Positions 1 to 64,000 of a stretch of DNA of 64,000 nucleotides are shown in pieces. The notes under the pieces are model-generated. The model searched no databases, was not told where the DNA came from, and saw nothing but the letters and a program-made list of their open reading frames with translations. The stretch is from a virus. Position 1 is the stretch's first letter; each line of letters begins with the position of its first letter. The stretch covers positions 1-64,000 of IMG/VR virus record IMGVR_UViG_3300025084_000007, one strand, 5' to 3'. A program made the translations under genes and the position numbers.

Positions 1-2
1 TA

Positions 3-71
3 GATTCATCCATGGTTGACGTCATTAAAGAAAGGAACGAAACGATCCAACGCCAAATCGATCAGATGTGA
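3..71 (+). CDS. 3' end of a small hypothetical protein (truncated by window edge)
   Basis: Open frame DSSMVDVIKERNETIQRQIDQM ending TGA at 69-71, just before a promoter. Confidence 0.5.
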   Translation, partial: DSSMVDVIKERNETIQRQIDQM

Positions 72-108
72 CAATCTAGCAACTGTACCCAATATCGGGT
101 TTCCACGG

Positions 109-136
109 TTGGCAGCACCCCCAAATCTGCTACAAT
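109..136 (+). promoter_or_regulatory. sigma70-like early promoter
   Basis: TTGGCA (109-114), 16-bp spacer, extended -10 TGcTACAAT (128-136), upstream of ORF 184. Confidence 0.6.
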
Positions 137-183
137 ACAGACAAGCGGGAAACCGTTACCGCTAAAACCTTTTCTCTCTCATC

Positions 184-525
184 ATGCGTAAAATCGAAAC
201 CCAAATGTGTAACGCCATCCAGGCAAACCAAGATTTCAAATCAGGTAACACTCAAGTCATCACGATTGAAGGCGTTTCTTTCATCTATCTCCATGGCAAT
301 CAGATTGCAACAGTGGACGAAGATAGCATGACAATCTATGATGGAGGTTGGCAGTCTAATACAACTAAATCAAGACTTAACGCTCTATGTGATTACTTCT
401 GTGTTGCTGGTGAAGGTGTATTCCAAAAGGATTTCGTCTGGTATGTAAGAAAGTTCGCTGGACAGTTTGGCGATCAAAAGTATTTCAAAACAGAAGAATT
501 CTCTAACGGTTACATCTTCGCATGA
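184..525 (+). CDS. hypothetical protein (early-type cyanophage ORF)
   Basis: 113-aa ORF with ATG start, downstream of a sigma70-like promoter. Confidence 0.85.
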   Translation: MRKIETQMCNAIQANQDFKSGNTQVITIEGVSFIYLHGNQIATVDEDSMTIYDGGWQSNTTKSRLNALCDYFCVAGEGVFQKDFVWYVRKFAGQFGDQKYFKTEEFSNGYIFA

Positions 526-599
526 TTAAATCTAAGAAAGAATGGGCACAAATCTATGCCAAATTCTATTCAATCATCTTCATCCTTATTGTACTATAA
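522..599 (+). CDS. 25-aa putative single-TM peptide
   Basis: MIKSKKEWAQIYAKFYSIIFILIVL; ATGA overlap with the stop of ORF 184-525; absent from ORF track. Confidence 0.45.
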   Translation: MIKSKKEWAQIYAKFYSIIFILIVL

Positions 600-622
600 C
601 TAGTCACTCCCATTCCTATTAG

Positions 623-883
623 TTTTCCACAGATGAAAGACTTCATTCAAGGGCAACAAGTTACTTATCAACACCATACAGGTAAAGTTAACTTTATCGG
701 TGATCACTATGTAACACTAACTATTAGAGAATGGGATAAACTCCCGCAGGAACAAGAAAACGCTAAACGTAACACTAATCAAGTTAACCTATGTGTATAC
801 AGAGAACAATGGAGTAACATTCATTTAGTCCCTACACAGGTTGATAATACTTTTTCCACAGATAATGCGGAAATTGTGGAAAA
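623..883. promoter_or_regulatory. cluster of cyanobacterial-type DnaA boxes (TTTTCCACA)
   Basis: Exact TTTTCCACA at 623-631 and 852-860; reverse copy TGTGGAAAA at 875-883. Confidence 0.5.
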
Positions 884-890
884 CTATTAA
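633..890 (+). CDS. hypothetical protein
   Basis: 85-aa ORF with ATG start. Confidence 0.7.
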   Translation: MKDFIQGQQVTYQHHTGKVNFIGDHYVTLTIREWDKLPQEQENAKRNTNQVNLCVYREQWSNIHLVPTQVDNTFSTDNAEIVENY

Positions 891-939
891 TAAATCTATT
901 TGTGTTACTTATTTGCCTTTAATGTCCTTCAGAGTTGTA

Positions 940-968
940 CTCTTAGCATGTTCTCTAAGAGATGTCAA
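940..968 (-). promoter_or_regulatory. leftward sigma70-like promoter
   Basis: Minus-strand TTGACA (968-963), 17-bp spacer, TGcTAAGAG (948-940). Confidence 0.45.
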
Positions 969-1042
969 CCCCTCTGAAATACTCGGAGGATACTCTCATC
1001 ACCATTGCTAATCATTCCCCTCTGAGGGTCATACAGAGGCAC

Positions 1043-1071
1043 TTGACAAACTATCAAATAGATGCTACAAT
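1043..1071 (+). promoter_or_regulatory. strong sigma70-like early promoter
   Basis: TTGACA (1043-1048), 17-bp spacer, TACAAT (1066-1071) with extended TG. Confidence 0.8.
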
Positions 1072-1116
1072 TAACCTTGTAGAGGTTCAGAAACACTCCT
1101 TGTATCTTTGAGACTT

Positions 1117-1323
1117 ATGCAGTACATTATCTACGACAACACAGAGACACTTAGAGCAACCTTCGTAAGTGTCTACGACCTTGAGAAGTACATCGATGGT
1201 GTTAGAAACTCTCGGGGAGATAGTTACCCAAATACTCCGAGAATGTCTACCTTTGATTACATCAAGTCTATCGGATGGTACTGGGAGGTTATTGACAAAA
1301 CAGCAGAGGTTAGTGTATACTAG
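1117..1323 (+). CDS. hypothetical protein
   Basis: ORF-track frame 1108-1323; first ATG at 1117 (MQYIIYDN...), downstream of a strong promoter. Confidence 0.7.
   Translation: MQYIIYDNTETLRATFVSVYDLEKYIDGVRNSRGDSYPNTPRMSTFDYIKSIGWYWEVIDKTAEVSVY
1292..1321 (+). promoter_or_regulatory. sigma70-like promoter
   Basis: TTGACA (1292-1297), 18-bp spacer, TATACT (1316-1321). Confidence 0.5.
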
Positions 1324-1509
1324 TAGAGGTTATCGGAGGTCCTTTGAGTAACACTTAGCGACAGTTGCTAAATGTCATATAGGCAGTTTATTGGGCCCCT
1401 TAAATATAAAAAAGGGCCATAACCTAACCTACAAAGGTTCCCCAGAGCGAGTTCTATATTATTTCAAAGATTAATTCCACAAGATTCAAAAAAATTTCTG
1501 AGGTAAAAA

Positions 1510-1728
1510 ATGGATGCTAAGACCCGCGTAGAGAGACAAGAGACTCGTGTATGGGCAATTGAGCAATTAATAAGGTTAGAGGCATTTCTAGACCCTCGGA
1601 TGTACGAGTGTGCAGACTATTACGCATCATCTTATGCTTCTCAGGTTGTAGAAGATCTATATACACTATGGGTTGAGTGGAAAGAAGATAATCCCACGAG
1701 TAATCCCCAAGTAATAAACCGTATGTAG
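1510..1728 (+). CDS. hypothetical protein
   Basis: 72-aa ORF preceded by a GAGGT RBS. Confidence 0.8.
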   Translation: MDAKTRVERQETRVWAIEQLIRLEAFLDPRMYECADYYASSYASQVVEDLYTLWVEWKEDNPTSNPQVINRM

Positions 1729-1732
1729 AGTT

Positions 1733-1903
1733 ATGTCCCAGAGATTCACAACAACGTTAGAAGAGGATGATTTAGGAGATTTGATATTAACAATACCCTA
1801 TGAGGTATGTGAGGAGATGGGGTGGGATATTGGTACAGAATTAGAGTATGAACTTGATGAACAATCGTTTATTTTAAAAAGACATGACGAGTCCGAAAAT
1901 TGA
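1733..1903 (+). CDS. small AbrB/SpoVT-like (swapped-hairpin) protein
   Basis: MSQRFTTTLEEDDLGDLILTIPYEVCEEMGWDIGTELEYELDEQSFILKRHDESEN (56 aa, below track cutoff); the L-T-I-P-x-E-x4-G-W-x2-G-x2-L pattern is typical of AbrB/MazE. Confidence 0.65.
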   Translation: MSQRFTTTLEEDDLGDLILTIPYEVCEEMGWDIGTELEYELDEQSFILKRHDESEN

Positions 1904-2117
1904 TCGCTGGGAAGATAATTCCGAAGCACACAAGATTATTAATGAATGTTTAGTATCATTAGCCGAGAGGTTAAAGAAACTAGAAGAGTATGTAATAAAT
2001 ATTCCAACGCCAGATAAGATTTTATATAAACCGAGTGGTGAAGAGGAGTATTTAAATTTAAAAGAGAATTATGATTTAATTTACAAGAGTATAAAGGAAT
2101 TACAAGATGGGGTGTAA
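1884..2117 (+). CDS. hypothetical coiled-coil protein
   Basis: 77-aa ORF overlapping both neighbours. Confidence 0.75.
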   Translation: MTSPKIDRWEDNSEAHKIINECLVSLAERLKKLEEYVINIPTPDKILYKPSGEEEYLNLKENYDLIYKSIKELQDGV

Positions 2118-4665
2118 AACTAGTTATTCTTCAGGAGAAGGTAGTCCATGTTTTAGGGACGATCATTGTCAGACGAGTGTACCGTTACCAGCAAATCAAG
2201 CAACCACTGTAGAATTTCGTGAGTATCCACTTTCAGAGATTCGTGATAGTAATATCAATTATAAGATTGATAGGAGAGATAGTGTTGCGATTATGCATCC
2301 CAGTATTGCGTTACCCGCACAACCGTCGCCGCCAGCAGCAAGTGGTGCAACATGTGGAAAAGTGTTTAGACCAGCTGGATGTGTTGATATTAGTCGATGG
2401 GTATATGATTATGTACCTAATGAGTTATCGTTTGACTTAGGATTTAGTGATCGATATTTTTCGTATATGTATGACACTGCAGTGAATGCTGGTCATGTTG
2501 GTATTGCGTGTTATTACTTAGAGGACGAAACCACCACAAATACGTCAGCAAGTACTCCTCCTAGTGGTGGAGCACCAGGTGATCCTGGTTATAATCCAGG
2601 CAGTCCTGGTACATCAACTACAACCAGTGGTACTATTTGTAAACCATGTACAGCGTTTTCGTGTGCTCCAACTAAGACAAACATGAGTTATTCTGGTGTA
2701 GAAGACGAGACGGGTGACCCCGACGCGCCGCACGCCACGTTATTTGCAGTTGGTACTGATACAAATAAAGTTGTAGTATCATATGATTCGTTAAGTACTA
2801 CCATACCAGATGGTGTTACTGATATGGAGTTTTCATATGATGGTGTAACTTATACTGATGTATGGGATCAGACAATACAAGGAGGTGTTGAGTACGAATC
2901 ACCACAGAATCCATTTGTAACTGGTCAGAATCAGTTAACCGATTTTGAAGTTTATAATTTAGATGTTGGTCTAGCAACGGGATTACGAATCAAAATTAGG
3001 ATTACATCCATTGCAGATGACACTGTAACGCCTGGACCCACTTACTCTGGTGTCAGATGGCAGATTACAGAACTTATGGACCCTGGAGCAGGGTATACAG
3101 TAGGTACAGTGATTCCTTTGACGTATGATTATACGACTCCAAGTAATACTGTAGTGACTCTGACAATGAATTTAAAGATTACTGGGGTTGGTCCTACTGT
3201 ATCAGTAGCATCTCAAGCAGGATTTGAAATCTTAAGAAAGGGTGATACTCTTAATGGTCATGTAGTAACTCGGGCATACCATACTGATATTGATAATTTT
3301 CCTTATCATGTCATTTATTTGGATGGCAATGGTAATAATTTTGTTAAAGAAACTCAATATACATCCGATAGGAATCATGTAGTTACTGCAAAAGCAGGGT
3401 TTGGTATTGTAGATAGAGCAATATTAGTAGGCAAGTATGAATTCAACGACAAGTCTATACAATATAACACTGTAGATGTTGATAAGAATGCACCCGATGT
3501 GTTTAATACACTTGTACAACCCGTAGTTGATATCACAGTAAACAATAAAGGGAGGATAACTGGTGCCACAATCGTCTCTGGAGGTTCTGGATGGAGTGAT
3601 AATGCTAATCTTGTGGTCAGTTCTCCGCAGGAAAGTACAAAGTTTATCTTAAATGAGGACGGCAATGTCGAAAAAGTGATTTTTAAAGATCAAAACAGCT
3701 CTAAAATCGCGAAATTGAAGGGAACTTTCAGTGGTGGAGTGCTAACTGCGGTAGATATTATCGATAGAGGGAGAGGATACAACGCAACAATCACAAATGT
3801 TGACGGAGATGGCAACGAATACGTCGAAGATAACCCTCCTATCGTATTTGTAGCGGATATTGTCAATTATAAAACGCAAACTACCCCAAATGCAGCGTAT
3901 CGACCCGAAGACGCGGCAGATCACATGGATACTTTGAGTAAATTTCCTCAAGATATCTCTCCAGAACTCACAAATGAGATTTCTAGCGGATTTGACATGA
4001 AAGTTCAGTATGCTGATGACATTCCGAGAGCAAATCTCACTCAAAAACGCGATCCTGAGCGATTAAAGATCGATACACAACCGCAGAGACTATATTCTAA
4101 GGAAGCAGTTGATGAATATAGGGAAACTTATGAGTTAAAAGAGGATTTGACGGAACAAATCCTTGCTGTTGACTTTGATAGTAGTATTAAGGATGCTGTT
4201 TTGAAAGGTCACTTAGATGAAACCAACGAAAGGATCGCACATTCCGATGCATTGGTGCAAGAACAGATCCCTGATGTTACAATTGGTCCCGAAGCATTGA
4301 TTGAAACAGTCCAAGGTACATTTAATGACCTTCCAGTTGCGTCAACCTACACTAAATACTTGATGAAACAATTTCGACCAGACTCAACTTCATCTATTAT
4401 GATTGACGTTACTCTTAGTTGTGAGGTTGCTCAACCAGGTTGCGCTCATGTACCATGCACCCCTGTACCATCTGTAGGAAGCAGTACAACCAACGCTGAT
4501 GGATCTACCACGACAACTACATATGCTGCTCCTGTAGGACCTCTGGGAGGCGGTTGTAGGAACTGGAGTGCAACTGGGGGTTTAGATATACTACATGATA
4601 TGACGGGTTCTGGTAATACTTTTCGTGAAGCATGTGATGCATATGGAAATCCTTACACCACTTAG
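2107..4665 (+). CDS. putative virion structural protein with Cys-rich termini
   Basis: 852-aa ORF with GxGY beta-repeats like other virion proteins here; directly upstream of PAAR and gp25. Confidence 0.75.
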   Translation: MGCKTSYSSGEGSPCFRDDHCQTSVPLPANQATTVEFREYPLSEIRDSNINYKIDRRDSVAIMHPSIALPAQPSPPAASGATCGKVFRPAGCVDISRWVYDYVPNELSFDLGFSDRYFSYMYDTAVNAGHVGIACYYLEDETTTNTSASTPPSGGAPGDPGYNPGSPGTSTTTSGTICKPCTAFSCAPTKTNMSYSGVEDETGDPDAPHATLFAVGTDTNKVVVSYDSLSTTIPDGVTDMEFSYDGVTYTDVWDQTIQGGVEYESPQNPFVTGQNQLTDFEVYNLDVGLATGLRIKIRITSIADDTVTPGPTYSGVRWQITELMDPGAGYTVGTVIPLTYDYTTPSNTVVTLTMNLKITGVGPTVSVASQAGFEILRKGDTLNGHVVTRAYHTDIDNFPYHVIYLDGNGNNFVKETQYTSDRNHVVTAKAGFGIVDRAILVGKYEFNDKSIQYNTVDVDKNAPDVFNTLVQPVVDITVNNKGRITGATIVSGGSGWSDNANLVVSSPQESTKFILNEDGNVEKVIFKDQNSSKIAKLKGTFSGGVLTAVDIIDRGRGYNATITNVDGDGNEYVEDNPPIVFVADIVNYKTQTTPNAAYRPEDAADHMDTLSKFPQDISPELTNEISSGFDMKVQYADDIPRANLTQKRDPERLKIDTQPQRLYSKEAVDEYRETYELKEDLTEQILAVDFDSSIKDAVLKGHLDETNERIAHSDALVQEQIPDVTIGPEALIETVQGTFNDLPVASTYTKYLMKQFRPDSTSSIMIDVTLSCEVAQPGCAHVPCTPVPSVGSSTTNADGSTTTTTYAAPVGPLGGGCRNWSATGGLDILHDMTGSGNTFREACDAYGNPYTT

Positions 4666-4671
4666 ACTACT

Positions 4672-5226
4672 ATGACAGCATTTGCCGCAATATACATGGG
4701 ATCCTGTTCTGGACATGGAGCAGGTGCTGCAGGTTCTTGGCACCCAGGACCTGGAGGAGGACCTGTTACACCTTGTTCTCCTGGTAATCTACCTTCGATC
4801 ACACATTTACCAGGTCCTGTCCATGATGTTATGGGACAATGGTTACCAACGCCACTATTACCATTAACTCCATTGGGAGCAGCCCGAAATGTCTTTATTA
4901 ATGGTATAATTCCTATTGTAGACCAAGATCTACTCACACCTCACCCAACACTAACAGTTTATCAAGCAACTAGAACAGTTGGTAAATGTACCATTGTGGC
5001 ACCAACAAATGCCTGGTGGTGTCATACATATACTGGAGTAGGATCAGTAGCTGGTAGAGAGCCACCTACTGGTCATGCTCGTAAAGCATTAGCAACTACT
5101 AAATCTGTCTGGATTAATGGTAGGCGTGCTTGTAAGGTAGGAGATCCTTTAGGGGATGGTACAACTCTATTCCCATGCAGGTCTCTTATTGGTGGCGGGT
5201 CACCCAACGTTATTATCGGAGTTTAA
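4672..5226 (+). CDS. PAAR-domain tail spike tip protein (T4 gp5.4-like)
   Basis: CSGHG, NVFING, SVWINGRRACKVGD and GSPNVIIG motifs; position before gp25. Confidence 0.8.
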   Translation: MTAFAAIYMGSCSGHGAGAAGSWHPGPGGGPVTPCSPGNLPSITHLPGPVHDVMGQWLPTPLLPLTPLGAARNVFINGIIPIVDQDLLTPHPTLTVYQATRTVGKCTIVAPTNAWWCHTYTGVGSVAGREPPTGHARKALATTKSVWINGRRACKVGDPLGDGTTLFPCRSLIGGGSPNVIIGV

Positions 5227-5227
5227 A

Positions 5228-5374
5228 ATGGCAACACGAGCAAAGTCCCCTACTGGGGCAAACATGATTGAAGCAACACCTAAGAAAAGTAGGCAAGGAA
5301 GGGGAAAGCATACAAAATATGCTGCAACCTCAAGGAATAGCGCCAAGAAGCGTTATCGTGGTCAGGGAAGGTGA
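5228..5374 (+). CDS. small highly basic protein
   Basis: MATRAKSPTGANMIEATPKKSRQGRGKHTKYAATSRNSAKKRYRGQGR; ATG at 5228 just after the PAAR stop. Confidence 0.7.
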   Translation: MATRAKSPTGANMIEATPKKSRQGRGKHTKYAATSRNSAKKRYRGQGR

Positions 5375-5381
5375 ATAAATA
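5374..5381 (+). promoter_or_regulatory. T4-type late promoter
   Basis: AATAAATA about 25 nt upstream of gp25. Confidence 0.6.
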
Positions 5382-5405
5382 GATAAGATATATCTCATCG
5401 TGTAG

Positions 5406-5825
5406 ATGGCATTAAAGGAACTAGGGGGAAAGGACTTTAAAAAGTCTCGATCTTTCTCCGACATTTTAATTTCAATGCAAAGGAATCCTTTTACGGATGA
5501 TACCTCTGTTATTAAAGATGATAATGCCATCAAACAAGCAGTTAAGAATTTAGTACTTACGCAACCAGGTGAGAAACCTTTTCAACCGTTAGTCGGATCT
5601 AAAGTTTATAATCTCCTCTTTGAACCTCTAGATGCATTTACAGCAGATAGTATCAAGGATGAGATCATAAATACCATTAATCAGTATGAACCTAGGGTAG
5701 AACTTACAACTGTAGATGTTACTGCTATTACCGAGAATAACAAATTAAATGTTACTATTGAGTATAGGATTGTAGGGTTACCGATTGTTGAAACAATTTC
5801 ATTTGTTTTACAGAGACCTGAATAA
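5406..5825 (+). CDS. gp25: baseplate wedge subunit gp25
   Basis: AIKQAVKNLVLTQPGEKPFQP...YEPRV motifs of the GPW/gp25 family. Confidence 0.93.
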   Translation: MALKELGGKDFKKSRSFSDILISMQRNPFTDDTSVIKDDNAIKQAVKNLVLTQPGEKPFQPLVGSKVYNLLFEPLDAFTADSIKDEIINTINQYEPRVELTTVDVTAITENNKLNVTIEYRIVGLPIVETISFVLQRPE

Positions 5826-7861
5826 TGCAACCAAATAATTTAACAGCTTTAGATTTTGAGGACATTAAAGCCTCTATCAAGTCATACCTAAGAACAAGAA
5901 CCGAGTTTTCAGATTACGACTTCGATGGTTCTGCCTTGACATATCTTATTGATATGCTGGCGTATAATACTTACTACACCTCATTTAATGCAAACATGGC
6001 ATTGAATGAGGCATTTTTGCAGTCGTCTACAGTTAGAGATAATGTTATTAATATCTCTAAACTTTTAAATTATACACCAAGATCAATTTCGGCGTCTAAA
6101 GCATGTTTGAAATTTAAGGTACAGACCACTCAGGTTAATGGTGTTTATCCTAGTTCTATTACAGTAAAAGCTGGCGCAGTTTGCACAGGTGGTAGTTTTA
6201 TTTGGAATATTCTCAATGATATTACCGTTGCAGTTAATACAACTGATGGTTCTGCAGAATTTGACAATGTTACAGTTTTAGAGGGTTCTCTCCTCAATTT
6301 CACTTATATCGTAAATACGTTTGCTAGACAAGTATATACGATCCCATCTCAAGATGTAGATATCGATACTCTTACTGTTAGAATTAGATCTAACGAATCA
6401 TCTACAGCATCAGACATTTATAGTAAAGTTGATATTGTTACTAATTTAACTTCTACTAGCAAATCATATTTCGTATCAGAAGGCGAAGATATGAGATATG
6501 AAGTTAAATTTGGAGATGATAGTGTCGGTAGAGCAGTAAAAGATGGTGAGGTTATTGATCTTCAGTATTTGACTACTGTTGGTTCAATTGCAAATGAAGT
6601 TGCTAGATTCTCATTCATAGGTAGATTGGTAGATTCCTTTGATACTGCATATTCTGGTTCAGTCGCAACAGTAACAGTCAAGGAGAGATCGCAGCAAGGG
6701 TCTCCAGCAGAGAGTATTGAGTCTATTAAGTACAATGCTCCAAGGTTCTATGCATCGCAGTATAGGGCGGTTACAGCGCAAGATTATGCATTGATTGCAA
6801 AGAAACTATACACCAATGCTGATAGTGTTGTTGCCTATGGTGGAGATTCTCTAAATCCTCCCGTTTATGGAAAAGTATTCATTACAGTAAGGACAAAAAC
6901 AGGTTCTACACTTAATGATATTACTAAAAAGCAACTTTCTGCCGATTTAAGAAAGTATGCAATGGCTGCTATCGATCCAGTTATTATTGATCCTGATAAT
7001 ATCTACATTTATAATAAAATCTTTGCACTCTATGATACTGGAAGTGGATCAAATTCATCTGCAATTAAAACCAATATCCAGAATGCTATAGGTGAGTGGG
7101 CTAGTCAAGTTGCTATCAATAACTTTAACTCCACATTTAAGAATCAGGACTTTCAAAGAGCAATTAGTCTTTCAGATTCTGCAATTAGTGACGTTTCTGT
7201 TCAAACAACTCTTTTGAAGTATATTGAACCTACTACAAATCAAACAAACACATATTGCATTTCAACTGGAAACGCTCTTTATAATAGTGCTCCCAGTCAA
7301 GATGGTTCTGATGGTTCTGATGGATGTAAAAAAGAACCTATTCTATCATCGGGAACTTTCAGGACTTTTGATAGACCTGGTGTCGATCAACAGTTTGAGG
7401 ATGATGGATATGGAAATCTTAGAACATATTACAATAGTGGCACTAAAAAGGTCTATACGAGTGATAGTGCAGGAACTGTAAATTATGATACTGGCGAAGT
7501 TTGTTTCGGTCCTATCAATCTTATCGGTGCAGGAGTAAATACCACTCCATCTACTAATCTCAATCTTTCAGATTCTGTTACTGGATCAGGATTGGTTATT
7601 GATCTAGATCTACTTCCAACTGGTCTTAAAATCCCAGTACTGCTCATTCCAGCAAACAGTACAACCATTCCTGCATCTACTCCTGGAACGATTATTAACA
7701 TCATCAATCCTGAGGTTACAGTTGCCCCAATCGGCACTACTCCCCCTACTACTATACCTCTAAATAGTTTGACGCCAAGTGTATTCAATGCTATTCCAAC
7801 TACCATTGAACTTACACCATTAGACAATAGCGGCTCCGTAAACACTTCTAGTTGTTTTTAA
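5825..7861 (+). CDS. gp6: baseplate wedge subunit gp6
   Basis: LDFEDIKASIK, DYDFDGS, LAYNTYY, ESIESIK, RAVTAQDY motifs. Confidence 0.93.
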   Translation: MQPNNLTALDFEDIKASIKSYLRTRTEFSDYDFDGSALTYLIDMLAYNTYYTSFNANMALNEAFLQSSTVRDNVINISKLLNYTPRSISASKACLKFKVQTTQVNGVYPSSITVKAGAVCTGGSFIWNILNDITVAVNTTDGSAEFDNVTVLEGSLLNFTYIVNTFARQVYTIPSQDVDIDTLTVRIRSNESSTASDIYSKVDIVTNLTSTSKSYFVSEGEDMRYEVKFGDDSVGRAVKDGEVIDLQYLTTVGSIANEVARFSFIGRLVDSFDTAYSGSVATVTVKERSQQGSPAESIESIKYNAPRFYASQYRAVTAQDYALIAKKLYTNADSVVAYGGDSLNPPVYGKVFITVRTKTGSTLNDITKKQLSADLRKYAMAAIDPVIIDPDNIYIYNKIFALYDTGSGSNSSAIKTNIQNAIGEWASQVAINNFNSTFKNQDFQRAISLSDSAISDVSVQTTLLKYIEPTTNQTNTYCISTGNALYNSAPSQDGSDGSDGCKKEPILSSGTFRTFDRPGVDQQFEDDGYGNLRTYYNSGTKKVYTSDSAGTVNYDTGEVCFGPINLIGAGVNTTPSTNLNLSDSVTGSGLVIDLDLLPTGLKIPVLLIPANSTTIPASTPGTIINIINPEVTVAPIGTTPPTTIPLNSLTPSVFNAIPTTIELTPLDNSGSVNTSSCF

Positions 7862-7867
7862 AAATAG

Positions 7868-10800
7868 ATGGATATCAATAAGGTTTCAAACGTCTCCTCG
7901 TATCAAACTCCTCAGTTTATAGAGAGTGAGTATCCCCTATTCAATAAATTTATTGAATACTATTACCAGTCTCAAGAAAAGACTGGATTAGGACAAAATA
8001 TCGTCAATAATTTTCTTCAATATCTTAATATTGATAAGTTGGATATCAGTATTCTTGATGGTGCTAGTAAACTTGTTGAACCTATTAGTGTAACTGATAC
8101 AACAATTACTGTTGAGACTGTAGATCCTTTCCTTGAGAAAAATGGTTCTATTCTAATTGGTGATGAAGTAATTTACTATGAGAAGACCGTATCTTCTCCA
8201 AACATCGCATTAACCCCTGGTATTTCTTATCCTCAGGTTCAACTTAAGTGGGTTTTGCTTGCCAACAATATGGGAGACTTTGATGGTACGAGAACCATCT
8301 TCCCTTTAGTATCTCAAGATAATCCTATTGGTCCTTCTTCACCACAACACCTTATTGTAAAAGTTTACGGAAAAACTTTAACTCCAGTAGTAGATTATAC
8401 TATTAGTGGAACTAATATTGTTTATGAAACTGCTCCTAGGACAGCATTAGCTTCTGATGATATCAGTACTACTAGTATCACATATTTAAATGGTTTTAGC
8501 GAAAATTCTATTGTAAAAGTTGATGATGTTTCTACTGCTTTTGGTGATAACAAAACTACGTTTGAACTGACTGTCAATAACCAAAAGTATGAACCTGTTG
8601 CAGATGAGTTCTTACTTGCCATTTATGACAATAGACTACTTGTACCTAAGGTAGATTATTTTACTGATGGATCTATTTTTGTATTCAATACACCACCATT
8701 GAATGGTAGATCTCTATCTTTATATTCAATTGAGGCACCCATTCCATCTTTTGGTTCTGGTGCTATTGGATATGCTAGGGTAAATGATAATGGAAATATT
8801 AGTTCTGTAATCCCAAGTACCAATGGTTCTGGGTATAGATTCGATTATCCTCCTAAGGTTAGTGTAAACTCTAGTGTAGGTTCTAGTGCTTCTGTAAAAA
8901 CACTGGTAGATGGAATTAAGGAAGTTTCACTACTTAGTGGTGGTGCTGGATATAGTGAAAGTAATCCTCCCACTGTAAAAGTACAATTTCCCACAAAAGA
9001 GGGATATACAGAACCAACTTTAAAAGCAACAGTAACTAACGGAGAGGTTAGTGCTATTGACATTGTTAGTTCTGGTAGTGGATACACATTTACTCCTAGA
9101 ATCACTTTTGAACAACCTGGTGGTGCTACAGTTGCCGCTCCGACCATTTCTAACGGTTCTATTAGTGGTACTATTAGTATTACTAATCCTGGTCAAGGAT
9201 ATACTACTCCTCCTTTGGTGTACATTGACGAACCCACTGGAACTGATGGTATTAAAGCATCATTTACAACTGTATTGACCGATGGTGAAATTACTGCTGT
9301 AAATATTTTAAATGCTGGTCAAGGTTATGAAACTGTACCCAGAATTGCTGTTATTGATCCTGTTGGAGCACAAGTTCTCGAAACCATAGTTGATGGAGAT
9401 GGTAGAGTTATTTCTGTCGAACTTTTGTTTGGCGGTAGCGGATACACAGACGTTCCATCTGTGTATATTGTAGATAATCGCCAAAATGATGTTGGTACTT
9501 ACATTGGGGGAACAGGTGCTACTGCAGTAGCAGCAATCTTCAATGGACAAATCACTGATATCAATATCACCAACTTTGGTTCTGGTTATAGTGCAGATAA
9601 TCCTCCTCAAATTGTAATTCAAAAACCTGTTGATGCCAAAGCGTCTGCAGAAGTTGGACTACAGGAAGTTACAGGTTTCTCTGTTCTTAAATCAGGAACC
9701 GAATATACTAAAGCACAATTCCTTGGTTGTGCCAGAGCCGCTTCAGGTATTACTCAATATACGCAAGATGGTAATGCAGTATTCTCTAATAGCACTGTAG
9801 CAGCAGAAGGATCTGTTGATGCCCCTGTGAAGTGTCTAGATGCACTGTTTGTTAAGAGATTACTTGACAAGTATACTGAACAGTTCTTACCTGATGTTCC
9901 TGCACTTGATTATACTAAAATTGATGTACGAACATCGATTAAGACTATTAAAGACTTTTATTCTGCAAAAGGCACATCTTTTAGTATTGCATATCTGTTC
10001 AAACTTCTTTATGGAGAAACTGTAACAGTTTCATATCCTAAAGATCAAATCATCAAACCTTCTGCAGCAACCTGGTCTGTTGATACTGTTTTGCGTGCAA
10101 CTTTGGTCAGTGGTCTTCCTGAAAATATTCAAGATGGTCTTCTTGAGCAAGTTGCTGATATCTCAGATCCAAATATTTTACAAGCAACGGCATTGATTGA
10201 GAACTTTATCTCAATTCAAACTGCCCAAGATACAATCTACGAACTTGCACTTTCAGAAGAAACGATTCAAGGTACATTCGTAGTTCCATATAAAACAAAA
10301 CTTGCAGAACCTCTTAATACTACAGAAGGTATCATCACTGTTGACTCTACTATTGGTTGGCCAGAAAGAAACGGCGAATTTGTAATTTCAACAGGTGTTG
10401 GTTCTGAAGTTGTTCAATATAAAGAAAAATCATTAAACCAGTTTATTGAGTGTACTCGTTCTGTTAACGGTGTTGTAGAAGATTGGGACTCTGCTACTCA
10501 GGTATCGTCCAACTTTAACGTATTCATTAATAAAGGGACTGCTCAAGAAGTAGTATTGAATATTGTTGGTATTGTTGATGCTCAACAAACAACACTCACC
10601 GATACTGGTTCTTATTACTTACCAGGTGATAAACTATTAATCTCTAAATTGGGTGGTACTGGATCAGGTCCAGAACTCACAACTTGGTTGTATAATGTTA
10701 AAAAGTTGATCGAAGTAGGATCAATCACTTTTGGTGGAATTAATAATCAATCTGCCACTGTGACTTGTAACAATCCTCATGGTTTGTTAGTTGGAGACCA

Positions 10801-13800
10801 GGTTACGATTTATGGTGCAAATCCAATCGTTTATAACGGATCTTTCCTTGTAACATCCAGAGATAGTACTACTGTATTCCAGTATCAACTTCCTCAACCT
10901 GCAACAGTAGTTCCTCAAGGTAATATCCTTGTCTCTATTGATTTGAACAAAGGTAAGTCGGATAGTTCTGCAGTTAATAATGCAATTAGTCCTTATACAA
11001 CTAATATTCAGAATACATTCTTCAATACCACAAATACCTATATTGCATCTACAGGTATTCCAAACTATAATATTGGACCTTTCCCTGGATCTGCGTTACT
11101 ACCTGGCAACCAACGTAAATTAAATAGATTCCCAATCGTTCCTGTTACAATCTCAACCAAAAACTTAATTGTACCTGGTCCTATTGGAACATGGGTTAAT
11201 GGTGTCTCTATTTGGTCTTATAAGTCTGATGTCACTAAAATCTTTGGTTCTGTAACATCAGTTGATATCACTAATGCAGGATCTGGATATGATGCTGCAT
11301 TCCCACCAGCAATTACTATTAGTGGTGGTGAAGGGACTGGAGCAGCAGCAACTGCGACTGTTAATGGTTCTATTAGTGGGGTTACAGTAACTGAGGGCGG
11401 TTCTGGGTATACTTCCTCTCCATTGGTATCTATTGTTGGTGGAGGCGGTTCTGGAGCGTCAGCAACAGCAATTATCACAAAGGGTGTAGTTTCTAGTATT
11501 CTTGTTAACTCTGGAGGAACTGGATATACATCACAACCATCTATTACGGTTGTTGGTGGTGGGGGATCTGGTGCTGAGGGTACTGCAGCGGTTAGAGGAC
11601 CAATTCAATCAGTCACTATCACTGATGGTGGAGAATCCTATACATCTAATCCTTCTATTGTCCTTAGTTCTGGTACTGGTGCCGTTGCACAGGCAATTGT
11701 CAACGATGGTCGTATCATTTCAATTGCTATCATTTCTGCAGGTTCTGGGTATACTACAGCACCAGAGGTAACTATCCAAGGAGATGGTTTTGGTGCTGTT
11801 GCTAGAGCAACTATTGATGTTGACGGAGAAAATGCTGGTAAAGTTACTAGGATTGAAATTATCAATAGAGGTATTGGATATAGTCAAGGTACGACTATTA
11901 TCAACCTGAACTCTGTTGGTCAAGGTGCTACTTTTGCAGCAAATGTATTCCAATGGACTTATAACTTACAAGAGACGACAACTGTTGATGCCGCTAAGGG
12001 ATCTGTATTTGAGGGATTCAATAATCAGTATGGTGGAGAATATGCACACCTTTCCAATCCTCAACGACTTAGATATATTTTAGGTGATAACTTATTTGTC
12101 AATGTAAATGGACAAATTCTTGAGCAGGATGATCAGTTAGCACACTCTCCTATTATTGGTTGGGCATTTGATGGCAACCCAATTTATGGACCTTATGGAT
12201 ATTCAGATCCTACTAATCAGGCTTCTTCAGTTTCTAGATTGGCGACGTCTTTCAGATTAAAGACAAATTTAGTTTATGACGAGATTACTAATCCAACTCC
12301 TACCAGAACTGCTGGACCTCTCCTATCAGATGAGATTGCAGGTAAGTTTGTAGAAGATTATGAGTATACTTTCGGTTTAGGAGATCTCGATCAATACAAT
12401 GGTAGATTCTGTAAGACTCCAGAGTATCCTAACGGTAGATATTGCTACTTTGTAACTATTGATGCTACAGAGGCAGGCAATCCTGTATTCCCATATATTC
12501 TCGGACCAAGTTTTAACTCGGTTGTTGATACCTGGAATCTTTCTACGAGTGCTGTTCAGCAAAATATTCCTGTTGGTGTTGTTCGTTATCGCGATCCCTA
12601 TGAGAATGTAGATATTGATGTTGAGAGAGCACCAAATGCATCTACTAATGGATTGACATTGGAAAATGGAGATCTTCTAACCTTTGACGTAGAAGACGAA
12701 AATAGAGATGGTGTTATCACTGCAGACGAAATTGCAGATCCAGATCAAATCTTTGAAGAATCTCCATTACAACTGTTTGATTACTTCCCAACAGTAAAAC
12801 TGGACTCTAAGGTTGATATTGAAGTTGAAACTATTACTAAATTTGAGGATGCTTCAATTACAGGATTTGTTGTTGAAAATTCTGGTATCAACTATCAAGT
12901 AGACGATAGACTTATCTTTGATAATACAGATACTGGTGGCGATGGTGCTTCTGCACGAATTTCCAGAATTAAGGGAGAATCAGTTTCTGGATATACCTTT
13001 GAGAATGTTAGTGGTGATAATTTCGGAGTACTAACTACTAGTGTTCCACATAACTTACAACTCGGCGATTCCGTTTTTGTAGATTATACTCCTATAATGG
13101 ATAACACAAATAAATCATTTGTAGTTCGCCAATATAAAGGTATTGAAGAGATTGTAATTACACAATCTGGTTCTGGATATAACGAAGATATTCCTCCTTC
13201 TCTCATTATTGATGGAGATGGCGTTTCGGGAGATCTTGAAGCAATTGTTACTAGTGTCGGATCGATTGATACGGTAAATATTCTTAATTCTGGTTCTGGA
13301 TACAGTGCTAATCCTAGAGTTATTACTAGCCATCCTCAAGTATTCAAAAAAGCAGAATATATTGTTTCTAAAATTGAAAACAATGAGAATGTAAAAGTTA
13401 ATGATGTATTTGTAAACAGTGGTAAAGAAATTTTCATCTGTGGTAAAACTTTAGATTCTAGTGGCAACAGTGTTGCATTTGTTTCCAAACTTTCCACGAC
13501 AGGTGTTAAAGAATGGGAAAAAACGTTAGAACTTACTTCTGGAACCGAATATGCAGAGTTCCAGAAACTTTATGTTGATGGCGATGATATCTGGGTAGTT
13601 GGTGTCAACCGTCCAAATATCTTAGTTTTGGATGCATATAATCCAGATATCATTTTAGTGAAGTATACACAATCTGCCAATGGATTGAGTGCATCACTTC
13701 AGTTCCAAAAAGGATATTCAGGAATCTCTGGTTCTACTAGAGCTGATAATATTACATGTATTAAGAAATACTCAGATACTCGATATGTAATTGGAGGATT

Positions 13801-16800
13801 TACTAATACTAACTCAGGAAGTCCTTTTGATGCATTTATTGCTTTAGTTGATACTGCTGGTAGTTTTGCAATTAAGAGAAAAATTGCTTCTGTAGATGAT
13901 TCTGAAAAACTTACCGATATTGTTGTAAGTGGTGATGATATTTACTTCACCTTAGAAACTTCTAATACTATCAATGATAACAATGTTAATGTTGCCTTTG
14001 GTAAAGCACTTGTAGGAGTCAATGCAATTGAGATTGACTTTATTAAAGAGTATAGTAATGCTGGATATTCATTCTTAGATAGTAGTCTTGCTATTGATGA
14101 ATTTAATGAACTTTATATCAATGCCACACTTAGAGCAAAGAGTGATAATGTCACTAGAGACAGTGTTTGGGTTGGTAAAGTTGATGTTACTGGTGATTTT
14201 GTTTGGAACTACAGGTATCTTGCTCCAGGTAGAGATGTAAATGCTATTGGACAATGTGCTATCGATATTTTTGGCGATTTAAATATTGCTTTCAATAGAG
14301 TAGATAATACCACTGGTCTTAAAACTGTAGATACAGTTAAGATTGGATATGATGGTGTAGTCAAAAATCATACAACTAATGAGTTTAATGAGAATAGAGT
14401 TGTTGGCATTACAGCAAATGCTATGGATGTGGACAACTCTGGTGATGTATATGTCTTTGGTCAAACTTCATGGAACAGAAACGAATTTTTACTTGAGTTT
14501 ACTGGTGGTGCTACTACAGATACCTTTGGTAACTATACCCCGACGTTTGTTGGTAATGATGCAACACAGTCACTGCATTTAGATGGTGGACTTGCAAAAC
14601 TTTATGGTAGAGATATTGCAACTCCTGCTAATTGGGAAAATGCATATATTGAATTCCCCAACAACACCTTAGGCAATTCACTTAATGAAAACTGGACTTT
14701 AGAGTTCATGTTATATCAGGATTCTGCTTCTACTGATACACATAATCAAGATCAACAAACTTTAGTTGCTATTGGTGATGCTACCGATGCAACTGGTGGT
14801 CTCTGGTTGTATTATGATCGCACTTCAGCAGGTCCATCTGGAAAATTGGAGTTGGTTGTAACTAACAACACCACATCTATCAATTCTTCTAGCGGTGCAG
14901 TACAGTCTACGCTGTCTACAATGTTTGCTGATGATACTTGGCAATTTATTGGATTGAAGAAGGAAGGTAATGTATTTACAGTTTATGTAAATGGTATTAG
15001 TGTCATTACTGCTACTGTTGCTGATACATCCTTCACATCCAAGAAACTTTATATCGGTAATATTGCTGGTAGAGATGGAACACCTGGAAGTTACAGAAAA
15101 GATGAGCAAGGTCAGTATTTTGTAGATAATCTCAAACTGAGAAATCGTGCAATTGTTCCTACAGTTCCTTCTGACGTATCTGTTCTACCTACTAATGGTG
15201 CATTTGCTTTAAGTTATAGTTGGACTGATACAGCATGGTTCAGTGCATACAATGATGTATATGATTATATTGATTTTTCTGGTTGGGGTGTAAAAGTTGA
15301 TAAAGATGCTGATGCCGCAAGAATTGGTGATCAAGGTATTCAACTAACTACTCAACTTGGGTATGTTCGTACTGCAGTTACTCCTGTAACAGGTAGTGCC
15401 TTAACTATTGGTAATACAGGATTCGCTTTAGGTTCTTTAGGTCTTCAATCTTTAGATTTTGATGACGCATCAACTGTAATGGTAGAAGATACCGAAACAT
15501 TGACATATACTAAAGATATTTGGAGTACCAGAACTGCCACGATTCCTTCTCCTGGATCACAGAAACTGATTATTAGTGCAGTTGTTAAGGATAGGTATTA
15601 CTTTAAAATTACTGACACCGTTAAAATTGACAATGTTCAAATTTTAACTATTAATCAGGCGTTTAGATTCACTGTCGGTACAAAGTTAACTTTGAATGAC
15701 TCTAGTGGAGCTTTTGTCAATAGCGGTTATATTACAAAAGTTGATAATGAAAACAATAAAGTATATCTTGCAATTAATAACAATTCTTGGACTAATGACT
15801 TAAATGCGGGTCAACTTTCCACATCTCAATTTAGTGAGCAAGATACCTATGGTATTGTTGGACCAATTCCTCTTGATATCAACCAAATCGATTCATATAC
15901 ATTTGCTCAAGTAGATAATACTACTCCTGGAACTTTTACTATCGATCTCGACAAGTATAACTTGGATGGTACTTTCAATGCAGCAGGTGGTCAGAATCTA
16001 GATTCCTTTGCTCAGTTCAAACCATATTCCGACGATGATTATGCAGTTAGAATTGATGAAATCTCAGGATCTTCTACATTCATTGTAGGATCTGTAGTTA
16101 CTATAAACGGTGGAGACATTAGTTATAATGCTGCATACAGCACAGCAACTATTACTAATCTCACTGGTGTACTTAAGATTACGTTAGTTGCTAATCTAAC
16201 AAAGATTCTTAGAGTTACTGCTGTAGCAAATAGTGATGAAGTCTATGTCATCACAGGTACTAGACACTATTTGACTCCTGGATCTATGTTGAACTTGGAT
16301 GGAAATCCATCTGAAACTGTTGGTGGAACTGTTTATGATGAATATGATGGTTCATTCCCTGTAGATACTGTAATTAGTCCTCTAGAGTTCACATACAAAC
16401 TTCCACAGGCAGCAATTACAAGTCCTGCTACTAGTGCTAGTGATGTTAGCATCTACATCAAATCACCTGTTTTGAAAATGTATTATGGTCACCAGTATTT
16501 GTTTGACCTTAGTCACTCTTCAATGGTTGGTGGTAATTTATCTTTCGCAAAAGATCCTCTTTACAAACTTGAGTATTCATTCAACTCTATTGAAAGAGTT
16601 GGAATTCCTGGAGTAACTGGCGAAGGTGCCACTACACCTACCGTTAAGTTCAAAGTTGATGAAGATATTGTAACAAACATTTCGTACTACTTCGATCCCT
16701 CTAGGGTTGGTGACAACGATTCACCTATCATTCAAGGTAGTTATCTTGATGTTGTTGGATCTCCATATAGAGGAACATTCCAAGTTAGTGGTATTGATGG

Positions 16801-19800
16801 TGCAACTATTACTAGAGGAGCAGATCAGATCAAATTCCCTCTAGTAAATGAACCCGAAGGTAATGCTGACGTCTCTAGAGTATCTTATTCAACTAGTTCT
16901 AGAAGAGCAGTTGGTTCGATCGATAGCATTCGTATTGTTAATCCTGGTGGATTCTACACAAGACTTCCGATTGTTTCCAGCATTCAATCTACAAGACAGA
17001 TTGAAAGAGTTACCATCAACGAACCTGGTACTGAATATGCTGTAGGACAATATACAGGCGTTCCTATTGCTGGTGATGGTGAAGGTGGTTTCGTCACAAT
17101 TACAGTTGCTGATGGAACTGATAGCGAAGGCGGTGCAATTCCTGGACAAGTTCAAAGCGTTCTTGTTACATCAGCAGGAAAAGGATATACCACAGCATCT
17201 GTTGACATTGATTCTATACCAGGCATTCTTGGTGCTGGTCTAACTGGTTCTGGTGCTGAAGTTACTGTAGTCATCCCCCCATTTGGAACAGCGGCATCTA
17301 TCTTTACTGTAGGTTCTAGTGTTGGTAAGATCAAAAAACTGAAAAATAATAACTTTGGTTATGATTATCCCCATGACTATACATTACGTCCTGAAATTAC
17401 ATTCCCGATCAATGCACAGTTAACATCTACTAGTATTTTGGATAGTGTTACAGTCACTGATCCTGGTTCTGGTTATTCTCAGGCACCTGCAGTTATTATT
17501 ACTGGTGGTGGCGGTAGTGGTGCTATTGCCCAATCCACTATTAAGAATGGTCGTTTGGATAGGATTGAAGTTAAAGATCCTGGTCTTGGTTATTCGTCTA
17601 CACCAGCTGTAGAACTGAAATCTTCCTTTAACTATGTTGTTAACCTAGATTTGGGACTCTTACAGTTCTCCTTCCCACATGGTATTGCACAAGGTTCAGA
17701 AATTACTCTTAATGTAGTAGATACTGGCGATGGTGCAGATTTCCCAATCGCTGCTGGTGCAGTTGGTAGATTGAACGGTCTTACTACTTATTATGCAATT
17801 GCTGGAACGGCAAATTCTCTTGAAGATGATCAGTTAAAATTTGCGATTACTCCAGCAAACGCAGCACTTGGTGATGCATTAGCATTTACTAATGCTGGTA
17901 CAGGTCGTCAGCAAGTTCTTACAACATCTTTCGGTGGTGCAGCAACAGCAAATGTTATTACATCAACTTTCCTTGAGGGTGAGCAAGTTTATCAAGGCAG
18001 TTCCTTTGAAAATGCTACTGCATTTGGATTTGTCTCTACAAATAACGGTTGGCAAGTTGGACCTAGAATTGTAAAAATCGTTGATTACACTGGAGACTTC
18101 AACATCGGTGAATCTGTAACAGGTGTTATTTCTAAATCTTCTGGTACTATTAGTTCCTTGAATATCGCTACTGGTGTTCTGGATGTTGGATCTATTACAG
18201 AAACCTCTGGTCAATTTATTGATGATGTTGGTAAACCCTCTGAGATCATTCAGAAGATCCAAGACTCCTATTATTATCAGGACTTCTCTTATGCAGTTAA
18301 GTCTGCAATTTCAATCAATGATTGGAAAGATATTCTTATCAAGAATGTTCACCCTGCATCATTCAAAGTTTTTGGTGAACTTAATCTAAATGAGTATGGA
18401 TTTGTTCCTAATAAGGAAACATTCTTCCAACTGACAAAATCAGTTGAACTTGCAAGACAAGCAACTGTTCCAAATATTCAAAGTTTTGCTCTGGTTGAAC
18501 CTGTATATACTGCGTTCGATAATACTGAGGTATTGTTCCGTCAGAAACGACTGACTTCTTCGGAGAACATCTTAACATCAGTTGTTCAAAGACTTGACGA
18601 TATTTCTAATCTATTTGATGGTGAGAGAATTGCATTCCCACTACAAATTGATGGATCAAACGTTGTTGCAAACGCAAATCAGTTGATGATCATTTTGAAT
18701 GGTGTTGTACAAACTCCAGATACAGCATTTGAAGTTCAAAACGATTCTATTGTCTTTGCCGAACCACCTCAACCTCCTGCTAGTGTCAAGTATGTAAATG
18801 TAACTATTCAACCAATTCAGGTTTATAAATTTACAATCACTAATAATAGTGGTATTTTCCCAAGCACTAATAACACTGTCCTAGGAACACAGTCTGGATC
18901 AAGACTTACTGTTACTAGTGTTGTTGGTGATGATATCTTCGGTTTTATTGCCGAAGGTAATGTTGGTATTGTTACTGCACTTGATAATGCCACACTAACT
19001 GGTGGTGCTGGTTATACTGATGGAACTTATACAAATGTCTCTACAACTTCTAGTGGTGTCGGTACAGGACTTACTGTCAATATTACTGTTGCTTCTGGTG
19101 CTGTAACACAGGCAAGTATCAACAGTGTTGGTGTTGGATATGCATCCTCCGAAGTTATCACAATCACAGGTGGTACTACATCAGCAACTATTGCAGTCAC
19201 TAGTGTTAGTGGATTCAATATCAACGAACTGATCAGTGTTGGTGCAACTGGATTTACTGCAACTCTCACAGAAATTACTCCAATATCCAATCTCAATCTG
19301 TTTAGTTTCAATGAACAGATTAAGAATCTGACGGGTAAAATTGCTATAGTTGAAGAAGTTAACCTGGAAACAGGGGACGCTGTTCCTCTTGCAGATTTAA
19401 GATACACTATTGGTGCAGGAACAACTTCTATTGAAATTATTGCTTCTTCTGCACTCTATGATACTGCAGTTCCAGAAGGAGTATTTACTATAGGTGCTAA
19501 CTATCAACTGGGAGCAGAGATTGTTACTGTATCCGATGTTACAGTTGGACCCGATTCAACTACGCTGACTGTACAGAGAGGACAATTAGGAACAACTGCA
19601 ACTTCTCACCAAGAAGATCTGCCTGTATATGGTACTGACATTAATATTACTAATGAATTGGCATTGAGTAAGACCGTAGGTACATATCAGTCAAAACCTG
19701 GTCTATTCGATATTCAACTCGATGATGTCATTATTGGATCTCAGTCAGGTGTTGTTGCTAGAATTACCTCAACATCTGCATATCAAGATCCCGTCACAAG

Positions 19801-22800
19801 CGAGTTTATTGAACAGGTTAATATTTCTGATGGATCATCTTTCTTTGGTCTATTGTTCAACAGATTGACGTCTGCTTCATATCCTAATGTTATTCTTGAT
19901 AATATTTCCGAGTCTCAAGTAAATATTGTCGATTTTACCGATAACACTACAGACTTTGATGCCAAGTTCCCTGGAACTGAGTTTATTAGCAATTTAGTTA
20001 TCCCTTATGACAATGCTACAGGTACATTCCAAGAAAACGAAGTTATTCGCAACTACAAACTTGGATATGGCAATGTAACAGGCAGTTTCAACTCTGCTGA
20101 GGATATGGTCACCAAGAAACTTGCTTTTGATGGTAGAGTTGGGTCTGGATTCTTCCAACTCGGACAAGTCATTAGAACTCAAGATACTAAAGGTGAGGTT
20201 ATTGGATACAATCAAGCACTTTCCACAATCTATCTGGGTAAAGTAGGTAGAACTCTTTCTACTGGCGAAGATTACCATCAGGTTACTTTTGCGAACAATG
20301 CTCAATTAGATACCGATCAAAGTCATTATGGATTGACGTCTCTACTGCTTGACGGTACTGGAGATTATCTGTCTATCCCAACTTCTACTGAATTTGGTTT
20401 TGGTACGGGTGCATTTACAATCGAATGTTGGATTCGTCCTTCAAGCGTTACAGGAACTCAGCAAATCTTTGATTTTAGAGCGACTGCCACTGAAGTTTCT
20501 TCAGAACTGCTACTTGTAGGAACAAATCTTAACTACAGAGTTAACGGTTCTACTACAATCACTGGAACGGCAACTCTTGAAGTAGATACTTGGTATCATG
20601 TCGCTATCTCAAGAAATGCTGCTACAACTAAGTTATTTGTTAACGGAACACAGGATGGTGGAGATTTTGCTGATGGTGGCAACTACGGATCCACTAAACC
20701 AATCATCATAGGTGCCTCCTATGCCTTTGGAGACGGTTTCGCTGGTCATATCGATGAGTTCAGAGTATCTAACACTTCGCGCTATCAGACGACATTTACT
20801 GCCCCTACAGGAATCTTCCAGGGTGATGCTAATACTAAGTTACTACTTCACTTTGAAGGTGCTGACACTCAAACATACATTGAGGATTGGTCTGGTGGTG
20901 AGTCGTTTACAGACAACGAAGACTTCAACAACGATGCCATTCTCAAGAACTGGAATGAAAATTCCACAAATCTTCCTGCTGGATTCGCAGGTAAGTCACA
21001 ACGATATTATGATGCTGCCAACTTAATCGAATCTAATAAAGAATTCGTTGCTAAGGAAGCAGTTTACTTACTGACTCAACAGTATCCATCACTCGTAATT
21101 CCTGGTGGTAACGTAAATTGTGAAGATGATGTTCGCGATATCCTTACTGCTTTGATTGAGGATCTCCGTAACGGATGTAATAGTCACATCTGGGATGCTT
21201 CGGCATTGTATGTTGATAGAACTGTTAATCCTGTGACAATTAGTCATGTTGATACAGAAGTTACAGAAACTGTCTGGGCTTACGATAAAGTCAAAGATAT
21301 TCTTCAATATATCATCAATAATACTCTCTGGTCTGTTTCTGGCAGTCATGGCGTAAGACAAATCACTGATACCACAATTACTGATTCTTCAACATCATCC
21401 TTTACCACAATTCAACCATCAGCAATTTCGTATGATGCTGCTACTGGTGATATGGTTATGACATCAGGCGGTCATGGATTAACGACAGCAAATACAATCG
21501 CTATTGCTGCAGAGTCATTGACATTCACATGTGCCAGTGATGGTAATGAGAGAGAATTGGTTCATCCTCGTGTGAGTGATACTAGAGCATATAATCAGGT
21601 TCTTGCAATCACTGCGGTTACAACCGATACTTTCACTGTCAATGTCGGAGCATCTCCAACTGAGCAGCAGTATGGTCATACATTTGTAAGTGCATCTTCT
21701 AATGCGGTTACAGTTCTTGATTACAGTACAGGTGATTGTGCTGATGTATATTCCACGATTGGCAACCTTCTGGATATCCTTACAGATACCCTTGAGCAAG
21801 CAGATCTTGGTACTCCTGTAGATCACTTGGCAACTATCACTAAGGTAGAAACCAATTATGAATTTGTTGGCGCTACTGTAAATGCATTCCTCGAAGTTCC
21901 GTTTACCACCACATATCATAGTGCTGCTTCGGATATCTTATATACCAATAGGATTGACGTTTCTGCTCGTGGAAGATTCCGTGATGCTTCAAATCTTATC
22001 AATTCAAATGCTGCAGTTATTGTTGATAAAGCAGCACATGATATGCTCACTAGGTATCCAGATCTTGCTGTTGATATGCCTAGAAACGCTGCTGGTGGCA
22101 GCACCGATGGAACTCTTCGCTGTAAGACTGACTTAGGTCTGATCTTATCAGGAATGGCGAAAGATATTTACGATGGAGGAAACTTCTTCACTGTTCAGGC
22201 TGCTAACTTCTATATTGGTGAAAACGATGAACTTAGACATATTCGTCTGCAAGTATGGCAGTCGGTATATGCTCATGAGAGACTTGGATTCTACGCTAAG
22301 CAAGCAGTTACAGGCGATCTAACTTATGACAATACTGACAATATTATCGTTGGTGATTGGGGTATTACTAATGACGCAGGCAACTGTGCAAATGTCCAAT
22401 CCGCTATCGATACATTAGTTAGCACTATCAATGATATCATCGCTCCAACTAGCGAAGACTTCAATATTGCTGGTGACAGACTGTACTTCAACCGCGAATA
22501 TATTGCAGAAGAAATTACAGGTCTTACTGCAGCATATTTGACATATCAAGTCGATAACTCAAATCAAGTAGCATACACATATGACACTGCTAAGTGTGAG
22601 CGTGATATTAAGTTACTGATTACTGCAATCATCTCCGACCTACAGACAGGTGGTAATAACAGTACAGTTGATAACATGAATCTGTACTTAACTGCTAATG
22701 GAGAACTGAATCATGTAGAAGAAGAACTTCTTCCTACAGTATTTGCCTTTGAGCAGATTAGAACACTTGGTGAAAAAGCAATAAGAAATCTTCTATATGA

Positions 22801-25800
22801 TTCAGGTGCAACTGTAACGGGAAATCAATATTCTGCTATTTTCAGTGATAACACTGCATATAGAGATACTGAAATTCCTACAGATATCGATCAAGCAGTT
22901 TGGAGACTTCGCGATCTAGTTGATATTGTTACCAAGGGTCTTGCGCCTTCAGGTAATTCAGTTAGAAATGCCGTCAAGAACTTCTACTTCAATCTTAAGT
23001 ACTATAAGGATGAAATTGGAGCACAGATTGATAGTCAGTTTGGTTCTGGTTCTTGGATATATGATTCGTTCCTTGAAGAAACTGCAAACAATATTGCAGC
23101 AGATAGTATCACAACAGATACAAGTTCTGCAAATACTATTGTTGCTTACGAAATCTCACTTTCTAACATTGTTGGAGACTTCACAGTAGGAGAAACCGTA
23201 ACATCTAGTAATGGCACCACTGCTCAAGTACTTGAGTTTGATAAAGACAATCAGTCAATGTATGTTGGTACTTTCTCATCTACTGCTTGGGCAGTTGCTA
23301 ATACTCTGACGGGCGGAAGTAGTACTGCAACTGCAACTATTGCTGCACCATATGGATCTGTAGTATTTGATGGAACTGGCGACTACTTGCAAACTGCTGG
23401 TATTGCACTTGGAACTAGCAACTTTACTCTTGAAGGATGGATCCGTCGTGTTGACACAAATACAAACTTCTACGTATCTGGGTCAACCACTAATGACTTT
23501 GGATTCTTCGTGGGAGCAGGTTCTTCTAATATCGGTTTCTACGGTGGAAGTAGTGCTAACTTTGTTAATCTCACTAACACTACTATCAATGTTTCTGGTG
23601 GTAGATGGTATCATGTTGCTGTCGTAAGAGAAGGAACGGGTGCTAACCAAACTTCAATCTATATCGACGGTATTCTTCAAGGTAGTGGAACTGTAGCAAC
23701 TAACTATGGTTCTACTGCAATCCTCGTAGGTTCGAGTACGACTACTACTGAATATTCCGCTGGAAACATTTCCGACTGGAGATTGTCTAGCGTTGCTGTT
23801 TATCCGAAAGGAACTACGGCAATTGGAGAAAAACTGTTCGCGCTTCCTACAAGACCATTTGTTGCAGCAGACGTTACTGAAACTGAACTTCTATTATGTC
23901 AAGGTAATACTATTCAAGATAATGGACCTAACACGGTCTCTGTAACTGCTTATGGTGATGCTGCTCCTGCTACAATATCACCATTTGGTACTTTCCCTGG
24001 CGTTTCTAATTCCTTTGATTGGTATAACAGTGTCACTAATGTTGAGATTCTTGCTCAAGCAAGGGCAATCAGTTCGCCAGTCACAGGAGAAGTTAGCAGT
24101 GCAAATCTCTGGACTAATCCAGAAAATCTAAATGCATCTAATTATACCTCTAACTTAGTAGGTTATTACAATAATGCTACCAGTGCTCCTGATGGAACAC
24201 AAACTGCTGAAAAACTCTATGCCACAGGTACTGGAGTACACTCACTAACTAGAGATTTCAACCTAACTTCATTTGAAACCTTTGATAACTCAACGGTAAC
24301 ATTTGATAGTGGCACTGAAACATTCGATACTGGATTTGGTGGTATTAATGAGCAGCAGTCATTTACATTGTCGGCATTCTTTAAGAAAGCAGAACTTGAT
24401 AGTCTCAACTTTAAACTTTCTTTGGATAATCAGTCGAAGAATATTAACTTCAATGTCAACCTTTCCACAGGTCAGGTTGACGTAGGAACAGTGTTTACAA
24501 GTCCTGGCATTACTCTTAATGAATATGGAGTAACACCTGTTGGTGGTGATTGGTTCCGTGTATATGCAACTATCACCTTCGGTTTTGGTATCGACAATCT
24601 TCAAGGAGACTTCGCTATCTATAATCGTTCAGCTATCGCTGCTTCAGGAAATCAAGGTTTCTATGTTTGGGGTATTAAACTCAACTCTGGTTTCCTTGAT
24701 CCTTATACTGCTGGATCTGGCAAGTTGTTCTATTCAAATACCGAATATAACATTAAGACATATGCACTGGATCTTCTGACTGAGTACATGATTGCTTCAA
24801 TTTCTAATGAACTTGTTGTCCCTTCTCCTCTTGCTGTTGTAGGTTCGTTCTACCAGGATCCAACATCAGCAGCTGCTCTTCCTGATGGTAACTACAGCAA
24901 TGAATCTATCGCTAGATTGATTCGTTATGGTACTAGTACAATTAAGAATCAGTTTATTAATGATTCATACTATACAAATCTCACTCAATATAATGCTGTA
25001 ACTTTCGGTTCTAAAAACTATGGTGTTAGAGATATTCCTGTAGGAATTACTGGAGGACTAAATGCCTCTGATTATTTCTATGGATTGAGTTCTGATTCAA
25101 ATGCTGAACTTGCTAATCTCACTACTAACGAGGGTCTGATCGTTAAAGTTTACAGAAGATTCCGTATAGACGGAGATATTACTGATGGTCCATTCACCAT
25201 GAATGAAACTGTTGCTAAGCAGGGTGCTCCTAGTATCACTGGTGTAGTTTACGGATTCTATGAGGATGAGAACTTTAAGTATCTCGATGTTGAAGTTACT
25301 GCTGGTCCTTGGGCGGTTACAGACTTTATCGTTGGTGGGGAGAACTCAACAACTGCACAAATTAGTGCCATCGAAGATCGCATTCATATCATCGATCTTC
25401 AGGGAGACTTTGTTGAGGATATTCAATTCCTTGGTTATACTTCTGGAGCAGTTGCTGAACCTACTTCATTCATCAAAACAGAAGCATCTGTTACTTCCAA
25501 TAGTGGAGGTCTCCTGACAGTTGACACTGAGAGTTTGGTAGGGACTTTTGAGAAAAACTCAGTAGTCTATCCAGCATCGTCTAGAAAGTACATTGATGTA
25601 TCTCAGGTTTCTGGTCTTCAGGTATCGGTTGGTGATCGCATCGCGTCTGATGGATACATTAGATTGGGTGTCTCTGTTATTTCAACTTCAAATGTATTCA
25701 TTGTTGGAAATAGGATCTATAAGGTTGTTAATAATCTTCAAGATAACAGTGTATATGGTGTTATCACTGAAGTAGATCTAGATAACAACTATATCTACAT

Positions 25801-26995
25801 TACCATGATTCAAGGTGAGTTCCAAAATGGTGACTACATCGGAGATTATGGAGTTGATATTTTCCCTCAAGGTTTCGCCACAATCAATACAAAGGTTACG
25901 GTTGATGGTGCAGCATCTGCTCGCGTCCAAGACGTCAGAGCAGCAGGATTGAGTAAGAGAATATATCTTACAGATATCGCAGGAGCATTTACGAGCAAGG
26001 ATGCTATTATCGGGTCTTCTTCTTATAAAGCAGTCATCACGGATGTCGTAGATCTTAAAGCTCGCGTGAAGAGAGCATCCAAAGGATTTGATGGTACACA
26101 AACTAACTTCTCTCTCACCATTGAAAATGGAACTCCATATCTGCCCGATCCAGAAGGACACATGATGATTTTCGTCAATGGTATTCTTCAACCTCCTGGA
26201 GCAACTAACGCATATACAGCGTTCTCCGACCAAATTCAATTCGCTGAGGCACCAGAACTTGGGTCCTCATTTACTGGATTCTATATTGGTAAGATGAGAC
26301 AGTTGGATGATATCTCGTTTGAATTTGATTCCTTACGCCAGTCATTCAACCTCAAGCGTAATGAAGTATTCTATTCACTCACGCTTACAGAAGGTGTTCA
26401 ATCTACTGTGATTAGACCCGAAAATAATATTATTGTTTCTCTCAATGGTGTTGTTCAGGAACCTGGAGTTGGTTTTGAGATTGTTGGTTCACGAATCATC
26501 TTCTCCGAAATTCCTCGCGTAGATTCCACATTTGTCGCATTCTCTTATGTTGGTTCTGAAGCAGACGTTGATGCTGCTGAGGTAGTTCCACCAATCGAAG
26601 CAGGAGACTTCATCGAGATTGAGGGAGAAACTGAAGATCGTGAGGTAGCGGTTATTGAATCGTCTAACTCTCTCATCACCTTCGATTATCTTGGGTCAGT
26701 CTTTGGTCAAGGTGCCATCGGGCAATCTGCACTTACGAGCGGATTTATTAACACTGTCCAAGTCACTTCTGGAGGTTCTGGTTACACAAGCAGACCTACA
26801 GTTAGAATCGACTCTATCTCTGGTTTCGATGGCAATATCCGCGCATTGGTTGGCATCTCTACGGTTCAAATGAACGAGTATGGTTCTGGATATCAAAATC
26901 CAGTTATCGTTATTGAGAGTGAAGTTCCCGATGATTGGACCGCACCAAATCTCGCAGATTATGGTGAAGAACTAGTTGATCCAGAGATCGCATAA
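7868..26995 (+). CDS. gp7: giant gp7-like baseplate wedge initiator / multidomain structural protein (6375 aa)
   Basis: gp7 core motifs IKDFYSAKGT..YLFKLLYG and QDSYYYQDFSY...VHPASFKVFG; position between gp6 and gp8; LamG-like, propeller-like, YHYH-like and GxGY repeat domains. Confidence 0.85.
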   Translation: MDINKVSNVSSYQTPQFIESEYPLFNKFIEYYYQSQEKTGLGQNIVNNFLQYLNIDKLDISILDGASKLVEPISVTDTTITVETVDPFLEKNGSILIGDEVIYYEKTVSSPNIALTPGISYPQVQLKWVLLANNMGDFDGTRTIFPLVSQDNPIGPSSPQHLIVKVYGKTLTPVVDYTISGTNIVYETAPRTALASDDISTTSITYLNGFSENSIVKVDDVSTAFGDNKTTFELTVNNQKYEPVADEFLLAIYDNRLLVPKVDYFTDGSIFVFNTPPLNGRSLSLYSIEAPIPSFGSGAIGYARVNDNGNISSVIPSTNGSGYRFDYPPKVSVNSSVGSSASVKTLVDGIKEVSLLSGGAGYSESNPPTVKVQFPTKEGYTEPTLKATVTNGEVSAIDIVSSGSGYTFTPRITFEQPGGATVAAPTISNGSISGTISITNPGQGYTTPPLVYIDEPTGTDGIKASFTTVLTDGEITAVNILNAGQGYETVPRIAVIDPVGAQVLETIVDGDGRVISVELLFGGSGYTDVPSVYIVDNRQNDVGTYIGGTGATAVAAIFNGQITDINITNFGSGYSADNPPQIVIQKPVDAKASAEVGLQEVTGFSVLKSGTEYTKAQFLGCARAASGITQYTQDGNAVFSNSTVAAEGSVDAPVKCLDALFVKRLLDKYTEQFLPDVPALDYTKIDVRTSIKTIKDFYSAKGTSFSIAYLFKLLYGETVTVSYPKDQIIKPSAATWSVDTVLRATLVSGLPENIQDGLLEQVADISDPNILQATALIENFISIQTAQDTIYELALSEETIQGTFVVPYKTKLAEPLNTTEGIITVDSTIGWPERNGEFVISTGVGSEVVQYKEKSLNQFIECTRSVNGVVEDWDSATQVSSNFNVFINKGTAQEVVLNIVGIVDAQQTTLTDTGSYYLPGDKLLISKLGGTGSGPELTTWLYNVKKLIEVGSITFGGINNQSATVTCNNPHGLLVGDQVTIYGANPIVYNGSFLVTSRDSTTVFQYQLPQPATVVPQGNILVSIDLNKGKSDSSAVNNAISPYTTNIQNTFFNTTNTYIASTGIPNYNIGPFPGSALLPGNQRKLNRFPIVPVTISTKNLIVPGPIGTWVNGVSIWSYKSDVTKIFGSVTSVDITNAGSGYDAAFPPAITISGGEGTGAAATATVNGSISGVTVTEGGSGYTSSPLVSIVGGGGSGASATAIITKGVVSSILVNSGGTGYTSQPSITVVGGGGSGAEGTAAVRGPIQSVTITDGGESYTSNPSIVLSSGTGAVAQAIVNDGRIISIAIISAGSGYTTAPEVTIQGDGFGAVARATIDVDGENAGKVTRIEIINRGIGYSQGTTIINLNSVGQGATFAANVFQWTYNLQETTTVDAAKGSVFEGFNNQYGGEYAHLSNPQRLRYILGDNLFVNVNGQILEQDDQLAHSPIIGWAFDGNPIYGPYGYSDPTNQASSVSRLATSFRLKTNLVYDEITNPTPTRTAGPLLSDEIAGKFVEDYEYTFGLGDLDQYNGRFCKTPEYPNGRYCYFVTIDATEAGNPVFPYILGPSFNSVVDTWNLSTSAVQQNIPVGVVRYRDPYENVDIDVERAPNASTNGLTLENGDLLTFDVEDENRDGVITADEIADPDQIFEESPLQLFDYFPTVKLDSKVDIEVETITKFEDASITGFVVENSGINYQVDDRLIFDNTDTGGDGASARISRIKGESVSGYTFENVSGDNFGVLTTSVPHNLQLGDSVFVDYTPIMDNTNKSFVVRQYKGIEEIVITQSGSGYNEDIPPSLIIDGDGVSGDLEAIVTSVGSIDTVNILNSGSGYSANPRVITSHPQVFKKAEYIVSKIENNENVKVNDVFVNSGKEIFICGKTLDSSGNSVAFVSKLSTTGVKEWEKTLELTSGTEYAEFQKLYVDGDDIWVVGVNRPNILVLDAYNPDIILVKYTQSANGLSASLQFQKGYSGISGSTRADNITCIKKYSDTRYVIGGFTNTNSGSPFDAFIALVDTAGSFAIKRKIASVDDSEKLTDIVVSGDDIYFTLETSNTINDNNVNVAFGKALVGVNAIEIDFIKEYSNAGYSFLDSSLAIDEFNELYINATLRAKSDNVTRDSVWVGKVDVTGDFVWNYRYLAPGRDVNAIGQCAIDIFGDLNIAFNRVDNTTGLKTVDTVKIGYDGVVKNHTTNEFNENRVVGITANAMDVDNSGDVYVFGQTSWNRNEFLLEFTGGATTDTFGNYTPTFVGNDATQSLHLDGGLAKLYGRDIATPANWENAYIEFPNNTLGNSLNENWTLEFMLYQDSASTDTHNQDQQTLVAIGDATDATGGLWLYYDRTSAGPSGKLELVVTNNTTSINSSSGAVQSTLSTMFADDTWQFIGLKKEGNVFTVYVNGISVITATVADTSFTSKKLYIGNIAGRDGTPGSYRKDEQGQYFVDNLKLRNRAIVPTVPSDVSVLPTNGAFALSYSWTDTAWFSAYNDVYDYIDFSGWGVKVDKDADAARIGDQGIQLTTQLGYVRTAVTPVTGSALTIGNTGFALGSLGLQSLDFDDASTVMVEDTETLTYTKDIWSTRTATIPSPGSQKLIISAVVKDRYYFKITDTVKIDNVQILTINQAFRFTVGTKLTLNDSSGAFVNSGYITKVDNENNKVYLAINNNSWTNDLNAGQLSTSQFSEQDTYGIVGPIPLDINQIDSYTFAQVDNTTPGTFTIDLDKYNLDGTFNAAGGQNLDSFAQFKPYSDDDYAVRIDEISGSSTFIVGSVVTINGGDISYNAAYSTATITNLTGVLKITLVANLTKILRVTAVANSDEVYVITGTRHYLTPGSMLNLDGNPSETVGGTVYDEYDGSFPVDTVISPLEFTYKLPQAAITSPATSASDVSIYIKSPVLKMYYGHQYLFDLSHSSMVGGNLSFAKDPLYKLEYSFNSIERVGIPGVTGEGATTPTVKFKVDEDIVTNISYYFDPSRVGDNDSPIIQGSYLDVVGSPYRGTFQVSGIDGATITRGADQIKFPLVNEPEGNADVSRVSYSTSSRRAVGSIDSIRIVNPGGFYTRLPIVSSIQSTRQIERVTINEPGTEYAVGQYTGVPIAGDGEGGFVTITVADGTDSEGGAIPGQVQSVLVTSAGKGYTTASVDIDSIPGILGAGLTGSGAEVTVVIPPFGTAASIFTVGSSVGKIKKLKNNNFGYDYPHDYTLRPEITFPINAQLTSTSILDSVTVTDPGSGYSQAPAVIITGGGGSGAIAQSTIKNGRLDRIEVKDPGLGYSSTPAVELKSSFNYVVNLDLGLLQFSFPHGIAQGSEITLNVVDTGDGADFPIAAGAVGRLNGLTTYYAIAGTANSLEDDQLKFAITPANAALGDALAFTNAGTGRQQVLTTSFGGAATANVITSTFLEGEQVYQGSSFENATAFGFVSTNNGWQVGPRIVKIVDYTGDFNIGESVTGVISKSSGTISSLNIATGVLDVGSITETSGQFIDDVGKPSEIIQKIQDSYYYQDFSYAVKSAISINDWKDILIKNVHPASFKVFGELNLNEYGFVPNKETFFQLTKSVELARQATVPNIQSFALVEPVYTAFDNTEVLFRQKRLTSSENILTSVVQRLDDISNLFDGERIAFPLQIDGSNVVANANQLMIILNGVVQTPDTAFEVQNDSIVFAEPPQPPASVKYVNVTIQPIQVYKFTITNNSGIFPSTNNTVLGTQSGSRLTVTSVVGDDIFGFIAEGNVGIVTALDNATLTGGAGYTDGTYTNVSTTSSGVGTGLTVNITVASGAVTQASINSVGVGYASSEVITITGGTTSATIAVTSVSGFNINELISVGATGFTATLTEITPISNLNLFSFNEQIKNLTGKIAIVEEVNLETGDAVPLADLRYTIGAGTTSIEIIASSALYDTAVPEGVFTIGANYQLGAEIVTVSDVTVGPDSTTLTVQRGQLGTTATSHQEDLPVYGTDINITNELALSKTVGTYQSKPGLFDIQLDDVIIGSQSGVVARITSTSAYQDPVTSEFIEQVNISDGSSFFGLLFNRLTSASYPNVILDNISESQVNIVDFTDNTTDFDAKFPGTEFISNLVIPYDNATGTFQENEVIRNYKLGYGNVTGSFNSAEDMVTKKLAFDGRVGSGFFQLGQVIRTQDTKGEVIGYNQALSTIYLGKVGRTLSTGEDYHQVTFANNAQLDTDQSHYGLTSLLLDGTGDYLSIPTSTEFGFGTGAFTIECWIRPSSVTGTQQIFDFRATATEVSSELLLVGTNLNYRVNGSTTITGTATLEVDTWYHVAISRNAATTKLFVNGTQDGGDFADGGNYGSTKPIIIGASYAFGDGFAGHIDEFRVSNTSRYQTTFTAPTGIFQGDANTKLLLHFEGADTQTYIEDWSGGESFTDNEDFNNDAILKNWNENSTNLPAGFAGKSQRYYDAANLIESNKEFVAKEAVYLLTQQYPSLVIPGGNVNCEDDVRDILTALIEDLRNGCNSHIWDASALYVDRTVNPVTISHVDTEVTETVWAYDKVKDILQYIINNTLWSVSGSHGVRQITDTTITDSSTSSFTTIQPSAISYDAATGDMVMTSGGHGLTTANTIAIAAESLTFTCASDGNERELVHPRVSDTRAYNQVLAITAVTTDTFTVNVGASPTEQQYGHTFVSASSNAVTVLDYSTGDCADVYSTIGNLLDILTDTLEQADLGTPVDHLATITKVETNYEFVGATVNAFLEVPFTTTYHSAASDILYTNRIDVSARGRFRDASNLINSNAAVIVDKAAHDMLTRYPDLAVDMPRNAAGGSTDGTLRCKTDLGLILSGMAKDIYDGGNFFTVQAANFYIGENDELRHIRLQVWQSVYAHERLGFYAKQAVTGDLTYDNTDNIIVGDWGITNDAGNCANVQSAIDTLVSTINDIIAPTSEDFNIAGDRLYFNREYIAEEITGLTAAYLTYQVDNSNQVAYTYDTAKCERDIKLLITAIISDLQTGGNNSTVDNMNLYLTANGELNHVEEELLPTVFAFEQIRTLGEKAIRNLLYDSGATVTGNQYSAIFSDNTAYRDTEIPTDIDQAVWRLRDLVDIVTKGLAPSGNSVRNAVKNFYFNLKYYKDEIGAQIDSQFGSGSWIYDSFLEETANNIAADSITTDTSSANTIVAYEISLSNIVGDFTVGETVTSSNGTTAQVLEFDKDNQSMYVGTFSSTAWAVANTLTGGSSTATATIAAPYGSVVFDGTGDYLQTAGIALGTSNFTLEGWIRRVDTNTNFYVSGSTTNDFGFFVGAGSSNIGFYGGSSANFVNLTNTTINVSGGRWYHVAVVREGTGANQTSIYIDGILQGSGTVATNYGSTAILVGSSTTTTEYSAGNISDWRLSSVAVYPKGTTAIGEKLFALPTRPFVAADVTETELLLCQGNTIQDNGPNTVSVTAYGDAAPATISPFGTFPGVSNSFDWYNSVTNVEILAQARAISSPVTGEVSSANLWTNPENLNASNYTSNLVGYYNNATSAPDGTQTAEKLYATGTGVHSLTRDFNLTSFETFDNSTVTFDSGTETFDTGFGGINEQQSFTLSAFFKKAELDSLNFKLSLDNQSKNINFNVNLSTGQVDVGTVFTSPGITLNEYGVTPVGGDWFRVYATITFGFGIDNLQGDFAIYNRSAIAASGNQGFYVWGIKLNSGFLDPYTAGSGKLFYSNTEYNIKTYALDLLTEYMIASISNELVVPSPLAVVGSFYQDPTSAAALPDGNYSNESIARLIRYGTSTIKNQFINDSYYTNLTQYNAVTFGSKNYGVRDIPVGITGGLNASDYFYGLSSDSNAELANLTTNEGLIVKVYRRFRIDGDITDGPFTMNETVAKQGAPSITGVVYGFYEDENFKYLDVEVTAGPWAVTDFIVGGENSTTAQISAIEDRIHIIDLQGDFVEDIQFLGYTSGAVAEPTSFIKTEASVTSNSGGLLTVDTESLVGTFEKNSVVYPASSRKYIDVSQVSGLQVSVGDRIASDGYIRLGVSVISTSNVFIVGNRIYKVVNNLQDNSVYGVITEVDLDNNYIYITMIQGEFQNGDYIGDYGVDIFPQGFATINTKVTVDGAASARVQDVRAAGLSKRIYLTDIAGAFTSKDAIIGSSSYKAVITDVVDLKARVKRASKGFDGTQTNFSLTIENGTPYLPDPEGHMMIFVNGILQPPGATNAYTAFSDQIQFAEAPELGSSFTGFYIGKMRQLDDISFEFDSLRQSFNLKRNEVFYSLTLTEGVQSTVIRPENNIIVSLNGVVQEPGVGFEIVGSRIIFSEIPRVDSTFVAFSYVGSEADVDAAEVVPPIEAGDFIEIEGETEDREVAVIESSNSLITFDYLGSVFGQGAIGQSALTSGFINTVQVTSGGSGYTSRPTVRIDSISGFDGNIRALVGISTVQMNEYGSGYQNPVIVIESEVPDDWTAPNLADYGEELVDPEIA

Positions 26996-26998
26996 ATA
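26991..26998 (+). promoter_or_regulatory. T4-type late promoter
   Basis: CATAAATA about 20 nt upstream of ATG 27018. Confidence 0.65.
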
Positions 26999-27017
26999 AC
27001 TAAAAACGTAGTAAGTA

Positions 27018-28238
27018 ATGGCTAAACAAGCACTAAACCTTGGAGCTTCTGCTAATGACAATACGGGGGATACCCTCCGTATTGGTGGTGATAAAATTAA
27101 TGATAATTTTAACGAACTATATACCGCTTTAGGTAATGGGGTAAGTTTAACTGTTAATACATTGAACCCCATATCGGGGCAAGTTCTTCGTTATAACGGA
27201 TCTACCTTTCTTCCTTCAGATTATAGTAATCTTACATCTGCTTTGGATGTAAATGGTAACTCAATTATCTCCTCTAGTGATGGCAATATTCCAATTGCTG
27301 CAAATGGAACTGGTCTAATTACACTAGCATCTAACTCGGTCACTTCGACATTTGGTGCTACTGTTGACATTCCTACTAGTGTAAAATATAAGAATGAGTA
27401 TGCATCCTTAGCAGCTGCTCCTGCTGCAGCATCCTATCCTGGTTATTTCTTTACCGTAGATGGTACTGATGATCCTTATGTAAACATCAATATCACTGAG
27501 GGTGGTCTTGGTGATGTTAGAGCAAAACTTCTTACTGAGTATTCAAGTATTGATGACTTGAGTAATGTTGATGTTACAACAGCAGCACCAACAACAAATC
27601 AAATTCTTAAGTGGGATGGATCTAATTGGGTTCCTGGAGATGATCAAGCAGGTGTAAGTGCCATTAATGTTTTCCAGACTGTTAATGCAGATTCAGGAAC
27701 TACTACAGCAAACAGTCAAGCAGATACACTTACTATTGCTGGTGGTACTAATATTACTACAGCAGTTTCTGGCGATACCGTAACGGTAAACTTTAGTGGT
27801 ACTCTTACCACTACTCTGGCAGCATTAACTGATACTGAAACTGCTGGTCTTACTCAGGGCGATATGCTCTATTGGAATGGTTCTAACTGGATACCAACTC
27901 GTAGTCCGATGATTTGGTATGAACTTGGAGCGCCTCCAGGAAACAATTCCAGTTACTATACAATAGCAGGACCTGGATTTGATGGACTTGCTCAAAATCC
28001 TAATGTTTATGTTCATAGAGGATTTACATATGCCTTCGATAATAGTGTTGAAGGTGGTGGGCATCCCTTTAGGATTCAATCTACTCAAGGACTGACAGGC
28101 ACACCGTATACCACTGGTCAGAGTGGAAGTATAACTAACGTTCTTTATTGGACAATTCCTCATGATGCACCTAATACATTGTACTATCAATGTACTCTGC
28201 ACTCTGGGATGAATGGCACCTTTACCGTCGTAAACTGA
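27018..28238 (+). CDS. gp9/gp10-like baseplate fibre connector or short fibre with C-terminal cupredoxin-like domain
   Basis: N-terminus MAKQALNLGASANDNTGDTLRIGGDKINDNF is T4 gp9/10-type; C-terminal GHPF...YYQCTLHSGM. Confidence 0.75.
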   Translation: MAKQALNLGASANDNTGDTLRIGGDKINDNFNELYTALGNGVSLTVNTLNPISGQVLRYNGSTFLPSDYSNLTSALDVNGNSIISSSDGNIPIAANGTGLITLASNSVTSTFGATVDIPTSVKYKNEYASLAAAPAAASYPGYFFTVDGTDDPYVNINITEGGLGDVRAKLLTEYSSIDDLSNVDVTTAAPTTNQILKWDGSNWVPGDDQAGVSAINVFQTVNADSGTTTANSQADTLTIAGGTNITTAVSGDTVTVNFSGTLTTTLAALTDTETAGLTQGDMLYWNGSNWIPTRSPMIWYELGAPPGNNSSYYTIAGPGFDGLAQNPNVYVHRGFTYAFDNSVEGGGHPFRIQSTQGLTGTPYTTGQSGSITNVLYWTIPHDAPNTLYYQCTLHSGMNGTFTVVN

Positions 28239-28241
28239 TAA

Positions 28242-31200
28242 ATGACAAGAACCGTACCTGGATCAGGAGCGATAATTAATCCGATCTTCGATGAAGTTTT
28301 CGGTGTTCGCGCTGTAGAATTAATTAGTGGTGGAACTGGATATGATCCTACCGACCCTCCAAGATTAACAATCGATGGTTGTGGCACCCCCGCTCAAGAA
28401 GCATTACTATATCCGATCATCGATGCTGATTCGGGTAAAATTATCCATGTCCGTGTTCTTGAAAGAGGTAGCGGATATGATCCTTTAAGACTTAAGATTG
28501 TTCCTACATCTGAAACACCAAATGTTTTAGATTCTTTTGACGTCAATAGAATCTGGCAAGACCATCCAAATGCATTAACAAGAGGCACCTTTCAGACCTC
28601 AGGTACACCTCCTGTTAAAAACGATAGACTCCGTATTGAGTCTGACAATCATCCCAAACCTACTTGGATATTTGAAGAGTCAGAACCTGGAGGTTCTGGA
28701 AATATTGTAGATAGATCTTTTGATCAAGTTTTTGTATATCGCGGTGGTAAAGATGTCCCTTTTCAGGGAGATAGAACTTTTCAAAATAACAAGGTTTTGG
28801 GAATTCTGGCAAACGGTGGTTTGTTGCATACTCCAGAATTTGGTACTTCTGGTAATGCCCCAACAAACTTTTCTATTGATACTGTAAAATATGATTATGT
28901 TAAAGGAACTAATGCAAATGATGTAGTTCTTGATGGCACTACTCATTATTATCAAACTAGTAAGACAATTGATGAGTTCAATAGTGCTAATGGAGTATTC
29001 CAGTGGGGATCTTTAGAGCAGTTCGTTTGGTATATTAAGGTAGAGTATGACAATATCATGCTTTATGTTGATAACATAGACGAAACTTTAAATCCAATTG
29101 AAGTAGGCAGGACAATAAATGAAGTAGGAGGAACTGCTTCGGGAGAAATTGCAAAGATTGTCAGGAATGCTCAGAACCAAATTGTTAGAATTTATTTAAG
29201 GCAGGTTATAGGATCATTTGAAGCAACTGATTTTATTCTAGGTTCGACTGGATTCCAATTTAGAGTCGCTGGTGATCCAGTTCTATTCCCCAATGGTCTC
29301 TTCTATATTGATTTTGGTGTTGATTCTCATGAGTTTGGTGATTTCATTCCTGGAGTCTATTACCTTTCCCCAGAAAGTATTAAGGTTCAAAGAAATTACT
29401 TAATTATTTGGGATCAATCCGATCCATCAAATCAACCGTCCGCTCACCATCTTCAAGGACATCCAATGCAACTTAGTACCACTCAAGATGGTACACTAAA
29501 CGGCGGTACTCTATATTACAATAGTACAGGTGCATCTGCTGCACCTGCTACTGATTATGAAAACGAGTTTACACCCTTATTCATTATGAATGAGGATGAG
29601 AATAATCGTATCTATTATTACTGCAAGTTTCACCGTTATATGTCGGGATACGAAGGTGATGAAGGATATATGTATCTCGATCCCGAGATTGAGGAAGAAG
29701 AAGAGCATGAAAATAATTACTTTTACAAGGATTACTATCAAACTGATTCAAATGATCCAAGCACTATTGATAGATCTAGGCATGTAGACGGTCACTCTAA
29801 AGTTCTTGGTATGTCCTTTGATGGATATCCCATTTACGGACCATTTGGATATGTTACTGGCAGAACCCCTGGCAGAATGACTAGTTCGTATAGGTTTAAA
29901 ACTACTACTGAACTTCCTGGTACTAGAGAGGAGGTTGTAACTGCTAGTACAATAACGTATGCTGTTACTGTTTCAAATTCTAAATTTTATTTTGATGGTC
30001 AAGAGCAAGAGTTACTGAATCTGAAAAGAGGAAAAACTTATATCTTTAATCAAGATGATGCCAGCAATACTGCTAATGGCAACTTCTTGATGTTCTCCTT
30101 GACCGAAGATGGTTGGCATAATACAGGAAGTTCACTTGATATCGGAACAACTTCATACCTATATGATGGTGAAGGTTCAGTTGAATATTATTTGGATGGA
30201 GTTCTAACACCATATGCCACATATCTGGGAGGATTTTCTAGTGCGACGACAAGAGAAATTCGTATCACTATTCCTGTAAATGCACCTCGTGTTGCTTATA
30301 TTTTCTCATATTCAAATTCTGGTTATGGATCTCGTCTTGTCAATGAAGGATATATTCTTGGTGATTTGACTCAGGATTATATCTATGATTCTGGTGTAGG
30401 TAATCTTGACGAATATAACGGTAAGTATGTTGTTACTCCCGAATATCCGAACGGTACTTATGCATATTTTATGACCGAAGATGGTAGTGGGAATCCAGTT
30501 TATCCATATGTGATTGGTCCTCAGTACTATGGGTCACCTATATTTGAAGGTGATGCTGTTCCTGAGCAGGTTGCAGTGTTCCCAACGGAAGCAGAAGGTG
30601 ATGTTGTTCTTAATGATGATGGCACCGTTTCATATATTAAGATGACTCGAAATGGTGATAACTTCTTTGGTACTGCAAAAGCAGTTATTCTTGGAGGTGA
30701 AGGAAGTGGTGCTACAGCAACTCCTGTCACTCAAACTGTTACTGGTTTATCATTGCTAAATGAAGGTAGAAGTTATGCAACACCACCAAACCTTATTTTT
30801 GAAGGTGGTGGTGGACAAGATGCTGAAGGTGCAGCATCAATTGATACTCTAGGTAAAGTCACGTCAATTAATATTGTTGATGGTGGCGAATTCTATCAGA
30901 CAGAACCATACATTCTTGTGACTGGTGGTGGTGGACTTGGCGCAAAGGCAAAAGCAGTTATCAGTCAAGGTGCAATTACTGGAATTGATATTACTGATCC
31001 TGGCAAAGGATATACATCTCCTCCAAATATTGTCTTCACTAGACTTGTAAATCTTAAGCGTAAAACTAGATCTCGTCAGGCATTCAATTCTTCTGATATT
31101 TACTTGACAGGTCTGGCTAAAGCACTTGGACCTAGTGATACTACGGTATATGTTACTTCTACAGATGCATATCCAGGATCTGGTTCTCTTATTATTGATA

Positions 31201-32459
31201 AGGAAACTATTTCATATACTTCCAAGAGTAGAGGTAGATTTACTGGAATTACTAGAGGTGTTAATTTTAAATATGACCAAAGAGTTATATTAGATGATGG
31301 GCAGAATGATGCTAATGGAGATTCCAACTATCAGTTTAATGTTGGTGATAGAGTAATTCGTAGGGTTGAGAATGCTACTAGTAAGATTGCTAAAGTATAT
31401 GATTGGGATCCTAGTACCAGGGAACTTTTAGTTACTTTTGAAGTTGACGAACTTGCATTTATTGATGCTGGAATTCCTTCAACGACTGATGCTATTGTTC
31501 AGTTTGATGCTGGTGTTGCAAATAGTAGTGGAACAGGTGTTCTTCCACATACAATTATTGATGCAGTTGGCAGTAACATATCTACTTTAACAGTACCTAT
31601 TGGATCAATTGTAGATAAGGCATTTGAAGATAATGATGAGAACGAAGATCCATTAAATCCAGGAACATTCCTAGGAGATGGTATTGCAGATTTAATTAAT
31701 ACTGCTACAGATTATGCAAGTCAAATCAATCTAGATGGCGGCATTTATGATTCGTTATATGGTATCGAAGAAACACAAGGTGGACAAAATACCACACTAC
31801 TTCAGGTTGGAGATAATATCAAAGACGCAGATATACCATTCAAATATGCCACAATTACTGCTGCAGGTGGATTGAGTGATGGTGTTGAACACCCCATTCT
31901 TTTGACACTTACTTTAGATTCTGCTAATGGAAATGGTCAAAATTATAGTACAAATGAAATTGTAACTGGTGCCATCTCAGGTATTCAAGGAACGGTAGTA
32001 TCTTGGGATATTACTACATCAAAATTAGTATTGAAGGATATTGTTCCTTATAATACAAATAATGTCAATATTGGTGTAAATGGATATCTGTATGAGTTCT
32101 CAAGTAACAGTACAGTTGTTGATATGGTTATTGTAAATAACGGAACAAACTATACCGCAGTTCCAAATATTGTTATTGAAAGTACTGGCGACATTCAAGC
32201 GACTGGTACTGCTGTAATGTCAACATCTGGTGACCGAGTAGATTCCATAACCATCACAAATGGAGGTTACGGAATTGATCAAACAGTGGACAATAGTTAC
32301 AATCTACACCCAACGATTACATTTACAAATACTGGTGGTGATACCACTGGTTCTGGTGCAGCGGCTCAGGCAGTTTTGGGTGGAGAAAATATAACTGGTA
32401 ATGGTGGAGCAACCTACCGCATCAAATCTGTTGAATACTCGACATTAGTTCGCTCGTAA
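28242..32459 (+). CDS. virion structural protein with YHYH-like and cupredoxin-like domains
   Basis: [17 protein letters not shown] and LDEYNG...[12 protein letters not shown] motifs; GxGY repeats; in the baseplate cluster. Confidence 0.8.
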
Positions 32460-32463
32460 CCTT

Positions 32464-32471
32464 CATAAATA
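32464..32471 (+). promoter_or_regulatory. T4-type late promoter
   Basis: CATAAATA upstream of gp8. Confidence 0.65.
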
Positions 32472-32498
32472 AACAAGAGGACAATAATCCCTTAGGAA

Positions 32499-34031
32499 AT
32501 GGCAGCTCTATTAACTGATCAATTTAGGATTTTCTCAGCGAGAAAGTTCATTAAGGCATTGGAAGGACCCGATGCCACTCAGAGTGATGATGTAGCAGGT
32601 ACTACGAGAGATCGTTTGTATCTGTTCATTGGTCGTCCTCAAACGTGGGATAATGAAAATTCTCCTCCTCAAGCAGTAGATTCCTTCCAGGAATTTTCTG
32701 GTTCTTATGATGACATGATCTCTCTGAAGCGCGTCCTCGCTTCTGATACGGTTCAGGTTGTTCGTCGTATTGACTGGGTTTCTCCAGAGCAGACTACGGG
32801 TGGACTTGGTTTCACCTATGACATGTATCGTCATGATTATTCTCCTAGCAAGACTGCTTCCTCAGGTGCTACCAAACTTTATGATTCAGATTTTTATGTT
32901 GTAAACTCACAATATCAAGTTTACAAGGTAATCTATAACGGAACATCTCCCTCGGATCCTAACGGCAAACCCTCTACAGTTGAACCTACAGGTTCTTCTA
33001 CTAGTATCATCACTACAGGTGATGGATATCGTTGGAAGTACATGTATACGATTCCCGTTGCCTCGGTCCTTAAGTTTTTCTCCAATGATTATATGCCCGT
33101 CTTTACAAATGACGCGGTAAAAACCAATGCAGTTGCTGGAGAAATTGACACAGTAGTCATCAGTTCTGCAGGTTCTGGATATAATAACGGAACTTATGAT
33201 AATGTCGCTATCAATGGCGATGGTACTGGCGGTAGAGTTTCTATTGTTATTGACGGTGGTAGAATTATTTCTGCTACTGTAACTTCTGGTGGTACTGGAT
33301 ATACATTCGGTAAACTCAGTATTGATTCTATCACTGGTATTGGTACTGGTGCTAGCGGTATTGTTGATGTTATCATGCCTCCTCCTGGTGGGCATGGTTC
33401 TGATTCTGTTGTAGAACTTGGTGCCTTCCGAGTCATGGTTAATGCCAAACTTTCTTATGATGAAGGTGCTGGTGATTTCCCTATCGATAACGACTACCGT
33501 CGTATTGGTCTTGTTACCAATCCTCTAAAGTTTGGTACTGAAGAACTCATTTCTGATTTGACAGTTTCTGCTGCTAAAGCAGTTATCTTCTCTCCAACAT
33601 TTCAAGGCAACTATGTTCCTGATGAAATTATTACTCAAACAAGAGTTGTTGGTGGTGTAAGTATCACTGGTCGTGGCAGAGTGATTTCATGGAATCCTAC
33701 TACTAAAGTATTGAAGTACTATCAGAACTCAATTGATGGTATTTTCCCTGAAGTTACAGGCACGCAAAACGAACTTGACGGTTCTAATGTTATTAGTGGG
33801 GCAACTTCTGGTGCTGCTGGGCAACCAGATGTAAACTTCCCTGCTGTTCCCAACTCATCTTCCAGAACAATTAATAATACGGAATATGATTTGGGCATGA
33901 AGTTCAATAATGGATATGGAAAACCCGAAATCAAGTCAAACAGCGGTAACGTTGTTTACATAGATAATAGACGGGCAATCAGTCGTGCAAACGACCAGGT
34001 AGAAGACATCAAAATCGTAATCGAATTCTAA
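32499..34031 (+). CDS. gp8: baseplate wedge subunit gp8
   Basis: LYLFIGRPQTW, VVRRIDW, DGYRWKYMYTI, YIDNRRAISR...EDIKIVIEF motifs. Confidence 0.92.
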   Translation: MAALLTDQFRIFSARKFIKALEGPDATQSDDVAGTTRDRLYLFIGRPQTWDNENSPPQAVDSFQEFSGSYDDMISLKRVLASDTVQVVRRIDWVSPEQTTGGLGFTYDMYRHDYSPSKTASSGATKLYDSDFYVVNSQYQVYKVIYNGTSPSDPNGKPSTVEPTGSSTSIITTGDGYRWKYMYTIPVASVLKFFSNDYMPVFTNDAVKTNAVAGEIDTVVISSAGSGYNNGTYDNVAINGDGTGGRVSIVIDGGRIISATVTSGGTGYTFGKLSIDSITGIGTGASGIVDVIMPPPGGHGSDSVVELGAFRVMVNAKLSYDEGAGDFPIDNDYRRIGLVTNPLKFGTEELISDLTVSAAKAVIFSPTFQGNYVPDEIITQTRVVGGVSITGRGRVISWNPTTKVLKYYQNSIDGIFPEVTGTQNELDGSNVISGATSGAAGQPDVNFPAVPNSSSRTINNTEYDLGMKFNNGYGKPEIKSNSGNVVYIDNRRAISRANDQVEDIKIVIEF

Positions 34032-37000
34032 TGGCACAAAATACCAATCTAAACGTTACACCCTATTACGACGATTTCGATAAAGATAAGAATTTTTATC
34101 GAGTTCTATTTCGTCCTGGTTTTCCAATTCAGGCAAGAGAACTTACCACGATGCAGAGCATTCTGCAAAACCAGGTTGAGAATGTAGGTTCTCACCTGTT
34201 CAAGGATGGCGCAATGGTCATTCCAGGTCAAGTAGGTTATGACCTGACAGTTGACGCTATCATGCTTCAGGAGTCATTCCTTGGTGCCGATGTTGAGTCT
34301 TACAGGTCTCAATTAAATGGATTGATTATTGAAGGTCTGTCAACTGGTGTTAAGGCAAAAGTTCTATACAGCATCTCTTCTACCGAATCTGATAAAGGAT
34401 ATATTACCTTATATGTAAAGTATATTGAATCTGGTGGTACTGATAATTCAACTGAACTGTTTGCAAGTAATGAACAGTTAGTTACAAATACAGAAATTAC
34501 TTTCGGCACAACTCTAATTGAGGTGGGTTCTCCCTTCGCTCAGTTACTGCCTACAGATGCACTACAGCAAGGTTCTGTTTCGTATGTACAGCAAGGTGTG
34601 TACTTCATCAGAGGTTTCTTTGTCGATGTAGATTATCAGTATATCCTTCTTGACCAGTATGGAAGTAACCCCTCCTATCGTATCGGTCTCAACATTCAAG
34701 AATCGATTGTTACCCCAGAAGACGACCTTAGTCTTAACGATAACGCTGCTGGAACATCTAACTATGCTGCTCCTGGTTCTCATAGATTTAGAATCAAGAC
34801 AACATTAATCAAGAAACTTCTAACTGATGATGCCGATAAGAACTTTATCGAACTCCTTCGTATCAACAACTCTAAGGTAGAGAAGTTAGTTGATAGAACT
34901 GCATTAAATGAATTAGAAAAGGGTCTTGCATTAAGGACTTATGAAGAATCTGGCAACTATGTTGTAAAAGATTTTGAAATCACTGTCAGAGAAAGTCTTG
35001 ACGATGGATTCAATAATGGTGTATATCCTGCAGGGATGACAACTTCCAATGGAACTGTTACCTCTGATGATAAGTATGCTGTTGAATTTGGTGCTGGTGT
35101 TGCATACATTAGAGGTTATAGAGTTAAACGTCTTTCTCCATCGTATGTAGATTTAGATAAACCTCGTGAAACTTTAGATGCACAAAATGTTATTGTCCCA
35201 TTTGAAATGGGTAACTATAGCAATGTTAATAACATCTTTGGATTCCCTAATACATCGGGTTCCACTATTACTAATGCGTATCACACTGTAGAACTGAGAG
35301 ATGTTGCCACTTCTTCTGCAGGTTCTGCTGCAGGAGATTTGATTGGATATGCCAGAGTCACATCAATCGAGCATCTTGCCGATCCTGATAACACCTTCGG
35401 TAACACTGATGATCAGTACAAACTGAATATCATGGATGTTCAGATGTTCACTGTATTAGAACTCGCTAGTGCTAAGAGTATCCCTCAGGGTTCTTTGGTA
35501 GTTGGTGGAACTTCTGGTGCTAGAGCATATATTGTATCTGCCACAACTTCTAGTGATAGAGTTGATGTATATCAAGTAGAAGGAACATTCCTACAGAATG
35601 AAATGCTTCTGCTTGATGGATCATTCCTTGATACTATCAATCATATCCATACTTATCAGTATTCTGATACACGTCAGTTTGTTGCAAGAGATGAATCAAC
35701 TCTTGCTATTGAATTTACTGCTGATGTAGTTCTTGAAGATGTTCAATTGGTGGAAGGTAGTACTTTCACTTATGATGCAACTGGTGGATCTGAAACTATC
35801 ACAGGTCTTCAGTCAAACTTTGCTCTGGATCTTCGTCCTGGAGACAAAATCTTCTTTAATAGTACTGAATTTGTAACTGTTGATCTAGTTACTCCTGGCA
35901 ATCTTGCTACTGGAGGTGTCGCATCAATCTTCAATTATGCATCTCAGACTGTTAATGTAACTCCTCCTAGCAGCAACTTCCCTAGTGCAGGAACTTATAA
36001 TACTTTACTTAGATATAGAACTCAATTATTTGATGTTGCTAATGCAGATCTTCTTAGTGATATGCCTAAGAAGTATATTAAGAGTATCTCTGACGAATCT
36101 ATGATCGTTAGAAGAACTTTTGATGCTCAAACAGTTTCTTCAGATTCAATCTCAATCACATTACCAGAGAATGAGCAGTTTGAAAGTATTACTGATCAAA
36201 CATATACTGTAACTGTATTAGCAGGTACAAATTCCACTCATCCTGTTGGAGATCAAATCACACTAGATACTGTTACTACTAGTGCTCTTGGTTATATCTC
36301 ATTCACATCAGCAGATAGAACTACTCTGCAGATTGAAAATCTTACAAATATCACATCAGTTAAAGTAACTGCTACGATTTCTAAGAATGTAACTGTCAGA
36401 AAAACTAAATCTGGCAATGAGATGTTTGTTTTAAAAGTAACAAACACTATTGCTAATTTAGATAAGCAAAATTATAGTTTAACTTATTCTAACCTTTATG
36501 GTACTAGAATCGAAGATAGGGAATTATCACTCGGTCTGACAGATAGTTATAGATTACATGCCGTATATGAGTCTAATGATGATAACGATCCTGTCATTCC
36601 ATCAGTAGTTTTAGTTGAACCTGTATTCTTTGCCAATGGCACTATTGTAACTGGTAGAACATCCAAAGCAAGAGCAAAGGTTGTCGATTTTGCATCAGGT
36701 AGTTTAAAACTTAGTTTGGTTTATATTACTGGATCCTTATTACCTGGCGAAACTGTAGATGGTTTTGACAGTACTGGAGCAGCAATTTCTGCTATCATCA
36801 ATGACAGCGAAGGTTCTGTTGTAGCTGGTTCTAAAGTGGTAACCGATAATTACTTCCTAGAAGTTGCACAGACTGGATTTATCTATAATATCTCAAGAGT
36901 AATTCGTAAGAAAGGCACTATTGCCCCTATCAGAAAACTGAAACTTGTTCTTGACTACTATACACATTCTTCAACTGGTGATTATTTTAGTGGACAGTCA

Positions 37001-40000
37001 TATCTGAATACTGATTATACTGATATTCCCTTCTTCAAGTTCAAATTCCTCGCAGATTACCTAGATTTCCGTCCAGGTGTAAAGAATTTGTATAGTGGAA
37101 CTGGTACTGTATCATCTCCAGCATACGTAAACTGCTCTACATTCGACTTCAAGTCACGAGTCTTTAATATCTCAGGCACTCCGAACGCAACTGTTTTTGA
37201 TATTCCTAAGTTGAACAGCAATTTCCGCTGTGACTTTAATTGGTATCTGCCTAGAAAGGATAAAGCATTCATCACACCAGATGGTGAGTTCCAGATTATC
37301 AAAGGTAAGTCTTCGGATACTCCAGAAGAACCCGATGATTTGAAAGATGGTATGCTTCTTGCTACTATTAGTCACAAACCATATGGTTTTGATCCTGAAA
37401 ATGACACTGTAATTGTTCGTTCCGATAACAGACGCTATACAATGCGTGATATCGGTGCTATTGAGCGTCGTCTAGATCAAGTTGAATATTACACATCACT
37501 CAATCTACTTGAAAGTGATACTTTTAATAGTCAGATTTTGGATTCTAGTGGAAAGAATCGTTTAAAGAATGGATTTATTGTTGACGACTTTAGTGATCAC
37601 GGCAAATCTGATACTGCTCATGAAGATTTCTCAGCAGCACTTGATTTTGAGTTTGGAGAATGTCGTCCAGCGCACTACACAACCAATGTACCTTTAATTA
37701 TTAATGAGAGTCTATCAACAAATTATCAGCAGACTGGTCCTCTAATTACATTACCTTACACTGAACTCAAGATTATTGAGCAACCATATGCATCTAGAGT
37801 TGAAAATATCAACCCATTTAATGTCTTCACATATATTGGACGTATTACATTAACTCCTGGTTCTGATGATTGGTTGGATACTTCCAGAGTTCCTGCAAGA
37901 GTCACACAAATTGAAGGAGATTTCCAACAAGTTTCTTCTGAACTGAATGTTGACCAGAATGGTTTTGCTCCTATTCAATGGAGAGCATGGCAAACTAATT
38001 GGACTGGTGAAAGAACTCTTGGTTCTAGAACTACCAGAAACAGCGGATGGTTGGCACAAGATAGAGGTAGATCACCTAACCCTGGTGTCTGGGGTGGTCG
38101 TGGTATGCGTCGTATTAATAGAACAACAACACTTGAAACGACAGGTTCACAAACTCGTCAGGGTGTAAGAAGTAGAGTTATTCCTAGAATTGACAGACAA
38201 TCCTTAGGTGATAGTATTCTTTCTAGTACTAGTATTCCTTGGATTCGTTCTAGAAACATTGACGTTGATGTTGCTCGTTTAAAGCCAAGAACTCGTTTCT
38301 ATTCATTCTTTGATGGTAGATCTACAGTCGATTATCAAATTCCTAAAATGATTGAAATCATTAAGGATCCATCGATTGATACCAGAACAAACTCAACACC
38401 ATTCGTTATCGGTGAAACTGTAACAGGTTTGACCTCTGGATGTAAGTTTAAAGTTGCTGCACCAAATGACTTCTATAGATTCAATCCATATGATGACAGT
38501 GTACTTCCTGAGTCTTATGCATCTACAACAGCATTCCTGAATATCGATACTGTTGAACTATCGAAGCAGGCAACTGGTGATTACTATGGTAACTTCCAAG
38601 TTCAGGAAGTTCTAGTTGGTACTTCTGGTGCAACAGCAGTTGTAAGAGACCGTCGTTTAATTTCAGATCGTTTCGGTAAACTCAGATCTTCATTCTTTAT
38701 TCCGTCTCCATCTCTTGACACCAATCCTAGATGGGCAACTGGTACTAGAACATTGAGATTGTCTACATCTGACACCGATTCACGTCTTGGGGGTGCTGTT
38801 GCATCTGCTGCTGAAACTAATTATGAAGCATCTGGTACTTTGAACACTATCCAAGAAAATGTTCTTGCTGTTCGTAATGCTGAAGTTGTTCGTGATACTG
38901 TAACTCAGAATAGAACAGTTCGTTCTACTAGAACTGAGATTAGACAGATTGGTTGGTATGACCCTCTGGCACAATCATTCATTGTTGATGAAACTGATGG
39001 TGTATTCCTGACTTCTATTGATGTATATTTCTTCAAGAAAGATGACAATATTCCTGTTTCGATGCAAATCAGAACTATGGAAAATGGTTATCCAACAACA
39101 ACCATTCTGCCATTCTCCGATGTAACCCTTGAACCTGATACTGTTCAGTTATCAGAAACTGCTGCTGTTCCTACTAAGTTTACGTTTGATGCACCAGTAT
39201 TCATTCCTCAGTCAGTTGAACATTGTTTTGTTCTCCTATCAGACTCCAACTCTTATCAGATCTGGATCTCTAGAATGGGTGAGCAAGATATTACTGGAGA
39301 CAGAACAATTTCTGAGCAACCATATGCTGGTGTTCTATTCAAATCACAGAACGCATCTACATGGACTGCTGACCAGTATGAAGATCTCAAGTTTATCGTT
39401 AACCGTGCAGACTTCACCAATACATTGAACAGTAGATTGGTTGTTAATAATTCAGCATTAGCAAGAGGTAATGGTGGTGAGTTGAATCTTCGCAGAGATG
39501 CTATTCAAACATTCACTCCTGAGTTAGTTCTGACATTAAACTCAACTACATTACCTTATACCGTTGGATCTCGTATCTACCAGAAAACGACTTTAGCAGA
39601 AGGTACTATCTCCGCTGTAACAACTACTGTTGCTGGAGTTCTATTGACAATCAATGATATTAATGGTACTTGGGCAGCAGGTTCTAACACTGGTGGATCC
39701 ATTTCTAACCGTGTAGTTTCATCTAAGACACTAGCAACTATGGTTGTTAGTACTCCCACAGGAGACTTTACTCCTGGTGAAACTATTACTGGTAATAGTG
39801 CTGATGCACCAACTGCAGAAGTTGTAACTTGGAACTCAGGAACCAATACATTGACACTTCGTTATGTATCTACTGACTTTACTCCTACCACAGAGACTAT
39901 CTCTGGTGGAACTTCTTCTATCACAGCAACAGTTAGTTCAATTGTTTACAGTGGAGATGCTGTTGAAGCTTCTGCAGTTAGCGATTCGTTCGTTAGTGCA

Positions 40001-41239
40001 ACACCTACTTATAGCACTGCACAAAGAAAGGTTCGTGTTTATCACAGTAATCACTGTATGCATAGCAGTTCTAACAATGTAGTTATTAGCGGTATAGTTT
40101 CTGAGGTTAGTGATACTTCATTAACCGCATCACTTTCTGCATCTGATGTTAGTATTTCGGTATCGGATGCTACAGCATTCCATAAAGTTATTAACGGTCT
40201 TGCAGTTTCTGTAAGTAATGTTGGATTTATTAAGATTGGCGATGAGATTATTTCTTATAGTGCAATCAGCGGTGATAATAAAACTATTACTGTATACGAA
40301 AGAGGTGTTGATGGTACGACTGCTGTATCTCATGCAGATGAATCAGTTGTTGAATGCTATAACTTAGATGGTATTCCACTACCTCAACTTAATAAGACTC
40401 ATACAGGAATCTTGAATCCTACTCTTGATTACTATGAATTGAGCACCTCGTCTATTGCTAGATTGGGTATTATTGGTGGTGGTACTAATATTACTGCTAC
40501 ACAAAATGTTCAATATAATGTTCTCGTTCCTCAGATTGAGAGAATGTTGCTACCTAAGACAGATATTACTGCTCGAATTAATACGATCAGTGGTACATCA
40601 ATCAATGATGGCACGTCTCTGGCACAAGCATCATTTGCTAACGATGGGGTATTCAATGATGTTATCTTAGGAACAGATAACTATCTCGAAAAACCTGCAT
40701 TGATTTGTTCTACAGTCAATGAATCTGCAGAACTGAGTGGCGCTAAGTCATTCAGACTAGACCTAACGATGATTAGTGAAAAGACTAACATCAGTCCTGT
40801 CATTGATACTGATAGATTATCTGCCACATTGGTATCTAATAGGATTAATAATCCTGCCGATGTCAACAGTGCAAACCTTGCCGTTGGTGATAAGCATGAG
40901 GCAGTTTACATTACAAGAACTGCTGATTTGAAGAATCCTTCAGGTTCTATCAAATTGTATTTTACAGGATACCGTCCTCCTAACACAACGATTAAGGTCC
41001 TATATAGAGTACGACCGATTGGTTCTACAACTCCTATTGAAGAATTAGGATTTAACTTCTTCCCCGCAGAAGGTTCCAACATACCAGTTACATCGGAGAC
41101 TCAAATTTTCAGTGAATATGAGTACGAGGTAAGTGGTCTGAACTTCGATCAGTATCAAATCAAGGTACTGTTTGTATCTCCAAACCAATCCTTGGTTCCT
41201 ATAATCAAAGATTTGAGAGCAATTGCTCTTGCTGTATAA
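34031..41239 (+). CDS. VrlC-like (DUF4815-type) large virion structural protein
   Basis: PYYDDFD...RVLFRPGFPIQARELT, RYTMRDIG..E.R, DPLAQSF, LFKSQNASTWT motifs. Confidence 0.85.
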   Translation: MAQNTNLNVTPYYDDFDKDKNFYRVLFRPGFPIQARELTTMQSILQNQVENVGSHLFKDGAMVIPGQVGYDLTVDAIMLQESFLGADVESYRSQLNGLIIEGLSTGVKAKVLYSISSTESDKGYITLYVKYIESGGTDNSTELFASNEQLVTNTEITFGTTLIEVGSPFAQLLPTDALQQGSVSYVQQGVYFIRGFFVDVDYQYILLDQYGSNPSYRIGLNIQESIVTPEDDLSLNDNAAGTSNYAAPGSHRFRIKTTLIKKLLTDDADKNFIELLRINNSKVEKLVDRTALNELEKGLALRTYEESGNYVVKDFEITVRESLDDGFNNGVYPAGMTTSNGTVTSDDKYAVEFGAGVAYIRGYRVKRLSPSYVDLDKPRETLDAQNVIVPFEMGNYSNVNNIFGFPNTSGSTITNAYHTVELRDVATSSAGSAAGDLIGYARVTSIEHLADPDNTFGNTDDQYKLNIMDVQMFTVLELASAKSIPQGSLVVGGTSGARAYIVSATTSSDRVDVYQVEGTFLQNEMLLLDGSFLDTINHIHTYQYSDTRQFVARDESTLAIEFTADVVLEDVQLVEGSTFTYDATGGSETITGLQSNFALDLRPGDKIFFNSTEFVTVDLVTPGNLATGGVASIFNYASQTVNVTPPSSNFPSAGTYNTLLRYRTQLFDVANADLLSDMPKKYIKSISDESMIVRRTFDAQTVSSDSISITLPENEQFESITDQTYTVTVLAGTNSTHPVGDQITLDTVTTSALGYISFTSADRTTLQIENLTNITSVKVTATISKNVTVRKTKSGNEMFVLKVTNTIANLDKQNYSLTYSNLYGTRIEDRELSLGLTDSYRLHAVYESNDDNDPVIPSVVLVEPVFFANGTIVTGRTSKARAKVVDFASGSLKLSLVYITGSLLPGETVDGFDSTGAAISAIINDSEGSVVAGSKVVTDNYFLEVAQTGFIYNISRVIRKKGTIAPIRKLKLVLDYYTHSSTGDYFSGQSYLNTDYTDIPFFKFKFLADYLDFRPGVKNLYSGTGTVSSPAYVNCSTFDFKSRVFNISGTPNATVFDIPKLNSNFRCDFNWYLPRKDKAFITPDGEFQIIKGKSSDTPEEPDDLKDGMLLATISHKPYGFDPENDTVIVRSDNRRYTMRDIGAIERRLDQVEYYTSLNLLESDTFNSQILDSSGKNRLKNGFIVDDFSDHGKSDTAHEDFSAALDFEFGECRPAHYTTNVPLIINESLSTNYQQTGPLITLPYTELKIIEQPYASRVENINPFNVFTYIGRITLTPGSDDWLDTSRVPARVTQIEGDFQQVSSELNVDQNGFAPIQWRAWQTNWTGERTLGSRTTRNSGWLAQDRGRSPNPGVWGGRGMRRINRTTTLETTGSQTRQGVRSRVIPRIDRQSLGDSILSSTSIPWIRSRNIDVDVARLKPRTRFYSFFDGRSTVDYQIPKMIEIIKDPSIDTRTNSTPFVIGETVTGLTSGCKFKVAAPNDFYRFNPYDDSVLPESYASTTAFLNIDTVELSKQATGDYYGNFQVQEVLVGTSGATAVVRDRRLISDRFGKLRSSFFIPSPSLDTNPRWATGTRTLRLSTSDTDSRLGGAVASAAETNYEASGTLNTIQENVLAVRNAEVVRDTVTQNRTVRSTRTEIRQIGWYDPLAQSFIVDETDGVFLTSIDVYFFKKDDNIPVSMQIRTMENGYPTTTILPFSDVTLEPDTVQLSETAAVPTKFTFDAPVFIPQSVEHCFVLLSDSNSYQIWISRMGEQDITGDRTISEQPYAGVLFKSQNASTWTADQYEDLKFIVNRADFTNTLNSRLVVNNSALARGNGGELNLRRDAIQTFTPELVLTLNSTTLPYTVGSRIYQKTTLAEGTISAVTTTVAGVLLTINDINGTWAAGSNTGGSISNRVVSSKTLATMVVSTPTGDFTPGETITGNSADAPTAEVVTWNSGTNTLTLRYVSTDFTPTTETISGGTSSITATVSSIVYSGDAVEASAVSDSFVSATPTYSTAQRKVRVYHSNHCMHSSSNNVVISGIVSEVSDTSLTASLSASDVSISVSDATAFHKVINGLAVSVSNVGFIKIGDEIISYSAISGDNKTITVYERGVDGTTAVSHADESVVECYNLDGIPLPQLNKTHTGILNPTLDYYELSTSSIARLGIIGGGTNITATQNVQYNVLVPQIERMLLPKTDITARINTISGTSINDGTSLAQASFANDGVFNDVILGTDNYLEKPALICSTVNESAELSGAKSFRLDLTMISEKTNISPVIDTDRLSATLVSNRINNPADVNSANLAVGDKHEAVYITRTADLKNPSGSIKLYFTGYRPPNTTIKVLYRVRPIGSTTPIEELGFNFFPAEGSNIPVTSETQIFSEYEYEVSGLNFDQYQIKVLFVSPNQSLVPIIKDLRAIALAV

Positions 41240-41475
41240 TGTCACACATTCCTGTAAAAAATAAAGATAACTGGTACAGAAACTCGGAAACGGGTTCTGT
41301 ACTGTGTTCTGATTCTGATACATATCAGAAATATATGGCAGCATATAAAGCAGATAAGATGAAGCAGGAAGAGTTCACCACTTTACAAAACGAAGTTTCT
41401 GAGTTAAAATCGGATCTGAGTGATATCAAATCACTTTTACTAACGTTAGTCCAAAGTAAAGAGAACAAATTATGA
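41239..41475 (+). CDS. hypothetical coiled-coil protein
   Basis: 78-aa ORF with a TAATG overlap; heptad-rich C-terminus. Confidence 0.8.
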   Translation: MSHIPVKNKDNWYRNSETGSVLCSDSDTYQKYMAAYKADKMKQEEFTTLQNEVSELKSDLSDIKSLLLTLVQSKENKL

Positions 41476-41690
41476 CGATTGAACAAGTTCCTCAGGTTGA
41501 CATGCTCTCTCAATTTAAAGAGCGTCTTCAAGCAATCATTACTGAGAATCAGCAACTTGCTGCTAAAATTAAAGAAAATGAAACAACGGGACTGAAACTT
41601 CAGGGTGCTATTGAGGCACTTGAATATTATAACCCTCAGGAGGAAGAAACCGCTTCCCAACCTCCAGAAGAAGAAGAAACTGAAGAGTGA
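41472..41690 (+). CDS. hypothetical coiled-coil protein with acidic tail
   Basis: 72-aa ORF with an ATGA overlap; LKLQGAIEALE motif. Confidence 0.8.
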   Translation: MTIEQVPQVDMLSQFKERLQAIITENQQLAAKIKENETTGLKLQGAIEALEYYNPQEEETASQPPEEEETEE

Positions 41691-41697
41691 TACAATG

Positions 41698-41717
41698 GGG
41701 GCAGAAATGCCCCTTTT
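41698..41717 (+). terminator. rho-independent terminator
   Basis: GGGGCA-GAAA-TGCCCC hairpin followed by TTTT. Confidence 0.8.
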
Positions 41718-41725
41718 CTATTACG

Positions 41726-41733
41726 CATAAATA
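41726..41733 (+). promoter_or_regulatory. T4-type late promoter
   Basis: CATAAATA between the terminator and the fibre gene. Confidence 0.7.
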
Positions 41734-41770
41734 ACTTGGAAGCATAATCACTATCGAGTTGTCGTAAAAA

Positions 41771-44700
41771 ATGGCAAATAGAATACAGTTAAGACGCGGT
41801 GGTGCTCAGGAATGGGCAAACGCGAATCCAACTCTTGCACAGGGTGAACTTGGAATTGAACTCGATACTGGTCGGTTCAAAATCGGTGATGGTGCAACGG
41901 CATGGAACACGCTAAGATATGAGCGCCCTGTAGAGTCCAACACTAATACTCCAAATACTCTTGTACAAAGAGACGCAGATGGAAGTTTTTCTGCGGGTAC
42001 TATCACGTCAACTCTTATTGGTAATGCTTCAACATCAACTAGACTTGAACAGACTAGACAGATTCAGTTATCTAGTGATGTAACAGCAACTGGCAACTTT
42101 GATGGTTCCCAAAACTTAAACTTAAGTACTTCTTTATCACTGATCAATACTCTTCCTCATTACTTGGAAGGTGGTTTAAGTACTACTACTAGAACATTTA
42201 CTGAAGTTACTGTTGACCAGAAGGGTAGAGTTATAAATGCTAGAACTCCTGCTCAACTAAATCTTACGGATTATGGTCTTGATGGTTCTGCAACTAGTGA
42301 TACAACTTTAGCACAACCTTGGAATGCAAACTTAGAAGCAATCTCAGACGAAACTGGTACTGGTTTATATTCAAAAACTGCAGCAGGTGTTGTTGAGACC
42401 AGACTTATTACTGGTGCTGCTGGTCAGATTGTTATTACTGACGGTGGTGGTATTAGTGGTAATCCTCTTATCTCACTGTCGGTTCAATCAAACGTTGTTC
42501 CTGGAGATTATAATACAGAATCTCTCACTTCAGTATCTCAAGCTGGTAGTGGTGGAGAACCTTTTGGTACAGAGACTGTTAATGCTTCTAAGTTCTCTGT
42601 TGACGATAAAGGGCGTTTAACAACCGTAACGAATGTACCTATTGCTACTGCTACCGAGGGTAGTAAGTATGCGGCATATGCAGCAGGTACAACATATGCT
42701 AGATACCAGATTATTGAAGATAGCAGTAGAGTATATCAATCAATCACAGCAATTGCTTCAGGTGGTGGTGCTCCAACTCATACTGATACTTCTGATACTG
42801 GCGGATGGAGATATCTCGGTGCAGCAGCAGTAGAACAGAAAGGACTTGCTTCTTTTGCACAAGAAGATTTTGATGTTGACAGCAACGGACATGTAACTAT
42901 TGCTGCTGTTGGTGTTGATAATACACAACTACAGAATAATAGAGTTTCTTTTGCTGATGGAAATACAAAAGAAGATTTTGAACTTGATCAAGAACTTACT
43001 GCAACCACTGGATACAGAGGATTCAATTATCTTAACTATCTTAAAGTTAATGATACGAGCGGTAATCTACTTGTTGGCGCTAATAATACGGGGGACAGCG
43101 GAGCTGGCGAACTTGATGTTAATGTACGGTCGTATTTCTCTGACCCTGACATTACTCTTGACGGCACTGTTGCTCAGACATTGGATAAGACTGGGGATGG
43201 TAACCTTACCTTCCAGTTAACTCAAGACGCTTCAACTGCTAGATTCCTCAATATCACCTCAACCAATGCTGGTGCTGGTACTGCATATGTTGTTATCACT
43301 GGAGACGACATAGTTGATATCAAGGCAACTGAAGCAACTGGTAAAGTTTGGGTCGAAGATGCAAGATTCCAAGATAACTACATCGCAACATCGAATGCGA
43401 CGATGAATCTTGACCCTGGCGATGATCGTGCCGCTACTGGGTTGGTTCGCATCTTCGGTAACCTTCAGATTGATGGTACAACTACCACAGTTAATTCAAC
43501 ACAACTGAGTGTAGATGATGTCACTATTCTACTTGGTGGTGATACTGTTCCTACAACTGATGACAATCTGGATCGTGGTATTGAATTCAACTATTATGAT
43601 ACCGAAGCACGCTTAGGTTTCTACGGTTGGGATACTAATTACACTGATTTGGGTGGTCATGGCGGTGGATATCGTTTCCTTCATGCTGCTACAAATACTG
43701 CTGAAGTCTTTACTGGTACTGACTCTGGTATCATTGCAGGTAACGTAAAACTTACAACAGGCACTAACTCAACTACTAATACAACTGGCGACTTGGTAGT
43801 TGCTGGTGGTGTTGGTATTACTCAAGATGTAAACATCGGCGGTCTGGTTGATATTGACAGCACATTGCGTGTTCATAACACCTCTCGCTTTGATGACAAC
43901 ATGGTCATCCAAGGTGCTTCTAAGACACTGCAACTAAACAATGGTAGTGGCACAACCAAGATTGAATTCCAATCTACAACTGGTAACGGATCTCTTGCTG
44001 GTATTCTGGATGTAACTGGAAACCTCAATGTCAATACCGATAAGTTTAATGTTGTTGCTGCCTCAGGCAACACAACTATTGCTGGCACATTAGGTGTCAC
44101 AGATGTTGCAACATTCTCTAATAATATTGATGCTAACGGCGATGTTGCAATCGCTGGTAACATTCACTCCGAAAGCACTAACGATATCACCACTGCTAAG
44201 AATGGCAGCACTGGTATATGGGAGATTCAGTCTAATGACTATGGATCTCTGAAAGTTGATGGTGGTGCATATGTTGCAGGATCTGCTCTAATCGATGGCA
44301 CACTCCATGTTAACGGCGCTATTGAAGTTAAGGATAGTGCGACAGAGACTGAATCTAGACTTAACTGGTTGAGAGTTAGATACAGAGGTCGTTTCGGTGA
44401 CACTTATCAGGCATCTCCTTCTTATGCATCTCACAACTTCTCCACCCTAAAAGCACACGGTGGTGCAGGTATTATGAAATCCCTGTATGTTGGTGCTACT
44501 GGAACTGGCGAAAGATTCTCTGTTGGTAAAAAAGAAAGTGGTGATACTGAGAAGTTCATTGTTATCGGTGCAACTGGTGATACAACAATTGAAGGCACTC
44601 TTCTGGTTGAAGATAACGTAAACTTCAATGGCACTCTGGATGTTGATGCAGACTTTGCTGTTAGAGACGGTACAACGGATAGATTCTTCGTTGATAATGT

Positions 44701-47494
44701 AACTGGTAACACCTATATCGATGGCACTCTGGATGTTAATGGTGCAACTGAGATTACAAATACTCTGGATGTTAGCAATGCTGTTACATTCGATCAGACA
44801 CTGTTAGTCCAAGGCAACTCTGAGTTTAACGGTACTGTTGATATTGATGCCAACTTCGCTGTTAGAAGTGGTAGCACGGATAAGATGACTGTTGCTTCTG
44901 CATCAGGTAACATCGCAACTGACGGTACATTAGTTGTTCAAGGTCAGACAACTATTAACGATTCTCTGATTGTTGATGCTTCTAATGAAGTCTTCTCCAT
45001 CAGAAATGGATCTGCTGTAGAGAAGTTTGGTGTTGATGCAGACAATGGCAACACAAACATCATTGGCACACTGACCGTTGGTGATGCAACTCAGATTAAT
45101 GACACCTTGGGTGCATCTGGTATTGTCACACTTACTAACAACACCGAGCAAACTCTGACAGGTAGTTATGGTGCTGATGGTGCTCTAAGACTTACTGGTG
45201 GTGCTGCTGTCCAAAGAAACCTCGCTGTTGGTGGTGCTGCAAGAGTCTATGGCAACACTGAACTGACTGGTACTCTTGATCTTAATAATAGTGCAGACAT
45301 TTCTGGTGCTTTAGTAACGCATGATAATGTTACTATTACTGCAGACAATAAGACCTTTGCAATCCAGACTGCTGGTTCTGTTAATAAGTTCACAGTAGAT
45401 ACGGACAATGGCAATACTGATATTCGTGGAACCCTGGATGTTGGCGGTGACGTAACTGCCGAGTCTAACCTTACTGTTACTGGAAACCTTACTGTTAATG
45501 GAACAACGACTACTGTTAATTCTACGGTCACAACTCTCGATGACCCTATTATTACTGTGGGTGGTGACACAGCACCGACAACTAACGACGGTAAGGACCG
45601 TGGTGTTGAGTTCCGTTATTACGACAGCTCTGCGAAAGTTGGTTTCTTCGGATACGATAGATCCGCCAACCAATTCGCATTCGTAGTAGACGCAACCAAT
45701 TCATCAGAAGTTCTTTCAGGTACTGACGGCAACCTTCGTGCTGGTAGTTTGAATCTTACTGGTGCTGGCACTGCACTCGATGTTGATGCTAACGCCAACA
45801 TTGACGGCACTCTGACTGTAGATGGTCAAATCATCTCCCAGGTTGCTTCTGGTGCTGCTCTAGTCATTCCTAACACGACTAAGATTAACAACCTCAATGC
45901 TGACCTTCTGGACAGCATGACAACTGCTTCTGCGGCAACTGCAACTACTGTTGTTGCTCGTGACGGTAGTGGAGACTTTGCTGCAAATATCATCACAGTT
46001 GCTTCTGGTGTAGGTGCTGCTGCTGGTATTCAAGGTAATGCTCTTACTGCTGATACACTCAAAACAGCAAGAAATATTGCAGTTGCTGGTGTTGTTGCTG
46101 GTGATGCTGAGTTTAATGGTGCTGGTGATATTACAATCACTACGACATATGTTGACGCAGACATTACTGCACTCGCCGCTATGGCAGGAACTGGTTTTGT
46201 TTCCAGGACTGCTGCTAACACATATGCTCAGCGTACACTCGCTGTCACAGCATCTTCTGGTATTACACTGACGAATGCTGATGGTGTTGCTGGTAACCCA
46301 ACCATTAACGTTGCTTCTACAGCAAGCAACTCAGCAAACAACCTTGTTCTTCGTGACGCATCTGGCGACTTTGCTGCTGGAATTATTACTGCAGCATTAG
46401 TTGGTAATGTCACTGGTCAAGTATCTGATATTAGCAATCACGATACTGGAGATCTCTCCGAAGGATCTAATCTATATTTCACGAATGAGCGTGTCGATGA
46501 TAGAGTTAATGCTCTTATTGTTGCTGGCACAGGTATCACCAAAGCATACAATGACGCAGCAGGCACCTATACGCTTACTGTAACGCAGGTAGACATCGAT
46601 ACCGACAATGTAACAGAAGGTTCCACAAACCTCTTTACAACCGCTGCTAGGACCCGTACACACTTCACATATGGTACAGGTATTGAACTTAGCGGTGCAG
46701 GTGCTCTGAGCGTCACTCAGGCAGACATTAATACCGACAATGTAACAGAAGGTTCTACTAACATCTTCTACACAGAAGCACGATTTGATACAAGTCTTGC
46801 AAGTAAAGATACTGATGATGTAACTGAAGGTTCCACAAATCTGTACTTCACTAATACTCGTGCAGATACTCGCGCTAACTTAAGAGTTGCTGCTGCTACA
46901 GGTAGTAACCTCGATCTTTCAGAGAAGTCTACTTCTGATCTTTCTGAAGGAACTAACCAGTACTACACTGAAGCAAGAGTTCAAGATAAACTTGATAATG
47001 CATTTGCTCAACTCACAGCAATGCTCAACAATCTTGCAACTACTACAACTCTTGTCTTGAATCTGTCTGGTGATCCTACCCCTGGTGACGTGACTGCGCT
47101 TAACAATGCTTCTCTTGCTGGTGGCACATTGTATAACACTGCTACTGGAGTCGCTACCACCTCAAGCGGTAGTGGCACTGGATTAACAGTAGATATCACT
47201 GCATCTGGTGGTGCTATCACTGCAGTTGCTATCAATGGTGATGGTTCTGGTTATGTTGTTGGTGAGACTATTACAATCACAGGTGGTGGCGGAGACGCTA
47301 CTATCGATGTCTCTGCTGTTACTGAGATGGCAGTTGGAGATACTGTCACAGGCAGTACATCAGGCACCACAGGTGTTATCACTGCTGTTGGTGCAAGTTC
47401 AGTTACTGTTGACACTGTTGACGGATTCTTTAAGAAGACTGAGACAGTATCTGCTGGAGATGTTTCTACATTAACAATCACTTCATTCGCCTGA
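41771..47494 (+). CDS. long fibre protein (1907 aa)
   Basis: N-terminal IQLRRG..W..ANPTLAQGELG.ELDTG.FKIGDG (Mtd/hyaluronidase-type anchor); many GNT-I-GTL-V beta repeats; TEGSTNL repeats. Confidence 0.85.
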   Translation: MANRIQLRRGGAQEWANANPTLAQGELGIELDTGRFKIGDGATAWNTLRYERPVESNTNTPNTLVQRDADGSFSAGTITSTLIGNASTSTRLEQTRQIQLSSDVTATGNFDGSQNLNLSTSLSLINTLPHYLEGGLSTTTRTFTEVTVDQKGRVINARTPAQLNLTDYGLDGSATSDTTLAQPWNANLEAISDETGTGLYSKTAAGVVETRLITGAAGQIVITDGGGISGNPLISLSVQSNVVPGDYNTESLTSVSQAGSGGEPFGTETVNASKFSVDDKGRLTTVTNVPIATATEGSKYAAYAAGTTYARYQIIEDSSRVYQSITAIASGGGAPTHTDTSDTGGWRYLGAAAVEQKGLASFAQEDFDVDSNGHVTIAAVGVDNTQLQNNRVSFADGNTKEDFELDQELTATTGYRGFNYLNYLKVNDTSGNLLVGANNTGDSGAGELDVNVRSYFSDPDITLDGTVAQTLDKTGDGNLTFQLTQDASTARFLNITSTNAGAGTAYVVITGDDIVDIKATEATGKVWVEDARFQDNYIATSNATMNLDPGDDRAATGLVRIFGNLQIDGTTTTVNSTQLSVDDVTILLGGDTVPTTDDNLDRGIEFNYYDTEARLGFYGWDTNYTDLGGHGGGYRFLHAATNTAEVFTGTDSGIIAGNVKLTTGTNSTTNTTGDLVVAGGVGITQDVNIGGLVDIDSTLRVHNTSRFDDNMVIQGASKTLQLNNGSGTTKIEFQSTTGNGSLAGILDVTGNLNVNTDKFNVVAASGNTTIAGTLGVTDVATFSNNIDANGDVAIAGNIHSESTNDITTAKNGSTGIWEIQSNDYGSLKVDGGAYVAGSALIDGTLHVNGAIEVKDSATETESRLNWLRVRYRGRFGDTYQASPSYASHNFSTLKAHGGAGIMKSLYVGATGTGERFSVGKKESGDTEKFIVIGATGDTTIEGTLLVEDNVNFNGTLDVDADFAVRDGTTDRFFVDNVTGNTYIDGTLDVNGATEITNTLDVSNAVTFDQTLLVQGNSEFNGTVDIDANFAVRSGSTDKMTVASASGNIATDGTLVVQGQTTINDSLIVDASNEVFSIRNGSAVEKFGVDADNGNTNIIGTLTVGDATQINDTLGASGIVTLTNNTEQTLTGSYGADGALRLTGGAAVQRNLAVGGAARVYGNTELTGTLDLNNSADISGALVTHDNVTITADNKTFAIQTAGSVNKFTVDTDNGNTDIRGTLDVGGDVTAESNLTVTGNLTVNGTTTTVNSTVTTLDDPIITVGGDTAPTTNDGKDRGVEFRYYDSSAKVGFFGYDRSANQFAFVVDATNSSEVLSGTDGNLRAGSLNLTGAGTALDVDANANIDGTLTVDGQIISQVASGAALVIPNTTKINNLNADLLDSMTTASAATATTVVARDGSGDFAANIITVASGVGAAAGIQGNALTADTLKTARNIAVAGVVAGDAEFNGAGDITITTTYVDADITALAAMAGTGFVSRTAANTYAQRTLAVTASSGITLTNADGVAGNPTINVASTASNSANNLVLRDASGDFAAGIITAALVGNVTGQVSDISNHDTGDLSEGSNLYFTNERVDDRVNALIVAGTGITKAYNDAAGTYTLTVTQVDIDTDNVTEGSTNLFTTAARTRTHFTYGTGIELSGAGALSVTQADINTDNVTEGSTNIFYTEARFDTSLASKDTDDVTEGSTNLYFTNTRADTRANLRVAAATGSNLDLSEKSTSDLSEGTNQYYTEARVQDKLDNAFAQLTAMLNNLATTTTLVLNLSGDPTPGDVTALNNASLAGGTLYNTATGVATTSSGSGTGLTVDITASGGAITAVAINGDGSGYVVGETITITGGGGDATIDVSAVTEMAVGDTVTGSTSGTTGVITAVGASSVTVDTVDGFFKKTETVSAGDVSTLTITSFA
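46441..46980 (+). repeat. five in-frame T-x-D/N-L/V-x-E-G-x-(T)N-L-Y/F repeats in the fibre
   Basis: TGDLSEGSNLYFT, TDNVTEGSTNLFT, TDNVTEGSTNIFYT, TDDVTEGSTNLYFT, TSDLSEGTNQYYT; DNA ACCGACAATGTAACAGAAGGTTC at both 46601 and 46733. Confidence 0.8.
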
Positions 47495-47500
47495 TAACAA

Positions 47501-48307
47501 ATGACCGCTACAAGACCCGCTTCTAAAACAGAGTTAAAAAACTACGCTCTTCGTAGATTAGGTTTTCCTGCTATTGATATCAATGTATGTGATGAGCAGT
47601 TGGATGACCTAATCGAAGAAGCAATCGATTACTATCAAGAGTTTGCATATAACGGCAGTTACAAAGCATTCATCAAAATTGAAGTAACCGATGCGATTAA
47701 AACTGCGGCTAAAACTGGTAGTGCTTTAGGTTCTACTGATTGGACAGAAGGAAATGAATATGTATCACTTCCCCCTGGAGTCTTGGCAGTCAATCATGTC
47801 TATAGTCAGATTGGTGCTTCTAGTGTAACTCCTGGTAATATTTTTAATATTAAGTATCAGATTTTCTTGAATGATATCTATGCAATGACGCATGGACATA
47901 TCCTACATTACTTTATGACTTCACAATATCTTGAGACTCTTGATTGGGTCACAAACTCAGATAGAAATCGTAGAGTTAGATATAATGAATATCAAGGAAG
48001 ATTGTATTTAGATTTTGATTGGGCAAATTTACAAGCAGGCAATCAAATTGTGGTAGAAGTTTTGATGCGTCAAGACCCTGATACATACACTGCAATGTAC
48101 AATGATGCCTGGTTGAAAGATTATGTAGAATCATTATTCCAACAGCAATGGGGTCGCAACCTCAGTAAGTATGATGGAATTCAAATGCTTGGTGGTGTGA
48201 CTCTGAATGGTCGCCAGATTCTCGAAGATGCGAGTCAGTTCAAGAAAGATCTTGAAGCAGATATTCGCAAGACTTACGAACTCCCTCCAATGGATTTAAT
48301 CGGTTGA
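47501..48307 (+). CDS. gp13: neck protein gp13
   Basis: ELKNYALRRLG.P.I.INV..EQ, QQWGRNLSKY.G.Q..GGVTLNG motifs. Confidence 0.93.
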   Translation: MTATRPASKTELKNYALRRLGFPAIDINVCDEQLDDLIEEAIDYYQEFAYNGSYKAFIKIEVTDAIKTAAKTGSALGSTDWTEGNEYVSLPPGVLAVNHVYSQIGASSVTPGNIFNIKYQIFLNDIYAMTHGHILHYFMTSQYLETLDWVTNSDRNRRVRYNEYQGRLYLDFDWANLQAGNQIVVEVLMRQDPDTYTAMYNDAWLKDYVESLFQQQWGRNLSKYDGIQMLGGVTLNGRQILEDASQFKKDLEADIRKTYELPPMDLIG

Positions 48308-48308
48308 T

Positions 48309-49481
48309 ATGACTTATAGAAACGATCCCCCAGAAAATTGCATTCAGTCGGACTACACTAGTAGTTGCCGACTAAATCTAAATGGTTCTTCCCAGGAACA
48401 AATGTTTATGGGAAATCTGATCATCGAGAGTATTGAACTCTATGGTCAAGATATCTATTATCTACCCAGAACATACGTAAATAAAGACACGATCTTTCAA
48501 GAAGTAGAAAGTAGTAATTTCACACAAGCACTTTCTATCAGAGCATATGTTAATAATGTAGATGGGTGGGAAGGTCAAGGAGAACTTTTAAGTAAGTTTG
48601 GTGTTCGTATTGAAGATAAGACAACCTTTATCTTCTCTAGAACTAAATTTACTGAGAAGGTAGATGATAATGCAGCATTAAATGTGGAGGGTCGTCCTAA
48701 TGAGGGTGACCTTATTTGGTTTCCAACAACAAAACATTTGTTTGAGATTAAGTTTGTAGAAGCAGAAAGACCTTTCTATCAGTTAGGTAAGGGTTATGTT
48801 TGGGAATGTCAGTGCGAACTGTTTGAATACAGCGACGAAAAAATTGATACTGGCGTTGCCGAGATTGATGCTATCGAAACTGCCTTTGCTAATTCCATTA
48901 AGTTGGTTATGGATGCTGGCGGTTCGGGAGACTTCACAGTTGGTGAAGAAATTGTCGGTGATCTATATCTTGCTTCAGCAACAGCAGCAATCACTGGGGA
49001 CGCAGTAAGTTCCTTTACAATCACTGATGGTGGTGAGCATTATAAATCAGCATTGCCACCTACAGTTACTATTACAGGAGGTGGTGGAAGTGGAGCGACA
49101 GGAACAGCGGTGGTTTCGTCTACAGGGATTGTTACTGGTATCACTGTTTCAAGCGGTGGTACTGGCTACACTAGTGCCCCAACTGTTACTATTGATTACT
49201 CTCCAAAAGACTCCAGAGCAGAAGTCAAGTCCTGGAATAGTTCTTCAAGAGAACTCCAAGTCATCAATAGAACAGGAACCTTCAATACTTCAGAAACAAT
49301 TAAGGGATTGACATCTAATGCTCTTTGGAGTCCTGAATCCTTTAACACTCTAAATAATACTAATACCGCTGATAGCATCGACCAGAACTATAGTTTTGAA
49401 ACTGCTGATGACGATATTATAGATTTCACTGAGGGGAATCCCTTCGGCACCATTGGTTCCACTACTGATACTACAATCTGA
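48309..49481 (+). CDS. gp14: neck protein gp14
   Basis: ESIELYGQDIYYLPR, SKFG, RPNEGDLIWFP, FEIKFVE..PFYQLGK motifs. Confidence 0.93.
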   Translation: MTYRNDPPENCIQSDYTSSCRLNLNGSSQEQMFMGNLIIESIELYGQDIYYLPRTYVNKDTIFQEVESSNFTQALSIRAYVNNVDGWEGQGELLSKFGVRIEDKTTFIFSRTKFTEKVDDNAALNVEGRPNEGDLIWFPTTKHLFEIKFVEAERPFYQLGKGYVWECQCELFEYSDEKIDTGVAEIDAIETAFANSIKLVMDAGGSGDFTVGEEIVGDLYLASATAAITGDAVSSFTITDGGEHYKSALPPTVTITGGGGSGATGTAVVSSTGIVTGITVSSGGTGYTSAPTVTIDYSPKDSRAEVKSWNSSSRELQVINRTGTFNTSETIKGLTSNALWSPESFNTLNNTNTADSIDQNYSFETADDDIIDFTEGNPFGTIGSTTDTTI

Positions 49482-50266
49482 TGTTAGGTACATATTCATA
49501 TCACGAAGTTTTCAGAAAAACTATTGTAGCGTTTGGTACGCTGTTCAATAATATCGAACTTCGTCGTTCGACTGAAGTGATGAAAGTTCCTTTGGCATAT
49601 GGTCCAAAGCAAAAGTTTTTAGCACGTCTTGATCAAAATCCAGACCCTACAAACAAGAGAGTTCAGATTACTGTTCCTAGAATCTCTTTTGAGATTAATG
49701 GTATTCAATATGATTCTAGTAGGAAGGTATCACCTACACAGAAGATTAAATTTGCAAAGGATACTGACGAAAATAAGAACGTGTATATGCCCGTTCCTTA
49801 TAACTTATCATTTGAATTAGCAATTATCTCTAAAAATCAAGAAGATGGATTGCAAATTTTAGAACAAATTTTACCATTCTTCCAACCTCATTTCAATCTA
49901 ACCGTTAAGTTACTTCCTGATGTAAATGAAATTAAGGATGTTCCTGTTACTTTGACTAGTGTTGACTATGAGGATGAGTATGAGGGAGACTTCTCTAGTC
50001 GTAGAGCAATCATTTATACACTACAGTTTACTGCAAAGACATATCTATACGGTCCTATTACCGATGCGAAGACCATCAAAAAGGTCATCACCGATATGTA
50101 CACCGATACAAATACTTCTTCTGCACCCAGAGAAGTTCGGTACACTATTCAACCAGATCCGTTGGATGCAGATGCAGATGACGATTTTGGATTTGGTATT
50201 GTTGATGAAGACTTCACCGACAATAAGAAACGTAATCCTGTAAGTGGCGCTGACGAGGCAATCTAA
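49481..50266 (+). CDS. gp15: tail sheath stabiliser/terminator gp15
   Basis: FGTLFNNI, VPLAYGPKQKF, PRISFE, PVPYNL, QILEQILPFFQP motifs. Confidence 0.93.
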   Translation: MLGTYSYHEVFRKTIVAFGTLFNNIELRRSTEVMKVPLAYGPKQKFLARLDQNPDPTNKRVQITVPRISFEINGIQYDSSRKVSPTQKIKFAKDTDENKNVYMPVPYNLSFELAIISKNQEDGLQILEQILPFFQPHFNLTVKLLPDVNEIKDVPVTLTSVDYEDEYEGDFSSRRAIIYTLQFTAKTYLYGPITDAKTIKKVITDMYTDTNTSSAPREVRYTIQPDPLDADADDDFGFGIVDEDFTDNKKRNPVSGADEAI

Positions 50267-50697
50267 TGACAACTCCTTTTGATGGTTTGAATGATGCGTT
50301 TGGGGCAGAACCTACTGAACTCCAAAAACATGTGGAAAAAGTGAAAACTGAAATAAAGAAAACTGATACTCCTGAAGTGAAGCAGGATTATGAGATTACT
50401 CGCGCCCAACTTCACAATCTAGTCATGAAAGGACAGGAGGCAGTAGATGGCATTCTTGATGTGGCACGAGCGTCAGATCATCCTCGTGCTTATGAAGTTG
50501 CAGGCCAACTCATTAAGAACGTAGCAGATACTGCTGATAAACTCATTGACCTACAAAAGAAGATGAAGGAGTTAGATGCCGATGAGAAGAAGTCAGGCCC
50601 GTCTACTGTTAATAACACGATGTTTATTGGCAGTACTGCGGACTTACAGAAGATGTTAAAGAAGCAAAAGGAGATAAATAATACTGACACGAAATAA
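50266..50697 (+). CDS. gp16: terminase small subunit gp16
   Basis: DYEITR, A..SDHPRAYEVAGQL, NNTMFIGSTADL motifs. Confidence 0.93.
   Translation: MTTPFDGLNDAFGAEPTELQKHVEKVKTEIKKTDTPEVKQDYEITRAQLHNLVMKGQEAVDGILDVARASDHPRAYEVAGQLIKNVADTADKLIDLQKKMKELDADEKKSGPSTVNNTMFIGSTADLQKMLKKQKEINNTDTK
50673..50680 (+). promoter_or_regulatory. T4-type late promoter
   Basis: GATAAATA upstream of ORF 50710. Confidence 0.55.
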
Positions 50698-50709
50698 CTC
50701 GACACGACA

Positions 50710-51249
50710 ATGCCTGTATTAAAAGTATTAAATACGAACGCTGTTGCAGGATCTGCAACTGAATATCAAGTAGTGCAAACTGGATACTATAGAGTGCTTG
50801 CTACAGCAGCAGCATCTACTGTATCATTCAACGGTGGACCTGCTATCACACTGGTACAGAATGAAGCACTTCTACTTAAGTCGGGAGCAAAACCTGGTCA
50901 AGCAAGAATTGTAAAGGGTGTCGATGATGCCACTGCAGATTATCAACTTGGAACTAATCTTGGTGAAGTTAGCAACACACATCCATTCTCAGTAGATGAC
51001 TTCATTGCTGTAGAAGATGCTAGTACATCTCCTGCAATTGATGCTGCTTTCTTGTCAGCAGGAACAGTAGGTAAGAAAGTTACTGCAACAACTTCCAATT
51101 CTATTAGCACTGATATTGATTCTTCTGCTGCATCTGCTGATTACACTTATGCTTACAGTGGACCTCAAGCAGTAGTCAAGCGTTGTGTACAAATCACAGC
51201 AGGTTCTGGTGCTATTGTCGTCGAAGAAGTACAGGTCGTAGGTGCCTGA
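50710..51249 (+). CDS. hypothetical protein, probably virion-associated
   Basis: 179-aa Ala/Thr/Val-rich ORF with a late promoter. Confidence 0.8.
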   Translation: MPVLKVLNTNAVAGSATEYQVVQTGYYRVLATAAASTVSFNGGPAITLVQNEALLLKSGAKPGQARIVKGVDDATADYQLGTNLGEVSNTHPFSVDDFIAVEDASTSPAIDAAFLSAGTVGKKVTATTSNSISTDIDSSAASADYTYAYSGPQAVVKRCVQITAGSGAIVVEEVQVVGA

Positions 51250-51250
51250 T

Positions 51251-52531
51251 ATGGCGAAAGGTTTTGCATCAGATATTCCACCTGCCGTTAATGGTACTGC
51301 TAAGAAATACATTAGGGGTATGATGAAGCGTAAAGATAGGTGGAGTAAACTCTATGGGGGTCGCTCCAAAGAGGTGATGCATAAGACTGCAAACAAAATG
51401 GCTATGGGAGAGATGTCTAAAATGCCACCAACATATAACGATCTATTCGGAGAAGCAAACAAGTCTGGAGATAATTCTCTTCGTGACTGGTTTGGAAAGA
51501 GTAAGTCATCTGATGGAACACCTGGTTGGGTGCAACTTGGTGGTAAGTATGCAGGAAAACCTTGTGCAAAGCAACCTGGTCAGACTACTAAACCCAAATG
51601 CGGGTCTAGTAAGATGAAAAGAAACCTAAATAAAGGCGAGGAAGAAGCAGCATTCCGTCGCAAAAATGCTGAAGATCCAAATCCAGATCGTAAAGGGAAG
51701 GCAAAAAACGTGAAGACAGAAGATCTCGACCTTAAATTGATGTCTAAAGAACTTGATGGCGCATCTAAGATGCACAAGGGTCAGTCTGAGCGCATCAAAA
51801 AACATCTAAAGAAGATGAAGAAAGAAGAAACTATTAGCGAAAGAGGCGATTTCTGGCATCCCGATCCTAAAGAAGATCGTAAGTTGGGTGGTCCTGGTGC
51901 AAACCAGCGTGCTCGCGAAGATCGTGCTGCAGCATCTAAACCAAAAACAGACTCTAAGAAACTAAGACCAGGTGAATCTTACATGGATTGGAACAAACGT
52001 CAGAAAGCAAATAAGATGAAGAAAGAAGAATTTGTCAATGAGAAAGCAGGCGAGAAAGATGCTTGCTATAAGAAAGTAAAAGCAAGTGCGAAGGTCTGGC
52101 CTTCTGCATATGCTAGTGGTAGATTAGTCCAGTGCCGTAAGAAAGGTGCTGCTAACTATGGTAATAAGTCTGAAGGAATGTCATTCCAACAGTTTCAAGA
52201 GAAGTGTTGGCAGGGATATAAAAAAGTTGGTATGAAAAAGAAAGGTGGCAAACTAGTACCAAATTGCGTCCCAGAACAAGTAACAAATGAAGGAGCAGCC
52301 TGGACAAAAAAATCAGGAAAAAACTCCGAAGGAGGACTTAATGAAAAAGGACGAAAGTCTTACGAAAAGGAAAATCCAGGATCTGACCTCAAAGCACCAA
52401 GCACAAAGGTTGGAAATCCCCGCAGGGCATCCTTCTGCGCTAGAATGAAAGGCATGAGAAAGAGACAGAAAGCATCCAACAACACTGGTGATGACCGTCT
52501 GTCGAAGTCACTTAGGAAGTGGAATTGCTGA
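51251..52531 (+). CDS. modular Lys/Arg-rich protein (C-terminal DUF6321-like module)
   Basis: ATG at 51251 in track frame 51242; modules KDACYKKVK...WPSAYASG, KCWQGY...VPNCV and AAWTKKSGKNSEGGLN...SFCARMKG...KWNC. Confidence 0.75.
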   Translation: MAKGFASDIPPAVNGTAKKYIRGMMKRKDRWSKLYGGRSKEVMHKTANKMAMGEMSKMPPTYNDLFGEANKSGDNSLRDWFGKSKSSDGTPGWVQLGGKYAGKPCAKQPGQTTKPKCGSSKMKRNLNKGEEEAAFRRKNAEDPNPDRKGKAKNVKTEDLDLKLMSKELDGASKMHKGQSERIKKHLKKMKKEETISERGDFWHPDPKEDRKLGGPGANQRAREDRAAASKPKTDSKKLRPGESYMDWNKRQKANKMKKEEFVNEKAGEKDACYKKVKASAKVWPSAYASGRLVQCRKKGAANYGNKSEGMSFQQFQEKCWQGYKKVGMKKKGGKLVPNCVPEQVTNEGAAWTKKSGKNSEGGLNEKGRKSYEKENPGSDLKAPSTKVGNPRRASFCARMKGMRKRQKASNNTGDDRLSKSLRKWNC

Positions 52532-52549
52532 TATCTTAACACTGTGTAA

Positions 52550-52578
52550 CTGACAACTTGGGTAAATAGTACTATACT
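52550..52578 (+). promoter_or_regulatory. nested sigma70-like and late-like promoter
   Basis: CTGACA-N17-TATACT with GGTAAATA (52561-52568) inside the spacer. Confidence 0.5.
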
Positions 52579-52601
52579 TGTCTCAACAAGGTGGTACTAT
52601 T

Positions 52602-52814
52602 ATGGTTTCATTTTACCTATCCGTTACTATTTTCATTTTGTTTGTAGCGTATGCAGGCACCGAAAATGTAATGAGGTTATTTGCATTCCTAGATTTAGAA
52701 CTGCGTTGGCATTGGGTTATATTCCGTAGTTATTTTATCAGAAGAGATTTAGAAGTTCGACTAGGATTTCCCAAGACAAGTTTTATACAACACTACAAAA
52801 CATATGGAAAGTAA
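52602..52814 (+). CDS. hypothetical protein with N-terminal hydrophobic helix
   Basis: ATG 52602 after AAGGTGGT RBS, in track frame 52578. Confidence 0.65.
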   Translation: MVSFYLSVTIFILFVAYAGTENVMRLFAFLDLELRWHWVIFRSYFIRRDLEVRLGFPKTSFIQHYKTYGK

Positions 52815-53097
52815 AGAAGTATCAGAATTATCTCTGTCTAGAGTAGAATGTGGAAAATGTGGTGCTATTTGGATTAATGGAAAGCACGTATTCAGTGGAA
52901 CTGCTGCTTCATATGACAATAGTGAACTAGATCTTGCTGGTCTGGTATGTAATAAGTACGGAAATGAGCAATGCATCAACCCAAAGAAAGGGCAAGACGG
53001 AGGACAAACTTGGGAGTATAGATCTGGATTTGTCGATGGTGCAATAAAGGCAAAGAGAGATGCTTTAGATGGACTCAATAACATGATGAATCCCTGA
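52804..53097 (+). CDS. hypothetical Cys-rich (possible Zn-binding) protein
   Basis: CGKC...LVCNKY...QCINP. Confidence 0.8.
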   Translation: MESKEVSELSLSRVECGKCGAIWINGKHVFSGTAASYDNSELDLAGLVCNKYGNEQCINPKKGQDGGQTWEYRSGFVDGAIKAKRDALDGLNNMMNP

Positions 53098-53164
53098 CAT
53101 AGACTATTAAATCATAGTTAAATTTTATACTTCATGAGTAAATAGATTCAGTTACTATTTGTTT

Positions 53165-53488
53165 ATGAAGTTTTTTATTACACTTCTTACTGTGATGTTT
53201 TTTGCTGCGCCAGTATGGGCAGTTGACATTAAAATGGGTTCAAACGGGAACTTGATTTTTGATCCATCCGATGTTACAATTGATGCAGGCGATACTGTAC
53301 ATTTTATAAATGACATGTTGCCTCCTCACAACATTATTGTTGAGGGTCGTGCAGATCTTTCCAGAGAATCTTTAATGTTTGCTCCTGGAGAATCTCAAGA
53401 CATTTTGTTTGCTGATGCTGGAGATTACAATTTCTTTTGTGGTCCTCATCAAGGAGCAGGCATGACAGGTATTATTCACGTAAATTAA
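53165..53488 (+). CDS. petE: plastocyanin (auxiliary metabolic gene)
   Basis: Signal peptide MKFFITLL...VWA; PPHNII; CGPHQGAGM type-1 Cu ligands. Confidence 0.95.
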
Positions 53489-53490
53489 TT

Positions 53491-53781
53491 ATGACATACA
53501 ATGTTACTCTCCAGTCTCCTGACGGCACCGAAGCTGTCATTCAATGCGAGGCAGACCAATACATTCTCGAAGCGGCAGAAGAAGCAGGTGTTGATTTACC
53601 TTCTTCGTGTAAAGCAGGGGCTTGTTCAGCGTGCGCTGGCAAACTCGTCTCTGGCACCGTAGATAATGAAGAGCAATCTTTCCTCGATGATGATCAACTT
53701 GAAGACGGGTGGGTTCTCACTTGTGTGGCATATCCTACTAGCGATTGCGTAATTTTAACCGAACAAGAAGAAAATCTATGA
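53491..53781 (+). CDS. petF: plant-type [2Fe-2S] ferredoxin (auxiliary metabolic gene)
   Basis: [17 protein letters not shown]...QSFLDDDQ...[12 protein letters not shown]; ATG at 53491. Confidence 0.96.
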
Positions 53782-53909
53782 CCTTCGCCCATGTCTTACT
53801 TTTCGGATCACTACCCTTCATATGTGCCACCATTTATTTCGGGCACAGAAAAGGTGAGAATATCTATTATGAAAGCGACAAGTACGACGGAAATGGAACA
53901 GCGCATTAG
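53778..53909 (+). CDS. ndhP: NdhP-like small subunit of the photosynthetic NDH-1L complex
   Basis: [43 protein letters not shown]; one TM helix plus the FG...Y[DE]SD.Y.GNG[ST]AH C-terminus of cyanobacterial NdhP; ATGA overlap with the petF stop. Confidence 0.8.
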
Positions 53910-54099
53910 AATGAGATATGCGTTTGCAATGTCCTCCTTTGGGAGGATGTTTCGACCAGATCATATTACACTGGAGATGAGAGATCTTTGTAATGAATGG
54001 TCTCAGATTGAAGAGCAACCACCTCAGGGAGATTTATATCTGGTCGATAGATATTTCTTAGAACTTTGGAAAGCATGGTTATTGAAATCAGCATCATAA
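53893..54099 (+). CDS. hypothetical protein
   Basis: Track frame 53791; likely start [11 protein letters not shown] at 53893, because the upstream part overlaps ndhP. Confidence 0.65.
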   Translation: MEQRIRMRYAFAMSSFGRMFRPDHITLEMRDLCNEWSQIEEQPPQGDLYLVDRYFLELWKAWLLKSAS

Positions 54100-54155
54100 T
54101 AATCTATTGTTTATTTGGATTATTTCTATTCATCCTATCGGTTTTACAAGAATGA
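54075..54155 (+). CDS. 26-aa single-TM peptide
   Basis: MVIEISIIIIYCLFGLFLFILSVLQE; stop overlaps the next ATG. Confidence 0.5.
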   Translation: MVIEISIIIIYCLFGLFLFILSVLQE

Positions 54156-54304
54156 TGTTACAGTTTGCTAGATTTTGCGGAACAGTATTAAACAATCCTT
54201 GGGGAGTTGGAGTCTTGGCATGGTGCCTAGTCTTCGTCCCCATTATTGGTATGTGGGCAGTACATAAATACGATTGGCAACATTGGGAACCATTCCACAA
54301 ATGA
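54152..54304 (+). CDS. small membrane protein
   Basis: MMLQFARFCGTVLNNPWGVGVLAWCLVFVPIIGMWAVHKYDWQHWEPFHK; ATGA couplings at both ends. Confidence 0.7.
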   Translation: MMLQFARFCGTVLNNPWGVGVLAWCLVFVPIIGMWAVHKYDWQHWEPFHK

Positions 54305-54399
54305 GTTTGTTTATTGTATTTGGTCTGCTAATACCACTCTCTTTAATCCTTATAGTGATGAAACTGTCTCTCTGGATTAAATCTATAAATGATGAATAA
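54301..54399 (+). CDS. 32-aa single-TM peptide
   Basis: MSLFIVFGLLIPLSLILIVMKLSLWIKSINDE; ATGA and TAATG couplings. Confidence 0.55.
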   Translation: MSLFIVFGLLIPLSLILIVMKLSLWIKSINDE

Positions 54400-54608
54400 T
54401 GAATTTACTATTACGTCCTCTTGAGAATGCCAATGACCCTGTGTGGTCTGTAATCATATGTGTGATACTTGCTGTTGCAGGTGCATTGTTTGTAGTTGTA
54501 TACATACTAAGAGAAGCATTTGCAGAATTAGAAGATGGGCGCAATGACACCACCGAGCAGAAAGAGCTGCTACAACTTCCGAGTGACGGAGATCAACCGT
54601 GTCCTTGA
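54399..54608 (+). CDS. small single-TM protein, possibly NdhQ-like
   Basis: ENANDP-TM-YILREAFA; TAATG coupling. Confidence 0.6.
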   Translation: MNLLLRPLENANDPVWSVIICVILAVAGALFVVVYILREAFAELEDGRNDTTEQKELLQLPSDGDQPCP

Positions 54609-54996
54609 TGGTGATACTATTGATGTTACTATCGACCTCGGGTTTGATCTATACAAGAAAGAAAGAGTTAGAGTTGCAGGCGTTGATACGCCAGAAAAGA
54701 GGACGCGAAACCTAGAGGAGAAAGCACTTGGAATCGACGCAACCAACTGGCTCAAAGAGAAACTGGAATCGACTATCGCTGGTGATGATGAGTTGTCTGT
54801 TAGGACTGAACTTGTTGGTGGGGTTGGCAAATATGGGCGTCTTCTTGGCTGGTTATACATTGGGGACGAGTCAGTGTCGCTCAACGAGCAAATGATCGAA
54901 GAGGGTTATGCTCATGCCTATGATGGAGGCACTAAGGATATGAATCTCGAAGCACTGAAAGAGATTCGTCGTGAGCACGGCACATTAGTAGAGTAA
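54535..54996 (+). CDS. thermonuclease (staphylococcal nuclease-like) family protein
   Basis: RVLDGDTI, RVRVAGVDTPE, GKYGRLLG, LNEQMIEEGYA motifs. Confidence 0.88.
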   Translation: MGAMTPPSRKSCYNFRVTEINRVLDGDTIDVTIDLGFDLYKKERVRVAGVDTPEKRTRNLEEKALGIDATNWLKEKLESTIAGDDELSVRTELVGGVGKYGRLLGWLYIGDESVSLNEQMIEEGYAHAYDGGTKDMNLEALKEIRREHGTLVE

Positions 54997-54999
54997 TAA

Positions 55000-55007
55000 T
55001 ATAAATA
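55000..55007 (+). promoter_or_regulatory. T4 late promoter
   Basis: Perfect TATAAATA upstream of ORF 55035. Confidence 0.75.
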
Positions 55008-55034
55008 CCTTGGAGAAGTCCCAGGTTTATTTGC

Positions 55035-56096
55035 ATGTCGGAATTAAATGTAGGAACAATTAATGCTACTAATGTCAACACTTCTAATGTAAGTGCTACG
55101 AGTGACGTTGATGTTGATGGGGACTTTACTATTCCCAATAAGACTAATAGTACTCGTCCATCAGCACCTCCTACAGGTACAGTTATTCATAACACCGAAG
55201 AGGATAAGCAGCAAGTTTATAATGGTACTGAATGGAAAACTATTGGTGGAGATATAGTTGCTACCCAATATAAGATTCAATGCTGGGGTGCTGGTGGTGG
55301 CGGTGGAACTAGTGGTGGATGGAGTTATGGTGCCGAAGGTGGCGGTGGTGGATATATTGAAGCAAATGTATCGGGACTGACGTCAGGAAACACTCTTTAC
55401 ATTCGTGTCGGTGAAGGTGGATTAGTTAATGGTACTCGTATGTCGTATGGTGGTGGCGGTGAAGCAAACCGCGCTGGTGGTGATAATAGGTATGGTTCTA
55501 ATGGTGGTGGTGCAACTGGGGTATTCCTTGGATCTGTAGCTCATGGTAATACAATACTGATTGCTGGTGGTGGAGGTGGCGGCGGATCATCCAGAAACCA
55601 AGAGGGTAATATTGGTGGTGCTGGTGGTGGTCCTACTGGTCAAGATGGCGTTTCTGCTTATGATGATAAGTGGCAATATCGTGGCAGAGGTGGTGGAGCA
55701 ACTGAAGGTGGTAGAAATAACCAGCAGGGAGCTTCGTATTCAGCTCAAGCATTAGAGGGAGGATCTGCTGCATCTAATGGTTATGGTGGCGCTGGTGGCG
55801 GAGGATATTATGGCGGCAGTGCTGGAGGTTACTCTGAACAGCACACAATGGCAGGTGGTGGCGGTGGATCTGGATATGCAGATTCCACATATTGTAATGA
55901 TGTGCGAAACTATCGTGGAGAATATCGTATGCCAGCTGGTGCTGGTGAAGCTGGATATCCTGGTGGTGGTCTTTCATTTGGCGGTAATTCTAATGCATCT
56001 GCTGGTGGTCATGGATACTGTAGAATTACAGATGCTAATGGGACAGTAACAACTTATACATATACAGGTTCGGATGTAACTATAACAGTACCATGA
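55035..56096 (+). CDS. glycine-rich fibre/adhesin-like protein
   Basis: Fibre-type N-terminus (TRPSAP.TG...VYNGTEW), then WGAGGG...AGGGGG...GGGGSGY polyglycine domain. Confidence 0.75.
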   Translation: MSELNVGTINATNVNTSNVSATSDVDVDGDFTIPNKTNSTRPSAPPTGTVIHNTEEDKQQVYNGTEWKTIGGDIVATQYKIQCWGAGGGGGTSGGWSYGAEGGGGGYIEANVSGLTSGNTLYIRVGEGGLVNGTRMSYGGGGEANRAGGDNRYGSNGGGATGVFLGSVAHGNTILIAGGGGGGGSSRNQEGNIGGAGGGPTGQDGVSAYDDKWQYRGRGGGATEGGRNNQQGASYSAQALEGGSAASNGYGGAGGGGYYGGSAGGYSEQHTMAGGGGGSGYADSTYCNDVRNYRGEYRMPAGAGEAGYPGGGLSFGGNSNASAGGHGYCRITDANGTVTTYTYTGSDVTITVP

Positions 56097-56266
56097 TCTT
56101 TGACTTGAGTGTGGATGACTATGCAATCATCCTAAATGCATTACATTACTATAAAAAAACTGAGAAGAAAGGTAATTTCAAACAGTATAATGAGGAGAGA
56201 ATAAATAAATTAAGGGATAAAATGGCGTATCAACTTATCCCTAGTCCTGAAAGTGAACCGACATAA
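56093..56266 (+). CDS. hypothetical protein (57 aa)
   Basis: MIFDLSVDDYAIILNALHYYKK...; ATGA and TAATG overlaps with both neighbours; below track cutoff. Confidence 0.65.
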   Translation: MIFDLSVDDYAIILNALHYYKKTEKKGNFKQYNEERINKLRDKMAYQLIPSPESEPT

Positions 56267-57915
56267 TGAGTACCTCTGACGTATATCTTGGTAATCCCAA
56301 TCTAAAGAAAGCGAATATTGCTCAGGAGTTTTCTCCTGAGGAAGTAGAAGAATATTTAAAATGTGCAGATGATCCCGTACATTTTATTCTTAATTATATC
56401 AAGATCGTTTCTCTAGATGATGGTGTCATACCTTTTACTATGTACGACTTTCAAGTCGATATGGTAAAGAGTTTTCATGACAATAGATTTAATATTGCCA
56501 AGTTGCCTCGGCAGTCTGGTAAGTCTACTATCGTTACAGCATATCTTCTTTGGTATGTTCTATTCAATCCCAATGTTAATGTAGCAATCCTCGCAAACAA
56601 AGCAGCGACTGCTCGTGAGATGTTAGGTCGCTTGCAACTTAGTTATGAAAATCTTCCCAAATGGCTCCAGCAAGGTATCCTCCAATGGAACAGGGGATCA
56701 TTGGAACTGGAGAATGGCAGTAAAATTCTGGCTGCATCTACTTCCGCTAGTGCCGTCAGGGGCATGTCTTTTAATGTCATTTTTCTGGACGAATTCGCGT
56801 TTGTTCCGAACCATATTGCTGACCAGTTCTTTTCATCTGTGTATCCTACTGTATCTTCTGGTAAGTCTACAAAGGTAATTATCATCTCCACGCCACATGG
56901 GATGAACATGTTCTATAAGTTGTGGCATGATGCAGAAAAAGGCAAGAACGAATATCTCCCAACTGAAGTACATTGGTCACAAGTTCCTGGTAGAGATGCT
57001 GCATGGAAAGAGCAGACTATTAAGAACACCTCAGAGCAGCAGTTCAAGGTTGAGTTTGAGTGTGAGTTTCTTGGTTCTGTTGATACACTGATTAGTCCTA
57101 CTAAGTTAAGGACTATGCCATATGTAGATCCTATAGCACAAAATAAGGGACTTGCAATTTATGAGAGAGTGATTCCAGAGCATAACTATATTATTACGGT
57201 TGACGTTGCTAGAGGAACATCTAATGATTACAGTGCATTTGTTGTAGTAGATACGACAACTATGCCATATAAAGTAGTTGCAAGATATAGAAATAACGAG
57301 ATCAAACCTATCATTTTTCCCAACATCATTATTGATGTTGCAAGAAATTATAATCAAGCATATATTCTATGTGAGGTAAATGATATTGGTGGGCAAGTAG
57401 CAGATATTATTCAGTTTGATTTAGAGTACGAAAACCTTTTAATGGCAGCAATGCGTGGTCGTGCTGGACAACAATTAGGTCAAGGGTTCTCTGGTAAGAA
57501 GACACAACTAGGTGTCAAGATGTCTAGTGCTGTTAAGCAGGTTGGATGTTCTAACCTCAAAGCATTGATTGAAGAGGATAAACTTATCATTCCTGATTAT
57601 GAAACCATTGCCGAATTGACTACCTTTATTGTCAAGGGACAGTCGTTTGCTGCAGAAGATGGTTGTAATGATGACCTTGCTATGTGTTTGGTTATTTTTG
57701 CCTGGATGGCAATGCAAGAGTATTTCAAACAGATGCATGATAATGATGTGAGGCAACGCATCTATGATGATCAGAGAGAATCGATTGAACAAGATATGTC
57801 ACCATTCGGTTTTATTAGTGATGGTATGGAAGATGAATACTTTGCGGATGCACAGGGAGATGTTTGGCAGGTTGCGGAATATGGGGATAAGTCTTATATG
57901 TGGGAGTTTAGGTAA
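56266..57915 (+). CDS. gp17: terminase large subunit gp17
   Basis: YLGNPNLK, Walker A PRQSGKST, Walker B IFLDEFAF, ISTPHG, nuclease DVARG and DDLAM motifs. Confidence 0.97.
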   Translation: MSTSDVYLGNPNLKKANIAQEFSPEEVEEYLKCADDPVHFILNYIKIVSLDDGVIPFTMYDFQVDMVKSFHDNRFNIAKLPRQSGKSTIVTAYLLWYVLFNPNVNVAILANKAATAREMLGRLQLSYENLPKWLQQGILQWNRGSLELENGSKILAASTSASAVRGMSFNVIFLDEFAFVPNHIADQFFSSVYPTVSSGKSTKVIIISTPHGMNMFYKLWHDAEKGKNEYLPTEVHWSQVPGRDAAWKEQTIKNTSEQQFKVEFECEFLGSVDTLISPTKLRTMPYVDPIAQNKGLAIYERVIPEHNYIITVDVARGTSNDYSAFVVVDTTTMPYKVVARYRNNEIKPIIFPNIIIDVARNYNQAYILCEVNDIGGQVADIIQFDLEYENLLMAAMRGRAGQQLGQGFSGKKTQLGVKMSSAVKQVGCSNLKALIEEDKLIIPDYETIAELTTFIVKGQSFAAEDGCNDDLAMCLVIFAWMAMQEYFKQMHDNDVRQRIYDDQRESIEQDMSPFGFISDGMEDEYFADAQGDVWQVAEYGDKSYMWEFR

Positions 57916-57926
57916 GGATCCAAAAA

Positions 57927-57934
57927 TATAAATA
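57927..57934 (+). promoter_or_regulatory. T4 late promoter
   Basis: TATAAATA upstream of gp18. Confidence 0.75.
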
Positions 57935-57978
57935 ATCCTAGACAACCGATGTTGGAATTAATCTAGGAGACTTAAACA

Positions 57979-60231
57979 ATGGCAGTCAATCAATCCTCGC
58001 CAGGGGTAGTCATTCAGGAAAGAGACCTGACGACAATCACTTCACTATCAAGCGCAAACGTTGGAGTTCTTGCAGCACCATTTGAACTTGGTCCAGTAGA
58101 AGAGATTGTAAACATCTCTACCGAAAGAGAATTAGTTGAGCAATTTGGTAAGCCAAATGACTACAACTACGAGTACTGGTACACTGCTGCTCAGTATTTG
58201 AACTACGGTGGCATCCTTAAGACCGTTCGTGTCAACTCGACCGCTTTGAAAAATGCAGTTGATACAGGTTCTGCTCCCCTGATTAAAAATCTTACAGATT
58301 ATGAAACCACTATTGAAAATGCAAACAACACTTGGTCTTGGGCAGCAAAAACTGCAGGAACCAAAGGTAATTCTATCGGTGTCTTCGTAACTGATGCTGG
58401 TGCTGACCAGATTGCAGTTATTCCTGCTCCAGGTTCAGGTAATGAGTTTGAGTTTGTTAACGACGCTGCAGTAACTGCTGCTTCTGGTGCTGCTGGTAAA
58501 GTCTTCAAGTATAGTATTGTATTAACTGTCACATCTGTTGTTGGCGACTTCGTTCCTGGCACTAGTACAACTGTTGCCATTTCTGGTTCTAACGAGACTG
58601 TTAATGTTCTTGCTTGGGATCCTGCTAACAAAAAACTGGAAATCGGTCTTCCTGCTGGTGGTGTAACTGGTATCATTGCTGATGCACAAGTTGTAACTCA
58701 GGGCACTAATACTGCTGAAGTTGCTACTGCTGGCATCGAACGCAGATTGTATGTTGCCAAGAATAAGGATAGCATCGACTTTGCTGCTGCAGATAGCATC
58801 GAAGATACAAACAGCAACGCTGCTGTTATTACTTCCGTTCGTGGTGAGTATGATGAGCGTGAGTATCTGCCTGGTGTAAAGTGGATCAACACTGCTGCTC
58901 GTCCTGGTACTTCCCAGTGGACAACTACTGCTGGTGGTTTCCGTGATGAGATGCACGTCTTAGTTATTGACATTGACGGTGCTATCACAGGAACAGCAGG
59001 TGCTCTTCTTGAGCGTTTCATTGGTGTTTCCAAAGCATCGGATGCCAAAACTTCTGTTGGTGAGACCAACTATTATGCAGAAGTTATCAAGCAGCGTTCA
59101 GCGTATATCTACTGGGGTGAGCACGAGACCACATTGTTCTCTGCAGGCGCAAGTGCTTCCGATGGTACTTGGGGTTTAGCAGCATCTTCTCGTCAGTTTA
59201 ATCTGGTGCGTTCCGTTGCTGGTACAACAGACTATCCTGCTGGTCGCACAACAATTGGTTCTGCTAGCAATGCTACCGCATACTATCGTCTTGCCAATGG
59301 TGCTGACTATACACTATCTGGTGGTACATATTCAGTCGCCAACAGCGATCTTGCTACTTCATACGAATTAATTGCTGATCCAGAATCACAGACTGTTGAC
59401 TTCATCTTGGCAGGTCCTTCTGGTGCTGATGATCCCTCCGCTATTGCCAAGGTTACTTCATTGGTTAATATCGTTGAAGAGCGTCGTGACTGCATGGTAT
59501 TTGTTTCTCCTCGTAGAGGAAATGTCATTGGAGTTTCTAACTCTACAACTGCAACATCAAATATCATCGATTTCTTCGATCAACTGCCTTCCTCCTCTTA
59601 CGCAGTATATGATTCTGGTTATAAGTACATCTACGATAAGTACAATGATGTTTATCGTTATGTCCCTTGTAACGGTGACGTTGCTGGTCTTTGCTTACAG
59701 ACAACTGAAGTCGCAGAACCTTGGTTCTCACCTGCTGGTTTCCAGCGTGGTAACTTGAGAAATGCAATCAAACTTGCATATACTCCTAACAAGACTCAAC
59801 GCGACCGTTTGTATTCTGCTCGTGTCAATCCGATCGTTTCTTTCCCTGGTCAGGGCGTAGTTCTTTACGGTGATAAGACTGCACAAGGTTTCGCTTCTGC
59901 ATTCGATCGTATCAATGTTCGTCGCTTGTTCCTCACGATTGAGCGTGTAATCAGCGGTGCTGCTAAGGCACAACTGTTTGAACAGAACGATGAGTCACAA
60001 CGCGCATTGTTCCTGAACATTGTCGAACCTTATCTTCGCGATGTTCAAGGTCGTCGTGGTGTAACTGACTTCTTGGTTAAGTGCGACACTCAGAACAATC
60101 CTCCCGAATCTGTTGATCGCGGTGAGTTCTATGCTGAGATCTTCGTCAAGCCCACACGCACTATTAACTACATCACACTAACATTCGTTGCCACCAGAAC
60201 TGGTGTTGCATTCAACGAAGTTGCTTCCTGA
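57979..60231 (+). CDS. gp18: tail sheath protein gp18
   Basis: SPGVVIQERDLT, PWFSPAG..RG, FDRINVRRLF, KPTRTINYITLTF motifs. Confidence 0.97.
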   Translation: MAVNQSSPGVVIQERDLTTITSLSSANVGVLAAPFELGPVEEIVNISTERELVEQFGKPNDYNYEYWYTAAQYLNYGGILKTVRVNSTALKNAVDTGSAPLIKNLTDYETTIENANNTWSWAAKTAGTKGNSIGVFVTDAGADQIAVIPAPGSGNEFEFVNDAAVTAASGAAGKVFKYSIVLTVTSVVGDFVPGTSTTVAISGSNETVNVLAWDPANKKLEIGLPAGGVTGIIADAQVVTQGTNTAEVATAGIERRLYVAKNKDSIDFAAADSIEDTNSNAAVITSVRGEYDEREYLPGVKWINTAARPGTSQWTTTAGGFRDEMHVLVIDIDGAITGTAGALLERFIGVSKASDAKTSVGETNYYAEVIKQRSAYIYWGEHETTLFSAGASASDGTWGLAASSRQFNLVRSVAGTTDYPAGRTTIGSASNATAYYRLANGADYTLSGGTYSVANSDLATSYELIADPESQTVDFILAGPSGADDPSAIAKVTSLVNIVEERRDCMVFVSPRRGNVIGVSNSTTATSNIIDFFDQLPSSSYAVYDSGYKYIYDKYNDVYRYVPCNGDVAGLCLQTTEVAEPWFSPAGFQRGNLRNAIKLAYTPNKTQRDRLYSARVNPIVSFPGQGVVLYGDKTAQGFASAFDRINVRRLFLTIERVISGAAKAQLFEQNDESQRALFLNIVEPYLRDVQGRRGVTDFLVKCDTQNNPPESVDRGEFYAEIFVKPTRTINYITLTFVATRTGVAFNEVAS

Positions 60232-60248
60232 TAATAGTTAACATAACT

Positions 60249-60275
60249 AAGAGACCTTACGGGGTCTCTTTTTTT
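60249..60275 (+). terminator. rho-independent terminator
   Basis: AAGAGACCT-TACG-GGGTCTCTT hairpin followed by a T tract. Confidence 0.85.
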
Positions 60276-60294
60276 GTCTGAAAATATGATTTGT

Positions 60295-60302
60295 AATAAA
60301 TA
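60295..60302 (+). promoter_or_regulatory. T4-type late promoter
   Basis: AATAAATA between the terminator and gp19. Confidence 0.65.
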
Positions 60303-60333
60303 CTAGGGACAGAGACACCTGAGCAAAAAAACA

Positions 60334-60909
60334 ATGGCAAAAAGAGGAACTATTGACGATTTTAAAGCAAATGTCGCTTCGGACTTTGCGCGTCCTAATC
60401 TATTCCAAGTAGACTTAAACTTCCCACAAGGAATCATTAACAATTCTAGTCTGATTGAACTTGGTAAGTTCACTGTTCGTGCAGCGAATCTTCCCTCTTC
60501 CCAGATCGGTGTTATTGAAGTTCCTTTCAGAGGAAGAGTCCTGAAGATTGCAGGCGACAGAACGTTTGAACCATGGACCATTACCGTTCAGAACGATAGT
60601 CAGTTTGTTCTGCGTGATGCATTTGAACTTTGGGCATCCAGCATTCAAGCATACAACGAAAACTTCACTCAAGCAGGTGGTCTCGGAGATGCTGATGATG
60701 CTACTGGATACTTCGCTGACATGACTGTTCATCAGTTAGCACGCGATATCAAAGATGGAGAGTCCCCCAAGATTCTTAAGTCTTACAGATTCTACAATGT
60801 ATTCCCAAGTGCAATCGCTGCTATCGATCTTGACTTCGGTAACAACGATGCTATTGAAGAGTTCACTGTTGAACTTCAGACTCAGTACTGGACTCCTGTA
60901 CAGGGTTGA
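60334..60909 (+). CDS. gp19: tail tube protein gp19
   Basis: ARPNLFQV, VPFRGR.LKIAGDRTFEPWTIT, IEEFTVE motifs. Confidence 0.96.
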   Translation: MAKRGTIDDFKANVASDFARPNLFQVDLNFPQGIINNSSLIELGKFTVRAANLPSSQIGVIEVPFRGRVLKIAGDRTFEPWTITVQNDSQFVLRDAFELWASSIQAYNENFTQAGGLGDADDATGYFADMTVHQLARDIKDGESPKILKSYRFYNVFPSAIAAIDLDFGNNDAIEEFTVELQTQYWTPVQG

Positions 60910-60919
60910 TTGAATCCTT

Positions 60920-60927
60920 GATAAATA
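60920..60927 (+). promoter_or_regulatory. T4-type late promoter
   Basis: GATAAATA upstream of gp20. Confidence 0.6.
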
Positions 60928-60954
60928 GAACAGGACCAGTTACTTAGAAATATA

Positions 60955-62559
60955 ATGTCTCAGCTCTTCGGTTTTTCACTGGAAAGAGCAAAGAAGGTCC
61001 CCAAGGGGCCTTCTTTTGTTCAAAAAGATAGTATGGATGGTTCGCAACCTATTGTAGGTGGCGGATATTATGGATATTCCGTTGATTTTGATGGTGTTGT
61101 TCGTAATGATTATGAACTCATTTCTCGCTACAGAGAAATGGTAATGCAACCAGAATGTGATAGTGCAGTTGACGATATTGTCAACGAAACTATTTGCGGT
61201 AACTTTGATGATGTACCAGTAGAGGTTGAACTCTCCAACCTTAAGGCGTCGGATAAAATTAAAAAACTAATTAGAGAAGAGTTTGAAACTATTCTCAGTT
61301 TACTAGACTTTGAAAATCGTTCCTATGAAATTTTTCGTAGGTGGTATGTAGACGGAAGACTTTTTTATCATAAAGTAATCGACCCCAAGAATCCTGCTGG
61401 TGGTCTTGCCGAATTGCGATATATCGATCCTCGCAAAATCCGTAAGGTCACTGAGTATGAGCAGAAGAAACCCGATCAAATGCGTGGGTCTGATTTAAAT
61501 CAGCAACTGACACAAAAGGCAGCAGAGTATTTTCTATACAATCCAAAGGGATTAAAGAATTCTACAAATCAGGGTATGAAAATTACCACTGATTCTGTCA
61601 CCTATTGCCACTCAGGTATTCAAGACCTGAACAAATCTATGACTCTTAGTCACCTTCACAAGGCGATCAAAGCAGTCAACCAACTGAGAATGATTGAAGA
61701 TTCTCTGGTTATCTATCGTTTGAGTAGAGCACCCGAGCGTCGTATTTTTTATATTGACGTTGGTAATCTTCCCAAGAATAAAGCGGAACAATATCTTCGC
61801 GAAGTTATGGGACGCTATCGTAACAAAATGGTTTACGATGCAAACACTGGTGAGATTAAAGACGACAAGAAGTTTATGTCCATGATGGAAGACTTCTGGT
61901 TACCTAGACGCGAAGGTGGTCGTGGTACAGAAATCTCCACACTCCCTGGTGGTCAGAATCTTGGTGAACTTGAGGATGTAAAGTACTTCCAGAAGAAACT
62001 TTATAAGGCACTCAATGTTCCTTCCTCTCGTTTAGAAACAGAAACGACTTTTAATATTGGTCGTGCTGCTGAAATTACTCGTGATGAAGTTAAGTTCCAG
62101 AAGTTTATCGCTCGTCTTCGCAAGCGTTTCTCAGAACTCTTTACAGATCTTTTAAAAACACAACTCATTCTTAAGGGCGTCATGTCTCTTGAAGAATGGG
62201 AAGAGATGAAGAATCACATTCAGTTTGACTTCATTGCTGATAATTACTTCACTGAACTAAAAGAGATTGAAATCCGCAACGAAAGGATGAACCAAGTTGC
62301 TGCTATGGATGCTTATGTTGGTAAGTATTTCTCTGTAGAATATATGCGTCGTCAGGTTCTGAAGCAAACAGACATTGAGATTAAGGAGATTGATGAACAA
62401 ATCGCCGCTGAAATGGAAGCAGGTATTATTGCTGATCCTATGGCGGAAATGGATCCTGCTATGGATGCTGGCGGTGAAGGTGCCCCAGCAGCAGAAGTAG
62501 ATCCAAATGCACAGGAATCTTCTGTTGATCCTGGAGATGTCCGCAGAGGAGAATTTTAA
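60955..62559 (+). CDS. gp20: portal vertex protein gp20
   Basis: IYRLSRAPERRIFYIDVGNLP, EDFWLPRREGGRGTEI, EITRDEVKF motifs. Confidence 0.97.
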   Translation: MSQLFGFSLERAKKVPKGPSFVQKDSMDGSQPIVGGGYYGYSVDFDGVVRNDYELISRYREMVMQPECDSAVDDIVNETICGNFDDVPVEVELSNLKASDKIKKLIREEFETILSLLDFENRSYEIFRRWYVDGRLFYHKVIDPKNPAGGLAELRYIDPRKIRKVTEYEQKKPDQMRGSDLNQQLTQKAAEYFLYNPKGLKNSTNQGMKITTDSVTYCHSGIQDLNKSMTLSHLHKAIKAVNQLRMIEDSLVIYRLSRAPERRIFYIDVGNLPKNKAEQYLREVMGRYRNKMVYDANTGEIKDDKKFMSMMEDFWLPRREGGRGTEISTLPGGQNLGELEDVKYFQKKLYKALNVPSSRLETETTFNIGRAAEITRDEVKFQKFIARLRKRFSELFTDLLKTQLILKGVMSLEEWEEMKNHIQFDFIADNYFTELKEIEIRNERMNQVAAMDAYVGKYFSVEYMRRQVLKQTDIEIKEIDEQIAAEMEAGIIADPMAEMDPAMDAGGEGAPAAEVDPNAQESSVDPGDVRRGEF

Positions 62560-62592
62560 TTAACTAAATAATACTAATAATGGATACTTATT

Positions 62593-62916
62593 ATGCCGAG
62601 TGATATTGCAAACCAAATAGTTCAGCAAATTTTTAGTGATGACAAAGCGAAAGCAATTGACTCCATTAATGACGCTTTAGCATCTTCAACGTATGATGCT
62701 ATTCAAGCACAAAAAGTTCAGTATGCTCAGAGTATGGGTTTTGAGTTAGATCAAACCGCGCAGGATTCAGCAGATGAAATCGCTGATAGTTTGCCAGACG
62801 GTTCTGAGAATGCTCAAGATGTTGAAGTTGATGGGCGTATGCCGCATGAACCCCCTACTGATGAATTAGAACAACCTGTAGAAACCCCCGAAGAAGACAA
62901 TGAAACTGATAGCTGA
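62593..62916 (+). CDS. acidic putative prohead core protein (gp67/68 position)
   Basis: 107-aa acidic ORF between gp20 and gp21, preceded by ACTAAATA (62563-62570). Confidence 0.65.
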   Translation: MPSDIANQIVQQIFSDDKAKAIDSINDALASSTYDAIQAQKVQYAQSMGFELDQTAQDSADEIADSLPDGSENAQDVEVDGRMPHEPPTDELEQPVETPEEDNETDS

Positions 62917-63544
62917 AGAAATTACTCAAGTAGATTTTCTCTGCGAAGAGAAAGAAGGCAAGAAGAATTACTTCATCGAAGGTATCTTCTTACAGGCAGA
63001 ACTGCAGAACCGCAATGGTCGCATGTATAAATTACCAACTTTACAACGTGAAGTTGCTAAATACAGCGAGAACTATATTCAAAAAGGGCGTGCTCTTGGA
63101 GAATTAGGTCACCCCGATGGTCCTTCCATCAATCTTGATAGGGTGTCACATAAGATTGAATCTCTCAAAGAAGATGGAAACAACTTCATTGGTAGAGCAA
63201 AAATCCTTGATACCCCCATGGGTAATATTGCAAAGAACCTTCTTTCTGAAGGCGTCAGTCTTGGCGTTTCCTCTAGAGGCATGGGTTCTTTAGTCAAAAA
63301 AGAGGGTTGCAATGTCGTCGCAGATGACTTTATGCTTGCAACCGCTGCAGATATTGTAGCAGATCCATCTGCTCCCGATGCATTTGTAGACGGTATTATG
63401 GAAGGAAAAGAGTGGGTTTGGGACAATGGCATTCTCAAAGAGTCTGCTATTGCCGAGATCAAAACTCAAATTGATCAAGCAACTATTATCAATCTGCAGG
63501 AGCGTAAAATCTCCGCGTTTGCAGCATTTTTAAAGAGTTTGTGA
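62900..63544 (+). CDS. gp21: prohead protease gp21
   Basis: IEGIFLQ, NRNGRMY, ALGELGHP, GVSSRGMGS, DIVADPSAPDAFV motifs. Confidence 0.96.
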   Translation: MKLIAEEITQVDFLCEEKEGKKNYFIEGIFLQAELQNRNGRMYKLPTLQREVAKYSENYIQKGRALGELGHPDGPSINLDRVSHKIESLKEDGNNFIGRAKILDTPMGNIAKNLLSEGVSLGVSSRGMGSLVKKEGCNVVADDFMLATAADIVADPSAPDAFVDGIMEGKEWVWDNGILKESAIAEIKTQIDQATIINLQERKISAFAAFLKSL

Positions 63545-63546
63545 TT

Positions 63547-63554
63547 TATAAATA
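63547..63554 (+). promoter_or_regulatory. T4 late promoter
   Basis: TATAAATA upstream of gp22. Confidence 0.75.
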
Positions 63555-63593
63555 ATAAAAGATAACGCTACTATGCATAACGGAGAATATCAA

Positions 63594-64000
63594 ATGTCTG
63601 AGACCCTCGACAAAAACTTAGATAATATGGAGTCTGTGACCGAAGGTTCCAACGCAGTTACTAAAGATGCTAAACCTGGCGAGAAGATTGATACTTCTGG
63701 CAATGGAAATGCACCTTGCGTAGTTGATGTTACCTCGGATTCTGAAGAAGGCGCTAAAGGAACTAAGAACGCAGGCAAGTCTGCAGCAGCACCTGTAGGT
63801 AAAGCACCTGTTCCAAGCACTAAGCCAAGTGACGCATCTGCTAAAATGGAGGAAACGGAAAGTGAAGAAGAAGTCCTCGCTGAAACCGACCTCGACTTTA
63901 CTGAAGATGTTGACGCTCTTGTCGCTGGTGAAGACCTCTCAGAAGAGTTCCGTTTAAAAGCAGCAACAATCTTTGAAGCAGCTGTAACCAGTCGTGTTAA
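63594..64000 (+). CDS. gp22: prohead core scaffold gp22 (5' part, runs off window)
   Basis: ATG 63594 after a GGAG RBS; EDVDALVAGEDLSEEFRLKAATIFEAAV motif; follows gp21. Confidence 0.88.
   Translation, partial: MSETLDKNLDNMESVTEGSNAVTKDAKPGEKIDTSGNGNAPCVVDVTSDSEEGAKGTKNAGKSAAAPVGKAPVPSTKPSDASAKMEETESEEEVLAETDLDFTEDVDALVAGEDLSEEFRLKAATIFEAAVTSRV

What the first reader, a model, noticed from the sequence alone, without database searches (positions are those of the whole stretch)
21002..23110. Tandem phycobiliprotein-like domains with chromophore-type cysteines inside the giant baseplate protein
Seen: three helical repeats plus a degenerate fourth in an otherwise beta-rich protein. R1 is RYYDAANLIESNKEFVAKEAVYLLTQQYPSLVIPGGNVNCEDDVRDILTALIEDLRNG...STGDCADVYSTIGNLLD (Cys at 21119 and 21737). 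R2 is RFRDASNLINSNAAVIVDKAAHDMLTRYPDL...LRCKTDLGLILSGMAKDIYDGG...GNCANVQSAI (Cys at 22121 and 22385). R3 contains AKCERDIKLLITAIISDLQTGG (Cys at 22595). Established (recalled): phycobiliprotein subunits read roughly RLDAVNRITSNASTIV...EQPQLIAPGGN...AACLRDMEIILRYVTYA..AGD with a C-terminal GDCS (beta-84 and beta-155 bilin sites); alpha subunits read KCARDIG...L.AGG. Four separate motifs line up in order: DA.N.I.SN, P.L..PGGN, C-x-x-D...GG and GDC. Inference: these are globin-fold, phycobiliprotein-related domains displayed on the virion. They could be bilin-chromophorylated, since many T4-like cyanophages carry T-type lyase (cpeT) or bilin reductase genes (none in this window). That would imply a pigmented or light-responsive baseplate. 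They could instead be a repurposed structural fold.
Basis: partly seen in the sequence, partly recalled or inferred. Interest (0 to 1): 0.9.

Follow-up and report, generated by a model that had tools for sequence, protein, structure and literature searches.

The report
Phycobiliprotein-like domains in cyanophage baseplate protein
A giant baseplate protein of a marine cyanobacterial virus contains three domains that are true relatives of the host's pigment-carrying antenna proteins and keep the pigment-attachment cysteine, so the virus particle may itself carry a bile pigment and perhaps sense light; nobody has tested this at the bench.

Summary
The 6375-aa ORF (window 7868-26995, the gp7 position of a Syn33/S-RIM12-like T4-type cyanophage) holds three homologous helical units plus a two-helix remnant. 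All five cysteines lie at the stated coordinates.

Four independent tests place the units in the phycobiliprotein (PBP)/bilin-binding-globin superfamily:
- Pfam PF00502 scores above its cut-off.
- A profile against PDB sequences gives E 4e-6, with the unit Cys and Asp on the bilin Cys84 and Asp87 of C-phycocyanin alpha.
- hhalign against real PBPs gives 94-95% probability.
- An AlphaFold model (pLDDT 85) has PBPs as its best structural matches (Z 16.9).

The units lack the N-terminal X-Y helices, so they are not antenna subunits.

The family is much wider. 1228 representative proteins carry up to about 30 tandem units, and C-x-R-D is 93-99% conserved across 1241 units. Among cultured phages the units occur only in cyanophages. 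Uncultured jumbo phages that carry them also encode heme oxygenase plus a bilin reductase. cpeT lies just upstream of unit-bearing fibre genes in several cyanophages.

Bilin attachment is therefore plausible (about 0.5) but untested. A role in light-dependent adsorption is speculative.

I found no paper describing this. This scan has noted the same domain family in at least 33 other genomes.

The parts
7868..26995 (+). Giant virion structural protein (6375 aa) in the gp7 (baseplate wedge) position.
   Evidence: It is a single ORF. Pfam finds Baseplate_wedge PF23786, YHYH and Laminin_G_3. In Syn33 the orthologue lies between gp25/gp6 and the gp9/gp8 baseplate genes. Orthologues in P-SSM4 and P-HM2 are annotated gp7.
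21002..21316 (+). R1, N-terminal five helices of a PBP-like unit. It carries the PGGN motif and the C4418-E-D-D motif (Cys codon 21119-21121).
   Evidence: Pfam PF00502 matches profile positions 32-68. phmmer against PDB hits APC beta-18 and C-PC beta. The unit profile matches at G000:20999-21391 with E 3.6e-26. AlphaFold places helices at aa 4377-4483.
21317..21724 (+). Beta-rich insertion domain inside R1, between the fifth and the last helix.
   Evidence: The AlphaFold model has strands at model residues 145-243. In some homologues this insertion grows to about 2000 aa.
21725..21817 (+). R1 last helix, with GDC (C4624, codon 21737-21739).
   Evidence: The unit profile matches its C-terminal positions 121-162 at G000:21644-21805. 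AlphaFold places a helix at model residues 251-271. This Cys is present in 116 of 116 homologues.
21962..22471 (+). R2, a complete uninterrupted PBP-like unit (aa 4699-4868). It carries C4752-K-T-D (Cys codon 22121-22123) and GNC (C4840, codon 22385-22387).
   Evidence: The AlphaFold model has pLDDT 85 and pTM 0.83 and is all-helical. The Foldseek top ~50 hits are all PBP beta subunits. VIA-align gives PE beta Z 16.9. The Cys is conserved in 115/116 homologues and the Asp in 116/116.
22466..22969 (+). R3, a PBP-like unit (aa 4867-5034) with the full C4910-E-R-D motif (Cys codon 22595-22597) and no C-terminal Cys.
   Evidence: The unit profile matches with E 2.7e-57. AlphaFold places helices at model residues 489-651. 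The Cys is kept in only 62/116 homologues.
22952..23113 (+). R4, a two-helix remnant resembling the first helices of a unit.
   Evidence: AlphaFold places helices at model residues 655-684 and 693-708. The unit profile does not match here.
20351..20782 (+). LamG/concanavalin-like jelly-roll domain immediately upstream of the PBP-like triplet.
   Evidence: Pfam Laminin_G_3 scores 126 bits with two stretches, the best at aa 4162-4305.

Best explanation
**Shown.** R1-R3 are domains of the phycobiliprotein / bilin-binding-globin superfamily built into the baseplate (gp7-position) protein of a T4-like cyanophage. Each is a bare globin core (helices A-H) without the X-Y hairpin that antenna subunits use to pair. 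R1 has a beta domain inserted before its last helix.

**Inferred.** While the virion is assembled in the cyanobacterial cytoplasm, the Cys of the C-x-x-D motif receives a thioether-linked bilin. This is the full C-E-R-D in R3 and C-K-T-D in R2. The bilin would be host phycoerythrobilin or phycocyanobilin. Attachment would be either autocatalytic, as in BBAG globins and ApcE, or helped by the phage T-type lyase CpeT, which the complete relatives of this phage encode. The finished baseplate would then carry a few pigment molecules per protein copy.

**Speculative.** The pigment would make the baseplate or fibre apparatus respond to light. That would give a physical basis for the light-dependent adsorption seen in some cyanomyoviruses.
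For: **Homology and fold.**
- Pfam PF00502 scores 27.2 bits against a cut-off of 22.2 on window:20996-23110.
- All top phmmer hits in PDB are PBPs.
- The unit profile against PDB hits C-phycocyanin alpha at E 4e-6, with 'kC-k-r-D ... GGn' aligned to 'KC84-A-R-D87 ... GGT'.
- hhalign against 19 genuine PBPs from two cyanobacterial genomes gives Prob 94.1% (E 1.3e-7). A 120-unit family alignment gives Prob 95.3% (E 2.3e-8) over 97 columns, with C-x-R-D on C-x-R-D.
- The AlphaFold R2 model has pLDDT 85.
- The Foldseek top ~50 hits are all PBPs, with TM 0.6-0.74.
- VIA-align gives PE beta Z 16.9 with rmsd 2.5 over 152 of 170 residues, then APC 14.7 and ApcE 14.5. Other globins score 12 or less.

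**Constraint on the bilin site.**
- In 1241 units from 150 representative proteins, Cys is conserved at 97%, Arg at 93% and Asp at 99%.
- In this lineage R2 keeps the Cys in 115/116 homologues and the Asp in 116/116.
- The conserved Cys usually has no partner Cys in the unit, so a disulfide does not explain it.
- Rockwell et al. 2023 (PMC10151467) state that CXRD is the PBP bilin-binding motif. They show that BBAG-1 and BBAG-3 globins carrying this motif attach bilins without lyases.

**Phyletic pattern.**
- Among 50,697 cultured-phage records the unit is found only in cyanophages (382 and 321 records).
- Three near-complete uncultured jumbo phages that carry a PcyX-like bilin reductase all have CxRD units: G018 (93% complete), G027 (100%) and G030 (85%). 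None has psbA, and G018 also has an adjacent heme oxygenase.

**Neighbourhood.**
- cpeT lies 1.2-4.3 kb upstream, on the same strand, of unit-bearing fibre genes in S-PM2, in G004 and in G009/G019/G024/G025. In that last group ho1 sits next to cpeT.
- The complete relatives of this phage carry cpeT.

**Light.**
- P-HM1, P-HM2 and S-PM2 adsorb only in light and all have the units.
- P-SSM2 adsorbs in the dark and has neither units nor cpeT.
Against: - No pigment has been shown, and nothing here tests binding.
- In this phage's lineage the motif is partly decayed. R1 is C-E-D-D and R2 is C-K-T-D, both without the Arg.
- The Cys is lost in 27/116 R1 copies and 54/116 R3 copies.
- The S-RIM12/Syn33-type genomes have no heme oxygenase or bilin reductase.
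- In these genomes cpeT is about 40 kb from this gene.
- CpeT-type lyases are known to serve the beta-153/155 site, not the Cys-82 site. The claimed beta-155-like GDC could not be aligned.
- Two jumbo-phage records with multi-unit proteins (G011 and G012, 66-72% complete) show no bilin genes.
- Co-occurrence with cpeT is confounded, because both are cyanophage traits.
- The light-adsorption correlation rests on three independent phages.
- PBPs and BBAGs are generally photochemically inert.
Confidence: 0.5

Rival explanations
1. The domains are an apo structural module. They descend from a captured bilin-binding globin but no longer bind pigment in this phage. They would serve as rigid helical spacers or interaction modules in the baseplate periphery. 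The conserved Cys, Arg and Asp would be kept for folding or packing.
For: - R1 and R2 lack the Arg of CxRD.
- The Cys is lost in 23% of R1 copies and 47% of R3 copies among close homologues.
- R1 tolerates a beta-domain insertion that reaches about 2000 aa in some homologues.
- This lineage has no bilin-synthesis genes.
- P-SSM2 builds a virion without any unit.
- Literature searches found no report of coloured cyanophage particles.
Against: - A lone Cys with Arg and Asp at exactly the PBP chromophore positions is conserved at 93-99% in 1241 units that are otherwise only 20-30% identical.
- The R2 Cys and Asp are invariant.
- The family occurs only where PEB or PCB-type bilins are available, from the host or from phage genes.
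- ho1 and cpeT are repeatedly linked to unit-bearing genes.
Confidence: 0.4
2. The pocket binds a different ligand or serves a different chemistry. Possibilities are non-covalent biliverdin or heme, a metal, or a host surface molecule. The domains would then act as receptor-binding or sensing modules unrelated to PEB or PCB.
For: - The fold is also close to heme globin sensors and stressosome RsbR domains (Z 9-12).
- BBAG-2 relatives bind biliverdin.
- The units sit beside LamG lectin-like domains in a host-facing protein.
- The family-specific invariant Asp68 and GG(N) are not PBP chromophore residues.
Against: - No His is conserved in the unit at the position a heme-ligating proximal His would need. 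The invariant and nearly invariant columns are listed.
- PBPs outrank all heme globins in both structural searches.
- The conserved triad is the bilin triad.
Confidence: 0.08
3. The resemblance to phycobiliproteins is a chance or compositional match of amphipathic helices.
For: - Single-domain Pfam scores are below the cut-off (17.7 and 13.6 bits).
- Single-sequence PDB E-values are only 0.02-0.4.
Against: - Profile methods give E 4e-6, 1.3e-7 and 2.3e-8.
- Multi-unit relatives score 42-61 bits on PF00502.
- The structural match Z 16.9 stands well above unrelated helical proteins.
Confidence: 0.02

Closest known systems
Light-harvesting phycobiliprotein subunits (CpcA/B, CpeA/B, ApcA/B; Pfam PF00502)
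   Same: They share the globin-like helices A-H. They are the best structural matches (Z 16.9; TM 0.6-0.74). The Cys and Asp, and in R3 the Arg, align with the bilin-binding C-x-R-D. R1 keeps the PGGN motif.
   Different: - The units have no X-Y N-terminal hairpin, so the usual alpha-beta pairing or ring assembly is not expected.
- They are not a ~170-aa subunit but three tandem domains inside a 6375-aa virion protein.
- R1 is interrupted by a beta domain.
- Asp68 and GG(N) are family-specific invariants.
- Sequence identity is only about 15-20%.
ApcE (core-membrane linker) bilin-binding domain
   Same: It is a PBP-type domain embedded in a much larger multidomain protein. ApcE attaches its bilin autocatalytically (established knowledge). 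VIA-align gives Z 14.5.
   Different: ApcE is a cellular phycobilisome component with REP linker domains. It has one PBP domain with a loop insertion, not tandem copies in a phage structural protein.
BBAGs (bilin biosynthesis-associated globins; Rockwell, Martin & Lagarias 2023, PMC10151467)
   Same: They are non-antenna members of the same superfamily. Some carry CXRD and self-attach bilins. They are genetically linked to heme oxygenase and FDBR genes, as the phage units are in G018 and in G009/G019/G025 (G024 has ho1 but no FDBR on its 36%-complete record).
   Different: BBAGs are small stand-alone bacterial proteins in V4R / iron-sulfur clusters. The phage units are tandem modules of tail-fibre or baseplate giants. 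No BBAG sequence was available here, so the relative closeness to BBAGs versus PBPs was not tested.
T4 gp7 baseplate wedge protein
   Same: It has the same gene position (after gp25 and gp6, with gp8 and a gp9-like gene a few genes downstream). Pfam Baseplate_wedge scores 30.3 bits against a cut-off of 27 near the N-terminus.
   Different: This protein is about six times longer than T4 gp7. It has added YHYH, LamG, Ig-like/beta and PBP-like domains.

Membership tests
Phycobiliprotein / bilin-binding globin superfamily (Pfam PF00502) | Sequence-profile match to the family. | tested here: met
   - PF00502 scores 27.2 bits against a cut-off of 22.2 for the three-unit region, summed over R1 and R2. 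Single units score below the cut-off.
- The profile against PDB hits C-PC alpha at E 4e-6.
- hhalign against 19 real PBPs gives Prob 94-95% and E 1e-7 to 2e-8.
Phycobiliprotein / bilin-binding globin superfamily (Pfam PF00502) | Globin-like all-alpha fold closest to PBPs. | tested here: met
   - The R2 model has pLDDT 85.
- The Foldseek top ~50 hits are all PBPs.
- VIA-align gives PE beta Z 16.9, rmsd 2.5 and 152 residues aligned. Non-bilin globins score 11.7 or less.
Phycobiliprotein / bilin-binding globin superfamily (Pfam PF00502) | C-x-R-D chromophore motif at the Cys-82/84 position. | tested here: met
   - R3 has C-E-R-D, the full motif.
- R2 has C-K-T-D and R1 has C-E-D-D. Both keep the Cys and Asp but have lost the Arg.
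- The motif is aligned to the PBP C-x-R-D.
- Family-wide, Cys is 97%, Arg 93% and Asp 99% conserved.
Phycobiliprotein / bilin-binding globin superfamily (Pfam PF00502) | Covalently bound bilin. | not testable with these tools
   This needs co-expression with bilin synthesis genes, or mass spectrometry and spectroscopy of virions.
Light-harvesting phycobiliprotein subunit (antenna alpha/beta) | N-terminal X-Y helices that mediate alpha-beta pairing, in a stand-alone ~160-180 aa subunit. | tested here: not met
   - The matches start at Pfam profile position ~25-33 and at PBP residue ~30-38.
- The units are internal to a 6375-aa protein.
Light-harvesting phycobiliprotein beta subunit | Second bilin site at beta-153/155 (GDC at the start of the last helix). 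| tested here: inconclusive
   - G-D-C (R1) and G-N-C (R2) sit at the start of the last helix.
- No sequence or profile alignment joins them to the beta-155 region.
- Family-wide only about 30% of full-length units have this Cys.
BBAG (bilin biosynthesis-associated globin) | Gene clustering with heme oxygenase and a ferredoxin-dependent bilin reductase. | tested here: not met
   - G000 and the complete relatives G001-G003 have no HO or FDBR. They have only cpeT, about 40 kb away.
- The feature is met in distant phage relatives. HO and FDBR are adjacent in G018. ho1 and cpeT lie next to the unit-bearing gene in G025.
T4-type gp7 baseplate wedge protein | Position in the baseplate gene module and a baseplate-wedge signature. 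| tested here: met
   - Pfam PF23786 scores 30.3 bits against a cut-off of 27 at aa 683-728.
- The Syn33 orthologue lies between gp25/gp6 and the gp9/gp8 genes.
- Orthologues are annotated gp7 in P-SSM4 and P-HM2.

The most novel reading that the evidence does not exclude
The phycobiliprotein-like CxRD domains in cyanomyovirus baseplate and tail-fibre giants are bilin-carrying photoreceptors. They gate adsorption by light. They would also be the real substrates of the phage lyase CpeT. In jumbo phages of likely heterotroph hosts, they would be the acceptors of the bilins made by the phage HemO-PcyX cassettes. Several 'auxiliary metabolic' pigment genes would then serve the virion itself rather than the host antenna.
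Probability: 0.2. Interest if true: 0.95.

Novelty: new variant of a known kind. Interest (0 to 1): 0.8.

Why it matters
Two acknowledged open questions become directly testable.

First, cyanomyoviruses such as S-PM2, P-HM1 and P-HM2 adsorb only in the light, independently of host photosynthesis. [quoted passage not shown] 2019, PMC6628666).

Second, phages that probably infect heterotrophs carry HemO-PcyX/PcyA cassettes. The authors themselves say the purpose of these cassettes is unknown (PMC11480375).

A family of virion proteins with up to about 30 phycobiliprotein-like domains per chain offers one concrete acceptor for phage-made or host-made bilins. Nearly every domain keeps the bilin-attachment triad, and the family is restricted to phages that have access to such bilins.

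If the domains are pigmented, this would be the first chromophore-bearing phage particle. It would also be a new branch of the bilin-binding globins. It could supply compact tandem biliprotein scaffolds for fluorescence tools.

If they are not pigmented, it is still a clear case of a host antenna-type fold recruited into phage structural proteins.

Tried and rejected
- **Self-BLAST of aa 4300-5200.** It showed no internal repeats. The repeats appeared only when each unit was searched against the giant homologues.
- **C-terminal helices alone against PDB.** R1 gave no hits and R2 gave only a hemagglutinin at E 0.42. hhalign in global mode did not align the C-terminal Cys to PBPs. I therefore dropped the beta-155 equivalence as unsupported.
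- **The search for related loci with alignment A2 on genome contigs.** It failed because no stretch was conserved enough. The same search with a phage CpeT found no cellular relatives. I did not survey cellular genomes for the unit.
- **The look-up of encoding contigs.** Two queries exceeded the 5000-residue limit. I took the context of the multi-unit proteins from IMG/VR loci instead.
- **Gasper et al. 2017 on PhiCpeT.** The paper is not held in the library, so the lyase's substrate range rests on my recollection only.
- **Literature searches.** Searches for phycobiliprotein-like or bilin-globin domains in phage structural proteins returned nothing relevant.
- **Obligate intradomain disulfide.** I rejected this because the two Cys occur independently.
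- **Not attempted.** I did not try complex prediction with CpeT, a phylogeny against BBAGs (no BBAG sequences were available by reference), or a base-rate control of unit frequency in jumbo phages that lack bilin genes.

Full report
**What is there.** The finding lies inside one open reading frame, window 7868-26995 (+), of 6375 aa. The phage is a T4-like cyanomyovirus about 92% identical in this region to Cyanophage S-RIM12 and Syn33 (Kyanoviridae, Brizovirus). In Syn33 the orthologous 'virion structural protein' sits after gp25 and gp6 and before the gp9/gp8 baseplate genes. Pfam finds a Baseplate_wedge signature near the N-terminus, a YHYH domain and LamG-type domains. Orthologues in P-SSM4 and P-HM2 are annotated gp7. 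It is therefore a hugely expanded baseplate protein.

**Checking the observation.**
- The three units are true paralogues. Each unit searched against 120 giant homologues also finds the other two at E 1e-7 to 1e-8. A unit HMM finds three copies in 99 of 120 homologues and four in the rest.
- The AlphaFold model of aa 4375-5140 (pLDDT 75) shows R1 as five helices, then a beta domain (aa ~4519-4617), then a last helix.
- The same model shows R2 and R3 as compact helical units and R4 as only two helices.
- The unit profile also matches R1's detached last helix.

**Are they phycobiliprotein-like?** Yes, by four independent routes.
1. Pfam PF00502 (Phycobilisome protein) scores 27.2 bits on the region against a cut-off of 22.2. 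This is summed over R1 and R2, and single units fall below the cut-off. Several homologues carry a precomputed PF00502 hit.
2. phmmer against PDB sequences returns phycobiliproteins as all six best hits and ten of eleven in total, at E 0.02-2.4. A profile of 50 R2 and R3 units hits C-phycocyanin alpha at E 4e-6. That alignment puts the unit Cys and Asp on Cys84 and Asp87 of 'KCARD'.
3. I took 19 genuine phycobiliprotein genes from Synechococcus RCC307 and Chlorogloeopsis PCC 6912 and ran hhalign. The result is Prob 94.1%, E 1.3e-7. With a 120-unit family-wide alignment it is Prob 95.3%, E 2.3e-8 over 97 columns, again with C-x-R-D on C-x-R-D.
4. The AlphaFold model of R2 (pLDDT 85, pTM 0.83) is all-helical. 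Its top ~50 Foldseek matches in PDB are all phycobiliprotein chains, mostly beta subunits. An independent all-against-all structural search ranks them as follows:
   - phycoerythrin beta: Z 16.9, rmsd 2.5, 152 residues
   - allophycocyanin: 14.7
   - ApcE: 14.5
   - photocobilin globins: 12.3
   - heme globins and RsbR: 11.7 or less

The matches begin at PBP residue ~30-38, so the X-Y hairpin of antenna subunits is absent.

**The cysteines.** Among 116 close homologues:

| Unit | First Cys | Asp | C-terminal Cys |
|---|---|---|---|
| R2 | 115/116 | 116/116 | 93/116 |
| R1 | 89/116 | 91/116 | 116/116 |
| R3 | 62/116 | 65/116 | 5/116 |

The two Cys occur independently of one another, so an obligate intradomain disulfide is unlikely. 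In this window the motifs are C-E-D-D (R1), C-K-T-D (R2) and C-E-R-D (R3).

**The family is far larger than the finding.**
- The unit profile against 1.84 billion representative proteins finds 1228 proteins at E <= 1e-3. Some giants have about 30 unit domains by my re-scan (P0125, 4799 aa), and up to 35 matched stretches are listed in the search.
- These giants score 42-61 bits on PF00502.
- Over 1241 units from the best 150 proteins, Cys is present in 97%, Arg two residues later in 93%, and Asp in 99%.
- This is the CXRD motif that Rockwell et al. 2023 describe as the phycobiliprotein bilin-binding motif. [quoted passage not shown]
- In BFVD the fold recurs in cyanophage 'tail', 'tail fiber-like' and 'long tail fiber' proteins.

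**Where the family occurs.** Among 50,697 cultured-phage records the unit is found only in Synechococcus and Prochlorococcus phages (382 records with the 705-aa query, 321 with R2 alone).

In uncultured viral contigs it also occurs in freshwater cyanophages and in jumbo phages without psbA. I then started from the other side. A PcyX-like bilin reductase of the 330-kb phage G018 retrieves more than 100 viral contigs. Of 20 of these records scanned, four have units, and those four include both near-complete genomes. Counting G018 itself, the three near-complete genomes are:
- G018: 93% complete, with heme oxygenase and the reductase adjacent to each other and next to curli genes
- G027: 100% complete
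- G030: 85% complete

All three carry ORFs with CxRD units and lack psbA. The 2024 paper on such cassettes states that their purpose in phages of non-cyanobacterial hosts is unknown.

**Gene neighbourhood.**
- In S-PM2, cpeT lies 1.45 kb upstream, on the same strand, of a 3779-aa 'short tail fiber' giant that carries units.
- In the freshwater cyanophage G004, cpeT is followed by an endonuclease VII gene, then a 3504-aa multi-unit protein, then two tail-collar proteins.
- In G009, G019, G024 and G025, ho1-cpeT lie 1.8-4.3 kb upstream of a ~2900-aa protein. In G025 that protein has 13 CxRD units, mostly 'CARD'.
- For the phage of this window the record is only 64% complete and does not cover the region where cpeT lies in its relatives. 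The complete relatives all have cpeT but no heme oxygenase or bilin reductase, and there cpeT is about 40 kb from the giant gene.

**Light.** P-HM1 and P-HM2 do not adsorb in the dark, and S-PM2 adsorption is light dependent and independent of photosynthesis. P-SSM2 does adsorb in the dark.
- The unit scan finds 6 hits in P-HM1, 6 in P-HM2 and 10 in S-PM2. These include full CxRD motifs in p091, which is annotated 'tail fiber protein'.
- It finds none in P-SSM2, even at E <= 10.
- P-SSM2 also lacks CpeT, while the other three have it.
- This amounts to three independent phages, so it is a lead and not a test.

**Reading.**
- Shown: the units are members of the phycobiliprotein / bilin-binding-globin superfamily, recruited into virion proteins, with the chromophore triad under strong constraint family-wide.
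- Inferred (about 0.5 for this protein): they are chromophorylated during assembly, using host bilins and perhaps CpeT.
- Against this for the window's lineage: the Arg is lost in R1 and R2, the Cys is lost in many R1 and R3 copies, the genome has no bilin-synthesis genes, and T-type lyases are known for the beta-153/155 site rather than Cys-82.
- The main rival is an apo structural module (about 0.4).
- A photoreceptor role in adsorption is speculative (about 0.2).

**Novelty.** Five literature searches found no description of these domains in phage structural proteins. Database pipelines already place PF00502 on some homologues. After reaching the conclusions above, I found that this scan has recorded the same domain family in at least 33 other genomes, with similar readings. 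Those are unchecked AI notes and not independent evidence.

**Limits.**
- I could not survey cellular genomes for the unit.
- No BBAG sequences were available for a tree.
- I did not measure the base rate of units in jumbo phages that lack bilin genes.

Noticed in passing
window 21317-21724; homologues P0007, P0014, P0067: The beta-rich insertion inside R1 is itself a repeated module. In some homologues about 1900-2000 aa separate the R1 N-part from R2 (for example, P0007 has R1 at aa 4385-4516 and R2 at aa 6476). A globin-type domain is thus split by a very long insertion yet keeps its last helix and its invariant Cys.
   Followed up: partly
L170 (G018:262000-278000), ORFs at 6380-11650: A 330-kb uncultured phage has a heme oxygenase-bilin reductase pair. 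Next to it lie HSP20, ClpS, and curli genes (CsgF, CsgG and a curlin-repeat protein), followed by a FecR-like gene. Curli secretion genes in a phage are unusual and point to a Gram-negative heterotroph host.
   Followed up: partly
L373 (NC_006820 158000-180000): The S-PM2 RefSeq record lists 17 tRNA features inside the coordinates of the 3779-aa 'short tail fiber protein' CDS (165928-177267), and they share its locus tag. The ORF is open in the stretch I read (166000-170700), so these tRNA coordinates look like an annotation artefact.
   Followed up: no
P-SSM2, NC_006883 (handle W02): P-SSM2 adsorbs to its host in the dark. It has no PBP-like unit at all (none even at E <= 10) and no CpeT. P-HM1, P-HM2 and S-PM2 need light to adsorb and have both.
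   Followed up: partly
P0205 / P0285; L269: Partial multi-unit proteins are deposited under 'Candidatus Nanopelagicaceae' MAGs, on contigs of 2-5 kb. A psbA 97% identical to the psbA of freshwater cyanophage G004 sits in a MAG labelled Gammaproteobacteria. Both look like phage or cyanobacterial contigs that were mis-binned.
   Followed up: no
window 20351-20782 and about 23300-23900: The PBP-like triplet is flanked on both sides by LamG/concanavalin-type jelly-roll domains (Pfam Laminin_G_3, two stretches). The helical units are therefore set between lectin-like modules in a host-facing protein.
   Followed up: no
L171 (G025:22000-40000): Many units in the multi-unit fibre proteins are a short form that lacks the first two helices (profile positions 43-160). 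Runs of ~35-aa helical hairpins that match only the first helix precede them. The array is therefore built from at least two unit types.
   Followed up: no
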